Below, piece after piece: positions 1 through 57,914 of a DNA stretch of 57,914 nt (positions within the stretch are counted from its first letter, which is position 1; each line of letters opens with the position of its first letter). This stretch comes from Oscillospiraceae bacterium. Lineage in GTDB: Bacteria > Bacillota > Clostridia > Oscillospirales > Oscillospiraceae. A model generated the notes under the pieces. It worked only from the letters and a program-made list of their open reading frames with translations. It was not told where the DNA came from and ran no database searches. The stretch lies in contig SVLU01000013.1 in assembly GCA_015067795.1 (NCBI GenBank), positions 1 through 57,914 of the forward strand, written 5' to 3'. The translations under genes were made by a program, and so were the position numbers.

Positions 1-211
1 GCAAGTATGATATAATATCCGTTCCTTTCATACGCGAAGCGTATATCATCTGCGAAGCAGATATCATAGCGTCAGCTATATCACCCGTTCCAAAAGGAAC
101 GGATATCATTGAAAAAAGTCCCTTTTGTCAGTAGACAAAAGAGACTTTTTTCGTGCGAAAGACTACCTAAACGGAGCAGAATTGAGGTAAGAGTAAGCAA
201 AAGTACACCTA

Positions 212-625
212 TTATCTGTCAACTTCTGCTCGTTCGAATTTTATTTTGAATGTAAATTCCTCGGGATAAGCATCAAAATCTTGTAAATCAATTTCTAAAG
301 TATAGTATTCACCGTGATCAACAAGTCTGTCTGCTAACCACCAAACTTTTTCTCTGCCTTCTAAAGAAATACCCTCGGTTAGAATCCTATAATTGAAAAG
401 ACGAATCTCTTTCACCTCATTGTTATATAGCGCACCCTTTGCGTTAATTCTCAAGGTTATGAGGTTTCGATTGTATTTATTCTTTTCGCCAACAAATTTA
501 TTATAATCGAAGGGAAACTCAAATGATTCTGTACCTATAATACAAGCGTCATGTAAACCACTAATCCAATACCATTCCGGAGGATTGTCAGGGTAATTTG
601 AAAGATACACTTTACCTTTTGACAT
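212..625 (-). CDS. hypothetical protein (about 138 aa), no recognisable family
   Basis: ORF 212..658, trimmed to the internal ATG (MSKGKVYL...) just after the stop of the upstream gene. It overlaps the neighbouring gene, so the two are probably an operon. I see no motif I can name. Confidence 0.45.
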   Translation of the reverse strand: MSKGKVYLSNYPDNPPEWYWISGLHDACIIGTESFEFPFDYNKFVGEKNKYNRNLITLRINAKGALYNNEVKEIRLFNYRILTEGISLEGREKVWWLADRLVDHGEYYTLEIDLQDFDAYPEEFTFKIKFERAEVDR

Positions 626-968
626 CTTTATTCTCCTTTGCAGTATTGATGGAAGCAATTAAGATACGACGGATTGTTCCACACTGATTGTAAAGATCTA
701 TTGCTGTATCTCTATTCAGAATATCGGATTTCACAAACAATTCCAGCCAATATTCCGTTTCATAGCATTCCTTCAAAGCGATTTGTAATTTTGCAATAAA
801 GTCAGGCTTTCCGTGTGCGTAATTTGCTTCGTGAATGTTGGCACCGATAGATGTAGCAGAACGCTCCAACTGATTTACAAGGGAATAATGACCTTTGATG
901 GTTTCGCAGAGCTTAATGATTTTAACTGCAAAGTCTGTTGAAATATCCCGGAGTTTTGATTCAGTCAT
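612..968 (-). CDS. four-helix-bundle protein (TIGR02436 / 23S rRNA intervening-sequence protein family, Avd-like)
   Basis: 118 aa. Conserved features of this family include ...TSIGANI.EA... and the helical ...ALKECYETEYWLEL... stretch. Confidence 0.65.
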   Translation of the reverse strand: MTESKLRDISTDFAVKIIKLCETIKGHYSLVNQLERSATSIGANIHEANYAHGKPDFIAKLQIALKECYETEYWLELFVKSDILNRDTAIDLYNQCGTIRRILIASINTAKENKDVKR

Positions 969-1195
969 ATCACTACCGCCTTTCGTGAAATAAGTATATC
1001 ATAATTGTCAGGAAAGTTAAAGTGAAATATCCTTCGGATGTGAAATAATGACCCATGGTCATTGTGAAATATTGCTCCTTCGTCGCAATGTGAAATGAAA
1101 TAAATCCGCTCACGCCCGCAGGCATTTCACACGCCGTAGGCGTATTTCACGCACGAAGTGCATTTCACAAATCCCGCAAGGGATTTATTTCGTTG

Positions 1196-1236
1196 AAAAG
1201 AAACACCATTTGTCTACCAGACAAATGGTGTTTCTT
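1196..1236. terminator. rho-independent terminator (perfect 16-bp inverted repeat) downstream of tRNA-Leu, bidirectional
   Basis: gaaacaccatttgtct-acc-agacaaatggtgtttc, flanked by A/T runs. Confidence 0.7.
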
Positions 1237-1238
1237 TT

Positions 1239-1327
1239 CTGGTGCCGGTGGCGGGGCTCGAACCCGCACGATGTTGCCACCAAAGGATTTTGAGTCCTCC
1301 TCGTCTACCAATTCCAACACACCGGCA
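1239..1327 (-). tRNA. tRNA-Leu (anticodon CAA), class II with a long variable arm, CCA encoded
   Basis: Reverse complement reads tgccggtgtgttggaattggtagacgaggaggactCAAaatcc...gggttcgagccccgccaccggcacca. It has a T-loop GGTTCGAGCC, a 3' CCA and an anticodon loop ctCAAaa. Confidence 0.85.
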
Positions 1328-1433
1328 TATTTCTGAATAATTAGCTTATATATTATAAATCATACTGTCAATAATTTCAACAGTAAATTTACCGAGCGTG
1401 CCGATACATATATCGACACGCTCTGCTTTATCT

Positions 1434-3710
1434 TTACTTTCTCTCTATCATATCCCTGATACTGCCGCACAGCTCCTCTGCGGCTTCCATTGTGGTACAT
1501 TCGGCTGTAACCATCAGAGCCTCACGGTCAACAATTGGTTTGACTCTTGCGTACCCCTTATCAGAGCTGTACCAAAGTCCGGGACCACCATCACGGCAGA
1601 AACCATCATCACATGACAGCTTCCTCATTGCTTCTCCCCTTTTGCCCAAAATAACCACTTCTCTCGAGACAGTTGAAAAATTCGGCACTCTATCCGTCAT
1701 ATTCACAAGACTGCTATCAGCAAGCACCATGCCTGCCGCAATACGCAATGCCGCAAATATACCGTCACGAAGCCAGGGCTGCCCTGTAAAAACCGGCTCA
1801 GCCTCACGCTCTCTCCCCAGCCGCAAAACCTTTCTGCCATACCCTCCTGCAATATCGTCTATCACTTTAGGAGCTTCAAATGGCACAGCCATTCTGCCCT
1901 TTCCAAATTCCATTTCAATCAAACTCATAACGCACATAAGATGCTCCCAGTTCACCTCATGTCCCGCTTCGTTCTTTGCTCTCAGACGTGTACCTCCGTT
2001 ATACAATTCAAACACAGGCACACCATAGTTTATATCCACAAGCTCACAGCCCAAATCCAAAAGCAATTCCCGCAGAGTAAAGCTTTCCGGATTATCTCCC
2101 AGCACATTGAGCTTCATGTTTATCTTTTCCTGCCCAAGAGTGCTCAGACGCTTTGCCGCAGTACCGTACAGCTTCACTCCACCACCGATATGGTTTGCCG
2201 CCTCCGTGGACTCCGACGGCACAAGCTTTCTGCTTCCCGCAAATATTGCCTCCAATTTCCGCTCTGTATCTCTTGAAATGGGCATACCTCTTTCGTCAGT
2301 AAAGCTTATCATGGCAGCACCATCATTTTCATACACAAATACCGTGATTCCCATTCCGAGAGTGTGTCCCAAATACGCCGCACCTGCTGCAAAATCAATA
2401 TCCATCACAAAGCTTTCACCGCCGGCAGCACTCACACCACAGGAAATTGCCGAGGCAAGTATCTTGGCACTCGGTGTCTTGGCATGAGCAACGCCAACCT
2501 TGCCCATTTTCGCCGCCGCAGCTCCCAACGCAAAGCAAATCTCAGGTGTAATTGTGGAGTTGTACTCCCCTTCCATAATTCCTTTTTCCGAAAACTGCGG
2601 CCAGCTTCGCAAAGCTCCCGACACGATATTCCTGTTAACAAGCTGTCCTGCCTCTATCTTCTGCCGTGGCCATATTCTGACCTCCGGCATCAGCACCGCT
2701 CTGCCACCGATAATCGTCTCATTACCCACAACACAGCCCTCACCAAGCTTTGCACCGCTCATCGCCTGCGACCCCTGACACATTATGCTTCCGTCAACGT
2801 CACAATCATCCATGATACAAGCTCCGTCTATAACAGAATTTGCGGCCTTTGCATTTTTCCCAACGATACTGCCCTGTCCGATTACGGAGTAAGGGCCAAT
2901 CACCGCACCTGTGCCTACATGGGCATCGGGACTTATAAACACCGGTGGTTTTACGGTTATCTGTGGGTTTTGTGCCGCTGTGGCATAGATTTCCAGCGAA
3001 GTCTTGCCACCAAGCATATCCCGTGTGCATTTCAGATATGCCTTCGGACATCCCACATCGCACCAGTAGCCTTTTGCTTCAATTCCAAAAAGCGGGTAAT
3101 CCTCACTCAAGAGGGTCGGAAATACATCCTTTCCAAAATCCCACGGGGTTTCATCGGGTATTTTTGAAAGAATTCTGTTTGAAAAGATATAAATTCCGGT
3201 ATTTATAAGGTCGGTCTCAACCTTATCCCAGGATGGTTTTTCAACAAATCCCCGAATTCTGCTATCATCGCCTGTCACCACCAAACCAAATTCCAGTGGT
3301 TCAGGATGACTGTAAAGCACTATCGAGGCTTCAGATTTCAGCTCATAGTGCCTGTGAATACAGGCTGAAAGGTCAAAATCACATATCGAATCGCCTGAAA
3401 TAACAATAAAATCATCGTCACCAATGAATTTTTTGCACTGCTTTACGCTTCCGGCAGTCCCCATTGGCTTATCCTCAACCACACAGCTCACATTCACACC
3501 AAAGCCGTCATTTGCAGTTATAAAGCTCTCAATGGTCTTTGGCAGATATCCGAGGGTCAGACAGGCATCGTTGATGTTGTGTTTTTTCAATAATTCAATG
3601 GTGTATTGTATGATCGGTTTGTCGATTATTTTAATCATCGGCTTCGGACAGCAGGCGGTCACAGGCATCAGCCTTGTACCAAATCCTCCTGCCAGTATCA
3701 CAGCTTTCAT
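1434..3710 (-). CDS. sugar-1-phosphate nucleotidyltransferase (NTP_transferase plus left-handed beta-helix) fused to a phosphoglucomutase/phosphomannomutase-like domain whose active site looks degenerate
   Basis: N-terminus MKAVILAGGFGTRL (G-x-G-T-R nucleotide-binding motif), followed by hexapeptide repeats. The C-terminal roughly 400 aa resemble PGM/PMM, but FVYEND stands where the TASHNP phosphoserine loop should be, and LGDNPE where the DGDGDR Mg loop should be. The start is placed at the ATG after an AAGGAGG ribosome-binding site. Confidence 0.75.
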   Translation of the reverse strand: MKAVILAGGFGTRLMPVTACCPKPMIKIIDKPIIQYTIELLKKHNINDACLTLGYLPKTIESFITANDGFGVNVSCVVEDKPMGTAGSVKQCKKFIGDDDFIVISGDSICDFDLSACIHRHYELKSEASIVLYSHPEPLEFGLVVTGDDSRIRGFVEKPSWDKVETDLINTGIYIFSNRILSKIPDETPWDFGKDVFPTLLSEDYPLFGIEAKGYWCDVGCPKAYLKCTRDMLGGKTSLEIYATAAQNPQITVKPPVFISPDAHVGTGAVIGPYSVIGQGSIVGKNAKAANSVIDGACIMDDCDVDGSIMCQGSQAMSGAKLGEGCVVGNETIIGGRAVLMPEVRIWPRQKIEAGQLVNRNIVSGALRSWPQFSEKGIMEGEYNSTITPEICFALGAAAAKMGKVGVAHAKTPSAKILASAISCGVSAAGGESFVMDIDFAAGAAYLGHTLGMGITVFVYENDGAAMISFTDERGMPISRDTERKLEAIFAGSRKLVPSESTEAANHIGGGVKLYGTAAKRLSTLGQEKINMKLNVLGDNPESFTLRELLLDLGCELVDINYGVPVFELYNGGTRLRAKNEAGHEVNWEHLMCVMSLIEMEFGKGRMAVPFEAPKVIDDIAGGYGRKVLRLGREREAEPVFTGQPWLRDGIFAALRIAAGMVLADSSLVNMTDRVPNFSTVSREVVILGKRGEAMRKLSCDDGFCRDGGPGLWYSSDKGYARVKPIVDREALMVTAECTTMEAAEELCGSIRDMIERK

Positions 3711-3890
3711 TTTCGCGGCCTCCTTTTTTCTTTTAGTTTGCCGCAAAATGATAAAAATATGGCTTTATTTTATCAGCGTTTATAATAATCTTTATATCGT
3801 GTTTTTGCCCTAACATCTCCTTGAAATCCATATTTTCAACTGATTAAGTTTAAATTTAAGGAAAAATTTGCGACTTTTTCTTAATTACAG

Positions 3891-3919
3891 TTGATTTAAA
3901 GTGAATTTTCATATAGAAT
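3891..3919 (+). promoter_or_regulatory. sigma-A-type promoter, TTGATT-17-TAGAAT, inside a conserved 36-bp cassette (copy 1)
   Basis: acagTTGATTtaaagtgaattttcataTAGAATg. A near-identical cassette occurs at 16518-16553. Confidence 0.6.
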
Positions 3920-3996
3920 GTGTTTGAAAGATTTTATGGCTTTTAACCAGCTATACTTCAACAAAGATATCATTGATAAGGAGCATTACGATACCT

Positions 3997-5013
3997 ATGA
4001 ATAATGAAAAAATCTACGTTGTAGTTCCGGTATACAATGTTGAACCTTATCTGGAACGCTGTATTGACAGCATCTTAAATCAGACATATCAAGATTTTGA
4101 ACTGATTCTTGTGGATGACGGCTCTCCGGATAATTGTCCCGCCATCTGCGACCGCTACGCCGCAGAACACAAGAATATCACCGTTATCCACCAGGAAAAT
4201 GGTGGTCTGTCAGCTGCTCGAAACGCAGGCATTGATTACGCTTTTAAAAACGGCAATCCTGAACAGGATTGGATCAATTTCATCGATAGTGATGATTTTG
4301 TGCATCCAAAGTATCTGGAATATCTGTACAGGGCTGCAAAAGAGACAGGAGTGGAGATCAGTAGTTGTGGTTTTACTCGAACAGCGTCCCAAAATATTGC
4401 TTCTGCAGATATTGGTGCGTTTGAATTCGAAAATCTCACACCAGAAGAATATTGGCATAAACGCCGTATCAATGCAACTGTTGCTTGGGGAAAGCTGTAT
4501 AGACTGATTTTATTCAAAAGCATCAAATATCCTGTTGGAAAAATCCACGAAGATACCTTTACCACATGGAAATTGATGTTCCAGTGTTCTGAAATTACAA
4601 GCACTGAGGATCGTTTATATTGCTACTATATAAATCCTGAGAGTATCACCGCTTCGACTTGGACACCCCATCGTATGGCTGTTTTAGATGCATTGAAAGA
4701 ACAGATTGATTTTTTCGATCGAAACGGCTATTTAAAGGCACGAAAGCCTATCATTGAATTCTTATTCTGGACTAGCATCAAACAACTGATGCTTATTAAA
4801 GGGTTATCCCCTAAATATGATTCGCATATTCCAGAAATAAAAAAATGGCGCAAATACGCATTTACTCTTTATTCTCAAGAATTTGGGTTAATCCGCACTG
4901 TAGCTTATTTGTTTAATATACGAATTATTGATCCTGCAAAGCACATTTTGCGTAATGAATCTGTTTTCTCTTTTATGAAACGAAAGATTAAAAAGAAGCT
5001 ACACATAAAGTAA
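3997..5013 (+). CDS. family 2 glycosyltransferase
   Basis: YVVVPVYNVEPYLERCIDSILNQTYQDFELILVDDGSPD is a canonical GT2 N-terminus with the DxD motif. The ribosome-binding site AAGGAG lies upstream of ATG 3997. Confidence 0.85.
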   Translation: MNNEKIYVVVPVYNVEPYLERCIDSILNQTYQDFELILVDDGSPDNCPAICDRYAAEHKNITVIHQENGGLSAARNAGIDYAFKNGNPEQDWINFIDSDDFVHPKYLEYLYRAAKETGVEISSCGFTRTASQNIASADIGAFEFENLTPEEYWHKRRINATVAWGKLYRLILFKSIKYPVGKIHEDTFTTWKLMFQCSEITSTEDRLYCYYINPESITASTWTPHRMAVLDALKEQIDFFDRNGYLKARKPIIEFLFWTSIKQLMLIKGLSPKYDSHIPEIKKWRKYAFTLYSQEFGLIRTVAYLFNIRIIDPAKHILRNESVFSFMKRKIKKKLHIK

Positions 5014-5035
5014 TTTTCACAAGGCAAAAAAAGCA

Positions 5036-5065
5036 TCGGCAGAACTCAGTTGAGTTCTGCCGTTA
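5036..5065. terminator. bidirectional terminator between convergent genes
   Basis: ggcagaactcagttgagttctgcc hairpin. Confidence 0.65.
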
Positions 5066-5067
5066 AT

Positions 5068-5892
5068 TTATGCACGATTACACAGTGAGCGGTATTTATG
5101 CCATATGTAAACTTTATAGAACAATTTATCCCACTTTCTACGTACGATATTTGAAACAAGGATTCTGAGATGATGGTATTTTCCGTAATCCCAGGGCTTG
5201 TCTTTTCCGACAAAATGAATCACATGCATATCTTTGGATGTACATTTTTCTTTTCTGCACAGGTTTCCAATCCACGACCAGCAAATATTATACTTCTCGG
5301 AAACACACAATTCAGGATGATCTCTCCACTCAGGAAATGCCATCTGAAATACATCCTGATCACCGGCTTGTAAGCCTTTAGATTCCTTATATCTAATTGC
5401 TGGAATGACCAACGAAATCAATTTCTCATACAATGCAAGAGATGGTTCGAGTACCAACATCCCGGAATTCAGGCTGTGCCAATCATCATGCACACATTTT
5501 CCTCCAACCGTTGCTGTAAAAGAAGGACACCCAAACAGATGATCAATGTTTCTTGCCACCAGCATGTCAGAATCCAAGAGGATGATTTTTTCAAATTCCA
5601 CACAGCTTGCAGCTTGTAACTTAAAAAAAGTTGCACTCCAGTAGCTGTACTTTTCCTCCACAATAACATCCATTTCAGGTACCCTAACATTTTCCTTTGG
5701 CAAAAGATAGGTGCCCGGAATATCCAGAATACCGTATTCCCGAATTGCAGCCTCCAGAGAGTCCGCTTTTTCAACCGGAATCATTATTGCCAGATCGTAT
5801 GCGGATTTGACCTCGTGGAGAGATCTCGCCAGTGCCATCACACCGGGCAGGTATCTTTCGTTTGTTAATGCTGTCAAATAAACTAAACTCAT
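5068..5892 (-). CDS. family 8 glycosyltransferase (glycogenin / LPS glycosyltransferase-like)
   Basis: The GT8 motif ...ILLDSDMLV... is present, along with a DxD-like element and HF.G.DKPW near the C-terminus. The start is at MSLVYL, after a GGAG ribosome-binding site. Confidence 0.7.
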   Translation of the reverse strand: MSLVYLTALTNERYLPGVMALARSLHEVKSAYDLAIMIPVEKADSLEAAIREYGILDIPGTYLLPKENVRVPEMDVIVEEKYSYWSATFFKLQAASCVEFEKIILLDSDMLVARNIDHLFGCPSFTATVGGKCVHDDWHSLNSGMLVLEPSLALYEKLISLVIPAIRYKESKGLQAGDQDVFQMAFPEWRDHPELCVSEKYNICWSWIGNLCRKEKCTSKDMHVIHFVGKDKPWDYGKYHHLRILVSNIVRRKWDKLFYKVYIWHKYRSLCNRA

Positions 5893-5899
5893 CGTGTTT

Positions 5900-7018
5900 C
5901 TACGCTCCATTATACAGATGATAAATTATTCCGCTCATATTTTCTACTGAAAATTCGCTGACATCGTATTCTCCATCGTATCCAAGGCCTTTCTTGATTT
6001 CTTCGTTGATAGCTTCTGCCCAGTATGCAGCACCTTTTTCCAAAGGCAGGTATTGGATACCTCCGCAGTTCGCCTCTTTGGAAACGATATCAGAAGCCAA
6101 ACATTTCAGGCCCAGTGCTTGAGCTTCGATCAGCACAATACCAAATCCTTCGAAGGTAGATGGAAAAACAAACAGATCTGCTGCTGCCATGGCTTCGGGA
6201 ACATTGGTGTTGGGTGCCATGATGGACACATAGTTTTCCAGCTTTGTCTGTGCAATCCGTTCCTTCACCTGTTCCTGATATGCTGATACACTGCCTATCA
6301 TCGTTAAATGAACATTCTGATTATGTTTTGTCAGTTCTTCCATTACATCAACAAGGAACAACTGGTTTTTCTGCTCACTCATATTGCCCACGTGGAGCAG
6401 TTCGGTAGTCATGTTATTCCTTTTGTGAGCTTTTATGTTCTGAAACTCAGTCAGATCAATACCAATATGAACTACCTTGCCATAACCTTCGCCAAAGAAA
6501 TAGTCCACAACCTGCCGAGAGCAACCTACCATGTGGGTGGCAAAACGGTGAATTTTTTTGCGATTGTGTTGGTAAAGAGCTTTGTAAGCGGGATAAATCC
6601 GCTTTTTGCTGAGATTAGGATTCTCCGTATTATGTGCATGAGAAATACGCACAGGAATACCTGCCTTGTATGCCGCCTCCAAACACGCTGCAGCATCATA
6701 GGCATTGTGGCAGTGGATAGCATCATATGGGCCATGCTCACGGATAACATTTCTAATAATCTTCTGCAGCTCTCCATAACGGACAAAGGCATCCGCTTTT
6801 CTTCGCAAAAGCGTCCTTCCGGGATTTCGGAAACAGCGAATTATCTTCACTCCATACTGCTTTAGCTCCGGAGTATAATAATCCTTCACCTCATCCCAGA
6901 CCACGATATCAAAATCCACCTTGTCCTTCAGCGACCGGACAATACCCATGATTTGATTTTGAATACCGCCCTTGCCCAAATTATTGTAGGCAATAAGCAA
7001 CACCTTTAATTTCTTCAT
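5900..7018 (-). CDS. GT4-family glycosyltransferase (GT-B fold)
   Basis: N-terminus KVLLIAYNNLGKGGIQNQI. The C-terminal ...FVFPSTFEGFGIVLIEAQALG... is the GT4 E-x7-E region. Confidence 0.8.
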   Translation of the reverse strand: MKKLKVLLIAYNNLGKGGIQNQIMGIVRSLKDKVDFDIVVWDEVKDYYTPELKQYGVKIIRCFRNPGRTLLRRKADAFVRYGELQKIIRNVIREHGPYDAIHCHNAYDAAACLEAAYKAGIPVRISHAHNTENPNLSKKRIYPAYKALYQHNRKKIHRFATHMVGCSRQVVDYFFGEGYGKVVHIGIDLTEFQNIKAHKRNNMTTELLHVGNMSEQKNQLFLVDVMEELTKHNQNVHLTMIGSVSAYQEQVKERIAQTKLENYVSIMAPNTNVPEAMAAADLFVFPSTFEGFGIVLIEAQALGLKCLASDIVSKEANCGGIQYLPLEKGAAYWAEAINEEIKKGLGYDGEYDVSEFSVENMSGIIYHLYNGA

Positions 7019-7027
7019 GATACACCT

Positions 7028-8065
7028 TTACTGACCACGCAGGACCTTTTCTATTCGGAAAATTGCCTTTGCCGCATCATATGACCGATAAGAAAGAATA
7101 CTTTTCACGATCATAGGATCTCGCAGTTTAATATACCTTGTGGCAAGGTACTCCTTTTTGTACTGCTTTACCGCCATATCAAACCACTTATTTTCCAGGA
7201 ACACTTCCCTGAAAATCTCTTTTTTCTGCTCTTCATCCAGGCCGGACTTCATCAGCAGCCAGCCCAGGAAATTGCAGTAATCGGAAACACATCTTGCTCC
7301 GTAAGCCTGTGCTACATTCTCAGGCACGTTCCAAAGCTTCACGTATTTCCAGCCAAGTTCAATGCAGACACGAACGGCATGCCAGTAGTCCATATTTACA
7401 TTTGAGGTAATGCTGACAATGCTTCTTCTGTAAGAGTAAAGCACATCGGGAATGAAAACTATCCTTTTCGCCCTTGTATAAAGCTCGTAGCTTAGTATGG
7501 CATCATCACACATATTTTTAACACCAAGAGCATCATAATCCGTTTCAAAGTCCACAACAGAGCGCTTTATAGCCTTTGTCCACATATTATTGTACTTATT
7601 CTTCAGCAGGCGTTTTTTATAAATATCCTGCTTTCCGCCATTTTCATAAATCTGAATATCCTGAATATCAATTCCGGAGGGCTCTGTACGACCATCGGGA
7701 TAAAAAGACTCATAGTCGAACATGAGCATATCACAATCGTATTGTTCTATTGCTGCCACTATGGTCTGGAGATGATTTTCCTTGATGCAATCATCAGGAT
7801 CAACACTGACATACCAATCCCCCTTTGCCATAACAAAGCCGCGGCATCTGTTTTTTAGCACACCTTCATTCTCCTTGTGGATAACCCTCACGATATTTGG
7901 ATATGCCCGGGCATACTCGTCGCAAATCGTACCGCTGCTGTCCGTAGAACCGTCATCCAGCAGAAGCACCTCAAACTCCGCACCACTCTGGCTGAGAATG
8001 CTGTCCAGACACTGCCTTATGTACTTTTCAACATTGTAAACCGGAACAAGATAGGATATTAACAT
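7028..8065 (-). CDS. family 2 glycosyltransferase
   Basis: LISYLVPVYNVEKYIRQCLDSILSQSGAEFEVLLLDDGSTDSS. Confidence 0.8.
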   Translation of the reverse strand: MLISYLVPVYNVEKYIRQCLDSILSQSGAEFEVLLLDDGSTDSSGTICDEYARAYPNIVRVIHKENEGVLKNRCRGFVMAKGDWYVSVDPDDCIKENHLQTIVAAIEQYDCDMLMFDYESFYPDGRTEPSGIDIQDIQIYENGGKQDIYKKRLLKNKYNNMWTKAIKRSVVDFETDYDALGVKNMCDDAILSYELYTRAKRIVFIPDVLYSYRRSIVSITSNVNMDYWHAVRVCIELGWKYVKLWNVPENVAQAYGARCVSDYCNFLGWLLMKSGLDEEQKKEIFREVFLENKWFDMAVKQYKKEYLATRYIKLRDPMIVKSILSYRSYDAAKAIFRIEKVLRGQ

Positions 8066-8109
8066 ATTGAGTCCTTTCTGGCTTTGATTAGTACAACGTT
8101 TTGGTTAAA

Positions 8110-9030
8110 TCAATGTTTTCTCTTCTTTGGCAATTTAATCCATTCTCCCATTTGCAAGTTCCATTCATCCGGAGTAATTCTTGCAAAACCTGCTGAGTGA
8201 TAAAATGTTAATTCGCCAACATAGATTTTACCTTTAATTAGATAAAAATCCACTCTCAGATGAGGTATATCTTTAGATAGAATCTCTGCAAATTGTTTCA
8301 TTTTCTCAAAATGCTCCGGTTTTTGTGGTGCGATGTCCGCAGGGGGATCTTTTATCCGGATGGACAAATGGTTGAAATCCATATCAAAAAAATCTGTTCG
8401 AGGTTCTTTGCTGAAATCATTAGAAATATACATAATCTTTGCAGCACCATTAAAACAGAAAAACTTATAATCTGTCAGTCCTTCTGTACCGGAACCATCT
8501 TTCATATACTGCTCGCAAATGATTTTTCTATGTACATTTTTGTATGGCCATTCTCTTGAATTGAGATAAAAATTTTCCTGTAGTCCTTTTCTCAATTCAT
8601 TTCTAACTTCAGTATAATTCAACGTGGACTTATCTCGACAAATGCACATTCCTTTACCTGAATTGTGATTACACTTCAGTACAAACTGATCCGGCAAGGT
8701 ATCGAAATCTATATCATCTGGGTCATCCCCTACCCACAGTAAAGGAATCAGATACTCCTCGCCCAGTTTTTGGGCAATATATTCACGAACCCGATACTTA
8801 TCCACAAGTTGAGTGTATAACGGATTACGATCATACAGTTTCAGCCATTGTAATTTCTCGTTAAAGGTGACAGGATCCTTCAGGTTCAGTTTTTCTCCAA
8901 ATTCTTCTCTATACCTTTTCCTGATATACGCCTTATCTCCTGCATATTTATAATAAGCCAGATCCCGGTATTTCTTAATCTTTCTAAGCAACCAGTAATA
9001 TCGGTTTCTGATTTTCTGAATCAGTATCAT
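8110..9030 (-). CDS. ATP-grasp amidoligase, TupA-like (teichuronopeptide-type, adds an amino acid to a glycopolymer)
   Basis: About 300 aa with an ATP-grasp-like C-terminal half (...DFYLIKGKIYVGELTFYHSAGF...). The domain composition resembles the PF14305 family found in capsule and teichuronic acid loci. This is assigned from memory of the family and not verified. Confidence 0.5.
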   Translation of the reverse strand: MILIQKIRNRYYWLLRKIKKYRDLAYYKYAGDKAYIRKRYREEFGEKLNLKDPVTFNEKLQWLKLYDRNPLYTQLVDKYRVREYIAQKLGEEYLIPLLWVGDDPDDIDFDTLPDQFVLKCNHNSGKGMCICRDKSTLNYTEVRNELRKGLQENFYLNSREWPYKNVHRKIICEQYMKDGSGTEGLTDYKFFCFNGAAKIMYISNDFSKEPRTDFFDMDFNHLSIRIKDPPADIAPQKPEHFEKMKQFAEILSKDIPHLRVDFYLIKGKIYVGELTFYHSAGFARITPDEWNLQMGEWIKLPKKRKH

Positions 9031-10295
9031 TCTTTTTCCTCCACATGACGCAAACACGGAAGAACTGCAGATCCCCAGTTATTGTACCATTCCCGGAGAT
9101 GTATTGATTTCTCACTGTGTTCAACTGTGAATGCAAGCGCTTCACAGGTATCATAGGTAATCACATTTCCCTGATCAATCTGGTTATACAACTTTAAATT
9201 CAAAAAATAGCTGCCGGGAACAAAATAACGTGTATCAATAGTGATATCAGCATAGTTTAATCCTTCGGAATGCTCCAGTTTACCTAAAAAAGAGCCGCCT
9301 ACAACTCCTCTCGCACTGTTTATAAACAAAACTTTCAGTTCCAAATTTGCATCACTATCAGGACTTTCCCAGCCAAGTCGTATTTTTATTAAATCCCCAT
9401 ACATAAAATGATTGGTATTGCTATCCAGAATTTCAACACTATGAAGCTTGTGCTCCAAAGTACAGTGGTTGCCTCTGAGTAGATCATCGGGACCATAGTA
9501 GATCTTTTCCGCATCATCAGCCACCTTCATATAGATGCCGATAGCGGTATTGACATCACCATCATATACAGTCTGACCATGATCCAGAACAATACACCTG
9601 TCACAGAGGGCACGAATGGTAGCCATGTTGTGGCTGACATAGAGAATTGTCTTTCCGGAATCTGCAACTTCGCGCATTTTCTGGATGCACTTATTCTGAA
9701 AAGCCACATCACCGACAGCAAGAACCTCATCCATAATCATGATTTCAGAGTCCAGATGTGCCGCAACGGAAAAGGCGAGCTTTACATACATACCGGAAGA
9801 GTATCTCTTAACAGGAGTATCAATAAACTGACGCACCTCGGAAAATTCAATAATATCCTCCATTTTGGCATCAATTTCTTTTTTTGTCATGCCAAGGATA
9901 GCACCGTTCAGATAAACATTCTCTCGACCGGTAAGCTCCTGATGGAATCCGGTACCAACCTCCAGCATGGAGGCAACACGACCATTAAGATATATATCAC
10001 CTGTAGTAGGAGCTGTAATTCGGGTAATCAGCTTCAAAAGGGTGGATTTACCTGCACCGTTATGGCCGATAATACCAACAGCCTCACCCTTTTTGACTTC
10101 AAAAGACACACCATTTAATGCCATAAACCGCTCGTTGGAATCCGCTCTTGTTTCACCGATTTTCAGCGTTGGATCCTCCAAATGTTTCCGCTTTGCTCTG
10201 CGTCGCTGAAGCTCCTCGCGAAGTGTCGTTCCGCCAATAGCACCAAGACGGTATTCTTTTGTAACATCACTAACTTTAATCATTAATTCATCCAT
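9027..10295 (-). CDS. ABC transporter ATP-binding protein of a polysaccharide/teichoic-acid exporter (Wzt/TagH-like) with a C-terminal substrate-binding extension
   Basis: Walker A GHNGAGKST, signature LSSGMYVKL, Walker B IMIMDEVLAVGD. About 170 aa follow the nucleotide-binding domain. Start is ATG 10295, after the permease stop. Confidence 0.85.
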   Translation of the reverse strand: MDELMIKVSDVTKEYRLGAIGGTTLREELQRRRAKRKHLEDPTLKIGETRADSNERFMALNGVSFEVKKGEAVGIIGHNGAGKSTLLKLITRITAPTTGDIYLNGRVASMLEVGTGFHQELTGRENVYLNGAILGMTKKEIDAKMEDIIEFSEVRQFIDTPVKRYSSGMYVKLAFSVAAHLDSEIMIMDEVLAVGDVAFQNKCIQKMREVADSGKTILYVSHNMATIRALCDRCIVLDHGQTVYDGDVNTAIGIYMKVADDAEKIYYGPDDLLRGNHCTLEHKLHSVEILDSNTNHFMYGDLIKIRLGWESPDSDANLELKVLFINSARGVVGGSFLGKLEHSEGLNYADITIDTRYFVPGSYFLNLKLYNQIDQGNVITYDTCEALAFTVEHSEKSIHLREWYNNWGSAVLPCLRHVEEKE

Positions 10296-10309
10296 GAATT
10301 CTACCTCTA

Positions 10310-11182
10310 TCACACTGTATCCATAAAGGTTTTCTCAATTCTGTTAAATAAAACCATGCCAACGAAAAATACAGCTACAGTAAACACTAAACTGATTATG
10401 TAATACAGCGTATTAAAATATCCCTGACCTAAAAATGCCATACGCATTGTTGTAACTATTGGAGTAACAGGGTTTAACATATATAAGCCCAGATACTTCT
10501 CAGGGATAAGCGCCAAACCATAAGGAATCGGTGATAAATACTGCCACAGCTGAAGTCCGAAGCCCACAAGCATGGCAAGGTCACGATACTTTGTGGTAAG
10601 CGAGGAAATGATTATACCCACACCTGTACTGAGCAAAACAAGCTGAATAACCATCACAGGGAATAACAGCATATACTTTGAAAAGCGAATGTGTGTTATA
10701 CCAACCAAATTGCAAACAAGTACGATACCGCAGAACAGCAGTATCTGAATAAAAAATGAGATCAGGTCTGCTATTGCCGTTGCGATTGGTGTAACGATAC
10801 GCGGATAATATACCTTGCCCATAATTGCTCGGTTTGTAATAAAAGTATTGGAATTAGCCGTTACCGTTGATGAGAAATATGACCAGATAACAGTACCGAT
10901 CATATAGAACAGGAAAGACGGCATCTGCAATACTTCACCTTCCACATCTGAGGTGGTAAGTCCTGCCAGGCTGCCGAAAACAATAGAGAACACCACCGTA
11001 GTAAGCAGAGGCTGGATTACAGCCCACAATGGTCCCAGAACGGTCTGTTTATATTTAGCTGTAAAATCTCGCTTCACAAAAAGCCATGTCAGATCTCGGT
11101 ATTCCCAAACCTCTTTAAAGTTTATCTTTACTGCACTTTTCGATGAAGTAATATGCGTTTTCCAGTTTTGCCGTTCCTGCAT
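10310..11182 (-). CDS. ABC-2 type polysaccharide/teichoic-acid export permease (Wzm/TagG-like)
   Basis: Six-TM hydrophobic protein immediately upstream of, and overlapping, the Wzt-like ATPase. Confidence 0.8.
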   Translation of the reverse strand: MQERQNWKTHITSSKSAVKINFKEVWEYRDLTWLFVKRDFTAKYKQTVLGPLWAVIQPLLTTVVFSIVFGSLAGLTTSDVEGEVLQMPSFLFYMIGTVIWSYFSSTVTANSNTFITNRAIMGKVYYPRIVTPIATAIADLISFFIQILLFCGIVLVCNLVGITHIRFSKYMLLFPVMVIQLVLLSTGVGIIISSLTTKYRDLAMLVGFGLQLWQYLSPIPYGLALIPEKYLGLYMLNPVTPIVTTMRMAFLGQGYFNTLYYIISLVFTVAVFFVGMVLFNRIEKTFMDTV

Positions 11183-11205
11183 ATTTCTTTACTCCTTATA
11201 CTTCG

Positions 11206-12390
11206 TTAAATTATTGCTTCCCAACGGTCGGCAATTCTTTCAATACTCAGTTCATCCCGTACTTTGGCCGCCTCGCCGGAAAGGTGCTGAGCCAGAGCGG
11301 GATTTTCAATTATTTCTTTCATTCCGTTATAGAGTGCCTGCACATCCCCGATCGGTGTCAGGATGCCGTTCTTGTGACCACTTATCATCATTCTTGCCCC
11401 ACCACCGTGGCAGTCGGTGCATACACACGGCAATCCAATAGCAAGAGCCTCCAGCATGGAGTTGGACAGCCCTTCAAAATCCGAGCTGCACACATACATC
11501 GCCGCATCTCTTATACGCTCATGGACATCCGATGCAAAATCCTCAAAGAAAACAGACTTTTCCAGTCCTTTTTCCTTCGTCAGGGCAATCAGAGAGTCTT
11601 TTTCCTCACCTCTGCCATAAATTCGCAGAGTATAATCCGGATACTCTGCCAGCAGCATTTCAAACGCGTCAATAAGCAGAGGGATATTCTTCTGCTTATT
11701 CAACCGACAGAAATTTACTATCTCATGCCTCCGCTCCCCTGTAAAGGGCTGTGGTAATCCTTCTTTTAAAGGATTGGGAATTACGGCACTTTCACAGCGA
11801 AGCTTTGTATAATACGCTCTCTCATCCTCTGTCTGGAACACTGCCGCCTTACAGCAGCGGTATATCCCATCACGGATCTTCATGATATTTCGCGGCATAT
11901 CAGGACGAACAGGATTATTTCTTTCGCAGAATACGGTTTTAACAGAAATCCCCTTTGCCGCCATCAGCATTGCGATATTGGAGCGGATCAGGAAGCCAAA
12001 AGCGGTACAGTCTTTGTTGTTTTTCAGATATTCCCGATATGGCAATGCGTAATTTGCGTAGAAATACATTCGGGTTTCGTTAACCTTAGGATAGGTTGTA
12101 CAGCCGAATTTCCGCAAAAGCGGATTTAAGAAACGAACCTGCAGATGCATACACCTGTTCAAAAACTTTCGGGCAAGCTTTCCCCAAGTGGTAGTGACAG
12201 GCATATCCTCAGCTATGTACAGCGTAATACCTTCCGGCAGAGGATATGCAACAGGTCGCCTGTTCAGCATCAGAATATCAATATCATATTCTCTGGAGTA
12301 CAGCTCATTGCTGAGAACGGAAACCACCCGCTCTGCACCCCCGCCGCCAAGAGAATCAATAAAAAACGCAATTTTCTTATTTTTCATCAT
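11206..12390 (-). CDS. GT4-family glycosyltransferase
   Basis: KIAFFIDSLGGGGAERV... The C-terminal ...YVCSSDFEGLSNSMLEALAIGLPCVCTD... is the GT4 motif. Confidence 0.8.
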   Translation of the reverse strand: MMKNKKIAFFIDSLGGGGAERVVSVLSNELYSREYDIDILMLNRRPVAYPLPEGITLYIAEDMPVTTTWGKLARKFLNRCMHLQVRFLNPLLRKFGCTTYPKVNETRMYFYANYALPYREYLKNNKDCTAFGFLIRSNIAMLMAAKGISVKTVFCERNNPVRPDMPRNIMKIRDGIYRCCKAAVFQTEDERAYYTKLRCESAVIPNPLKEGLPQPFTGERRHEIVNFCRLNKQKNIPLLIDAFEMLLAEYPDYTLRIYGRGEEKDSLIALTKEKGLEKSVFFEDFASDVHERIRDAAMYVCSSDFEGLSNSMLEALAIGLPCVCTDCHGGGARMMISGHKNGILTPIGDVQALYNGMKEIIENPALAQHLSGEAAKVRDELSIERIADRWEAII

Positions 12391-13358
12391 TTATTCATCA
12401 TGCACATCAGTTTATTCTGCGCTCTGTAAAAGAGATTTCTCAGTTTGCCGGAACACTTGATCTTCAGCTTCATATCCCCGAACCCCTTATGGGACATTAC
12501 ATCCTTTTTAAACGCTCGATGCTGTCCCTCCAGGCTTTCACGGTCGGTTTCGGACAGAAGATTGTACTTGCCTATCACCGATTTGGCAGTACGAACAAGA
12601 TACATGGCTGCAGCTTCACCCTCAGCCTTTCCGTTTCGATACATTTGGGACAGTACATAGTAAATCCGAAGCATACTGTCATAACGACGCATAGCACCGG
12701 AGGATGTCATAATGGATGCCGGACGTATTCTGCGGGCATAAAGCTGCTCATGGCAGTGTGCCACCCGACCATCAGCGTTATATACCAGGAAGGTAAAAAG
12801 CTCGTCCTCGTGAATGATGCCCTCTTCAAACCACAGGTTATTCTCAAGCAGATAGCTTGTACGGAAGAGCATCAGAGGAACAGCTGTGCGGTACTCTTCA
12901 TTCCGAAGAAGTCTGAGAAGCATCTTGCGACCTGTTTGCGGCCGATACTGCTCTTTTCGGATGTATCTTGATACATTATCATCCTCTTCGCACTCATCAA
13001 AAAATACATAACCATTGAAAAACACAGCATCAGCGTTTTCCTTATCAGACAGTGCTGTCAGATGCTCCAAGGTATGGGGCTCGATGTAGTCATCGCTGTC
13101 CAGAAAATAGACATACTCACCTTTAGCTTCTCTGAGTCCTGTGTTTCTTGCAGCAGATAATCCACCATTTGGTTGATGAATTACCCGTATTTTATCAGAA
13201 ATATTTATATACTCATCACAAATCAAGCCGCTGCGATCTGTTGAACCGTCATCAACCAGAATGATCTCGTAATCTGTGTATGACTGCTTCAATACGCTGT
13301 CAACACATTCGTTTAAGTATTTTTCTACATTGTATACAGGGATAACAACACTTATCAT
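12387..13358 (-). CDS. family 2 glycosyltransferase (first of three tandem paralogues)
   Basis: MISVVIPVYNVEKYLNECVDSVLKQSYTDYEIILVDDGSTDRSG. Confidence 0.8.
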   Translation of the reverse strand: MISVVIPVYNVEKYLNECVDSVLKQSYTDYEIILVDDGSTDRSGLICDEYINISDKIRVIHQPNGGLSAARNTGLREAKGEYVYFLDSDDYIEPHTLEHLTALSDKENADAVFFNGYVFFDECEEDDNVSRYIRKEQYRPQTGRKMLLRLLRNEEYRTAVPLMLFRTSYLLENNLWFEEGIIHEDELFTFLVYNADGRVAHCHEQLYARRIRPASIMTSSGAMRRYDSMLRIYYVLSQMYRNGKAEGEAAAMYLVRTAKSVIGKYNLLSETDRESLEGQHRAFKKDVMSHKGFGDMKLKIKCSGKLRNLFYRAQNKLMCMMNK

Positions 13359-13361
13359 CTT

Positions 13362-14450
13362 TTATCTTCCCCGAGTTTTCTGGTAAATTTTTCTGACTGC
13401 CTGATTTTTAAAGATACAGTTCAGAACAGGTGTAATATATTTCTTCTTCCAGGCCAAGTTTTTCAGATAATGAACCAAGCCTGTCGCATCCTGATTTTTT
13501 ACATAACCATAAACGGCGGTATATTCCGAATTCATACCGGTACAGGAAATGTTTCCCACCGCACTAATGCATAGGGGATCGGTCACAACCTCTCGGATTT
13601 TTTCAATACGCTGTTTATCCTTTGCCAGACGCATTTCGTTGCGGATCACCTGCGTGCAGAAATAGAAGATGCACATCTGCATGGCATTTGTAAAATCGTG
13701 AGCCTCAAATTTTCCGGTAATTTCAACCATATAGGTCATCAGACTGCGAATGGAGTTCCACATATTTTTCGTGTAGGAACGAGACTTGGAGTTTTCGTTG
13801 GGTCGGTAGTGGTACAGTTCACCGGCAGCAAGAACCACATAGGTATCAGCGTGCAGGGCACACTCCACAGAAAACGCAAAATCCTCACACCTGCGGCTTT
13901 TCTCGTAAAACCGGATATTGTTTTCGTGAACCATGCTTCGGCGATAAAGCCGAGAACAGTTTCCCCAGTCAACAGTACGGAATGTGCCAGTCCTTACCAC
14001 ATGGGGCAGCAGTACGGGATAAATCTGCTCACGTATTTCTTCTCCCCGGTAAACGCCTTCCGGGAATACCACATAATCCGCAAGACCTTCCATCCTGCAA
14101 TAAATGATATCTGCACCCGCCTTCTTTGCCGCCCTGTACATGGTTTCAAACATATCCGGTTCGATCCAGTCATCAGAATCCACAAAGCCGATATATTCAC
14201 CGCGAGCATGAGTTAAACCCACATTTCGTGCAGATGCCGTACCGCCGTTTTCCTTATAATAATACTCAAAATTTGGATGTGAAAGTATAAAATCTTTACA
14301 TATCTGACCTGAAGTATCTCTGGATCCATCATCAATCAGCAAAACCTGTATATTACCCAGCGTCTGGGCTGCTATGCTTTCCAGGCATTCTATTAGATAT
14401 TTTTCAATGTTATAGACCGGGACAATCACACTGACTTTCGGTTCCATCAA
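13362..14450 (-). CDS. family 2 glycosyltransferase (tandem paralogue)
   Basis: VSVIVPVYNIEKYLIECLESIAAQTLGNIQVLLIDDGSRDTSG. Confidence 0.8.
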   Translation of the reverse strand: MMEPKVSVIVPVYNIEKYLIECLESIAAQTLGNIQVLLIDDGSRDTSGQICKDFILSHPNFEYYYKENGGTASARNVGLTHARGEYIGFVDSDDWIEPDMFETMYRAAKKAGADIIYCRMEGLADYVVFPEGVYRGEEIREQIYPVLLPHVVRTGTFRTVDWGNCSRLYRRSMVHENNIRFYEKSRRCEDFAFSVECALHADTYVVLAAGELYHYRPNENSKSRSYTKNMWNSIRSLMTYMVEITGKFEAHDFTNAMQMCIFYFCTQVIRNEMRLAKDKQRIEKIREVVTDPLCISAVGNISCTGMNSEYTAVYGYVKNQDATGLVHYLKNLAWKKKYITPVLNCIFKNQAVRKIYQKTRGR

Positions 14451-15496
14451 TTACTCCTCTGTATGTATTTTTTAATTCTCACAAGGAATTCAACTGTTTT
14501 TTTCACAATTTGCAGGATTAAAAACTGCTTTTTCAGAATCAGCTGACCCATTAGCATATAATATTTGCAGATATAGGCTTTATCCCGCTTCTGCCACAAT
14601 TCCCGGAAGAATGGATCATCGGAAACCTCACTTAGCACCTGCAGCCACCGTTTACGATCCGGCTGATGCTCCGCCAGCAGAACGCCAAAGATCATATTGA
14701 TCCTGCCCTGCATTATCCGGTGGATCTTCTCCTCTTCAAAGCCCCATTTTTTCAAATATTCATCAGTACGCTGATAGACTGTACGGTAGGCATAATAGTA
14801 ATCCGGACGAATATTTCTGGAAATACTGGCGGGATTCCAACGGTAAAAGTACAAAGACTCTTTCAGATATGCCACCCGCTGTGCCGCATCCAGAATTGGC
14901 AGGGTCTGAAACAAGTCTTCTGCCAGACCATTGACCAGGGAATCCTTCCACCGGCTGTAGTCCTCATCCATATCCACGATTTTGCGGGACACAGCTTTAA
15001 TAACAATTGGATTAAGCCCTTTTCCAAGCAAAAACTTATTATAAAGCTCCTGCTTTTGTTCCCCCTGAAATATATAGCCACTTGGGTGATCAAATAAAGA
15101 TATCCGTTTTCCTGCTCCAACTGTTCTTTCGAAGGCATAAAAATACTCGTATATAACCATATCTGCATTTTTTTCTTCGATCATGTGCCGTATCTTTTTC
15201 AGCCCATCCACATCGTTAAGAGCATCATCCGAATCAAGGCATATAAAATAATCACCTCGTGCTTCCTGAAACCCTCTTCTGCGAGTCATCATTAAGCCTT
15301 CGTTCTGCTTATGTATCACTCTGATATTTGAGTGCTCTTCTGCATATTCATCACAAATGCGTGGTGAATCATCCGTAGAACCATCGTCAATCAGAACAAT
15401 TTCAAAATCTCTAAAAGTCTGAGAAAGTACAGAATCCAAGCATTCCCTTAAATACTCTGACGTATTATACACGGGAATACAAACACTAAACATCAT
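14447..15496 (-). CDS. family 2 glycosyltransferase (tandem paralogue)
   Basis: FSVCIPVYNTSEYLRECLDSVLSQTFRDFEIVLIDDGSTDDS. Confidence 0.8.
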   Translation of the reverse strand: MMFSVCIPVYNTSEYLRECLDSVLSQTFRDFEIVLIDDGSTDDSPRICDEYAEEHSNIRVIHKQNEGLMMTRRRGFQEARGDYFICLDSDDALNDVDGLKKIRHMIEEKNADMVIYEYFYAFERTVGAGKRISLFDHPSGYIFQGEQKQELYNKFLLGKGLNPIVIKAVSRKIVDMDEDYSRWKDSLVNGLAEDLFQTLPILDAAQRVAYLKESLYFYRWNPASISRNIRPDYYYAYRTVYQRTDEYLKKWGFEEEKIHRIMQGRINMIFGVLLAEHQPDRKRWLQVLSEVSDDPFFRELWQKRDKAYICKYYMLMGQLILKKQFLILQIVKKTVEFLVRIKKYIQRSN

Positions 15497-15509
15497 TTAT
15501 CAATACCTC

Positions 15510-16082
15510 TTAGTTCTTAGAAGCTTCTCTGGCCGGAATACCGATTATCACCTTACCGGGATTTGGAAAGTCTTTATTCACCACAGCGTTTGCTCCAATA
15601 ATGCAGCCATCTGCTATATGAATTCCACCTATAATTACTGCACCTACACCAATATCCACTTTATTTCCCAACGAAGGAATGCCCGTTTCATTACCTTCTC
15701 CTTTATTGCCAAGGATATTGTTGCCATGTATGACACAGTCATCTCCCAGATTAGCGTTAACGACAACTCCACCGTGCCAAATCTGAGTTCTTCTCCCAAG
15801 CTTTGAATGATTTGCTATCTCAACATTCGTTTTTTCACCTAAAATGTTTCGCTTTCTCAAATAATAGCGATACATCATTTTGCCGTAATACTTACGGAGT
15901 ATGTTGGCAGACTCCATCTGCAGTTCTTCTTTATAAAACTGAGCCATTCTGAAAGCTGACAGGTACTTCCAAATCATAAATCTTTTTTGGTGAATAAAAC
16001 TATTGAAGTGATAATTGAAAGGTACATACAACGCTTTTTCTTCGTTGATAATTTCCTTGACCTCTTTCAAATCCATAAACAA
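15510..16082 (-). CDS. hexapeptide-repeat acetyltransferase (serine O-acetyltransferase / polysaccharide O-acetyltransferase-like)
   Basis: Left-handed beta-helix repeats in the C-terminal half (GDDCVIHGNNILG...VDIGVGAVIIGGIHIADGCIIGANAVV). First gene of the minus-strand operon. Confidence 0.75.
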   Translation of the reverse strand: MFMDLKEVKEIINEEKALYVPFNYHFNSFIHQKRFMIWKYLSAFRMAQFYKEELQMESANILRKYYGKMMYRYYLRKRNILGEKTNVEIANHSKLGRRTQIWHGGVVVNANLGDDCVIHGNNILGNKGEGNETGIPSLGNKVDIGVGAVIIGGIHIADGCIIGANAVVNKDFPNPGKVIIGIPAREASKN

Positions 16083-16523
16083 ATCTCACTTTCAAATATG
16101 CTTCTTTAGTCAACAAACACTCAATAATATAGCTATCACTTCACAAAGGGCATAACACCCCGATTTTCCACTTTATATTATATTACAATCACAAAACAAT
16201 GTAAACTGTCATTCCTTACAGAATTCCGGAAAAATTTGTTCTAAAAGCTAACTTCATCCCAAATAGTCACTTTTCCATATTGCACTCAGCTCTCCAAAAC
16301 CGATTTATCCGCTTACCACCCGATATCGTCCGGAGAATTTTGGAATGTTTTCATACCGCACAGGCAGGAATTTTTTTCCGTTTATTAAGCTAAGATTAAA
16401 TTGACTTGTATTCTTGCATTATTTGTTACATTTTGGTTACAATATCGCAGTATGCTTCATGATTTTAACTAACATTTAAGTTAAAGTTTAAAAAATTATT
16501 GACAGATTTTTTCAAAATGACAG

Positions 16524-16552
16524 TTGATTTAAAGTAAAGTTTCATATAAAAT
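16524..16552 (+). promoter_or_regulatory. sigma-A-type promoter, TTGATT-17-TAAAAT, in the conserved 36-bp cassette (copy 2)
   Basis: acagTTGATTtaaagtaaagtttcataTAAAATa. It matches 33 of 36 positions with the copy at 3887-3922. Confidence 0.6.
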
Positions 16553-16597
16553 ATAATTGAAATTGAAATTATCTTCCATTTATCGGGAGTTGTATAT

Positions 16598-17380
16598 ATG
16601 AAAAAAATCATCTCTATGTTACTCATTGCAGTCGCGCTTCTTTCTCTGTGCGGCTGTTCAAGAGGTGCACCCGAAAACCAGGTCTTTTCCCCCTCTGACC
16701 TTGAAGGAAAACAGACAGGCATAGTCACCGACTCCACCACGGGTTATTTTCTTTCCGATCTCGAAAAGCTGGGCATCAATGTAAGAACATACACAGACGC
16801 CCGGGTTGCTGTAAACGATGTTGAGTCCGGCTCTCTTGACTGTGCCATAATGGATGAGGAAACCGCAAAGGATCAGCTTTCCATGTTCTCCAGCTCTGAA
16901 ATTCTGGACACACCCGTTATTGACGCGGAGCTTTCCATCGTCACCGCTCTTGAAAGTGCATCCCTTCTTTCCGTTATTGACAGCACTCTCGGTGAGCTTA
17001 TCGATGACGGCATTGTCAACCGAATTGCCAATAACTATCTCGGCGGAAAGGAATACGTCTATAAATCCCCTGAGGATATTGAATACTCAGGTACTCTTAA
17101 ACTGGCTGTAAATGCCATCGGACAGCCCTTTGCATTTTACAATGTACAGGGTGAACTTGTTGGCATGGACATCGACATTGCAAGGGCCGTATGCGATGAA
17201 ATGGGCGTTGAGCTGACTGTCGTTGACGCAGGCGGCGAGGATCTTTACGGCTACATCCGCAGCGGCAAGGCCGATCTTGCAATGGGGTGTCTTTACAAAA
17301 ATGACAGCACCAAAGACCTTGTAAGCTTCTCCCAGTCCTATTACACCAGCACACAGGTCATAGTTGTCAGAAAGAAGTAA
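16598..17380 (+). CDS. lipoprotein with two tandem solute-binding-protein family 3 (amino-acid-binding-like) domains; orphan, with no transporter partner nearby
   Basis: Signal peptide with lipobox LLSLCGC. It has duplicated SBP_bac_3-like segments (...GIVTDSTTGYF... and ...LKLAVNAIGQPFAFYN...GMDIDIARAVCDEMG...). Confidence 0.65.
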   Translation: MKKIISMLLIAVALLSLCGCSRGAPENQVFSPSDLEGKQTGIVTDSTTGYFLSDLEKLGINVRTYTDARVAVNDVESGSLDCAIMDEETAKDQLSMFSSSEILDTPVIDAELSIVTALESASLLSVIDSTLGELIDDGIVNRIANNYLGGKEYVYKSPEDIEYSGTLKLAVNAIGQPFAFYNVQGELVGMDIDIARAVCDEMGVELTVVDAGGEDLYGYIRSGKADLAMGCLYKNDSTKDLVSFSQSYYTSTQVIVVRKK

Positions 17381-17393
17381 GGATCGAGAACTT

Positions 17394-18392
17394 ATGAAAG
17401 GTATCGATTTTAACGCTTACGGTCTCCGTCCATCAGGTTCATACCTTTCGGACTTTTACTCAAGCCTGGAACAGGCTGAAAAGGCCGCCGATGAGCTGAT
17501 GAAGGAAACTGCAAAGCACACAAACAATGTTGAAGAAAACAAGGCTGCTGACAATGATGCTCCGGAAAAATTGGATCTGGACGAGCTTCTCGGGGAGCTT
17601 GACAGTCTTATCGGTCTGGAAAAGGTTAAGGAAAATGTCCGCAGTCTTATTAACCTTGTAAAAGTACGCAAGCTGCGTGCTGAACGTGACCTGCCAACAC
17701 CTGCCATGTCATTGCACCTTGTGTTTATGGGCAATCCCGGCACAGGCAAGACCACAGTTGCAAGACTTGTCGCCAAACTGTACCACTCCATCGGCGTTCT
17801 CAGCAAGGGTCAGCTTGTAGAGGTTGACCGCTCCGGTCTGGTTGCGGGATACGTTGGTCAGACAGCGATCAAAACAAAGGAAGCTGTTGACAAGGCTTTG
17901 GGCGGTGTGCTTTTCATCGACGAGGCATACGCTCTCACATCCTCCACAGGTCAGAATGATTTCGGCCGTGAGGCTGTGGATACTCTGCTTAAAGCAATGG
18001 AGGACCACAGAGATGACTTCGTCGTAATCGTTGCAGGCTATGATGATCTCATGGAGGATTTCATTTCCTCCAACCCCGGTCTTGAGTCCCGTTTCAACCG
18101 TTACCTTGTTTTTGACGATTATTCCGGTCAGCAGCTTACAGAAATTTTCCTCTCCATGTGTGCCAAAAACAAATACACTCTGGAGGCGGATGCGGAAAAA
18201 TACGCCGCTGAGATATTTACCAGACTCTACGAAGAGCGAGATGACAACTTCGGCAACGCCCGCGACGTGCGTAATTTCTTTGAAAACGTAATAACCGTTC
18301 ACTCAGACCGCATTGCCCCCCTTGATTCCCCCTCTGACGAGGATCTTGTGACCGTAAAACTATGCGACCTGAAAAATGCCGAAAAAATGTAG
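17394..18392 (+). CDS. AAA+ ATPase of the SpoVK/CbbX family
   Basis: Walker A GNPGTGKTTVAR, Walker B VLFIDEAYAL. Features of this family include the arrangement of the N-terminal region relative to the AAA domain. The gene begins just after the lipoprotein stop, with an AAGGA ribosome-binding site. Confidence 0.8.
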   Translation: MKGIDFNAYGLRPSGSYLSDFYSSLEQAEKAADELMKETAKHTNNVEENKAADNDAPEKLDLDELLGELDSLIGLEKVKENVRSLINLVKVRKLRAERDLPTPAMSLHLVFMGNPGTGKTTVARLVAKLYHSIGVLSKGQLVEVDRSGLVAGYVGQTAIKTKEAVDKALGGVLFIDEAYALTSSTGQNDFGREAVDTLLKAMEDHRDDFVVIVAGYDDLMEDFISSNPGLESRFNRYLVFDDYSGQQLTEIFLSMCAKNKYTLEADAEKYAAEIFTRLYEERDDNFGNARDVRNFFENVITVHSDRIAPLDSPSDEDLVTVKLCDLKNAEKM

Positions 18393-18470
18393 TTTCAACC
18401 TGTTTTTAAGTGTTTTTTTCATTTCTCTACCGTTGGTAGAGACCGATTATACCGATAGGAGTGTCCCAAA

Positions 18471-19055
18471 ATGGCAGAAATAAAGCAGATTGCCGCTGAA
18501 AATATATCACGACTGCGTACCACTGCCGGTATGACACAGGCAGAGCTTGCCAGGATTTTGAACTATTCCGACAAGGCTGTTTCAAAATGGGAACGTGGTG
18601 AATCCCTTCCGGACATTGTTGTATTAAAGCAGATAGCCGATATCTTCAACGTCACTCTCGACTTCCTTGTAACTGAACACGCCGTTATTGAAACACCGAA
18701 TACTCAGAAGTCTTACAGATGGATGAGTGCAAATCATTACATAATCACCATGCTTTCCGTACTTTGTGTGTGGTTTGTGTCCACGGTTATATTTGTTTCC
18801 GGTTACTGGACCGGGGCAAATATGTGGATGTGTTTCATTGTACCTATTCCGATCTCACTTATTATCATTCTCATATTCAATTCCGTTTGGGGAAAAGTCA
18901 GGTATAATATGCATATTATATCCCTCCTCATCTGGTCGGTACTTGCCGTTATCTATCTGGCACTTCTTAAGTACAATTACTGGCTTATCTTCTTCATCGG
19001 TATTCCTCTCCAGATAGCAACCATAATATCCTTTAAGTTCAGCAGAAAGAAATAG
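18471..19055 (+). CDS. membrane-anchored XRE-family HTH transcriptional regulator
   Basis: N-terminal HTH (MTQAELARILNYSDKAVSKWERGESLP), then about four predicted TM helices. Confidence 0.8.
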   Translation: MAEIKQIAAENISRLRTTAGMTQAELARILNYSDKAVSKWERGESLPDIVVLKQIADIFNVTLDFLVTEHAVIETPNTQKSYRWMSANHYIITMLSVLCVWFVSTVIFVSGYWTGANMWMCFIVPIPISLIIILIFNSVWGKVRYNMHIISLLIWSVLAVIYLALLKYNYWLIFFIGIPLQIATIISFKFSRKK

Positions 19056-19085
19056 CGGCAATATAAAAACAATAAAAATCACAAA

Positions 19086-19115
19086 ATGAAGGCAAAAATG
19101 CCTTCATTTTTCATT
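19086..19115 (+). terminator. rho-independent terminator
   Basis: gaaggcaaaaatgccttc hairpin followed by a T-run. Confidence 0.6.
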
Positions 19116-19359
19116 TTTCCAAAAACATTCAGAAATTACATCAAATCAGCAGTATTTGATAACTATTTCAAGCAGTAGAATTCCACTCTACTGTGGGTAG
19201 AGACTCTACTCATGCCCTTTCTCCGTTGGAATTGCCCTTTAGGTTGAGCATTTTCCCTTCGATTATTATAATCGAAGACAAGGAAAACACTTATTCCTCA
19301 GCCAAAAACTCAGCAGAAAAAATGCTTTGGAAAAACCCAATTATGAGAGGAGCATTAAT

Positions 19360-20280
19360 ATGGGTAAGATCGCCTTTGTATTTGCAGGGCAGGGCGCACA
19401 GTATTCGGGCATGGGACTGGATCTGACAATGGTTTCTCCTGCTGCGGCAAAAGTATTTAACACTCTGGATATCATACATCCCGGAACTTCTTATCAGTGC
19501 TTCAGCGGTGACAGCAAAGCATTACGCGACAGCAAGAACTCACACCCTTGCTTATTTGCAGTAGATATGGCATGTGCCGCCGCTCTCAATGACATCGGTG
19601 TTAAGGCTGATATGGTTGCCGGCTATTCCGTAGGCGAAATGGCAGCGCTTGCATATTCAGGTGCAATCGACATTCCCTCTGCGTTTCGTCTTGTACATAA
19701 ACGCAGCAGCTTCATGCACAAGGCTGCAGAATTCAGCGAAACCTCTCTGTTTGCTGTTACTCGTCTTTCCAATGAAAAGGTTAAGGAGATTTGCTCCCGT
19801 TTTACCAACGTATATCCTATTTGTTTCAACTGTCCCGGTCAGGTATTGGTTTCCGGTCTTAAGGAGGCACTCCCTGAATTCGTGTGGGCTGTTAAGGAAG
19901 CCGGCGGAAAATTACTGCCAATGAAGAATTGCAGCAGCTACCACTCCCCTTTTATGCTTTCCGCATCAATGGCACTTGCAGGTGAAGCTGCAAAGTATCA
20001 TTTCAATCGTCCAAACATTCCTGTCTACTCCAACTACACAGGTGAGGCTTACCCTGCCGATATAAAGAAGATGCCTGAATACATTTCACGTCAGGTTTCA
20101 TCCCCTGTTCTCTGGGAAAGAAACATTCGCAATATGATCCTTACAGGTGCCGATACATTTATCATTCTCGGTCCAAGTCAGATACTTGGCGATACTATCA
20201 GAAAGATCAATCCTGCTGTCCGCATTTACACCGCAGCAGATGTACTTGGTCTGAACACCATTCTCCAGGAAGTTTGTTAA
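19360..20280 (+). CDS. fabD: ACP S-malonyltransferase (FabD-like), stand-alone and not in a fab cluster
   Basis: GQGAQYSGMG, GYSVGE (GHSxG nucleophile elbow), ...YHSPFM... (active-site His), R in ...LVHKRS... Start ATG 19360 follows a GAGAGGAG ribosome-binding site. Confidence 0.8.
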   Translation: MGKIAFVFAGQGAQYSGMGLDLTMVSPAAAKVFNTLDIIHPGTSYQCFSGDSKALRDSKNSHPCLFAVDMACAAALNDIGVKADMVAGYSVGEMAALAYSGAIDIPSAFRLVHKRSSFMHKAAEFSETSLFAVTRLSNEKVKEICSRFTNVYPICFNCPGQVLVSGLKEALPEFVWAVKEAGGKLLPMKNCSSYHSPFMLSASMALAGEAAKYHFNRPNIPVYSNYTGEAYPADIKKMPEYISRQVSSPVLWERNIRNMILTGADTFIILGPSQILGDTIRKINPAVRIYTAADVLGLNTILQEVC

Positions 20281-20319
20281 AAATCTCCTACCTCAATTAT
20301 ATTCCATCCTCTATATCCC

Positions 20320-20360
20320 TTGACCTGCAAACACTTCCCCCCGTGTTTGCAGGTCGCCTT
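20320..20360 (+). terminator. rho-independent terminator after fabD
   Basis: cctgcaaacacttccccccgtgtttgcagg hairpin followed by a T-rich tail. Confidence 0.6.
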
Positions 20361-20469
20361 TTATCAGAAAGTTTTCATGGATAATACTGGCATCACGACA
20401 GATTTAATGGTATAATGCAGGATGGCGGTTAATAGGAACCGCACTATATAAATTGGGGTAGGAATACTG

Positions 20470-21054
20470 ATGTCAGAACATCCAAAGTACAGACGCAACA
20501 GCAAGCGTGAGGATCTTATTAAGGCAGGTATTGCAGAAATCAATGCACACGGTATAGCAGGCTTTTCCATCCGCAGCGTTGCTGCCGCCTGCGGTGTATC
20601 CTGTGCGGCACCTGCCAAGCATTTTGGCAACCGCAACGGGTTCCTTGCGGCTATAATAGAATACGTAAACTCTCAGTGGCGTGAACGCCAGCTTTGCATT
20701 ATTGAGGAACATAAGGACAGCATTAAGGATCAAATTATAGGCTTAAGTGTTGCTTATGTGCAGTTTTTAGTAGAAAACCCGCATTTTCGTTCCATTCTCA
20801 TGCTGAAGGACGATGAATTTGACAATACTTATCATAAGCTCCGCGGTGAGATGACAAGCATCACCCAAAAGTTAGTGGATGAATATTGCAAATCGGTAAA
20901 CATGGACGACGATGTCCGTGCACGGAAGCTGTACGTGGTACGTTCACTTATATTCGGTGCGGCACTTATGTTTGATAACGGCGAAATGGAATACAGCGAA
21001 AAAACAATGGAATATGTACGTACAAGCATTGCGCGTGAATTTGAACTGGCTTAA
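20470..21054 (+). CDS. TetR/AcrR-family transcriptional regulator
   Basis: N-terminal HTH ...GIAGFSIRSVAAACGVSCAAPAKHFGNRNGFL... An extended -10 element (tgGTATAAT) lies at 20404-20416. Confidence 0.85.
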   Translation: MSEHPKYRRNSKREDLIKAGIAEINAHGIAGFSIRSVAAACGVSCAAPAKHFGNRNGFLAAIIEYVNSQWRERQLCIIEEHKDSIKDQIIGLSVAYVQFLVENPHFRSILMLKDDEFDNTYHKLRGEMTSITQKLVDEYCKSVNMDDDVRARKLYVVRSLIFGAALMFDNGEMEYSEKTMEYVRTSIAREFELA

Positions 21055-21063
21055 GGAGCATAA

Positions 21064-21774
21064 ATGAGTATTAAAGCAGTATTATTCGATCTCGACGGCA
21101 CACTCATACCTATGAGTCAGGATGAATTTATTGCCGCATATTTTAAGGAGCTTGCCAAAAAGGTATGCCCTGTTATGGGCATCAGCCCGGATATGCTTGT
21201 AAAGGGTATCTGGACAGGCACAGGGGCAATGATAGAAAACGACGGCTCAAGACGAAACGATGAAGCCTTCTGGGATGTTTTTATCAGGCTGACGGGACTT
21301 GAATATGATATAGTAAAGCCTCTCACCGATGACTTCTATCCCAACGAATTCAACAACGCCAAAGTCGTTGCAAAGGAAAATTCCCTTGCAAAAAAGGCTG
21401 TTGAGCTTGCCGGCAGAAATGGCAGGAAGGTAGTTCTTGCCACAAACCCCATCTTCCCTATGGCAGGACAGGTTTCCAGAGTGCATTGGATCGGTCTCAA
21501 CGAAGCCGACTTTGAGCTTATCACAGCCTACGAAACCGAGAGTTACTGCAAGCCCAACAGACAGTATTATCTCTCCATTTGTGAGCGTATCGGTGTGCCT
21601 CCCGAAGAGTGCCTTATGGTCGGCAACGACGAGGGCGAGGATATGTATCCCGCCTCTTCTCTTGGTATGCGCTGCTTTAATGTTACCGACTATAAAATCG
21701 CAAATGAAGCTCACCCTTGGAATGGCGACAGCGGTGATTTTACTCAGCTTATTGAGTATCTCGAAAAGCTGTAA
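21064..21774 (+). CDS. HAD-superfamily hydrolase (subfamily IA)
   Basis: Motif I VLFDLDGTL, motif III K, motif IV GNDEGED. Confidence 0.8.
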   Translation: MSIKAVLFDLDGTLIPMSQDEFIAAYFKELAKKVCPVMGISPDMLVKGIWTGTGAMIENDGSRRNDEAFWDVFIRLTGLEYDIVKPLTDDFYPNEFNNAKVVAKENSLAKKAVELAGRNGRKVVLATNPIFPMAGQVSRVHWIGLNEADFELITAYETESYCKPNRQYYLSICERIGVPPEECLMVGNDEGEDMYPASSLGMRCFNVTDYKIANEAHPWNGDSGDFTQLIEYLEKL

Positions 21775-21869
21775 TGACAATTATTTGCAGAATAGTTTTC
21801 CTCCCTCAGTCAGCTTACTCCAACAAACCAAGATCATAAAATTGCAGTGGGTTCATGGATAAATATGAG

Positions 21870-22245
21870 TGGCAGAAAACTAAAACAATCACCGCAGAAA
21901 GCGTCTAAGCGATGGTGAGGCAGAGTCAATTAAAATCTGTTTCCGCAGAAAGTCAGAGGCTGGTGTGTATGATTGTAGCGGAGGGGATTTTTAAGGGGGA
22001 CCGCTATTTGTAAAGCGGTTCCTCTTAAGTAAACGATGATTAAATGCACCTTCAGCATCTGGCGGCTATTTTCCGCCGGAAATGCGTTACATTTTCTTGA
22101 AATACACAAAGTATTACCTGCGAAAATGTGCCTTTTTCCAACGAAAAATATCTCGCCATCTGCTCTCGGTGAATTAATCATCGTTTACTTAAACGGACTT
22201 GGTTACTTTCTTCCGAAAGAAAGTAACCGCTCGCCGCGTAGGCGA
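21870..22245 (+). repeat. intergenic repeat element, copy A: conserved termini shared with copy B, and a nested inner unit (22024-22193) with 19-bp terminal inverted repeats carrying a 66-bp core shared with copy C
   Basis: The 5' end tggcagaaaacyaaaacaatcac...agcgtcyaagcgatggtgaggcasagtcaattaaartctg and the 3' end ctttct..cgaaagaaagt..gc.cgccgcgtaggcga both recur, inverted, at 51636-51861. The inner terminal inverted repeats are cttaagtaaacgatgattaa / ttaatcatcgtttacttaa. The core ggaaatgcgttacattttcttgaaatacacaaagtatt is identical at 52819-52856. Confidence 0.7.
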
Positions 22246-22520
22246 CACAATGAAAAAAATTGTTTTGCAGAAAAAACTATGCCTTGAAGGGCAGCGGTTT
22301 GCTCCCACAGCAAAAAATGCTCTGAGATTATACTGGCGGCTGATAGCCGCCCCTACGAGAAATCATGAAAAAAGATGGATTTCGCCGGGAAAATATTGCT
22401 GAAAAATATACTCTTTTGACACGCTCCTTCCATCTTTGATGGAGGTTTTCTGCCTTTTGTCATTTCGGGAATTGACAAAAATTCTCTCGAATATTACAAT
22501 AATTACGTGAAAATAATGTG

Positions 22521-22549
22521 TTGACAACATTTTAAAATTGTGGTATAAC
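22521..22549 (+). promoter_or_regulatory. promoter of the aspS operon (TTGACA-17-TATAAC with an extended -10 TG)
   Basis: TTGACAacattttaaaattgTGgTATAAC. Confidence 0.6.
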
Positions 22550-22555
22550 GAAAAA

Positions 22556-22825
22556 GTAAAAAATAAAGGCAGCGATGGAGATAGTATCGTGGCAATCGCA
22601 TTCACAGAGAGCTGTTGGTGCTGGGAAAACGGCAATGTCTGTCATGAGAAGCAACACTCCGGAGCCGACGGAAGAAAACCCTTTACAGGTGAGTAGAACC
22701 GTCCGTTGCATCGCGTAAAGATGAAAATGAAGAGGATTGTAATCAATCAATTTGGGTGGTATCGCGGAAGATGTCTTTCGTCCCATGGATGGGCGAATGT
22801 CATCTTCTTTTTTTATTTCATTTTT
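22556..22825 (+). ncRNA. T-box riboswitch leader of aspS, probably with a GAC (Asp) specifier
   Basis: AG-box AGAGAG at about 22603. The canonical T-box sequence AATTTGGGTGGTATCGCGG is at 22749-22767 and runs straight into the terminator hairpin gaagatgtc...gacatcttc plus a T-run at 22767-22814. A GAC triplet sits in a plausible specifier position (ccGACgga). Confidence 0.85.
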
Positions 22826-22886
22826 TCGGAAGTATGGCATATCGCACCAAATATCTCATACTTTATTGTTTGGAGGAATATGACTT

Positions 22887-24650
22887 ATGTTAAGAACACA
22901 CACTTGTAATGAGTTGACCCTGAACCACATCGGCGAGACCGTAACACTCACCGGTTGGGTAGATACCGTTCGTGACCACGGCGGTGTTATTTTCGTTGAC
23001 CTGAGAGACCATTTTGGTGTTACACAGGTCGTTCTCTCTGATGACAGCCTCATTAACGGCATCAGCAAGGAAACCGTTGTTCTCATCGAAGGTAATGTTA
23101 CCCGCAGAGATGAAGAAACCATCAATCCAAAGATCGCAACAGGCATGATCGAGGTTCGTGCTGACCGTCTTGAGGTTCTTGGCCCAAGCCAGCAGTCCCT
23201 GCCTTTTGAAATCGACAATTCCACACAGACCCGTGAAGATGTACGTCTTAAGTACCGCTTCCTCGATCTGCGTAATCCAAAGATCCACAAGAACATCGTT
23301 CTTCGTTCCCAGGTTCTCAGCTATCTGAGAAGCCAGATGGAAGAAATGGGCTTCATGGAGATCCAGACACCTATCCTCACAGCTTCTTCCCCCGAAGGTG
23401 CTCGTGACTATCTGGTACCAAGCCGTAAGCACAAGGGCAAATTCTACGCTCTTCCACAGGCTCCACAGCAGTTCAAGCAGCTTCTGATGGCATCCGGCTT
23501 CGACCGTTACTTCCAGATCGCTCCATGCTTCCGTGACGAAGACGCACGTCAGGATCGTTCCCCCGGTGAATTCTACCAGCTGGACTTTGAAATGGCATTT
23601 GCAACTCAGGAGGACGTTTTTGAGGTAGCTGAACAGGTTATCTATAACACCTTCAAGAAGTTCACCGATAAGGAAATCTCCGCACCACCTTTCAAGCGTA
23701 TTCCATTCAACGAAGCAATGCTGAAGTACGGCACAGATAAGCCTGACCTTCGCAACCCACTTCTCATTCAGGACCTTACCGAATTCTTCGGCAAGCACGA
23801 ATTCCTGTACTTCAACGGCAGAACTATTCCTTTCAAGAACAAGCTGGTTCGCGGTATCGTTGCCAACTACCTTGTAAAGAAGGACGGCAAGAAGGCATTT
23901 GAAAAGGACATCGACGCATATTCCAGAAGCATCGGTATGCGCTTCGGCGTTGGTTATATCACCCTTGAAAACGGCGAATACAAGGGTCCTATCGCAAAGT
24001 TCCTTACAGAAGAACAGAAGGCTGAGCTTACTGAGCTTGTTGGCATCAAGGATGGCGAATCTCTCTTCTTCATCAGCGATACTCCTGCTGTTATCAACCA
24101 GCTTGCAGGTCAGATGAGAACATGGATCGCAAATGAGCTGAACCTCATCAATAAGGATGCATTTGAATTCTGCTATATCGTTGACTTCCCAATGTACGAA
24201 CGCAACAGCGAAACAAACAAGATCGACTTCACCCATAACCCATTCTCCATGCCACAGGGCGGTATGGACGCTCTTCTCAACAAGGATCCTCTTGAAATTT
24301 TTGCTTACCAGTACGACATCGTTTGCAACGGTATTGAGCTGTCCTCCGGTGCTGTTCGTAACCACAACCCTGAAATCATGAAGAAGGCATTTGAAATTGC
24401 CGGCTACGGCGAAGAGGATGTTAAGGCTAAGTTTGGTGCTCTGTATACCGCTTTCTCTTACGGTGCTCCTCCACACGCAGGCATGGCACCGGGCGTTGAC
24501 CGTATGATCATGCTCCTGGCAGGAGAAGAAACCATCCGTGACGTTATCGCATTCCCACTTAACGGCAATGCTCAGGACGTTATGATGGGTGCTCCCGGCG
24601 AAGTAACCGAACAGCAGCTGAGAGAAGTTCATATCAGAGTCAGAGACTAA
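22887..24650 (+). CDS. aspS: aspartyl-tRNA synthetase, probably non-discriminating since gatCAB follows
   Basis: The 587 aa product has an N-terminal OB-fold anticodon-binding domain and class II aaRS motifs (FRDEDARQDRSPGEFYQLDFE; GAPPHAGMAPGVDR). Confidence 0.95.
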   Translation: MLRTHTCNELTLNHIGETVTLTGWVDTVRDHGGVIFVDLRDHFGVTQVVLSDDSLINGISKETVVLIEGNVTRRDEETINPKIATGMIEVRADRLEVLGPSQQSLPFEIDNSTQTREDVRLKYRFLDLRNPKIHKNIVLRSQVLSYLRSQMEEMGFMEIQTPILTASSPEGARDYLVPSRKHKGKFYALPQAPQQFKQLLMASGFDRYFQIAPCFRDEDARQDRSPGEFYQLDFEMAFATQEDVFEVAEQVIYNTFKKFTDKEISAPPFKRIPFNEAMLKYGTDKPDLRNPLLIQDLTEFFGKHEFLYFNGRTIPFKNKLVRGIVANYLVKKDGKKAFEKDIDAYSRSIGMRFGVGYITLENGEYKGPIAKFLTEEQKAELTELVGIKDGESLFFISDTPAVINQLAGQMRTWIANELNLINKDAFEFCYIVDFPMYERNSETNKIDFTHNPFSMPQGGMDALLNKDPLEIFAYQYDIVCNGIELSSGAVRNHNPEIMKKAFEIAGYGEEDVKAKFGALYTAFSYGAPPHAGMAPGVDRMIMLLAGEETIRDVIAFPLNGNAQDVMMGAPGEVTEQQLREVHIRVRD

Positions 24651-24664
24651 GAAAGGAGCTATCT

Positions 24665-24946
24665 ATGGATAGAGAAGCTTTACGCAGACTGGAAAAGCTT
24701 AACCAGCTGCAGCTGAATGATGAACAGAAAGAAGATGTACTGGCTTTCTTTGCAGACCAGTATGACCGTATCGATAAGCTGTCCGCCATCGACACAGAAC
24801 AGGTGGAACGCATGGTACACGTAATGCCGATCTTCACGGTAGTACGTGATGACGTTGCCGTTCAGCCTTTCACTCGCGACCAGCTCCAGAAGGATGCTCC
24901 CGAGACAATGGATGGCTACTGGCAGGTTCCAAGACTTGTTGAATAA
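24665..24946 (+). CDS. gatC: Asp/Glu-tRNA amidotransferase subunit C
   Basis: 93 aa at the operon position between aspS and gatA. The small acidic, helical protein is typical of GatC. Confidence 0.85.
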   Translation: MDREALRRLEKLNQLQLNDEQKEDVLAFFADQYDRIDKLSAIDTEQVERMVHVMPIFTVVRDDVAVQPFTRDQLQKDAPETMDGYWQVPRLVE

Positions 24947-24969
24947 GTCCTTTTGAAAGGAAGATTCTT

Positions 24970-26175
24970 ATGAGATTATATGTAAATGAAAGTTCTAAGG
25001 CTGACGGCAAGCGTGTAGTGCTGGACGATATGCTCCTGACAACCGACCTGCCAACCACCGCAGGCTCTAAAATGCTTGAAAATTATGTAAGCCTTTTTGA
25101 AGCTGATATTATCAGCAAGCTGAGAAACGCAGGCTACTCCGTCTGCGGCAAGGCAAATATTGGTGAATTTGCAATCGACCTGCTGGGCGAAACATCCTGG
25201 TTCGGTGCCTGTGTCCGTGAGGACGGCACTCTCACCAATGCTTCCGCTGAGATTTTAGCAGACGACTCCATTGACGCTGTCATCTGCCTCGATGTAAACG
25301 GTGCACCAAGACGTGCTGCCGCTCTCGCAAACCGCGTTTTTATCAAGCCAACCTACGGCACAGTTTCCCGCTATGGCACTATCCCTGTTGCCTGCTCCGG
25401 TGAAACCGTCAGCGTTATGGCAGCAAGCACAGCAAAGTGCCGTGAGGCTCTTTCCGCTATCGTTGGTCATGACGATAAGGACGGCACAAGCCTTTCTGAA
25501 GCACAGTGTGCTCTTCTCAAGTCCGATGCTGAACGTAAGGCAGTAAAAAAGGTTGCTCTCGCTTCCTCTCTCACAGCTTCCGCCGACGAAGAGACAAAGG
25601 CAAAGATCAATGCTTTCCGTGCTTCCCTTGAAGCTCAGGGCATCACAGTAACCGAAATTGACGATCAGCTCCTTGGGGCTGCAAATACCGCATGGAACGT
25701 CCTGATGGCTGCCGAGCTTTGCAACAACGTATCCCGTTATGAGGGCGTTAAGTTCGGCTATCGTTCCCCTAACTACACAAACATCGACGAGCTGTATACA
25801 AACAGCCGTACCGAAGCTTTCGGTGATCTCCTCAAGACCACCATCCTGTTTGGCTCAGATGTGCTTTCCACCGACAATTACATGAAGATGTACGACAAGG
25901 GTCTCAGAGTTCGCAGAGTCATCTCCGAAGCATTTGCCGGTATTTTCAAGGAATATGATGCAGTTCTGATGCCTGCCTGTTCCAAGTGCAGTTATTCCGA
26001 AGCTGATGTTAAGGCAAACAAGTATATCGCATACGAAGAGAACGTTTACACAGCACCTGCTTCCATCACAGGTCTGCCTGCTGTTGTAGTGGGCGGTGTA
26101 CAGCTTGTGGGTGCTCCATTCTCCGACAACAGCCTGCTTGATGCTGCCGAAATCTACGAAAAGGAGCATAAGTGA
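24970..26175 (+). CDS. gatA: GatA-like amidotransferase subunit A paralogue: truncated (401 aa rather than about 485) and lacking the amidase-signature catalytic motif
   Basis: It retains DLPTTAGSKMLENY (the Lys of the triad) and KPTYGTVSRYG. The region that should read GGSSGGSAAAVA....GSDTGGSIR instead reads ASAEILADDSIDAV...LDVNGAPRRAAAL. About 45 N-terminal residues are also missing. Confidence 0.75.
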   Translation: MRLYVNESSKADGKRVVLDDMLLTTDLPTTAGSKMLENYVSLFEADIISKLRNAGYSVCGKANIGEFAIDLLGETSWFGACVREDGTLTNASAEILADDSIDAVICLDVNGAPRRAAALANRVFIKPTYGTVSRYGTIPVACSGETVSVMAASTAKCREALSAIVGHDDKDGTSLSEAQCALLKSDAERKAVKKVALASSLTASADEETKAKINAFRASLEAQGITVTEIDDQLLGAANTAWNVLMAAELCNNVSRYEGVKFGYRSPNYTNIDELYTNSRTEAFGDLLKTTILFGSDVLSTDNYMKMYDKGLRVRRVISEAFAGIFKEYDAVLMPACSKCSYSEADVKANKYIAYEENVYTAPASITGLPAVVVGGVQLVGAPFSDNSLLDAAEIYEKEHK

Positions 26176-27611
26176 TGAGTAAGTACGAAACCGTAATCGG
26201 CCTGGAAGTTCATGTTGAGCTTGCCACCGAATCGAAAATTTTCTGTTCCTGTTCCGCAAAGTTTGGTGCAGAACAGAACGATCACGTCTGTCCTGCCTGC
26301 TGTGGTATGCCGGGTATGCTCCCTGTAACCAACAAGCGTGTTGTTGACCTGGGCGTTACCGCAGGTCTGATGCTGAACTGCGATATCAACCGTGTTACCA
26401 CCTTCGACAAAAAGAGCTATTACTATCCTGACCTCCCCTGCTCCTATCAGACAACTCAGTGGTTTGCTCCTGTCTGTGTGAACGGTACAGTTACCATCGA
26501 GACTTCCAAGGGCAAGAAGGACATCCGCATTAAGCAGATCCATATGGAAGAAGATGCAGGCAAGCTGGTTCATGACGACTGGACCGACACCTCCCTTGTT
26601 GACTTCAACCGTACCAGTGTTCCTCTTATCGAGATCGTCAGCCAGCCTGACCTCTCCAGTGCTGAGGAGGTTGTAGCATACCTGGAACGTCTCCGTTCCC
26701 TTCTCCGTTTTGCAAAGGTTTCCGACTGCCGTATGGAACAGGGCTCCATGCGCTGTGACGTAAACCTCTCTGTACGTCCTGAGGGTAGCGATATTCTCGG
26801 TGTCAGAACCGAAATGAAGAACATGAACTCCCTGTCCGCTATTGAACGTGCTATCGAATACGAAACAGCAAGACATATCGACGCTATTGAACGCGGTACC
26901 GAAGTTCTTGTTCAGGAAACTCGCCGCTGGGACGACATCAAGGGCAAGAGCTACGCTATGCGTAACAAGGAAACCGCAGGCGACTATCGCTACTTCCCTG
27001 ATCCTAACGTAATGCCTATCGTTATTGACGACGAATGGTTTGCAAAGATCACATCCACAATTCCCGATCTCCCTGAAGTTAAGAAGCAGAAGTACATCGA
27101 AAACCTGGGCCTCAGCGAATACGATGCTGACCAGCTTGTTCAGAGCAGAGCTTTCTGCGATTGCTTTGAAGCTGCTTATGCTGAATGCGGCATGGCTAAG
27201 GACGTTGCAAACTGGGTTATCTCCGACTGTGCAAATATGCTGAACAAGAAGCAGATGACTGCTGATATGCTCACCATCGACGGCAAGGCTCTCGGTCAGC
27301 TTATAAAGCTCGTTGCAGACGGTAAGGTCAGCCGTGCAAACGCAAAGAAGATCCTTGCAGTTATGTTCAACGAAAACATTGATCCTGCAGCTTACGCCGA
27401 GGCTAACGGTCTTATCGTTTCCAACGACACAGGCAAGATCAAGGATGTCATCAGAGGCGTTCTGGATGCAGATCCAAAGTCCGTTGCTGACTATAAGAAT
27501 GGCAAGGAAAAAGCTCTCATGGCGCTCTTCGGCAAGTGTATGCGCGAGCTTAAGGGCAATTGCGACCCACAGCTTCTTAGAAGCTATCTCCTTGAAATGA
27601 TCAATCAGTAA
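26175..27611 (+). CDS. gatB: Asp/Glu-tRNA amidotransferase subunit B
   Basis: YETVIGLEVHVEL...CSC....C..C.G.PG..P at the N-terminus. The C-terminal YqeY/GatB tail is present. The ATG overlaps the gatA stop. Confidence 0.95.
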   Translation: MSKYETVIGLEVHVELATESKIFCSCSAKFGAEQNDHVCPACCGMPGMLPVTNKRVVDLGVTAGLMLNCDINRVTTFDKKSYYYPDLPCSYQTTQWFAPVCVNGTVTIETSKGKKDIRIKQIHMEEDAGKLVHDDWTDTSLVDFNRTSVPLIEIVSQPDLSSAEEVVAYLERLRSLLRFAKVSDCRMEQGSMRCDVNLSVRPEGSDILGVRTEMKNMNSLSAIERAIEYETARHIDAIERGTEVLVQETRRWDDIKGKSYAMRNKETAGDYRYFPDPNVMPIVIDDEWFAKITSTIPDLPEVKKQKYIENLGLSEYDADQLVQSRAFCDCFEAAYAECGMAKDVANWVISDCANMLNKKQMTADMLTIDGKALGQLIKLVADGKVSRANAKKILAVMFNENIDPAAYAEANGLIVSNDTGKIKDVIRGVLDADPKSVADYKNGKEKALMALFGKCMRELKGNCDPQLLRSYLLEMINQ

Positions 27612-27622
27612 ACAAACAATTT

Positions 27623-27660
27623 ATGCCTCATCTGAGCTATTTCAGATGAGGCATTTGTTT
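27623..27660. terminator. bidirectional terminator between gatB and the convergent asparaginase gene
   Basis: atgcctcatctga-gctatt-tcagatgaggcat flanked by T-runs on both strands. Confidence 0.75.
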
Positions 27661-27666
27661 TGCTTA

Positions 27667-28701
27667 TCAGTATATCATTTCGTGGTTGATGCTTCTGTTT
27701 ACAAACCGTGATAGCTGTTTTTCATCCAAATCCAGGGCACACCCCAAAAGTGTCTTTACATAAGCCATCTCATTTGTCACACCGCTTATGTGATATGCCC
27801 CCGCCCTGAGAATATCACCTGTGGACTCATATTTATATGCGTCAGGTCTGCACGGAGCGAGGAAAAGCTGAACTCCTACAGATTTACAGCGGTCCAGGAG
27901 ATACAGTATCGAGGAGCTTGAATACGCTCCCGCTCCTCCCTTGCGTTCAACGCATACGGTGTCTGAGTGATAAGTGCCGTGGACTATGGCACGAATTCCG
28001 GTAAGGCTGAAAGCCGCATAATCAATACCCACATAAGGCATTATCCTCATAACGCATGGGAGTAGTGGTTTCATTTTATTCAGATAAAATGTCCCTGTCT
28101 CATAAGCTTTCCCCTGAAGCTTTGCATTATTTGCATCAGTCACGATCATGGCATCAGCACTGAAGAAATCGTCACTGAAATTAGCACACTGCAGCAGATG
28201 TGAACCGTAATGGGTATAGATGACACCATCGCTGTTTCTGTAAACCGCGTAGACATTCGGAGCGATATTGTTCATGATCAGCTCGACAGACGCCCGGAAA
28301 TTGGCGTGTCCGTTGGTATTTTCATAATTTAGCGGAAGCTGGCTGGATACCAAGCAAACAGGAATATGAACACCGGCAAGAACTATCGACAACAGCGAAG
28401 CAGTATAGGCAAGGGTATCAGTACCGTGGAGAATGATGATACCCTGATATGCGTTCCAATCTACCTGATTTAGTAAAGCATCAAGGAGGATATTCCATGT
28501 TTTAACGGTCATGTTCTCGCTCAAAATATCCGTGGGCATTATCACATCAAAATGCACCCTGCCGGCAAAAGGAGAGTTTCCTCTTTCAAATCCGTCAATT
28601 ATATGCACGTTGGCGGCATCGGAATAACGCTGACCAAATGCATCGGTAGACGCACAGATTGTGCCGCCTGTAAGTATTACAAGGATTTTCTTATCGCTCA
28701 T
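27667..28701 (-). CDS. L-asparaginase family protein (type I / AnsA-like)
   Basis: The N-terminal KILVILTGGTI matches the asparaginase Thr nucleophile motif TGGTI, and HGTDTL is also present. The start is placed after a GGGAGGGG ribosome-binding site. Confidence 0.75.
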   Translation of the reverse strand: MSDKKILVILTGGTICASTDAFGQRYSDAANVHIIDGFERGNSPFAGRVHFDVIMPTDILSENMTVKTWNILLDALLNQVDWNAYQGIIILHGTDTLAYTASLLSIVLAGVHIPVCLVSSQLPLNYENTNGHANFRASVELIMNNIAPNVYAVYRNSDGVIYTHYGSHLLQCANFSDDFFSADAMIVTDANNAKLQGKAYETGTFYLNKMKPLLPCVMRIMPYVGIDYAAFSLTGIRAIVHGTYHSDTVCVERKGGAGAYSSSSILYLLDRCKSVGVQLFLAPCRPDAYKYESTGDILRAGAYHISGVTNEMAYVKTLLGCALDLDEKQLSRFVNRSINHEMIY

Positions 28702-28854
28702 AGCATCCCCTCCCATGTATATTGTAATTATAACCAACCGGCCAGACTAAAACAAGCTTTTCCTACCTTAATCTGTTCCATTTACATTAAAGTAGCAAAA
28801 ATATGGATAATATGATATATTGTTGTTAGTATGTCCCGAAAGGAGAATTCCAAC

Positions 28855-29328
28855 ATGATAAAAATACTGTTTGTCTGCCACGGCAACATCTGCAGAAGTC
28901 CCATGGGTGAATATATATTAAAGGATATGGTAAAAAAGCAGGGTCTTGCTAAGGAGTTCTATATCGCCTCTGCCGCCGCCCACAGGGACGAGATAGGCAA
29001 TCCTGTCTATCCCCCTGCCAGACGCAAGCTGGGAGAGATGGGCATAAGCTGTTCCGAAAAGCGTGCTATCCTTTTGACGGCTGATGATTACAATAAATAT
29101 GACCTGCTTTTAGCCGCTGACAGCTACAATGTGAGAGATATGCGCCGCATATGTGGCGGTGACCCTCAGGGTAAAATCCGCCGTCTCCTTGATTACACCA
29201 GCCGCCCCCGTGACATCGCCGACCCCTGGTATACCGGAGATTTTGACCGTACCGCCGATGATATTATAGAGGGCTGCAGGGCGTTGTTATCTCACCTGAA
29301 AAAAGAGGGCAGGATGCTATCTTGTTAG
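28855..29328 (+). CDS. low-molecular-weight protein-tyrosine phosphatase
   Basis: The P-loop CHGNICRSP matches C-x5-R, and the Asp loop ...DPWY is present. Confidence 0.85.
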   Translation: MIKILFVCHGNICRSPMGEYILKDMVKKQGLAKEFYIASAAAHRDEIGNPVYPPARRKLGEMGISCSEKRAILLTADDYNKYDLLLAADSYNVRDMRRICGGDPQGKIRRLLDYTSRPRDIADPWYTGDFDRTADDIIEGCRALLSHLKKEGRMLSC

Positions 29329-29371
29329 TTTTTTCAACAGCAAGGACAAAAGGCATCGCATTTTTTCTAAT

Positions 29372-30001
29372 TTACTGAATTTCTCTCTTTTTGAAAAATA
29401 CAACCGACAGATACCAAGAAAGAATATACACGATGACACCAACAACAGCAAGGGCTGCGAGAATTACATTAGGCCGAACCTCAGCAACCAGTTGCCCTCT
29501 GAAAAAGCTTGTTGCTAAGACGCTGGCTCCACATCCAAAACCAATCATCACATAATAGGCGGTTCGTCCTTTTTCTACGCCCAGTTTAAAAATGAACGGA
29601 AGAGAAATCGAAGATGTTAAGGTTGCCACGATCAGCATTAGCAGCATTAAAACAACAAATTCACCGAATGCAAAATTACCGGCTACGAACATCTTAATGC
29701 TTTGTGCAATACCGGTTACGATCAGCATTGTTACCTGCACAAACAAGCCTATCAAATACTTAGCAGAAACGATTTGAGCCTTCGTATACGGTAGCGTTCC
29801 GCTATATTGCATCCATCGGCTTCGCTCATCATAACCAAGTAGATTAACAGGAATCATACCGCAGAGCAGATAAGGATAGAAAACAAAGAACATATTTCCT
29901 TTACTCATCAAAGAAAGAATGGTAAATCCAATACAAACAAAAAAATAGTTTCTACAATATTTTTTCATCATATACCAATCTTTTAAAAGCAGTCCCTTCA
30001 T
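29372..30001 (-). CDS. ABC-2-type transporter permease (YtrC/D-like membrane subunit)
   Basis: Polytopic hydrophobic protein. Its start overlaps the stop of the upstream ATPase (ATGA). Confidence 0.6.
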   Translation of the reverse strand: MKGLLLKDWYMMKKYCRNYFFVCIGFTILSLMSKGNMFFVFYPYLLCGMIPVNLLGYDERSRWMQYSGTLPYTKAQIVSAKYLIGLFVQVTMLIVTGIAQSIKMFVAGNFAFGEFVVLMLLMLIVATLTSSISLPFIFKLGVEKGRTAYYVMIGFGCGASVLATSFFRGQLVAEVRPNVILAALAVVGVIVYILSWYLSVVFFKKREIQ

Positions 30002-30002
30002 T

Positions 30003-30845
30003 TTATCTCGCCTCCTTCGCCATAAACACGAATAGTTCCTCAATGCTAACAGGGCTAATATTGACATTTGCAGGTATGGCACTTCTTAAAACCATCGCCT
30101 CAATACCATATGGATTTTCTTTTTTATGCTTAATTGCCTCTGGCGGAAGCTTTTGCAGTTCTTCGGCAGTACAATGAATCAATCCGTATTCCGCAAGCAG
30201 TTGATCTTTTTCTTCGAAGAGCAGAAGCTTTCCTTTATGAAGGAAAGCAATGTAGTCGCACAGTTTTTCAAGATCACTAACGATATGCGAAGAAATAAGA
30301 ATGGAATGATTTTCATCTCTCGTAAAATCACTTAGCATCTCTACAACTTCATCACGAGCCACAGGGTCAAGCCCTGATGTTGCTTCGTCCATAATGAGAA
30401 GCTTTGCATTATGAGATAATGCTATGGCAATTCCAAGCTTCATCTTCATACCACGGGAAAACTCTTTGAACTGTTTTTCGTCAGTCAGTGCAAGTTTCTG
30501 TACCATGCGAGCATATTCAGCACTATCCCAGTTACGAAATGTGTGCTTCATTATCTTTCCGACCTGTTTTACTGTAAGACATTCCGGGATGCCAACCTCA
30601 TCCATCACAACGCCTATGTCCTCTTTTGTGAGTTCAATACCGTCCGTGTTATCTTTTCCGAGGATATCGATGCTTCCGCTGTCCTTGTGGATCATATTTA
30701 GAATAAGCTTGATAGTGGTGCTTTTGCCGGCACCGTTTTCACCTATAATCCCCATAATGCATCCACTTGGCAGGGTTAGATTAAGATCATCCAGCTTAAA
30801 GCCGGGATATGACTTGGTTAGATTTACAATTTCAAGTGCATTCAT
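30003..30845 (-). CDS. ABC transporter ATP-binding protein
   Basis: Walker A GENGAGKST, signature LSRGMKMKLG, Walker B LLIMDEATSGLD. Confidence 0.9.
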   Translation of the reverse strand: MNALEIVNLTKSYPGFKLDDLNLTLPSGCIMGIIGENGAGKSTTIKLILNMIHKDSGSIDILGKDNTDGIELTKEDIGVVMDEVGIPECLTVKQVGKIMKHTFRNWDSAEYARMVQKLALTDEKQFKEFSRGMKMKLGIAIALSHNAKLLIMDEATSGLDPVARDEVVEMLSDFTRDENHSILISSHIVSDLEKLCDYIAFLHKGKLLLFEEKDQLLAEYGLIHCTAEELQKLPPEAIKHKKENPYGIEAMVLRSAIPANVNISPVSIEELFVFMAKEAR

Positions 30846-31252
30846 CCTTGTTCCTCCAGACTAAAATTAACCATTTCGATAATATCTTGTTTGCTTAAAT
30901 TACAAGTAGCCGCAAGCCTAACGATCTCATCTATATGTTTTTCAATCTTTTTCAGATTTTCTTCTCGAAGAAGCTCCACGTTTTTTGGTGCAATGTAACA
31001 ACCCTTACCGGGAAGCGTATAGATAAAACCATCCTTTTCAAGCTCTTCATAAGCACGTTTTGTTGTAATAAAGCTAATGTGCAGATCCTTCGCCAAACCA
31101 CGAATAGACGGAAGCATCTCATCCTCTTTTAATGCTCCGCTGATGATCTGACTTTTAATTTGGGAATATATCTGGTCATAAATAGGGGCACCACTTTTAT
31201 TGTCAATCAGTATATTCACACCATCACCTCTGTTTGTACTGTATATATTCAT
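30842..31252 (-). CDS. GntR-family (YtrA subfamily) transcriptional repressor
   Basis: ...PIYDQIYSQIKSQIISGALKEDEMLPSIRGLAKDLHISFITTKRAYEEL... About 135 aa with only a short C-terminal extension, which fits the YtrA subfamily. It is followed by ABC ATPase and permease genes. Confidence 0.8.
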   Translation of the reverse strand: MNIYSTNRGDGVNILIDNKSGAPIYDQIYSQIKSQIISGALKEDEMLPSIRGLAKDLHISFITTKRAYEELEKDGFIYTLPGKGCYIAPKNVELLREENLKKIEKHIDEIVRLAATCNLSKQDIIEMVNFSLEEQG

Positions 31253-31264
31253 TATATACAGTAC
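31236..31264. promoter_or_regulatory. perfect 12-bp inverted repeat (operator candidate) overlapping the GntR start codon
   Basis: gtactgtatata-ttcat-tatatacagtac. Confidence 0.55.
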
Positions 31265-31333
31265 AAACACAAAAATCAATAGATTCTGAATAAGTTCACA
31301 GAAAAGTTAAAAAGCATGGCCAAAGCAAAAAGA

Positions 31334-31363
31334 GCTGACAGACTTCTACGGAAATCTGTCAGC
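31334..31363 (-). terminator. terminator of the V-ATPase operon
   Basis: gctgacaga...tctgtcagc hairpin with a T-run on the minus strand. Confidence 0.6.
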
Positions 31364-31393
31364 TCGTTATTCATTTGCAAAAAACAGTTCTTT

Positions 31394-31819
31394 TTAGCCG
31401 AGAGCTACCATGCTGAAAACCAGTGCGAACAATGCAACGGTTTCGCAAAGACCAACAACTGTGATGTACTGTGCAAAGCCCTTGCCTGTTTCTGCCAGAG
31501 CATCTGCACCGGCTGCGCCTGCTTTGCCCTGGAATACAGCGGAAAATGCCATAGCAATACCGGATGCAACGCCAAGGCCAAGTAAAAACGCAGGGTCAGC
31601 AGAGGAAGCCTTCATCTGCTGCATAAGAAGGAAGCCGTAAATAGTCTGTGTAAGAGGTGCGCCTGCAAAAACGGTGAGAATAAACGGTGCGGCTTTATTG
31701 CTCATGTAGCACTTCTTCCATGCGCCTATTGATGCCTGACCTGCAATACCAATGCCGATTGCAGAGCCGATAGCGGAGATGCCCATAACAAGGGCAGTTG
31801 CCAATAATCCTAAATTCAT
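31394..31819 (-). CDS. ntpK: V-type ATPase proteolipid subunit K (c-ring)
   Basis: Small, Gly/Ala-rich hydrophobic protein (...GIAMAFSAVFQGKAGAAG...) following subunit I. Confidence 0.85.
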   Translation of the reverse strand: MNLGLLATALVMGISAIGSAIGIGIAGQASIGAWKKCYMSNKAAPFILTVFAGAPLTQTIYGFLLMQQMKASSADPAFLLGLGVASGIAMAFSAVFQGKAGAAGADALAETGKGFAQYITVVGLCETVALFALVFSMVALG

Positions 31820-31843
31820 AATAATTCTCCTTTATAATCTAAT

Positions 31844-33757
31844 TCATTCTTCAAATGGTTTAAACTTATGTCCGCTCCAGGACATATCCAAATGCGATGA
31901 GAATTCCAATGTATTTAATCTTATGCCATGAACGATAACAGACAGAATATTCAAAATCATATTAAGTCCGTGACCGAATACCAGAAGGACAATGGCAATG
32001 ATCATAAACAGGAAATTCCCGAACAGCGGCCCTGCCAGTTCGTTGACGGTTGCGGATATTGCCGCACCTGCAAGACCGACAGCCCAAAGGCGTATGTACG
32101 ATACTATGTCGGAAAATACATTAACCACACCAAGCAATACGGAAACGATATTGACAAGACTTGAAAGTATGGATTTTATAATGCTTCCCTCATAGTTCGA
32201 GAACACAAAGCTCATACAGAAGCCTATTCCTATAAGAGCAATGGCAACCGTGCCGATGGGGATGCCGCCTATCACAAGTCCAAAGCTGAAAACTTCAGCA
32301 TTAACTACAAGGCTGAGCACCAAATAAAAGATACCGAAAAGCTGTAATATGGAACCGATATCACCAAGCACTTTTATTGATTTTCCGTTTCTCAACGCAA
32401 CTTTTATATGCGCGACCGTCAGCTGAATAAGGGCCAACAGGAAACAGAATATCTGCAAATTCTGTGCTGTGGTAAGTCCTGCTGTACCATTGGTCCAGAA
32501 CGGATACCAGATCGTATCTCCGTAAACATTTGAGATAAGTGGTATTGACAAGCTTTTAAGCCACCCAGGTAACTGCTCGGGAGAAAGACCAAACCACGTG
32601 CAGGTAAGTGTTCCCCAAAGCACCGTCGACAAGCCGAAAAGACCAACCAGCAGAATGGTAGGTGAAACAGGTTTCTTTGCAATAAGTGATTTAATAATTG
32701 GTATAGCGGCAACGGTGCAGATCAGCAATCCGTATCCGCCGTCTCCGAAAATAATTCCGAAGAAAATGAGTATAAACGCTAAGAACCAACCGGAAATGTC
32801 AAATTCAAAATATCCCGGAACAGTACCCAAAAAGTCTGTCAGCGGATAAATCAAACTTACGAACTTATTGTTTTTAAGCTTGGTTGGAACGTTGTCCTCC
32901 TCGCAGGGCTCTTCTATAAGAAGTCCCCATGAATTCTCTTTCGCAGCACGCTTCAGCTTATCAAGGTTGTCCGCTTCGATGAAGCCCTTAAAATATGCAA
33001 CCGAAACATTGCTCCTATCATCCGCCGACAAGCTTGCATTCGCCATGCCCGTAGCATAGACTTCAAATTCGATTTCCTTTTCACAGGCCTTGATGGCATT
33101 TTTCATGCCTGCGACACAGCCTGCATACGAACCGATTTTCTCGTCAATGGTTTCGATACGGCTGCTGAGTTCAGCGGTTTTCCGCTTCATTTCCGCAACC
33201 GAAAGCTTCGGCAGCTCTAACCTGAAGCTATCCAAAGCCTCAACAGCTTCAGCTTCGCCTTCTGCTCCTGTTTTTATCAACAGGCACTTTACAGTGGACT
33301 TGCCTGCATCTAACCTTATGGTTTTAACACGCTGGTCCAAACCCTCATATTCGGCTTTGGGAACATCGTAAAGTGAAACATTAACGCCCTTGCCTACTAA
33401 ATTCTCAATTTCCCGAGGGTCAATATCACCCCAATTCTTCAATCTCTCAAGCTCTGAATTAAGGGCTATTCTTTCTCCCTGGCATACCTGTCTTTCCTCA
33501 GCCAGAGAAGCAATTTCCCTTGCCGCAGCCAAAGCCTCGGCTGTGGTTAAATCTTTAACCTCCGCATTTTTGCTTTTTTCTATGTGGTATACAGCGTTTT
33601 CAAGCAGGGATATATTATCCGTCAACTCATTTATCCTGTCACCATGACCTTCGGTTATCTCGATATGAAGGATCCCTAATTTGCGGAGTTTTTTAAGTGT
33701 TTCTGCTTTTCTGTCTCCCAGAATTATGAGAGACACCTTTTTCATAGGCACAATCAT
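31844..33757 (-). CDS. ntpI: V-type ATPase subunit I (a-subunit)
   Basis: 637 aa with an N-terminal soluble coiled-coil domain and a C-terminal polytopic membrane domain. Confidence 0.85.
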   Translation of the reverse strand: MIVPMKKVSLIILGDRKAETLKKLRKLGILHIEITEGHGDRINELTDNISLLENAVYHIEKSKNAEVKDLTTAEALAAAREIASLAEERQVCQGERIALNSELERLKNWGDIDPREIENLVGKGVNVSLYDVPKAEYEGLDQRVKTIRLDAGKSTVKCLLIKTGAEGEAEAVEALDSFRLELPKLSVAEMKRKTAELSSRIETIDEKIGSYAGCVAGMKNAIKACEKEIEFEVYATGMANASLSADDRSNVSVAYFKGFIEADNLDKLKRAAKENSWGLLIEEPCEEDNVPTKLKNNKFVSLIYPLTDFLGTVPGYFEFDISGWFLAFILIFFGIIFGDGGYGLLICTVAAIPIIKSLIAKKPVSPTILLVGLFGLSTVLWGTLTCTWFGLSPEQLPGWLKSLSIPLISNVYGDTIWYPFWTNGTAGLTTAQNLQIFCFLLALIQLTVAHIKVALRNGKSIKVLGDIGSILQLFGIFYLVLSLVVNAEVFSFGLVIGGIPIGTVAIALIGIGFCMSFVFSNYEGSIIKSILSSLVNIVSVLLGVVNVFSDIVSYIRLWAVGLAGAAISATVNELAGPLFGNFLFMIIAIVLLVFGHGLNMILNILSVIVHGIRLNTLEFSSHLDMSWSGHKFKPFEE

Positions 33758-34392
33758 AACGAATAAACCTGCCTTTCGGAATCCTCAGCATTGCGAAGGG
33801 CTATTTTGCGTTTTGAAATCTTGGAACGCACCACAGCATTAACCTGCTGGTCTGCCAAATAAATTGATATTTTTCTGATGTTCTCCTCAGTTTCGGGTAT
33901 TTTTACCTTTTCAAACAGGTTGACTCTCTGTGAGGTTGCATGAAGCTCTTCCTGTAAGAGTCTGACCTGCTCATCCAACACTTCCGCCTCCAAATCGAGC
34001 AGCATAGCCTTTTCCATGTGGTTTGCTGCTATATCTACCCAAAGAGGCGTTTTATATAAATCATAGTCTCCTCTGAGAAAATCCGCTCCTTCAAAGACCG
34101 GAATAGCAACACCTGCAATATTCCCAACGCCCTTGCGAATATTGCTTACGGTGATTATTCCATCGGGGAAAGCGTCTTTTTCGCTGAAAACCGAGATCCA
34201 GGACTCAAATCCTTTTTCAAGGTTTTCTTTCTCTTGTCTTACAGCTCTGGCCTTTGGTTCGATGTTGCGGATTTCGGCCTGAAGCTGCTGCTTTTTAAGT
34301 GTCAGAGTAGGCAAATATCTCCGGTACATTTTGAGAGCATCCTTTTGTACCTTTAACTCGTTTTTGGTTAGTTTGATTTTTGCCATAAGCAC
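33754..34392 (-). CDS. ntpD: V-type ATPase subunit D
   Basis: About 210 aa, charged and helical: MAKIKLTKNELKVQKDALKMYRRYLPTLTLKKQQLQ. Confidence 0.85.
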   Translation of the reverse strand: MLMAKIKLTKNELKVQKDALKMYRRYLPTLTLKKQQLQAEIRNIEPKARAVRQEKENLEKGFESWISVFSEKDAFPDGIITVSNIRKGVGNIAGVAIPVFEGADFLRGDYDLYKTPLWVDIAANHMEKAMLLDLEAEVLDEQVRLLQEELHATSQRVNLFEKVKIPETEENIRKISIYLADQQVNAVVRSKISKRKIALRNAEDSERQVYSL

Positions 34393-34400
34393 AGTCCCCC

Positions 34401-35696
34401 TTACTTAACAGGCCAGAATTCATCAGTAAGGTCTGACTTTATACCGGTTTCATCCTTTTCAAAGCAGTCGGCCAGAATTTCCCATCCCAAATCGAGAGCG
34501 TTTTCAAGAGATAAATTGACCGACAGGTCCATGAGCTTGTTTTCAAAAAGCTTGCCGTATTTAAGAAGCTTTTCGTCCCAGCGGTTCATGGCAAAGCCCA
34601 TGTTTTTCTTTTCAAGAGTTTCCTTATAGGAAGAATACAGACGAATCATAGAGTCCATAAGGGCACGGTGGTCTTTGCGGGTTTTGTTGTTTACGTTCTG
34701 CTTCAGTCGGGAAAGCGAACCAAAGGGCTCAATACGGCCGCCCTTAAGGTAATACTGGCCTTCTGTAATATAGCCGGTATTATCGGGAACGGGATGTGTT
34801 ACGTCGTCGCCCGGCATGGTGGTGACAGCCAGAATGGTAACGGAGCCGGAATCGGCAAAGTCAACCGCCTTTTCGTAACGGGCAGCAAGCTGGGAATAGA
34901 GGTCACCGGGATAGCCGCGGTTGGAAGGTACCTGCTCCTGAATAATTGCAACTTCCTTCATGGCATCGGCATAGTTGGTCATATCGGTGAGCAGTACCAA
35001 TACGTCCTTGTCCTGCAAAGCAAACTGCTCTGCAACTGCCAGAACCATATCAGGGATCATCATACATTCAACGGTTGGGTCGGCTGCAGTATGAATAAAC
35101 ATAACTGTCTTGCTTAAAGCACCGCCCTTTGAAAGGGTGTCCTTAAAATAAAGAAAATCATCATATTTAAGGCCCATGCCGCCAAGAACAATTACATCTG
35201 CCTCCGCCTGCATTGCAATATGGGCAAGAAGCTCATTGTAGGGCTCGCCGGAAATGGAGAAAATAGGAAGCTTCTGAGAAACAACCAATGTATTGAACAT
35301 ATCGATCATCGGAATGTTGGTTCTCATCATTCGGTTAGCAAGAATTCGTTTGGTCGGGTTAACGGAAGGTCCGCCGATAGGTGTCATATTTTCGGCAAGT
35401 GCCGGACCGTTATCTCTCGGCTCACCTGAGCCGTTAAAAATACGACCCAAAAGATTCTCGCTGAAGGATACACGCATTTCGTGACCTAAAAAACGAACCT
35501 CGTCACCTGTGAAAATGCCCTGTCCGCCTGCAAACACCTGCAAGGAAACAATGTCACCGTCGATTTTATTAACCTTGGCAAGTGATTTGCCGAAGCGTGT
35601 ACTTATCTGAGCAAGCTCATTATATCGAACATCTTTCGCCTTTACGGTAATAACGCTGCCTGTGATAGATTCAATTCGGTTATATACTTTATTCAT
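34401..35696 (-). CDS. ntpB: V-type ATPase subunit B
   Basis: 431 aa homologous to the regulatory (non-catalytic) nucleotide-binding subunit. Confidence 0.9.
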
Positions 35697-35698
35697 TC

Positions 35699-37468
35699 TT
35701 ACTCACCGCCCTTTAACAAAAGCTCTGCCTCATGGCTGAGTTTGCCCTGACCGTCCTTGTAAAGCCGGTCGATTTCCGCTTCAGCCTTCTTGAAGGCATC
35801 GCTTTCAAATTCCGTATAATTCCAGTTGATAAATCTCTGACGCATACGGTTGAAGAAGCTGCGTGCGTCGTCTTTATTATCAACCGCAAATTCACTGCCT
35901 AAAACAAGTATCAGCTTATCGGTAACATAGCGCTGACGTAATGTGCCGCAGTTTGCTTCGATGGGGTCAAAGGAATTCTGCTGCAGATAAACCGCGTCGA
36001 GCATTTCCTCTTTAAGATAAATAATATAGTCGGAAAGACTTGTGCCTTCTTCGCCAACAACCTTCATCATGGAGTTGATCTCATCACCGTGGTTAAGCAT
36101 ATTTTTGAAAAACTCGCTCTTTTTGCGATCAATAACACCGTTGTACTTGGACCAGGAGATAAGTGCGTCAATCGCAGGATACTTTCTTGCGTCAGAGCGT
36201 TCACGGGAAAGACCGTGGAAAGCACCTACAACCTTTAAGGTTGCCTGAGTTACCGGCTCTTCAAAGTTGCCGCCTGCCGGTGAAACCGTGCCGCCTATTG
36301 TTACGGAGCCTGTACTTCCATCGGGTAAGCGAACATAGCCCGCTCTTTCATAAAATGAAGCAATGTAAGATTCCAGATAAGCAGGAAAAGCTTCCTCGCC
36401 GGGGATTTCTTCAAGTCTGCCGGACATTTCTCTGAGAGCCTGTGCCCATCGGGATGTGGAGTCTGCCAGAAGCAGAACATTCAGACCCATCTGACGGTAA
36501 TACTCAGCAAGAGTTACCGAGGTATATACCGATGCTTCTCTGGATGCTACCGGCATGGAGGAGGTATTGCAAATAATAATGGTGCGTTCCATGAGAGAAC
36601 GGCCTGTTTTTGGGTCGGTAAGCTCAGGGAATTCGGTAATCGTTTCAACAACTTCACCGGCACGCTCACCGCAGGCTGCGATAATAACAATATCCACATC
36701 TGCGTACTTGGATGTGGTGTGCTGTAAAACGGTTTTACCTGCGCCAAATGGTCCGGGAGTACAGTATGTGCCGCCCTTTGCAACCGGGAATAAAGAGTCG
36801 ATAACGCGAACCTTTGTCTCCATGTTTTCAACAGGTGCCAATCTTTCGCTGTAACACTTTATCGCACGCTTAACAGGCCACTTGAATGACATAGACAGAG
36901 AAATATTTTTTCCGCGTTCATCGGTAATAACCGCAATAGATTCATTTACGGTATAAGCACCCTTTTTTGCAATATATGTCAGGGTATAATTTCCCAGCAG
37001 ATAAAAAGGAACAAAGATCTTATGGGTAAATACACCTTCCGGAACGGTTCCTATGTATTCGCCGGCACGCAGAGTATCGCCGATTTTGGCGGTAGGAGTA
37101 AACTCCCACTTTTTCTCAGCATTGAGGCTGTCCATATAAACACCGCGTTCCAGGAACCAGCCTGCCTTTTCAGCTAATTTAGGCAGCGGATTTTGAAGTC
37201 CGTCATATATCTGACCAAGCAGACCCGGGCCAAGCTGTGCCGACAGCATATGTCCTGTAAATTCAACTTCATCGCCGCACTTTATACCATTTGTCATTTC
37301 ATAAACCTGTATCTGAGCGACATTTCCGCGAATACGGATAACCTCGCTTTTAAGTGCGGTATCTTCAACTATAACATAGCAAATTTCATTCATGGAAACA
37401 TTGCCCGTAAATTCAACAGACACTAAGTTTCCGTTAATACTAATAACCTTACCTGTTCTTTCGGTCAT
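35699..37468 (-). CDS. ntpA: V-type ATPase catalytic subunit A
   Basis: 589 aa with Walker [10 protein letters not shown] and the A-subunit non-homologous insertion. Confidence 0.9.
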
Positions 37469-38022
37469 AATATATCCTCCAACCTTCTGCTGTTTAAAGC
37501 GGAGTCGTAAAAATATCTGTATGCGGCCTCTCCGACAGCCGCATCAAACTGCCTTGTTCGCAAAATCAGTTTCAGCTTAAGACCATAGTAAAAGACAAAT
37601 TCCTCCGAAAATTGATCCATTGGTCTGAGAGTTTCCAAAAATTCCATCCGATAACCGTCAAGGAATTTTTCCGCTTCCAGAGGATTTTCAATCTCTACCG
37701 CTGTGCTTGCCACCTTTACAAGTCCTATCGGCAGGCATCTGTTTCCTATGTCAAATGGCTTTTTCATTTTTTCTGCCCTGACTTTACCAAGAGCAAGCCG
37801 CAAATTCCGTTCTCCTTCATTCCATGCTTCAACCAAAGCTGAGCTTGATTTTTCACAGTTTATCTGCGGCACAAGTGCTAAATTGTTTAATTCTTTCAGT
37901 GTCTTTTTCCCTAAAAAGCGGCTGCATAGCTCTGAAAACCGCTCCTCAGTAATAGGTGCCGGCATATTTTCACCGATTGCGTCCAAACACGGCAGCTGTG
38001 AAATCAAATAATATTCAGCCAT
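37465..38022 (-). CDS. V-ATPase operon protein of unknown function (DUF2764-like, as in spirochaete/chlamydial second-type V-ATPase operons); it occupies the slot where subunits C and F would be
   Basis: 185 aa, located between E and A. It resembles neither C (about 330 aa) nor F (about 100 aa). Confidence 0.5.
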   Translation of the reverse strand: MAEYYLISQLPCLDAIGENMPAPITEERFSELCSRFLGKKTLKELNNLALVPQINCEKSSSALVEAWNEGERNLRLALGKVRAEKMKKPFDIGNRCLPIGLVKVASTAVEIENPLEAEKFLDGYRMEFLETLRPMDQFSEEFVFYYGLKLKLILRTRQFDAAVGEAAYRYFYDSALNSRRLEDIL

Positions 38023-38024
38023 AA

Positions 38025-38633
38025 TTATTCAGCCTCTTTCAAAAGCTCCGTAACCCTGGGGCTCAGGTAGTTTGATAACATATCCACCACAGCCTCGGCA
38101 GAGTAGTCATAATAAACACCGTCGCTATTTTCGGCAATACGGAAGCCTCCGTCAAAATTGTCATTTGCCCTGAGCGTTACGCCCTTTATCATTCTGTCCT
38201 TAAGAGCCGCAAGGATAGCTTTTTCAAACCGCTTCAAATCTTCGCTGTTCATAACCACTGAGATATCCTCTGCATCCGGCTTGCTTGCCCATCCCTCAAC
38301 AGCCTTTACAACAAGCTGCACAAGTGCATCCGAGGTGTACACATCAGTAACACGTTCTCCGACAATAGCCTTAAGCTCTCTCGCAACGCTTTCTCTGAAG
38401 GAAATAAGGAGATTACGTCCCGCCTGTCGGATAGAGTCCTCGCCCGACTTCACCATTCGTTCATTCTCAGTTTTTGCATTAAGTATAATTCTGTCTGCCT
38501 GTGCCTGTGCATCTGCAATAATTTTCTCAGCCTGTTCGTTCGCAGCATCAACTATTGCCTTGGCTTCAAATTCCGCAGCCTCTACGCCGTCCTTTTTTAT
38601 CTGGTCAATAAGCTCCTGTAATTGTATTTCCAT
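38025..38633 (-). CDS. ntpE: V-type ATPase subunit E
   Basis: Starts at MEIQLQELIDQIKKDGVEAAE, after an AAAGGAGAAAG ribosome-binding site. N-terminal coiled coil plus a C-terminal globular domain. Confidence 0.75.
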   Translation of the reverse strand: MEIQLQELIDQIKKDGVEAAEFEAKAIVDAANEQAEKIIADAQAQADRIILNAKTENERMVKSGEDSIRQAGRNLLISFRESVARELKAIVGERVTDVYTSDALVQLVVKAVEGWASKPDAEDISVVMNSEDLKRFEKAILAALKDRMIKGVTLRANDNFDGGFRIAENSDGVYYDYSAEAVVDMLSNYLSPRVTELLKEAE

Positions 38634-38983
38634 AAGACTTTCTCCTTTATTGTATTTACACTGATCACAATCTTGACATGATCCGACACTCATTTTATGC
38701 AATGGGTATCAGGTTGCGTTTGCCTCCCCTGTTCACAGGGTTTTTCTGCAATACCGACAGCAAAATTGGTACAGTTAGTTTCCGTGCAACTGATTTTTAC
38801 GGCTGTAATTTTTCAATGCCGCGAATTCTGTTTTAACATCTTCCCCAGACTATTGTATCATTAAAACGCTAAATAATATAGTGTAATTTTTTGAATTTTG
38901 AAAAAATTTTTACCAAAATATTTGGGGTCACCAATCTCAATCGTTCCCGCAATCGCATACCGCAAGCTTAGTCTGCTCTAAAA

Positions 38984-39025
38984 AACAAAATCCCGAAAAC
39001 CCATAATTTGCAAGGGTTTTCGGGA
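38984..39025 (-). terminator. terminator downstream of the TPM-domain gene
   Basis: cccgaaaaccc...gggttttcggg hairpin. Confidence 0.6.
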
Positions 39026-39071
39026 CTTGAAAGTCTAATTTGATCTCATTTGGTTTCGGCAACTTTATCCT

Positions 39072-39854
39072 TTAAAAAGAACCCCTGCTTCCGCCGTGTG
39101 ATCTTCCTGAAGAGGATCTATGGGTGGAAGAACCGCCGGAACTGCTGCTCTCCCGCTTCTGTCGGCGGACCTGACGGTACAGGAACATATCACGTCTTTC
39201 GGTGACTTTCATGCTTCCGGATTTTACATATTCGGAAGCCGCAGTTTGAGCACGAACGGTCTTGAGCTTGCTTCTCATGACACCTGTCACAATAAGTGCC
39301 GCAAACAGACCGATACCAAGAGAAATCAGCAGAGTTTTTCCAACGTTAAAAGTTCCTCTTGGCAGGCTACCCACATCATAAGGTCTGCCTGTCTTTGCCT
39401 GAGAGATAAATTCATCACAGAGTTCGGCGTATGTATCAAATGCCGCACTATACTCACCAGCGGACAGAAGATCCGCAAACTGATTTGCCATATAATCCAG
39501 TCCGGCATCGGTAAATGCAGTAATGCAGTATCCGGTAGTGGAAATGGCCCATTCCCTGTCATAGTCGGAAACTAACAGCAAAATGCCATCGGGCAGGTAT
39601 CCGTTCTCATCGTAATAGTCATCTGCAAAAGCTGTGATATCATTACCATACAGTGCCGGGATGGTCACGACAACAACGTCCATCCCCTGTCGGGTGCTGA
39701 TTTCATTTAGCTTACTTAAAAGTGCGGTTTCTTCACTGTCTGTCAAATAGTCTGCATTATCGTCCAGACGTGAGGAACCTGCGGCACAAACCGGAAGCAC
39801 CATGGAAACGCAGAACATTAGCAGGAAGACGAGAGATAAATATTTCTTTTTCAT
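39072..39854 (-). CDS. TPM-domain (YgcG/YdjH-like) secreted/membrane protein with a C-terminal TM helix and a Gly/Ser/Arg-rich tail
   Basis: Signal peptide; ...LTDSEETALLSKLNEISTRQGMDVVVVTI... is the TPM fold signature. TM helix LLISLGIGLFAALIVTGV, then a low-complexity tail. Confidence 0.7.
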   Translation of the reverse strand: MKKKYLSLVFLLMFCVSMVLPVCAAGSSRLDDNADYLTDSEETALLSKLNEISTRQGMDVVVVTIPALYGNDITAFADDYYDENGYLPDGILLLVSDYDREWAISTTGYCITAFTDAGLDYMANQFADLLSAGEYSAAFDTYAELCDEFISQAKTGRPYDVGSLPRGTFNVGKTLLISLGIGLFAALIVTGVMRSKLKTVRAQTAASEYVKSGSMKVTERRDMFLYRQVRRQKRESSSSGGSSTHRSSSGRSHGGSRGSF

Positions 39855-39867
39855 CGCCCACACCTCC

Positions 39868-40953
39868 TTACAGCAGCCACAGGAGATAGGAAACGGCAAA
39901 GCAAGCCGCACCGATCAGGCCTGTCAGTCCAAACAACCATTTTCTGAATGCACCCTTATCCACCGGAAGATCACCTACGAATTTACCTGTCTGGCCATTC
40001 ATAGCAAAGGTGTATTTTTTGCCGTTCCATGTGGTATTCAGCAGCCAAACAGGATACAGAGCATATTTTGCTGTTCCGTTCTGCAGGCGAATACTTGTGA
40101 ATTCCGGTACAACTGTGGTATAGCCCTGCACTGTGGAGGCAAAGGCATTTTCTGTACTCTTTTTGATACGCTGATTTGCCCGCTCAACGCTCTGCTCAGA
40201 ATCAACATCATACTTATCCGCCAAGTAACCGGCAAGATATGCCGTTTGGAAATCCACCGCTTCGGCAAAGTTGTAAGGCTCGATGGATTCCATAAGCGCA
40301 TCATCCATCTTGGAAGAGCCGTCCACCGGCACACGTTCAAAGCCTATCTGACCGCCTCGGCTTACCGCATAAAAGCTTGTTTCGGTGTAGTTATAGTTGC
40401 GGTCGCTCCATGCACGAACCTTCGTTGCCTTATAACGGATATTAGCATCGGCATCAGCATCAAAGAGCCAAACCGGAACATATATACCCTTGATTTCATC
40501 GAGATGGTTTTCGTCCTTAAACACCTTAGGCATCAGACGCTTTCCTTCATAATGCTTCTTTAACGCCGCTTTAGCCGCTTTTTTATCTATCTTAAACGGA
40601 ATTACATAGTCAGGCTTCAGGCTGCCCGAAAACTGACGCATCATAACAATAGGATTACCGCAGAATGGGCAGGAGGTTGCCGCAGTCGTTTCGTCACCGA
40701 CAATTTCACAGCCGCAGGATTTGCAGATATAGGAGTTCAGTCCATCTGTTTCACCGTCCTGCCATTCAGAACCAGCTGCATTTTCCCACTTCATTTCTTC
40801 CGCAGGCTGGTTTTTCAGTTCTTCGTCGTAGGAAACCAAGGTCTCCATTTCAAATTCCGCATCGCAAAACGGACACTTCATCTTTTGCAGCGAGCTGTTA
40901 AACTCGATAGGTCCGCCGCAGCAGGGGCATTTGTATTCCTGTAATACAGCCAT
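39868..40953 (-). CDS. double zinc-ribbon membrane protein (YdjG-like)
   Basis: CPCCG...CPFC and CKSCG...CPFCG ribbons, a central soluble domain and a C-terminal TM helix. Confidence 0.6.
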   Translation of the reverse strand: MAVLQEYKCPCCGGPIEFNSSLQKMKCPFCDAEFEMETLVSYDEELKNQPAEEMKWENAAGSEWQDGETDGLNSYICKSCGCEIVGDETTAATSCPFCGNPIVMMRQFSGSLKPDYVIPFKIDKKAAKAALKKHYEGKRLMPKVFKDENHLDEIKGIYVPVWLFDADADANIRYKATKVRAWSDRNYNYTETSFYAVSRGGQIGFERVPVDGSSKMDDALMESIEPYNFAEAVDFQTAYLAGYLADKYDVDSEQSVERANQRIKKSTENAFASTVQGYTTVVPEFTSIRLQNGTAKYALYPVWLLNTTWNGKKYTFAMNGQTGKFVGDLPVDKGAFRKWLFGLTGLIGAACFAVSYLLWLL

Positions 40954-40976
40954 TTATACCACCTCCTTATGCGTTC

Positions 40977-42374
40977 TTATCTTTTATCGTTGTCATCAAA
41001 CAGGTCTCCGCATTCCGGACAGAATTTTGGTGGGTTGCGTGGATCTTCCGGTTCCCAGCCGCACTTGTCACAGCGATACAGCGGAGCACCTTCCGGTTTC
41101 TTTGAGCCGCAATTCTGGCAGAACTTACCCTTGTTTACTGCACCGCAGGAACAGGTCCAGCCGCCATCAGCAGGCTTTGGAGATCCGCATTCAGGACAGA
41201 ACTTTCCTGTTGCCATAGTGCCGCATTTGCATTTCCAGCTTCCTGCCTGTACAGGCTCCGGCTTCTTACCGCCGCATTCCGGGCAGAACTTACCGGTTGC
41301 CATTGCTCCGCAGGAGCATTTCCAACCGTTTGCATTAGGTGCAGCCTGAACGGGCTGCTGTGGCTGCTGCTGACCCATAGCAAAGAGGTTTTGAGGGTTT
41401 ACACCGCCTGCATTCATTGCCATGCCCATTCCCATAAAGCCGGTCATAGCACCGGCCTGGTTGGAGGCTGCTGCCTTCATTGCATCTGCCTGAGCACCAA
41501 CCAATGTAGCCGCCGCCATGGTAGGATCACGCATGATAGCGGTACGCTGTGCCTGCTTGATCATTTCCGCATCTTCTTCCGGCAGAGTAACAGAACCGAG
41601 AGCGATGCTTACAACCTGCAAGCCTCTCAGCTCGCCCCACTTCGCGGAAAGCGCAGCATTCATGGCTTCTTCTAACTCTGTGTTGTGAGAAATGATCTGA
41701 TTTGGACGAAGCTCCATATTGGACAGTCTGCCCAGTGCCGGCTGTAATGCGCTGATGAACTCAGTCTTTAACTGATTTTCAATCTCGTCACGGGTATATT
41801 CCTGTTCCACATTGCCGCATACGTTGGTATAGAACAGCAGAGGATTTGCGATCTTATAGGAATATACACCGAAGCAGCGGAGAGATACGTCAATATCCAG
41901 ACCGATTTTAGAGTCCACTACCCGGAATGGAATTGGGTTTGGTGTACCGAATTTGTTGTCAATCAGCTCTTTTGTGTTGAAATAGTAAACACGCTGATCC
42001 TTGCCTGTGTCACCGCCAAAGGTAAAACGCTTACCAACGGTTTTAAATGTTTCCTTTATGCTGCTGCCAAGACTGCCTGCAAAAATGCTTGGTTCTGTGG
42101 AAGTGTCGTATGTAAATTCACCGGGTTCAGCACAGACCTCAACGATTTTGCCTTGCTCCACGATCATCATGCACTGACCGTCCGCAACGGCGATTACGCT
42201 GCCGTTGGAAATAATATTATCGCTGCCCTTGGTATTGGAGGAACGTCTGCCTGTACGCTTACGTCCTTTAGCCACCATAGTGTCCTTATCCATTGATTCG
42301 CAATAGAAATACTCTTTCCATTGATCGGCAAAGGTTCCGCCTAAAGCTCCTAAGCCTGCTTTAATGAGACCCAT
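40977..42374 (-). CDS. SPFH/band-7 domain protein (YdjI-like) fused to three or four C-terminal zinc-ribbon repeats
   Basis: N-terminus MGLIKAGLGALGG...NTKGSDNIISNGSVIAV...; the SPFH core is in the central region. A Met/Gly/Ala/Gln-rich linker follows, then W(K/T)C(S/K)CG..(A/N)(T/K)GKFC(P/Q)(E/N)CG repeated three times, plus a CDKCG...CPECG. Confidence 0.7.
   Translation of the reverse strand: MGLIKAGLGALGGTFADQWKEYFYCESMDKDTMVAKGRKRTGRRSSNTKGSDNIISNGSVIAVADGQCMMIVEQGKIVEVCAEPGEFTYDTSTEPSIFAGSLGSSIKETFKTVGKRFTFGGDTGKDQRVYYFNTKELIDNKFGTPNPIPFRVVDSKIGLDIDVSLRCFGVYSYKIANPLLFYTNVCGNVEQEYTRDEIENQLKTEFISALQPALGRLSNMELRPNQIISHNTELEEAMNAALSAKWGELRGLQVVSIALGSVTLPEEDAEMIKQAQRTAIMRDPTMAAATLVGAQADAMKAAASNQAGAMTGFMGMGMAMNAGGVNPQNLFAMGQQQPQQPVQAAPNANGWKCSCGAMATGKFCPECGGKKPEPVQAGSWKCKCGTMATGKFCPECGSPKPADGGWTCSCGAVNKGKFCQNCGSKKPEGAPLYRCDKCGWEPEDPRNPPKFCPECGDLFDDNDKR
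41010..41340. repeat. tandem repeats of about 63 bp (x3) encoding the zinc-ribbon repeats
   Basis: ccgcattccggrcagaayttwccggttgccat.g..ccgcag... repeated in phase. Confidence 0.7.
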
Positions 42375-42410
42375 AATTCATTTCTCCTTTTTTAGTTTTA
42401 TATACTATTT

Positions 42411-43757
42411 TTATTTACTTGGCATACCGTTATTACCGACTGTAAATTCAATCTTTTCTGTGCCATTGTCAACATCGTCCAGAATTAACTTACCCGGATC
42501 GGTTGGCACTATGAATTTGTTATCGGCAAGCCAGGATGGACTTACATTCATTTCGCCAACCTTTGTAACGCTGCCGTCTGCATTCAGACTTAGAACGACA
42601 AGGCTCATCTGTCGCCAGCCCTCTTCAAAGTCCTCGCAGAACAAATACACATAATTACCATCTGCAGCCTTGACATAATATGGGTGTAAGTCATATACAT
42701 AACATTCCTCATAGTAGTACTGACCGTCTGTATCTGTGTAGATGCCATAATCCATAAAGTGATTACGCTCATCGTTGTACCAGCCTGAAACGGATATTGC
42801 CTCTAAATCATCGTCTGTATCAAGTTCTGCAAAGAAGGAAATATCAAGGGGCAGTTCAATCGCATATTCCGCCGGAGCAACCATATATTTTTCGTTAAAC
42901 AGCTCCGGATACTCAGCAAAGGCAAGGGTTGCCGACGTCAAACCATCGTCACTCAAATCTCCTGCTGAAAAATAGAAGGTCAGACCGATATAATCAATCG
43001 TCCAGTTAAAGCCGTCGTATGGAGTGTTTGCGAAATAATCCTGAACGGCATATTCGGAATAGAAATCAGCTGTCCATGTATGATCGTTAAGTTCCTTTTC
43101 CACAGCTAATGCCAGATCATTATTTACAGACTTTACAACATCGTCCAGCGTAAGCTCTTCACCGCTTTGCGTATCATAGTTGCTGCCGTGAAATACTCTG
43201 TAATTTTCAATCTGACCGTAATGTGAATAGGAATCCGTCAGGAGACTGATGACAACACTATCCCCACGGCGTACCTGAACATCCAGCGTTGACACACAGG
43301 TTTCAAAGCCATCACTGTTTGCGTCCAGCTCTTCCCTGGCAATGCTTAACAGATTATCAAACTCATCCTCCATGGAACGGGTTTGCATTGCGGCGATTTG
43401 ATTGAAGGTTTCTGCCATTTCGGGATATAATTCCGCATCTTCCTGTCCAACCGTTACATAAGAATGTTCACTGCGGACCATATCCTTGCCGGAGGTATCA
43501 TCCCATTCGTAATACGTATGCAATGATTTTTCAAGGGAAAGAATCTTAACTGACTCAGTATCGTTTACTACCGGATCTTCGGTGATTTCGGTATCGGGCT
43601 GGTTTTCGGTTATTTCTTCACTTTCGGTATCGGGCTCTGTTTCTATTATGTCTTCATTTTCAGGCTCCTGAGGCTGTTCAGTATCTTTTTGGCAAGCGGC
43701 CAAACACAGAAGCATACAGACAGAAAGCAGTAAACTTACAATTTTCTGACACTTCAT
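42411..43757 (-). CDS. acidic lipoprotein of unknown function
   Basis: Lipobox LAAC, an acidic E/T/P-rich linker, and a roughly 380 aa Asp/Tyr-rich globular region. Confidence 0.7.
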   Translation of the reverse strand: MKCQKIVSLLLSVCMLLCLAACQKDTEQPQEPENEDIIETEPDTESEEITENQPDTEITEDPVVNDTESVKILSLEKSLHTYYEWDDTSGKDMVRSEHSYVTVGQEDAELYPEMAETFNQIAAMQTRSMEDEFDNLLSIAREELDANSDGFETCVSTLDVQVRRGDSVVISLLTDSYSHYGQIENYRVFHGSNYDTQSGEELTLDDVVKSVNNDLALAVEKELNDHTWTADFYSEYAVQDYFANTPYDGFNWTIDYIGLTFYFSAGDLSDDGLTSATLAFAEYPELFNEKYMVAPAEYAIELPLDISFFAELDTDDDLEAISVSGWYNDERNHFMDYGIYTDTDGQYYYEECYVYDLHPYYVKAADGNYVYLFCEDFEEGWRQMSLVVLSLNADGSVTKVGEMNVSPSWLADNKFIVPTDPGKLILDDVDNGTEKIEFTVGNNGMPSK

Positions 43758-43789
43758 TTGGGTAAATCTCCTTCCTGATTTTAAACACA

Positions 43790-43822
43790 GGGCGAAAGGG
43801 CTGCTGCCCCTTCGCCCTCTAT
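43790..43822 (-). terminator. terminator between the two lipoprotein genes
   Basis: agggcgaagg...ccttcgccct hairpin. Confidence 0.5.
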
Positions 43823-43835
43823 TATAGCTATTATT

Positions 43836-45143
43836 TTACTTTCGTACAAGTACCCAATCCAAGTCAAGAACCAGATTGCCATCTTCGATCTCTGCGTAGA
43901 AGTTGCTATGATCACCGTCATCATAGCGAATGTCAATATTATTGTCGTACAGAGTATAGGAGAATTCATAGGTGTCGTCCTTCCATGTGTAAACACCTCT
44001 GCCGTCGGCTTTGAATGTGAAGCTTTCGTTATTTCCTGCTTCTTCATCCAGCCAGCATCCAATCAATGCGCTTGCCAAATCGCTGTCATCGGAAACTTCG
44101 ATCTCTTCGTCGGATTTGTCCAGTATGATCTCATTGCCGAACTGGTCAATAAGGGTCAGCACGCTGCCGGCTGCAGAAACAGTGAAGCTTTCCTCGTCGC
44201 CGTCATCGTATGTCAGAGTGAGACTATCGCCGCTAACCGCATATGTAAATGGATATTCCGGACCGCTGATAAGAAGACCGCTGCCATCTTCATTGAATAC
44301 ATAAGTGTTGTCCCAGTCGCTGTCTCTTTCAAGCCATGTGCCGTAAAGTGCGGAAGCATCCACGTTCACAACGGGAGCTGCAGTTCCTTCGTCAGCTTCC
44401 AGATCCCATGTTCTGCCGCTGTCCACACCAAATAGCTGGCCTGCGATCCATGCATACTGGTCTTCAGTAATATCCCAACCGTTGACTGTAAAACCGAAAA
44501 GACCGGGTGCTGTGACGCCATCCTCAACCTTGCCGTCGTCCATGACTCTCCAGAAGTAGTGCGTGTACTCGACGCCAACAAATACTTCGCTATAGGTAAA
44601 GTCGTCGGCAGAGGTATATGTAGTCTCAATGAGCTTTACGTCCTTGTCCTCCCACTTGAAGCCAAGGTCTATTACCTTCTGATCGTACTCTGGGTATTCT
44701 GCTGCGGTCTCAGGGGCCAGTTCGCCGTCAAAGTAGAGCTGCTCGAGAACGCCGTAACCTGTAGGAAGTTCAGTTGGGTCGTTATAGATGTCGCGGCTCC
44801 AATAAACATGGGAGTAGGTGCTGTAATCTCTGACATCGTCATATACCCAGAAGTCATTGAGATATCCGTCTGTCAGATATTCAGCATACTCATCCTCGTC
44901 GAAGTATGCGCCTTCAGGGCAGTAGATGGTGGCTGTGTAAGCCTCATAGTCCGGGTTGCTGCCGTACTGGGTCACAACGGACTTGACCTCGTCATCAGCC
45001 GGCTCAGACTCCTCAGGTGTTACATTCTCGTCCGTAGTGGACTCAACCGGTTCGGAATTCTCCTCAGGTGCTTCCTTTCCACCACAGGCAACCAGAGTAA
45101 GCAGCATGATTGCTGTAAGAATGATTGCTAAAATTCTTTTCAT
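43836..45143 (-). CDS. acidic lipoprotein of unknown function
   Basis: Lipobox LVAC, an acidic linker, and a very Asp/Tyr/Glu-rich body. Confidence 0.7.
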   Translation of the reverse strand: MKRILAIILTAIMLLTLVACGGKEAPEENSEPVESTTDENVTPEESEPADDEVKSVVTQYGSNPDYEAYTATIYCPEGAYFDEDEYAEYLTDGYLNDFWVYDDVRDYSTYSHVYWSRDIYNDPTELPTGYGVLEQLYFDGELAPETAAEYPEYDQKVIDLGFKWEDKDVKLIETTYTSADDFTYSEVFVGVEYTHYFWRVMDDGKVEDGVTAPGLFGFTVNGWDITEDQYAWIAGQLFGVDSGRTWDLEADEGTAAPVVNVDASALYGTWLERDSDWDNTYVFNEDGSGLLISGPEYPFTYAVSGDSLTLTYDDGDEESFTVSAAGSVLTLIDQFGNEIILDKSDEEIEVSDDSDLASALIGCWLDEEAGNNESFTFKADGRGVYTWKDDTYEFSYTLYDNNIDIRYDDGDHSNFYAEIEDGNLVLDLDWVLVRK

Positions 45144-45164
45144 TTTCTTTTCCTCCTATGTATA

Positions 45165-46001
45165 CTACTTTTTAAATAACTTACCGAAGAAACCTTGCTT
45201 TACCTTGCCTTCTTCGATGGCGTTTGCTGTTTCAATACCCTCTTTGACGACTTCCTTCACGTTTTCGCCCTTCACCGCTGCCTTGAGGGCTGCTGCGGCG
45301 GTATCGCCAAGATTGCGTACCTGCATACGGCTTTTGCGTTCCAGGTCAAACTCAGCCTTGCCAAGCCATGCTATGCGGTCGCTATTAATCCGATTAGCCA
45401 GATCATGGAATGCTCTAACCCCATCCGCACCGGATACTTCAGACTCAAAACGAATTTCACGGATGCAAATATCGTCGTATGGAATGGTCAGCACACAGCG
45501 GTTAACCTTGCCATCATCGCCCTTGGATTCTTCAACCTGTACATATTCAGCATTTGGGTTAGTGATTTCGCTGCGGCGTGTAAAGAATTCGGACTCACCT
45601 TCGGAGCGGAACTCATAAGGCATCATCTTTTCAAACCAGAATACCGGGATATGCTCATAGCGGCTCATCTCGCTCATGTTGATCTGGAAAGCACCAATGG
45701 TGGTGTTGCAGCGGTAGTGGACACGCTTGCTACCTAAGTCCCAAGTGTTGAAGCTGCGTTCTGCTCGAGCAAATCTACCTTCAGCGGCATCAAAGCTGGC
45801 CTCAAAATCAGCTGCTTCCTGTCCCAGATTATCCATCATAAGCTGGGCGTTGTCTTTAGAGGTGTAGCTCATTCTTGCGAAGTAATTGGTTTTGTGCTTA
45901 CATTCGTTGCAGATAAATTCCTTTGTTGCCAGTTTGGAGCGCTTCAATGCTCCTACTTCTGTACCGCAAAAGGTACAGGCTTCTTTGCTAAATAAACCCA
46001 T
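45165..46001 (-). CDS. zinc-ribbon protein of unknown function (N-terminal C-x2-C...C-x2-C)
   Basis: Starts MGLFSKEACTFCG...CNECK, followed by a roughly 250 aa domain with no recognisable motif. Confidence 0.55.
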   Translation of the reverse strand: MGLFSKEACTFCGTEVGALKRSKLATKEFICNECKHKTNYFARMSYTSKDNAQLMMDNLGQEAADFEASFDAAEGRFARAERSFNTWDLGSKRVHYRCNTTIGAFQINMSEMSRYEHIPVFWFEKMMPYEFRSEGESEFFTRRSEITNPNAEYVQVEESKGDDGKVNRCVLTIPYDDICIREIRFESEVSGADGVRAFHDLANRINSDRIAWLGKAEFDLERKSRMQVRNLGDTAAAALKAAVKGENVKEVVKEGIETANAIEEGKVKQGFFGKLFKK

Positions 46002-46054
46002 AATCTTTCTTCCTTTCCTTAATAACTGTTGAATAAAATCCTGCAATTTGGGCT

Positions 46055-46354
46055 TTACAGCTTTTCGGCACAGCGTTTACAACAGACACCGCCATTGTCC
46101 AATGCACCATACACCGTGCACTCCTCACAGACCATATCTCCGCATACTTCACAACGATTAAGCTCATGACGTACTTCATTGTTTGCCCGCTCGTAAGCCT
46201 TGCTGTGATCGTTTGCGTAGATAATAGCCCGTGCCTCCCGTTCATCGCGGCTGAGCCAAAGCTTCTTTTTGAACTGCATCTGTGGCTCGATCACGATGGG
46301 CGGCAAAGACTTCCCACAGCAATCACAGAAAAATTCAAACTCGAAACGGCTCAT
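46055..46354 (-). CDS. small multi-CxxC zinc-finger protein
   Basis: FCDCCG, CEVCGD, CEEC and CCKRC within 99 aa. Confidence 0.5.
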   Translation of the reverse strand: MSRFEFEFFCDCCGKSLPPIVIEPQMQFKKKLWLSRDEREARAIIYANDHSKAYERANNEVRHELNRCEVCGDMVCEECTVYGALDNGGVCCKRCAEKL

Positions 46355-46540
46355 TGTTGAATTATCTGCAAACCGTTTTGTGACAGATCTCAGCACGGTT
46401 GACCTCCTTCCAATATTTTATTTCAATTATATTTTACGAGAAAAACCGTCTCTGGAACAGGCCACTTCAGCAGCAAAAAGGGCTAATTTTAGGGCTACCA
46501 TGGGAGGGTTACCATCATTAAGGTATCAGCGATAACTTAT

Positions 46541-46556
46541 AATTGACAGTATTGTC
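46541..46556. promoter_or_regulatory. palindromic -35/operator candidate TTGACA-gtat-TGTCAA upstream of the XRE gene
   Basis: TTGACAgtatTGTCAAattatgcTATATT lies 45 bp upstream of the ATG. Confidence 0.45.
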
Positions 46557-46601
46557 AAATTATGCTATATTATGATATACTAAACATGAGAGGTTATCCC
46601 C

Positions 46602-46844
46602 ATGAGTGGAATTAAATTAGACATTCATAATAAGGCTTTTCCGGACCAGGTCAAGTATGTACGCATGGTTTTGCAATTAAGCCAGACAGAGCTTGCTGAG
46701 CAGATCGGTGTCTCCTACGCAACCGTCAGCCGTTGGGAACGCGAAAACCGCAAGCCGCAGCTTGCAATGCTGGGCAAGTTCTATTCCTTCTGTTTGCGTA
46801 ATGGCATTGAGCCGGAAAACACAGAACAAGGAGATCAGATATGA
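46602..46844 (+). CDS. XRE-family HTH transcriptional regulator (small, Cro/CI-like)
   Basis: LSQTELAEQIGVSYATVSRWERENRKP. Confidence 0.85.
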   Translation: MSGIKLDIHNKAFPDQVKYVRMVLQLSQTELAEQIGVSYATVSRWERENRKPQLAMLGKFYSFCLRNGIEPENTEQGDQI

Positions 46845-47851
46845 CTCTGTTTTATGTAATTACATTTGCAGTTTCTCTGCTAATGCTTTTAGTATATTTT
46901 ATCATCGACAGAAAACGTGATATTTGGCTGCGGCTGCTTTTTATCTTCGTTGCCATCAGTAATGCAGGCTATCTTGCATTATCGCTATCACGTTCTCTTA
47001 CCGCCGCACTTTTGTCAAACGCGGTTGCATATCTGGGAAACGTTTTCCTGCCTTTTTTCCTGCTGATGATGGTCATTCAGCTTTCCTATGTTCGGTATTC
47101 CAAGCGGCTTCCCATTATCCTGATTGTTCTTAATACAGTCATGTTCCTGATTGCAACCAGCGGCGGCTACCTTCCGATTTACTATAAAGAGGTATCCTTT
47201 GAGATCGTTGAGGGTGTCGGACATTTAGTCAAGGTCTACGGACCGCTGCACTGCGTATATAAATATTATCTGTTTGGATATTTTATTGCTATTAGCACCG
47301 TTATTTGCTATACCGCAATCAAAAAGACAGCTGTTTCCACAAAGCACACTGCATTTCTGGCTATTGTTTTGCTGGGCAATATCGCACTGTGGCTGGTGGA
47401 AAATCTCACCGGCACAAAATATGAATTTCTCACAATTTCTTACCTCATGACAGAGGGACTTATCCTGCTACTTTATGGTATTTTACAGGACTATGAAGCT
47501 GCCGAACCCGCAAGCGACTCCAGCGACCTTGCCTATGCGGACGCGGACGAACATCTGACAGTCGAAATGGTACAGGAAGAACCTGTAGTATTTGTTGATA
47601 ATCAACAGGTCTTTTCCGATGAGCAGATCAAAAATCTGCTTGAAAACTGGAACGTAATTTACGCTCTGACACAAAGAGAAGCCGAAGTTTTGAAATTCAT
47701 TCTTGAAAAACGCAAACGCAAAGACATCGCCCAGGTGCTTTTCGTAACAGAGAGTACAATTAAAAAGCACACCTCCAACATTTACAAAAAAATCGGTGTC
47801 GCCAATCGTACGGAGCTTTTTGAAAAAGCAAATACATATCTTATGAAATAA
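46841..47851 (+). CDS. membrane protein (about 6 TM) with a C-terminal LuxR-type HTH
   Basis: ...LTQREAEVLKFILEKRKRKDIAQVLFVTESTIKKHTSNIYKKIGVANRTEL... The N-terminal 200 aa are hydrophobic. Its ATG overlaps the XRE stop (ATGA). Confidence 0.75.
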   Translation: MTLFYVITFAVSLLMLLVYFIIDRKRDIWLRLLFIFVAISNAGYLALSLSRSLTAALLSNAVAYLGNVFLPFFLLMMVIQLSYVRYSKRLPIILIVLNTVMFLIATSGGYLPIYYKEVSFEIVEGVGHLVKVYGPLHCVYKYYLFGYFIAISTVICYTAIKKTAVSTKHTAFLAIVLLGNIALWLVENLTGTKYEFLTISYLMTEGLILLLYGILQDYEAAEPASDSSDLAYADADEHLTVEMVQEEPVVFVDNQQVFSDEQIKNLLENWNVIYALTQREAEVLKFILEKRKRKDIAQVLFVTESTIKKHTSNIYKKIGVANRTELFEKANTYLMK

Positions 47852-47854
47852 AAA

Positions 47855-47892
47855 TAGAGCTAACTGATTGATTAAGTCAGTTAGCTCTTTAA
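47855..47892. terminator. bidirectional terminator
   Basis: agagctaactga...tcagttagctct. Confidence 0.65.
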
Positions 47893-47987
47893 TTATTGAT
47901 AGTGAAATTTTGTTGCCATTTCGTTGCCACGAATGGCTCAAATCCTTAAAAAGTCCGGTGATGACTGGGCTTTTTCGACCTGCGGGA

Positions 47988-48968
47988 TCACTCCCACTCA
48001 ATAGTGCCGATAGGCTTTGGAGTGATGTCCATAACCACGCGGTTGATGCCTTCCACCTCATGGGTGATACGGTCGGTAATATGGTGCAGGATTGGATATG
48101 GGATTTCTTCGATGGTAGCTGTCATAGCGTCCACAGTGTTTACTGCACGGAGGATAGCAGGCCAGCCTTCATAACGCTTGCCGTCGCGAACACCAACGCT
48201 CTTGAAATCAGGAACAGCGATGAAATACTGCCATACCTTTTCGGCAAGGCCGTTCTTGTCAAATTCTTCACGGAGAATTGCATCAGCTTCACGCAGTGCG
48301 TGGAGACGATCTCTTGTGATAGCACCGAGGCAGCGTACACCAAGACCGGGACCTGGGAATGGCTGACGGTATACCATGCCGTGCGGCAGGCCAAGAGCTT
48401 CACCAACGACACGAACCTCGTCCTTATACAGAAGCTTTACAGGCTCAACAAGCTGCATTTCCATTTCTTCAGGCAGACCGCCAACATTGTGGTGTGCCTT
48501 AACGCCATCGGACTCGATGATGTCAGGATAAATTGTACCCTGTGCAAGGAAGGAGATGCCCTCCAGCTTTGCGGACTCTTCATCAAATACCTTAATGAAT
48601 TCTTCGCCGATGATCTTACGCTTGCGTTCTGGTTCAGCTACGCCAGCCAGCTTGTCCAGGAAGCGGTCGGTTGCATCCACATAAATAAGGTTTGCGTCCA
48701 GTGCCTTACCGAAAACTTCGATAACCTGTTCACTTTCACCCTTACGCATAAGACCGTGGTTTACATGAACACAGACGAGCTGCTTACCAATAGCCTTAAT
48801 GAGCAGAGCTGCAACAACGGAAGAATCAACACCACCGGACAGAGCCAGCAGAACCTTCTTATCTCCTACCTGATTGCGTACAGCCTCTACCTGCTCGGCA
48901 ATAAAAGCCTGCGCCAGTTCATTATTAGTAATGCGTTCCATTGTTTCCGGACGTTTGTTGTTTTCCAT
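47988..48968 (-). CDS. guaA: GMP synthase, ATP-pyrophosphatase/synthetase subunit only (GuaA C-terminal half, like archaeal GuaAB subunit B); no glutamine amidotransferase domain is encoded here
   Basis: P-loop SGGVDSSV, plus the dimerisation domain. The start has a strong AGGGAGG ribosome-binding site, and upstream intergenic DNA leads directly to purF. Confidence 0.8.
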   Translation of the reverse strand: MENNKRPETMERITNNELAQAFIAEQVEAVRNQVGDKKVLLALSGGVDSSVVAALLIKAIGKQLVCVHVNHGLMRKGESEQVIEVFGKALDANLIYVDATDRFLDKLAGVAEPERKRKIIGEEFIKVFDEESAKLEGISFLAQGTIYPDIIESDGVKAHHNVGGLPEEMEMQLVEPVKLLYKDEVRVVGEALGLPHGMVYRQPFPGPGLGVRCLGAITRDRLHALREADAILREEFDKNGLAEKVWQYFIAVPDFKSVGVRDGKRYEGWPAILRAVNTVDAMTATIEEIPYPILHHITDRITHEVEGINRVVMDITPKPIGTIEWE

Positions 48969-49043
48969 TGTAATGCCTCCCTTAATTTCTATGTAAAAAT
49001 ATTAAACAATAATCAGATAATTATACGCTTCCCTGTGAAATTA

Positions 49044-50471
49044 TTATTCTTTTCCGTCCCAGCAGTAGGTGCAGAGCTTGCATTTGTCAATACCGATAGC
49101 CTCAACAGCACCCTCAAGAGACTGGAATTCAAGAGATGCGAAATTGAACTTATCACATATAGCCTGACGCATTCTCTTGCCGCGTTCCGTGGAAGCGTCA
49201 CTGTATTCATCAATATACTTAAGTCCTTCTTCACCCTCAAGTTCAACAATAGTCTTGCGTGTGATAAGCTCCATTGGGCTGGTTGCACGGGAGAAGTTGA
49301 GATATTTGCAGCTATACATAATAGGTGGACAAGCAGAACGCATATGAACAGACTTCGCACCATTGTCATACAGGAATTCTACTGTTTCCTTAAGCTGTGT
49401 GCCTCTAACGATGGAGTCGTCAACGAACAGCAGATTTTTGCCTTCGATGAGCTCGTGAATAGCTATCTGCTTCATCTTTGCAACCTTATTTCTATCCCTC
49501 TGGTTGGTAGGAGTGAAGCTTCTTGCCCATGTTGGGGTATATTTAATGAAAGGACGTGCAAACGGAATACCGCTTTCATTTGCGTAGCCAATAGCATGAG
49601 GTGTGCCGGAATCAGGAACACCGCTTACATAGTCAATATCCGCTGCAGTCTTACTCTCAGCATCAGCCTTTGCCAAAATGCCGCCATTGCGATAACGCAT
49701 GGTTTCGACATTTTTACCTTCATATGTGGAGTTTGGATAGCCGTAATAGGTCCAGAGGAATGCACAAATACGCATTTCTTTTCTTGGCGGAAGAATTTCA
49801 CTAATGCCGTCGGCTGTAATTTCAACTGTTTCGCCGGGGCCCAGCTCCTTTACGGTCTCATATCCCAGCTTCTGGAATGCGAAGGATTCAAAGGATACGC
49901 AATGACCGTCCTTGGACTTGCCGATGATAACAGGCAGACGACCATAGCGGTCGCGTGCCGCGATAATACCGCCGTCATCCTTGAGAATAAGGATGGATGC
50001 TGTACCGTCGATGGAGTCCTGTGCAAACCTGATACCATCTGCAAATGTACTCTTTCTGTTGATAAGCGCCGCAACAAGCTCAGCGGAATTGACCTTACCG
50101 CTTGTCATGGCATTGAATTGACCTGTACCGAAATCCAGATTGTGCTGGATAAGCTCTTCCGCATTATTGATAACGCCTATGATGCAAATTGCATAGGTGC
50201 CGAGATTGGAGCGCATCAGCAGTGGCTGTGGATCATAGTCGCTGATACAGCCGATTGCGGAATTACCGCTCATCTCGTCAGTAATTCTTTCAAACTTTGT
50301 TCTGAATGGAGAGTTCTGAATATTGTGGATGTCACGCTGTAAGCCAAGTCCTTCAGCGTCATAAGCAGCCATGCCGCCTCTTCTTGTGCCAAGGTGAGAA
50401 TGATAGTCTGTGCCGTAAAATACGTCGGAAACTGCATCTCGTTTACTTGCTATTCCGAAAAATCCGCCCAT
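49044..50471 (-). CDS. purF: amidophosphoribosyltransferase (PurF) with Gly in place of the N-terminal Cys nucleophile
   Basis: Starts MGGFFGI where the canonical sequence is MCG(I/V)(V/F)G. It has a PRTase domain and a C-terminal Cys cluster (CKLCTYC). A GGAGGA ribosome-binding site lies 5 nt upstream of the ATG. Confidence 0.8.
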   Translation of the reverse strand: MGGFFGIASKRDAVSDVFYGTDYHSHLGTRRGGMAAYDAEGLGLQRDIHNIQNSPFRTKFERITDEMSGNSAIGCISDYDPQPLLMRSNLGTYAICIIGVINNAEELIQHNLDFGTGQFNAMTSGKVNSAELVAALINRKSTFADGIRFAQDSIDGTASILILKDDGGIIAARDRYGRLPVIIGKSKDGHCVSFESFAFQKLGYETVKELGPGETVEITADGISEILPPRKEMRICAFLWTYYGYPNSTYEGKNVETMRYRNGGILAKADAESKTAADIDYVSGVPDSGTPHAIGYANESGIPFARPFIKYTPTWARSFTPTNQRDRNKVAKMKQIAIHELIEGKNLLFVDDSIVRGTQLKETVEFLYDNGAKSVHMRSACPPIMYSCKYLNFSRATSPMELITRKTIVELEGEEGLKYIDEYSDASTERGKRMRQAICDKFNFASLEFQSLEGAVEAIGIDKCKLCTYCWDGKE

Positions 50472-50659
50472 AGTTTTCCTCCATTATGTATCTGATAAAA
50501 AACTTTTTGCAAATACATTATACGCAAAGAGTGTCTGAATTTCAATGAATAGTCTTACCAAATTTATGGAATTATTTGATTTAAATTTTGTAGTTTTAAA
50601 GAAATGTTCTTTCGCTCAGTAACCAATCGTACAGCATAATAAATTTAACAAAAAATGTA

Positions 50660-50689
50660 TTGATATTCTGTGGGTTCTGATAGTATAAT
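50660..50689 (+). promoter_or_regulatory. promoter of uppP (TTGATA-18-TATAAT)
   Basis: TTGATAttctgtgggttctgatagTATAAT. Confidence 0.5.
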
Positions 50690-50721
50690 GTGTCAGAATG
50701 ATTTTTTATATGGAGATTTGT

Positions 50722-51549
50722 ATGGACATTATTGAAATAATCAAAGCCATAATTCTGGGCATCGTTGAGGGCATTACCGAATGGCTTCCAATCAGCAGCA
50801 CAGGACACATGATCCTTGTGGACGAATTTTTAAAGCTGAATGTCTCAGCGGAATTTTTGGAAATGTTCCTTGTTGTAATTCAGTTTGGTGCAATTTTAGC
50901 TGTTATCGTCACTTTCTGGAACAAGCTTTTTCCTTTCACCTTCAAGGGCGGGTTTGGAATTAAAAAAGAAACCTTTAATATGTGGTTCAAGGTCATTGCT
51001 GCCTGCTTGCCTGCCGCTGTTGTGGGACTCCTTTTCGATGACAAGCTGAATGAGCTGTTTTACAATTACCAGACAGTTGCAATTACCCTTATCGTTTTCG
51101 GTATCGCTTTTATTCTCATTGAAAACTACAACAAAAGCAAAACCCCTGTGATTAATGATATCCCTTCCATAACCTACAAAACCGCTCTTATCATCGGTCT
51201 TTTCCAGCTTATTGCCGCAATCTTCCCGGGCACTTCCCGCTCCGGTGCTACTATCCTTGGTGCACTTCTTATCGGTGTATCCAGAACTACTGCCGCTGAG
51301 TTTACATTCTTCCTTGCTGTTCCAACCATGCTGGGTGCAAGTCTTTTGAAGCTTGTGAAGTTCGGACTTGTCTTTACCGCACAGGAGGCTGTACTGCTTA
51401 TCACAGGCATGGCGGTTGCATTTGTGGTTTCCATGGTAACCATTAAATTCCTGATGGGATATATCAAGAAGCACGACTTCAAGTTCTTCGGCTGGTACAG
51501 AATTATACTGGGCTGTGTCGTTGTGGTGTATTTCCTGCTGGCTAATTAA
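50722..51549 (+). CDS. uppP: undecaprenyl-diphosphate phosphatase
   Basis: N-terminus ILGIVEGITEWLPISSTGHMIL. The central region PGTSRSGATILGALLIGVSR. These are the BacA/UppP motifs. Confidence 0.9.
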   Translation: MDIIEIIKAIILGIVEGITEWLPISSTGHMILVDEFLKLNVSAEFLEMFLVVIQFGAILAVIVTFWNKLFPFTFKGGFGIKKETFNMWFKVIAACLPAAVVGLLFDDKLNELFYNYQTVAITLIVFGIAFILIENYNKSKTPVINDIPSITYKTALIIGLFQLIAAIFPGTSRSGATILGALLIGVSRTTAAEFTFFLAVPTMLGASLLKLVKFGLVFTAQEAVLLITGMAVAFVVSMVTIKFLMGYIKKHDFKFFGWYRIILGCVVVVYFLLAN

Positions 51550-51635
51550 TTGACAACAGAAAAGAATGTTTCAAAATGGAGCTGTTGCAGAACTGCAGCA
51601 GCTTCTTTCTGTAATACTCAGTATATTATTCTATT

Positions 51636-51861
51636 TCGCCTACGCGGCGTGCGCCTACTTTCTGCCGAAAGAAAGTAGGCAAAGTTCGCAAAAGGGACAC
51701 CACTCCAGAAAAGTCGCGGTTTCCCTTTTGAATCCCTTCCCTAAACTTTTAAAACACGGTACTCTCTTACTGCCATTATAGCTAATAGAAGCAGACTTTA
51801 ATTGACTGTGCCTCACCATCGCTTGGACGCTCCATGCAGTGATTGTTTTGGTTTTCTGCCA
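51636..51861 (-). repeat. intergenic repeat element, copy B (shares both termini with copy A, in inverted orientation)
   Basis: The reverse complement begins tggcagaaaaccaaaacaatcactgca..agcgtccaagcgatggtgaggcacagtcaattaaagtctg and ends ctactttctttcggcagaaagtaggcgcacgccgcgtaggcga. Confidence 0.7.
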
Positions 51862-51918
51862 CTAATTTTATAATATAAAAGGAGATACTCTTATATTGAG
51901 CATCTCCTTTTTACTATA

Positions 51919-52563
51919 TTATTCGTCTTCGTAATCATCTTCTAAGTCGTCATCGTCATAGTATTCAACCGATGTCTCGTCTTCGTCATTATCATCATCT
52001 TCGTCATCATAGTCATCGTCTTCAGCCGTAAGCAGGGTAATATCCTTCAGAGCTTCTTCATAACCTTCCTCGTAAGCCTTCTGATACCATGCCAGTGCTG
52101 TGTCAAATTCCTCTAATATCGAGTAGATATTTCCAAGCTCATACATTGCTTTAGCTTCATCATACGTCTCAGCCGCTTCGGTATACCAATAGATAGCTCG
52201 TGGATAATCACTATCCAAATAAGGTGAGTTCTCATCTATCATCTCATCCATATAGCCCAGACCTAATTGATACATCTCGCCCAGTTTCATCTGAGACTTA
52301 AGATGATCCTGATTTGCTGCCTTTTCAAGCATCGCCAGGGCCTCTTTTTTGGTCAGAAGCTCGGTCTTGTGATCAAAGCAAAGCTCTGCAAGTTTATACT
52401 GACAGTCAGCATCATCCATATCGGCACCCTTCTTAAATTCTTCGGCAGCCCTTTCATAATTCTTAGATGCAATATAAGTTGAACCGGAATAATAATAATC
52501 AAACCCACAAGGCTGTTTCTCCGGCTCAGCTGCGGTTTTCTTAAAGCGATCAAAAATTCCCAT
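51919..52563 (-). CDS. Sel1/TPR-like repeat protein with a poly-acidic C-terminal tail
   Basis: Repeats of ...A...Y..A...G...A......G (Sel1-like), ending in about 45 Asp/Glu-rich residues. Confidence 0.6.
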   Translation of the reverse strand: MGIFDRFKKTAAEPEKQPCGFDYYYSGSTYIASKNYERAAEEFKKGADMDDADCQYKLAELCFDHKTELLTKKEALAMLEKAANQDHLKSQMKLGEMYQLGLGYMDEMIDENSPYLDSDYPRAIYWYTEAAETYDEAKAMYELGNIYSILEEFDTALAWYQKAYEEGYEEALKDITLLTAEDDDYDDEDDDNDEDETSVEYYDDDDLEDDYEDE

Positions 52564-52731
52564 TATTTCTTTCCCCTTTTATCTGTTATTGAAATGTATG
52601 CTTCATCCGGTTTGGTGATACAAATGATTTGAATGTATAATATCACAGCTCAAAGCATTTTACCATATTGTTTTTGATCAATCATACTAAAACTGCCCTT
52701 TTACCATAAAAAGAGCAGTTTATTAGGCGGA

Positions 52732-53047
52732 CTCACATAGGGATTTACACGGTTTTGAAGGAATCTTTTTCCTCAGGCAAACGACAACTAAATACAGCTT
52801 CGGCATATGGTGGCTATTTCCCGCTGGAAATGCGTTACATTTTCTTGAAATACACAAAGTATTTCCGCATCCTCCGGTCGCTCCTGTGAGAAAAAATCTT
52901 GCCTTCAAAACTGCAAAGCACTCCAAAATGAGAGATTTTTTCGCAAGACAATGAGAAAAGCCATGGTAAGGCTGACGCCTTCCATGGCTTTTTGAAGCAG
53001 TATTGTGGGAAAATATCCGTTTTGGAGCGTATAAATCCCTATGTGAG
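52732..53047. mobile_element. MITE-like element, copy C (316 bp) with 20-bp terminal inverted repeats, carrying the 66-bp core shared with copy A
   Basis: Terminal inverted repeats ctcacatagggatttacacg (52732-52751) and cgtataaatccctatgtgag (53028-53047). Core tggtggctatttcccgctggaaatgcgttacattttcttgaaatacacaaagtatt at 52799-52856. Confidence 0.6.
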
Positions 53048-53058
53048 GCCGCCTATAT

Positions 53059-53947
53059 TTATGCCTTTGGATGTGCCTTGTTGTATACATCTCTGAGTCT
53101 GTTATTTACCACCTGAACATACACCTGAGTGGAGGAAATGTCCGCATGACCCAGCATCTCCTGAATGGAGCGGAGGTCTGCACCGTTTTCCAACAGATGA
53201 GCAGCAAAGGAGTGTCTCAGAGTGTGAGGAGTGATATCCTTCTCTATTTTTGCCATCGCCTGATAGTGCTTCACTATTTTCCAGAAGCCCTGACGCGACA
53301 TACGCTCGCCGTTCATATTGACAAAAAGTGCCTGCTCGTCAGGATCGGCAACAAGCTGTTCACGAACACGGATGATATATTCACTCAGAATGACCACAGC
53401 CGCATGATACATTGGAACAATTCGCTCCTTGCCGCCGGAAACACTTCTACAGCGAACAACACCGGCATCTATATTAACGTCGATCATGTTCAAAGCCAAA
53501 AGCTCACTTACTCTCACACCGGTTGCGTAAAGCACCTCAAGCATCGCCTTGTCACGGCAGCCCTTAAGGTCGGCAACCTCCGGCTGTTCCAGAAGCAGCT
53601 CCACCTCCTTGCCGGTAAGAATGCTTGGCAGCTTCTTTTCAACACGCTCGGTGGTGATGCCGTTCATAGGTGATTTGGAAACAAAACCCTTAAGCATCAT
53701 ATAAGCGTAGAATCCCTTGAGAGTTGCAACACATCTGGAAACGGTAGCCTTTGACTTTCCCTTATCCTTAAGCGCCTTCAGATAGCTATTGACGGTCTTT
53801 TCAGTTACACCAATGATATTACGGCTGTCAAGCCAAGCTACAAACTGATTTAAATCACGGATATAGGATGCAACTGTATTGGCAGAGGAATGCTTTTCAT
53901 CTGTCAGATACTTCTTGTATTCACTTATGTATTCAGCATTAGACAAG
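53059..53947 (-). CDS. xerD: tyrosine recombinase XerD
   Basis: R..HTLRHSFA...LGH....T..Y motifs, with an N-terminal core-binding domain. The probable TTG start is preceded by a GGTGGGG ribosome-binding site. Synteny with spoIIM supports the call. Confidence 0.85.
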
Positions 53948-53965
53948 CAATTCCCCACCCTTCTT

Positions 53966-54589
53966 TTATATATATGACACGGCAAATCTGACCATACGCA
54001 CCGTAAGGTACGTATCAAAAACCGCCGCTGCAGTAAGCAGCCCGAAGCATATCAAACAGCTTACGAAGTATTTTATATTATAGAGGCTCAAGCTGCCCCG
54101 ACTGCCCGGCTTTACAACCATGTATGTCAGCATACAGGAGGCTCTGAAGGACTGTGCCGACAGTATAAGCAAACACGGAACTGTAATCAGCGTACTAACC
54201 GCAAACAGGCTCAAAGCCAGCAGAACACCATCACCGCCATATAGCCTGACCATCACGGAAACGGAAAAGGCCAGCGTATATCCCCTTATACCGGTCAGCA
54301 CAGGAATTCCAATCATTCCCGGCATTGAAAATCCCATAACAAAAACTGCCAAAGGATACCGCAAAGTATCGGCAAGCACCGAAAAAAATGACGGGTCAAT
54401 AAAAGAACCGTCCTGCTCAAGCGACAAATATTCGCTGAAATACTGAGTAAGAGCCGAACCGTCCTCAACAAATGCCGATGAAAAAGTACCGGCCACACAG
54501 CCACATAGAAACAACGCACCGCAGAGGATTAATCCCGGCATGCTGCTGATTTTATCGTCGGTAATAATAAAAGCAAATCTTCTGTTCAT
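53966..54589 (-). CDS. spoIIM: stage II sporulation protein M
   Basis: About 207 aa polytopic membrane protein immediately upstream of xerD, the conserved spoIIM-xerD arrangement. Hydrophobic profile and size match. Confidence 0.7.
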   Translation of the reverse strand: MNRRFAFIITDDKISSMPGLILCGALFLCGCVAGTFSSAFVEDGSALTQYFSEYLSLEQDGSFIDPSFFSVLADTLRYPLAVFVMGFSMPGMIGIPVLTGIRGYTLAFSVSVMVRLYGGDGVLLALSLFAVSTLITVPCLLILSAQSFRASCMLTYMVVKPGSRGSLSLYNIKYFVSCLICFGLLTAAAVFDTYLTVRMVRFAVSYI

Positions 54590-54881
54590 TCAAGTCACCC
54601 ATTACATCTTATGAGCATGACCATCCATTATTACCGGGAAGTATAATATAATATATTTTCGAGAAAATATCAAGGAAAATTACTCTATTTTATTATTTTT
54701 GTCAATTATGCCAAAAAATTATGTAAACTATATTATGTCAATTACTGTCGTTTGCAATTTGAATTTAAGTGCAAAATTTCAATTATCTATATTTTGCGCC
54801 CCTTTTGAGTTAATCGCACTATATGTCGAAAACCGCTTCATAATTATGTAAACATATCAGATAAATTTCAAATTTTTGATG

Positions 54882-55292
54882 TTACTTCTTGTGTCTTTTT
54901 CGCTTTTTCCCTGCCATCAAACCGCCGAAAAAGCTTCCCAACAGCAGAAATATCAGCACATTGACGGCGGTGCTGTTCAGCATCAGGGCATTATCATTGA
55001 ACAGCACAAGTATCATTCTCACGCCAAACAGCATTAATCCCACAATCAATCCGGTCAGCACATAGTTTCCTCTGTTTTGTTTTCCCGCAAGAAGTCCTCC
55101 GAAAACTCCGCCAAAAAGTGCCGCAATGGGTATAATAACCTCACTAAAGCTTTCAGGCACCTTCTCACCCGATATCAAAAGTGAACCGAGAAACAGCATC
55201 AGCGTTATTACAATTACTCCAAGGGCAATTCCTGCTCCCAAGGGCTTTATCCCTATCCCAACAGCTTTCTTTCGGTTTTCAGTTTTAGTCAT
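54882..55292 (-). CDS. small membrane protein (TIGR04086/YrzE-like), Gly-rich TM helices
   Basis: 136 aa with four predicted TM helices and a KKRKRHKK tail. Confidence 0.5.
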   Translation of the reverse strand: MTKTENRKKAVGIGIKPLGAGIALGVIVITLMLFLGSLLISGEKVPESFSEVIIPIAALFGGVFGGLLAGKQNRGNYVLTGLIVGLMLFGVRMILVLFNDNALMLNSTAVNVLIFLLLGSFFGGLMAGKKRKRHKK

Positions 55293-55358
55293 AAAAAATA
55301 CCCTCCCATAAACTGCTTTATACAGCTTATTATGGGAAGGTATCTAAAATTCCTGTAA

Positions 55359-55658
55359 TTAGTTTGTTTCTTCTGCAGCCTTGCCGATGCTGCCAACAGC
55401 CCAGCGAGCCAGCTGGATACGAACTCTGTCTTCACCTGTTTCGATAACGATGAGTTCCTTATCAACATCAACGATTGTACCAACAATGCCGCCGATAGTG
55501 GTAATTGTATCACCAATCTTCAGGGAATCACGCATTTCCTGCTGCTGCTTTTTTCTCTTCTTCTCAGGACGGAAGAGAAGAAAATACATAATAGCAATAA
55601 TAACTACAAAATAAATTAATGTGCCCATCATACCATCCATGGATATAAATTCCTCCAA
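55359..55658 (-). CDS. yajC: preprotein translocase subunit YajC
   Basis: Single N-terminal TM. ...FRPEKKRKKQQQEMRDSLKIGDTITTIGGIVGTIVDVD... is the YajC signature. Confidence 0.9.
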   Translation of the reverse strand: MEEFISMDGMMGTLIYFVVIIAIMYFLLFRPEKKRKKQQQEMRDSLKIGDTITTIGGIVGTIVDVDKELIVIETGEDRVRIQLARWAVGSIGKAAEETN

Positions 55659-55709
55659 AAAAATAAATAATATGGTTATTATACTACAATTCGCAGAAAT
55701 TGCAAGTAT

Positions 55710-56840
55710 TTATATACGTTTCCCTAAGATTTCTGTGTATTTATGTCTGAATTCTTCAAATCTTTGCTGCTCTATCGCATCTCTTATGCGTTCCATAAGC
55801 CTGTTGTAGAAATAAAGATTATGCATAACCGCAAGACGCATCGCCAGCATCTCACCACTTTTCATAAGATGACGTACATATGCTCTGGAAAACCGCGAGC
55901 ATACAGGACAGTCACACTCAGGGTCAATGGGGCGTTCATCAACAGCATACTTCTCATTATTGATGTTGATAATGCCGTTCCAGGTAAACAGATGACCGTG
56001 ACGTCCGTTTCGTGCAGGCATTACACAGTCAAAGAAGTCAATACCACGATGGACAGCCTCGATGATATTAACAGGTGTTCCTACACCCATAAGGTATCTT
56101 GGCCTGTCTTTTGGCATATATTCCTCCACCGCATCAATGGTATCATACATTTCCTGATGACTTTCCCCCACTGCTAAACCGCCGATGGCATAACCCGGAA
56201 GTTCAAGGGCGGCAATCTCCTTCATGTGCCAAACACGGAGATCAGTAAATGTTGCCCCCTGATTGATACCGAAGAGCATCTGACCGGGGTTAATTGTCCC
56301 GTCAAGGCTGTTGAGTCGTTCCATCTCGTTCTTACAACGAACAAGCCAGCGAAGGGTTCTCTCACAGGAGTCCTTAACATAGTTATGCGGAGAAGGTATC
56401 TTGATACATTCATCAAATGCCATAGCAATATCAGAGCCGAGATTGGATTGAATACGCATACTATCCTCAGGTCCCATAAAAATTCTTCTGCCGTCAACAT
56501 GGGAGTTAAAGGTAACGCCCTCCTCTGTGATTTTACGCAGACCTGCAAGAGAAAAAATCTGAAAACCACCACTATCCGTAAGAATAGGTCTATCCCATGT
56601 CATAAACTTGTGAAGACCTCCCATCCGACGAATGAGCTCATCACCGGGTCTTACATGAAGGTGATAGGTATTGGAAAGCTCAACCTGACAGCAAATACGT
56701 GAAAGATCCTCCGCAGAAAGGGCACCCTTAATGGCACCCTGAGTGCCAACATTCATAAAAACAGGAGTTTGGACTGTACCGTGAGGTGTTTGGAACTCAC
56801 CTCTTCTTGCTCTGCCCTCCTGGGTAATAAGCTTAAACAT
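55710..56840 (-). CDS. tgt: queuine tRNA-ribosyltransferase (tRNA-guanine transglycosylase)
   Basis: FQTPHGTVQTPVFMNVGTQG, the catalytic Asp region ...LTDSGGFQ..., and the zinc site CDCPVC...H. Confidence 0.95.
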   Translation of the reverse strand: MFKLITQEGRARRGEFQTPHGTVQTPVFMNVGTQGAIKGALSAEDLSRICCQVELSNTYHLHVRPGDELIRRMGGLHKFMTWDRPILTDSGGFQIFSLAGLRKITEEGVTFNSHVDGRRIFMGPEDSMRIQSNLGSDIAMAFDECIKIPSPHNYVKDSCERTLRWLVRCKNEMERLNSLDGTINPGQMLFGINQGATFTDLRVWHMKEIAALELPGYAIGGLAVGESHQEMYDTIDAVEEYMPKDRPRYLMGVGTPVNIIEAVHRGIDFFDCVMPARNGRHGHLFTWNGIININNEKYAVDERPIDPECDCPVCSRFSRAYVRHLMKSGEMLAMRLAVMHNLYFYNRLMERIRDAIEQQRFEEFRHKYTEILGKRI

Positions 56841-56997
56841 GAAACTGTTCCTTTCAAGAATAATTCTGCAATTAGCAAAACAATAATAACATAAAATAAC
56901 AATAATTAAAAGTATATATAGAAAAATCACCTGTATTTAACTTGCTAAAAACAATCAAATATGGTAGGATATATTAAATCAGAGAAAGGGGCTCACC

Positions 56998-57363
56998 ATG
57001 GAAATACGTGAATCTGCTGAAAACTATCTTGAGACTATACTAATACTTCATCAGAAGCATGGACAGGTGCGCTCTATTGACATTGCTGATGAAATGTCCG
57101 TAACAAAGCCAAGTGTCAGTATTGCCATGAAGAAGCTTCGTACTAACGGCTACATCAGCGTAGATAAGGAAGGCTATATCACTCTTGAGAAAGCAGGTCG
57201 TGACATTGCTGAGCGTATGTATGAACGTCACACACTGCTGACAAACTTACTCACATCCATTGGCGTAAGCCCTGAAACTGCAGCTGAGGATGCCTGTAGA
57301 ATTGAACATGTGATCAGTGTGGAAACATTTGAAGTGCTCAAAAATCATTTCACAAATGAATAG
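56998..57363 (+). CDS. DtxR/MntR-family metal-dependent transcriptional repressor
   Basis: N-terminus ENYLETILILHQKHGQVRSIDIADEMSVTKPSVSIAMKKL, plus the metal-binding/dimerisation helix. Confidence 0.85.
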   Translation: MEIRESAENYLETILILHQKHGQVRSIDIADEMSVTKPSVSIAMKKLRTNGYISVDKEGYITLEKAGRDIAERMYERHTLLTNLLTSIGVSPETAAEDACRIEHVISVETFEVLKNHFTNE

Positions 57364-57414
57364 ATCATTGCGGCAAGTCCATGTAACTTGCCGCTGTCTT
57401 ATTAGGAGAATGTT

Positions 57415-57720
57415 ATGAAAATACTTAGAATGATTGGAATTGGAAACAAGAAAATTATAGACGGTGACAGCTGCATATCAGCAAGGATCACAAATGTCAA
57501 AAAATGCTGGTGGATAAAAGTAAACAAGAAAGCAATAAGAATTTCAAGTAATGATGGAGCAGTATATCCATATATATTAACATTTACATATCAAGTAGAT
57601 GGAGTAGTATATACAGGCAAAAGATACATTGGCCCTTCAGTGATATGTCCACATATCAACGAAGAGATACTTGTATATTATGATGCAGCAGATCCATCAA
57701 GATACGCTGTTGATATATAA
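57415..57720 (+). CDS. hypothetical protein (101 aa)
   Basis: ORF with a plausible start. It lies between the MntR-like gene and a strong terminator. No recognisable motif. Confidence 0.4.
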   Translation: MKILRMIGIGNKKIIDGDSCISARITNVKKCWWIKVNKKAIRISSNDGAVYPYILTFTYQVDGVVYTGKRYIGPSVICPHINEEILVYYDAADPSRYAVDI

Positions 57721-57732
57721 TCAAATAAAAAA

Positions 57733-57760
57733 GAGATTCTGAATTTCAGAATCTCTTATA
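57733..57760. terminator. bidirectional terminator (also terminates the rRNA operon on the minus strand)
   Basis: aaaagagattctgaa-tt-tcagaatctctt. Confidence 0.75.
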
Positions 57761-57764
57761 TTAT

Positions 57765-57880
<116 letters not shown>

Positions 57881-57914
57881 TCTTTTAACTTGTTTAGTAT
57901 ACCATTTTTTCGCT

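Follow-up and report, generated by a model that had tools for sequence, protein, structure and literature searches.

Organization of the purF* locus

The sequence analysed, referred to below as the window, is a 57,914-nt (58-kb) stretch of DNA from an Oscillospiraceae bacterium (contig SVLU01000013.1). Its minus strand encodes a protein that is assigned here to a deep, monophyletic paralogue family of PurF, for which the name PurF* was coined. In the window, as in a clade of about seven genomes, purF* is situated outside any pur operon and adjacent to a gene, guaA-C, that encodes part of a GMP synthase. The features of the locus are as follows.

49044–50471, minus strand: purF* coding sequence, a 475-aa PurF paralogue lacking the Ntn cysteine
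50466–50471, minus strand: ATG start codon (50471–50469) and Gly2 codon GGC (50468–50466); Gly2 stands where canonical PurF has its Cys1 nucleophile
50477–50486, minus strand: ribosome-binding site GGAGGA (50482–50477) and in-frame TAA (50486–50484), read from the sequence
50517–50545, minus strand: strong sigma-70-like promoter site, TTGAAA-17 nt-TATAAT (agreement at 11 of 12 positions), approximately 45 nt upstream of the ATG
50392–50408, minus strand: codons for D22-Y23-H24-S25-H26-L27, a family-specific motif in place of LQHRGQ
49396–49422, minus strand: codons for V350-D351-D352-S353-I354-V355-R356-G357-T358, the PRPP/ribose-5-phosphate binding motif of type I PRTases
47988–48968, minus strand: guaA-C, a 326-aa stand-alone GMP synthase ATP-pyrophosphatase plus dimerization domain, without a glutamine amidotransferase domain
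47856–47888, no strand assigned: perfect 14-bp hairpin between the convergent guaA-C and luxR-type genes

The purF* reading frame has the N-terminus MGGFFGIASKRDAVSDVFYGTDYHSHLGTRRGG, and the protein thus opens with MGGFFGI. Residues 1 to approximately 230 make up a degenerate Ntn glutaminase-like domain, and residues from approximately 231 to 475 a type I PRTase domain containing the putative Fe-S ligands C236, C388, C467 and C470. The ribosome-binding site is separated from the ATG by a 5-nt spacer, AAACT, and the in-frame TAA is the fifth codon upstream of the start, which rules out an upstream start, an N-terminal extension or a Cys-bearing propeptide. The spacing and the stop codon bear out the view taken in the initial annotation, that GGAGGA lies 5 nt upstream and leaves no room for an alternative start. 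The leader is short, and no riboswitch was found in it by Rfam (positions 50380–50760, at the gathering threshold and at E≤1). An 824-aa plus-strand ORF (47868–50342) overlaps both minus-strand genes; as both of these show strong homology, it was treated as a shadow ORF.

An ordinary purF with a sequencing or assembly error, or with a mis-called start, was also considered. The case for such an artefact is prior suspicion alone, a single G-to-T change being enough to convert GGC to TGC. Against it stand the in-frame stop and the correctly spaced ribosome-binding site, and the N-terminus itself: MGG[FY]FG begins 118 of the 120 best database homologues (75–88% identical), so the glycine is not a sequencing error, and the same start is present in genes from 80 independent species genomes. 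At least five further elements of the glutaminase site are missing as well, as detailed below. The artefact reading is refuted by these observations, and its probability is considered to be practically nil.

Relationship to PurF and predicted fold

Homology of the window protein to PurF is evident at several levels. PurF of Bacillus subtilis (1AO0) matches it with E=2e–43 over residues 3–414, at 29% identity, and a profile–profile comparison with canonical clostridial PurF gave a probability of 100 and E=2e–70. The NCBIfam PurF equivalog, TIGR01134 (glutamine-dependent amidophosphoribosyltransferase), aligns from profile positions 2 to 423 of 432 with E=2.8e–53, but the score of 181.8 bits is about half of the curated cut-off of 350 bits and places PurF* outside that equivalog. 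Among Pfam models, GATase_7 matches the N-domain just above its cut-off (26.3 versus 25 bits), and the match to Pribosyltran is weak (17.3 bits versus a cut-off of 26.3).

PurF structures were also the best structural matches of an AlphaFold model of the protein, with TM-scores of 0.72–0.75 to 1AO0 and 1GPH. The N-domain of the model (pLDDT 80–96) has a predicted Ntn-hydrolase fold that superposes on the Ntn domains of PurF, GlmS and EgtC. The PRTase domain was modelled with low confidence (pLDDT 30–60), the alignment being shallow. The model served to confirm the fold alone, and no geometric argument on the ammonium site proposed below is drawn from it.

Residues lost and retained in the PurF* family

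Conservation was counted over 41 diverse family members. It is apparent that the glutamine site of PurF has been lost throughout the family, the missing elements (E. coli numbering) being Cys1, Arg26, the Arg73/Tyr74/Thr76 loop, Asn101 and Asp127. The position of Cys1 is taken by Gly, Ser, Thr, Ala, Lys or Asp. In the window protein it is Gly2, so that the exposed N-terminal cysteine of class II amidotransferases is absent; an N-terminal glycine, left after removal of the methionine, offers no side chain that could serve as a nucleophile. Arg26 is replaced by Leu in 32 of the 41 members (Leu27 in the window protein). The glutamine loop is removed by a deletion of seven to eight residues, in place of which Ser77-Asp78 is found. 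Asn101 corresponds to Ile98 and Asp127 to Ser129, both positions being variable across the family. Of the seven glutamine-binding and oxyanion residues (Arg26, Arg73, Tyr74, Thr76, Asn101, Gly102 and Asp127), only Gly102 is kept, as G99.

These alignments bear on what had been proposed from the window sequence alone. The initial annotation described a PurF with Gly in place of Cys1 and a divergent QHRGQ-like region, and both observations hold: Gly2 aligns with Cys1, and HSHLGT aligns with LQHRGQ, with Leu27 at Arg26. Of the four residues that it singled out for inspection, Cys1, Arg26 and Asn101 are lost and Gly102 is retained. Its description of a PurF with one residue replaced was correct as to the loss of Cys1 but too narrow, since the whole glutamine site is gone or remodelled, and in a separate paralogue family.

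The remodelled site is itself conserved. In the DYHSH region, D22 is present in 85% of the 41 members, Y23 in 98% and H26 in 93%, and residues 1–25 are among the most conserved stretches of PurF*. The mean frequency of the top residue is 0.51 in the N-domain versus 0.55 in the C-domain and, as judged by this measure, the N-domain is under constraint similar to that of the C-domain.

The residues of the PRTase half are close to invariant. In B. subtilis numbering, the PRPP site has D or E at D345, D346 in 40 of 41 members, S347 in all 41, R350 in 40, G351 in 38 and T352 in 37; in the flexible loop, K305 and R311 are each present in 40 of 41. The window protein has the type I PRTase motif, V350-DDSIVRGT-358, and a PPi loop, P286-D287-S288, both nearly invariant across the family. 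The four cysteines of the B. subtilis-type [4Fe-4S] PurF (Cys236, Cys382, Cys437 and Cys440) are conserved in 40, 41, 40 and 41 members, respectively, and align with C236, C388, C467 and C470, which are ligands as predicted from the sequence. From its residues, the PRTase half of PurF* is predicted to be catalytically intact.

Genomic context of purF* genes

Loci extending 10 kb to either side of the gene were collected for the best 80 of 591 relatives found, all from 80 different assemblies; no assembly is thus represented by a second PurF* copy among these 80 loci. In 68 of these 80 species genomes, PurF* is the sole purF-like gene of an otherwise standard pur operon, which argues for a PurF function; a further three species have PurF* and canonical purF together. 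The gene order is purE-(purC)-purF*-purM-purN-purO-purH-purD-purL, without a canonical purF in the operon.

In two collinear operons (L099 and L101), the same slot is occupied by canonical PurF. Comparison of these with the PurF* operons L020, L046, L050 and L068 gave identities of 85–90% for PurC and 81–85% for PurM, versus approximately 30% for the protein in the slot. These identities indicate that canonical PurF has been displaced in situ by PurF* within collinear operons.

Elsewhere, a canonical purF encoding the Cys nucleophile and HRGQ is found in tandem with purF* (L010-12, L064, L083, L090, L105, L107, L108, L132 and L140), so the two proteins are not simply interchangeable. The initial annotation had named a second, canonical purF, with the present copy a paralogue of different function, as grounds for doubting its proposal. 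At the level of the family such a companion does occur in some tandem genomes, but in the 68 species above the paralogue is alone in the pur operon. An environmental branch of the family has Ser at the Cys1 position; most of its loci lack pur genes within 8 kb, and of the approximately ten that have them, canonical purF is next door in five or six. The family includes at least one archaeal member (P0132), encoded next to PolD.

No glutaminase gene was found in or beside approximately 70 PurF* pur operons. The gaps between pur genes at these loci contain genes for a formate/nitrite-family channel, glyA and one GDSL hydrolase, the channel gene being the only recurring extra gene. The relatives derive from rumen, caecum, colon and human-gut MAGs, and these are ammonia-rich environments.

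A neighbouring GMP synthase without a glutaminase domain

The product of guaA-C matches TIGR00884 (guaA_Cterm) with 432 bits and corresponds to positions 193–512 of full-length GuaA. The gene is separated from purF* by 75 nt, in which no terminator was found, and the two are probably co-transcribed; their joint transcript is likely to end at the hairpin at 47856–47888. The two genes are also paired in a relative with a PurF* of 80% identity and in L007/L008, and again in a distant locus (L128) with a PurF* of 45% identity. No gene for a GATase subunit or other glutaminase was found beside stand-alone guaA-C in the contexts examined, and no canonical purF, class I GATase or candidate glutaminase was found elsewhere in the window, the remainder of which contains a polysaccharide glycosyltransferase cluster, AspRS, GatA/GatB, V-ATPase and unrelated genes. 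The location of purF* outside a pur operon and its pairing with a GMP synthase lacking the glutaminase domain suggest that the two genes form a small operon devoted to making purine nucleotides without glutamine, in a gut habitat rich in ammonia.

Proposed function of PurF*

Taken together, the data make it fairly likely that PurF* is an NH3-dependent phosphoribosylamine (PRA) synthase, using PRPP and free ammonia rather than glutamine. An ammonia-dependent PurF, as put forward in the initial annotation, is the mechanism best supported by the comparisons presented here, from which the use of NH3 is inferred. In this mechanism, NH3 or NH4+ would enter via, or bind at, the remodelled former glutamine site, where the conserved residues are D22, Y23, H24, H26, S77 and D78, and ammonia would then reach C1 of PRPP, as it does when Cys1 mutants of E. 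coli PurF react with NH3. Simple loss of function does not explain the conservation of DYHSH at a dead site, and the ligand there could be one other than ammonia.

That last point leads to a different reading, in which the same six residues would serve another phosphoribosyl acceptor or nitrogen source and PurF* would not be a PRA synthase. A new, well-conserved motif in place of a decayed glutamine site is in keeping with this, as is the distance of many remote members from pur genes. Ser and Thr are nucleophiles in other Ntn hydrolases, and the Ser or Thr at position 2 of many distant members could be such a nucleophile, but Gly, Ala, Lys and Asp all occur there also, so the position is not conserved as one. 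Occupation of the exact purF slot, with displacement of canonical purF, is moreover difficult to account for if PRA is not the product, and a different substrate is considered improbable. The same low probability is given to the view that PurF* still depends on glutamine (or another amide), with NH3 supplied by a separately encoded glutaminase that docks onto it, as in two-subunit amidotransferases. The strongly conserved N-domain and former active-site region might offer a docking or channel surface, and the adjacent GuaA likewise lacks its glutaminase domain, which in archaea is supplied as a separate subunit. No candidate glutaminase, however, was found at the approximately 70 pur operons, in the window or beside stand-alone guaA-C, and we know of no class II amidotransferase that takes NH3 from a separate subunit.

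PurF is active as a dimer or tetramer, and PurF* could in principle be a non-catalytic or regulatory pseudoenzyme that forms hetero-oligomers with a canonical PurF from another locus, for example to tune feedback inhibition. The tandem purF and purF* genes listed above would fit such a role, and so would crenarchaeal PurF', which always accompanies a true PurF (PMC3261824). Overall identity in the family is only 35–45%, however, and the near-invariance of the PRTase catalytic motif, of the Lys and Arg in the flexible loop and of the Fe-S ligands would be unexpected of a non-catalytic subunit. PurF* also occupies the canonical slot in 68 of 80 species, with no other purF-like gene in the operon. 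A pseudoenzyme is thus unlikely, if marginally less so than the two preceding readings.

The ammonia-dependent synthase can be extended to a broader hypothesis, which is offered tentatively and is less likely to be right than wrong. A large, ancient PurF clade may have rebuilt its glutaminase pocket as a dedicated ammonium-capture site (candidate residues Asp22, Tyr23, His24, His26, Ser77 and Asp78) where the former NH3 channel opens, and may have taken over the committed step of purine synthesis from glutamine-dependent PurF in a large part of the Clostridia of gut and rumen. With the GMP synthase lacking its glutaminase domain, encoded alongside it in the window and once more in a distant lineage, it would provide a glutamine-independent way into and out of the purine pathway, suited to anaerobic habitats rich in ammonia. 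The searchable literature yielded no biochemical or genetic study in which a member of the family was tested.

Significance

PurF catalyses the committed step of purine synthesis, which textbooks describe as glutamine-dependent and subject to feedback regulation, and the enzyme is a drug target. PurF* is carried by many abundant gut and rumen Clostridia (Oscillospiraceae, Acutalibacteraceae, Lachnospiraceae and Ruminococcus). If these organisms do use ammonia at this step, their metabolic models are in error over both the nitrogen donor and the ATP cost, gut nitrogen flow would connect ammonia directly with nucleotide synthesis, and thousands of database entries would be misleadingly annotated as 'amidophosphoribosyltransferase / glutamine-hydrolyzing'. 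The family would also represent a natural experiment in which an Ntn amidotransferase was converted to the use of ammonia yet kept its dead domain. PurF* is a large family, and in the literature searched no description of its bacterial members was found; the sole precedent found there is the archaeal PurF' hypothesis of 2011, discussed below.

Comparison with known systems

The archaeal two-subunit GMP synthetase consists of separate ATP-pyrophosphatase and GATase subunits. The guaA-C product resembles subunit B of that enzyme, being a stand-alone ATP-PPase/dimerization protein, but it is bacterial, and no gene for a GATase subunit is adjacent in the contexts examined. Natural homologues of class II amidotransferases without Cys1 are found in β-lactam synthetase and carbapenam synthetase, which are relatives of AsnB. 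In these, as proposed for PurF*, an Ntn-fold N-domain that does not hydrolyse glutamine is combined with an active synthetase domain; they differ from PurF* in family and chemistry, and in serving secondary metabolism rather than a core pathway.

The [4Fe-4S]-type PurF of B. subtilis (1AO0, 1GPH) has the same architecture as PurF*, an Ntn fold joined to a type I PRTase, and the two have in common the four Fe-S cysteine ligands, DDSIVRGT, and the flexible-loop Lys and Arg. PurF* differs in lacking the propeptide and Cys1, in having Leu for Arg26, in the deletion of the loop containing Arg72, Tyr73 and Thr75, and in the lack of conservation of Asn102 and Asp127 (all in B. subtilis numbering, except Arg26). 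It also has a family-specific insertion of approximately 26 residues near residues 405–440, and Gln in place of Thr353.

Cys1 mutants of E. coli PurF lose the use of glutamine and keep that of NH3 (Mei and Zalkin 1989, as cited in PMC3261824). Their NH3-dependent reaction at the PRTase site, which persists according to the citing article, is the working mode proposed here for PurF*. The mutants are laboratory point mutants in which the glutamine site is otherwise intact, whereas PurF* is a natural, ancient lineage in which that site has been remodelled and a new motif has appeared.

A further parallel is crenarchaeal PurF' (Brown, Hoopes, White and Sarisky 2011, Biol Direct 6:63; PMC3261824), comprising PurF paralogues with Ala or Val for the N-terminal Cys. 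The PurF' genes cluster with purine genes, and the proteins were hypothesized in 2011 to be ammonia-dependent PRPP aminotransferases. PurF' and PurF* are both Cys-less PurF paralogues, a likeness drawn from the description of PurF' rather than from its sequence. PurF' is always found alongside a true PurF, whereas the bacterial, Gly-type PurF* is usually the sole purF-like gene in its operon; a canonical purF beside PurF*, as in the Crenarchaea, is seen at a minority of family loci and is absent from the window. Because purF* stands alone in the purF slot, the bacterial family is easy material on which to test the archaeal PurF' hypothesis.

The purF* gene and its start

The window member of PurF*, the name used here for the Cys-less PurF paralogue family, is encoded together with the following signals.

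49044..50471, minus strand: purF* open reading frame, 475 residues, N-terminus MGGFFGIASKRDAVSDVFYGTDYHSHLGTRRGG
50471..50469, minus strand: start ATG
50482..50477, minus strand: GGAGGA, with AAACT between it and the ATG
50486..50484, minus strand: in-frame TAA, the fifth codon upstream of the ATG
50545..50517, minus strand: near-consensus promoter, TTGAAA-17-TATAAT

The initial annotation had described an MGGFFGI start with GGAGGA 5 nt upstream of the ATG, and all of its sequence statements proved to be correct. Because of the TAA five codons upstream, there can be no earlier start and no Cys-bearing propeptide of the B. subtilis type. A riboswitch was sought in the short leader with Rfam, and none was found. 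An 824-aa ORF on the plus strand (47868-50342) covers both purF* and the adjacent guaA-C gene; it was treated as a shadow ORF, because the two minus-strand genes that it overlaps both show strong homology.

Homology and distribution of PurF*

The solved structures closest to the window protein are those of B. subtilis PurF, 1AO0 and 1GPH (E about 2e-43), followed by the Arabidopsis, mycobacterial-length and E. coli PurFs. Its AlphaFold model, in which the N-domain is good and the PRTase domain poor and of low confidence, was best superposed on 1AO0/1GPH (TM-scores 0.72-0.75). The protein scored 181.8 bits against TIGR01134, not reaching the cut-off of 350, and barely passed Pfam GATase_7 (26.3 bits vs a cut-off of 25). 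It is a PurF homologue, albeit a non-standard one. Its homologues are labelled 'amidophosphoribosyltransferase' in the databases, and NCBIfam contains no model dedicated to the family.

The N-terminus MGG[FY]FG is present in 118 of the 120 best database homologues (75-88% identity). A sequencing artefact as the source of the Gly that replaces the Cys1 nucleophile is thus refuted, and the feature is real and conserved. A genome scan with one genome per species yielded 591 relatives, the best 80 of which, from 80 different assemblies, were used. All but one of these 80 are labelled in their MAG records as gut, rumen or caecal Clostridia (Oscillospiraceae, Acutalibacteraceae, Lachnospiraceae, Ruminococcus and Christensenella-like MAGs).

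When 1.84 billion cluster representatives were searched exhaustively, 8121 clusters matched at E<=1e-3 and, at the stricter E<=1e-30, 738; canonical PurF (the Cys1-bearing, HRGQ-type, glutamine-dependent enzyme) is also counted in that total. The full-length top matches begin with MGGFFG, MSG[LI]FG, MTG.., MAG.., MKAFFG or MDGIIG. Most have GTDYHSHLG or a close variant at the canonical LQHRGQ position; the initial annotation had noted YHSHLGTRRGG in the window protein as divergent.

PurF* is monophyletic relative to canonical PurF in a neighbour-joining tree, and P0251 and P0256, two sequences that bear the Cys, form its sister group. Both retain Cys1 and the HRGQ motif; Arg73/Tyr74 are already gone (Ser/Leu), Asn101 is Ser, and a PurF*-type Gln occupies the Thr353 position. 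Judged from sequence, the two may represent intermediate stages of evolution or a further unusual kind of PurF. A Ser-type member, P0132 (L093:4882-6297), shares 43% identity with the window protein. Its gene is on a contig from an archaeon, immediately behind those for the large subunit of DNA polymerase II (PolD), and the locus has no pur genes close by. The family is therefore found in both Bacteria and Archaea.

Residues lost, retained and gained

Forty-one diverse PurF* sequences were aligned with canonical PurFs of related Clostridia and with B. subtilis PurF, as read from its 1AO0 alignment, and the result was cross-checked by profile-profile alignment (probability 100, E=2e-70). The glutaminase residues are numbered as in E. 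coli PurF, the usage established in the literature on the enzyme. The Cys1 position is Gly, Ser, Thr, Ala, Lys or Asp, and Arg26 is Leu in 32 of the 41 members. A deletion of 7-8 residues affects the glutamine loop (Arg73, Tyr74, Thr76), leaving Ser77-Asp78. The oxyanion-hole Asn101 and Asp127 are Ile and Ser, respectively, in the window protein and variable family-wide. Of the four positions proposed for inspection in the initial annotation, Cys1, Arg26 and Asn101 are thus lost, while Gly102 is retained as G99. The glutaminase site is accordingly lost, and its chemistry is predicted to be gone.

The PRTase site is intact: the window protein retains the PRPP motif (V350-DDSIVRGT-358), the PPi loop (P286-D287-S288) and the flexible-loop Lys305 and Arg311 of B. 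subtilis PurF (K310 and R317). The four [4Fe-4S] ligands are also kept (C236, C388, C467 and C470, corresponding to B. subtilis 236, 382, 437 and 440). New family-conserved residues are D22 (85%), Y23 (98%) and H26 (93%), together with H49, S77, G146, G167, S318, A331, Q359-L360 and W471. An insertion of about 26 residues relative to canonical PurF lies near residues 405-440, just before the CxxC Fe-S ligands.

49149-49259, minus strand: PurF* insertion region, residues about 405-441, predicted helical

Constraint is alike in the two domains (mean top-residue frequency 0.51 in the N-domain vs 0.55 in the C-domain), with residues 1-25 belonging to the most strongly conserved parts of the protein. 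To judge by this conservation, the Ntn-fold N-domain is clearly still needed.

Position of purF* in pur operons

The 80 species loci (the best 80 of the 591 relatives) were surveyed using tblastn with reference Pur proteins.

Arrangement of pur genes around purF* in the 80 loci
68/80: purE-(purC)-purF*-purM-purN-purO-purH-purD-purL, no other purF-like gene in the operon
3/80: canonical purF (EECGVFG...LQHRGQ) directly beside purF*
9/80: no pur genes within reach

In collinear operons L099 and L101, from similarly labelled bacteria (Faecalibacterium sp., Acutalibacteraceae, Clostridia), the same slot is filled by close relatives of the canonical paralogue. Between the two kinds of operon PurC is 85-90% and PurM 81-85% identical, whereas the slot proteins share only about 30%. 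One paralogue has thus been displaced in place by the other. No glutaminase candidate was found in the PurF* operons.

The sole recurrent extra gene, which separates purM from purN in about ten loci (L024, L044, L050, L055, L058, L064, L068, L070, L083 and L089), encodes a formate/nitrite-transporter family channel, a membrane protein of 200-270 aa (PF01226; e.g. L070:12465-13082). It may bring in formate to supply the purine-ring formyl groups. Several clostridial pur operons (L002, L005, L010, L099 and others) contain an archaeal-type IMP cyclohydrolase (PF07826, PurO-like, about 238 aa) adjoining a 394-aa AICARFT-only PurH, in place of bifunctional PurH, and several such operons have glyA (SHMT) between purH and purD.

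Ser- and Thr-type PurF* sequences were used to seed a scan of metagenomes, which gave 80 environmental loci, most of them with no pur genes within 8 kb. Canonical Cys/HRGQ purF adjoins purF* in five or six of the approximately ten pur-linked loci (L105, L107, L108, L132, L140, L162), and PurF* is alone in L123 and L139 (purB-purL-purF*-purM-purD-purE). The wider family is less uniform than the gut Gly-type branch: older-branch members often look like companion paralogues of canonical PurF, whereas the gut Gly-type has usually taken over the operon slot.

Association of purF* with guaA-C

The window purF* is located outside any pur operon. In the tree it groups with six other such genes, in a clade nested among operon-located purF* genes with no obvious rate change. 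Its neighbour encodes GuaA-C, a stand-alone ATP-pyrophosphatase and dimerisation protein of GMP synthase without the glutamine amidotransferase (GATase) domain.

47988-48968, minus strand: guaA-C, 326 aa, 75 nt downstream of purF*, no terminator between
L007:9478-10458: guaA-C
L095-L098:5001-5981: further stand-alone guaA-C
L128:8184-9116: guaA-C downstream of a Ser-type purF*

The similarity of the window protein to GMP synthase is confined to the C-terminal half of that enzyme, at positions 193-512 of full-length GuaA (TIGR00884, 432 bits), and a 14-bp hairpin follows the gene pair. The order bacA / purF* - guaA-C recurs in L007 and L008, from a relative with an 80% identical PurF* and different other neighbours. 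Stand-alone GuaA-C of 325-326 aa is very common (89-94% identical across Oscillospiraceae, Ruminococcaceae and Lachnospiraceae MAGs) and is named 'glutamine-hydrolyzing GMP synthase' in the databases although the GATase domain is absent. No GATase gene was found beside it in three different contexts. The pairing recurs independently in the distant environmental locus L128. There, 52 nt separate a Ser-type purF*, whose product shares 45% identity with the window protein, from the downstream gene for a 310-aa GATase-less GuaA-C; in L131 a GuaA-C gene lies 3.2 kb downstream. A GATase-less GuaA beside purF* fits the proposed use of ammonia by PurF*, but GuaA-C could instead work with a GATase subunit encoded elsewhere.

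Proposed function

The intact PRTase site, the absence of any possible Ntn nucleophile in the Gly-type and the PurF genomic position make NH3-dependent synthesis of 5-phosphoribosylamine (PRA) the best-supported reading, and a probable one; the strongest available argument that PurF* supplies PRA is its in-place displacement of canonical PurF. With Cys1 mutated, PurF is described as no longer using glutamine, while its PRTase site still carries out the reaction with NH3 (Mei and Zalkin 1989, cited in PMC3261824). In PurF*, the conserved cluster D22/Y23/H24/H26/S77/D78 at the former glutamine site might recruit or deprotonate NH4+. Gut and rumen habitats are ammonia-rich, and there the cell could save the ATP of glutamine synthesis.

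The tandem canonical purF/purF* loci would suit a role of PurF* as a regulatory pseudo-subunit of the canonical enzyme. This is unlikely, since the catalytic residues of the PRTase site are near-invariant and there are operons in which PurF* is the sole copy. A two-component enzyme with a separate glutaminase is improbable, as no candidate gene was present in any region searched. A different substrate or product, to which the new conserved motif and the environmental members unlinked to pur genes might point, is similarly doubtful in view of the slot displacement in collinear operons.

Other features of the window

38-111, 1119-1195, 1243-1326, minus strand: two Gut-1 RNA motifs (RF01706; 50.5 and 77.8 bits) beside a tRNA gene, left end
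1434-16082: 15-kb glycosyltransferase cluster (GT2, GT4, GT8)
22563-22788, plus strand: T-box leader (108.5 bits) before aspartyl-tRNA synthetase
22887-27611, plus strand: aspartyl-tRNA synthetase, then GatA-like amidase and GatB (tRNA transamidation pathway)
27667-28737, opposite strand to GatB: asparaginase-family gene, after GatB

The match of the listed GatA ORF (401 aa) to the Amidase profile begins only at position 53; the true start of the gene may therefore be further upstream. Alongside its glycosyltransferase genes, the 15-kb cluster encodes a nucleotidyltransferase, a TupA-like ATP-grasp protein and an ABC-2 exporter pair; it probably directs the synthesis of a cell-wall polysaccharide or a teichoic-acid-like product.

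Comparison with known systems

A literature search found no paper that describes the bacterial PurF* family or the way in which it has taken over the pur operon. A natural, widespread Cys-less PurF at the committed purine step in major gut commensals would surprise enzymologists. The idea of a Cys-less, ammonia-dependent PurF already exists for archaea, and the mechanism proposed for PurF* follows predictably from how the known mutants behave. The nearest characterised protein is the B. subtilis Fe-S PurF; the nearest concept is the crenarchaeal PurF', which is likewise Cys-less, is clustered with purF and was put forward, as a hypothesis, to be ammonia-dependent (Brown et al. 2011, PMC3261824).
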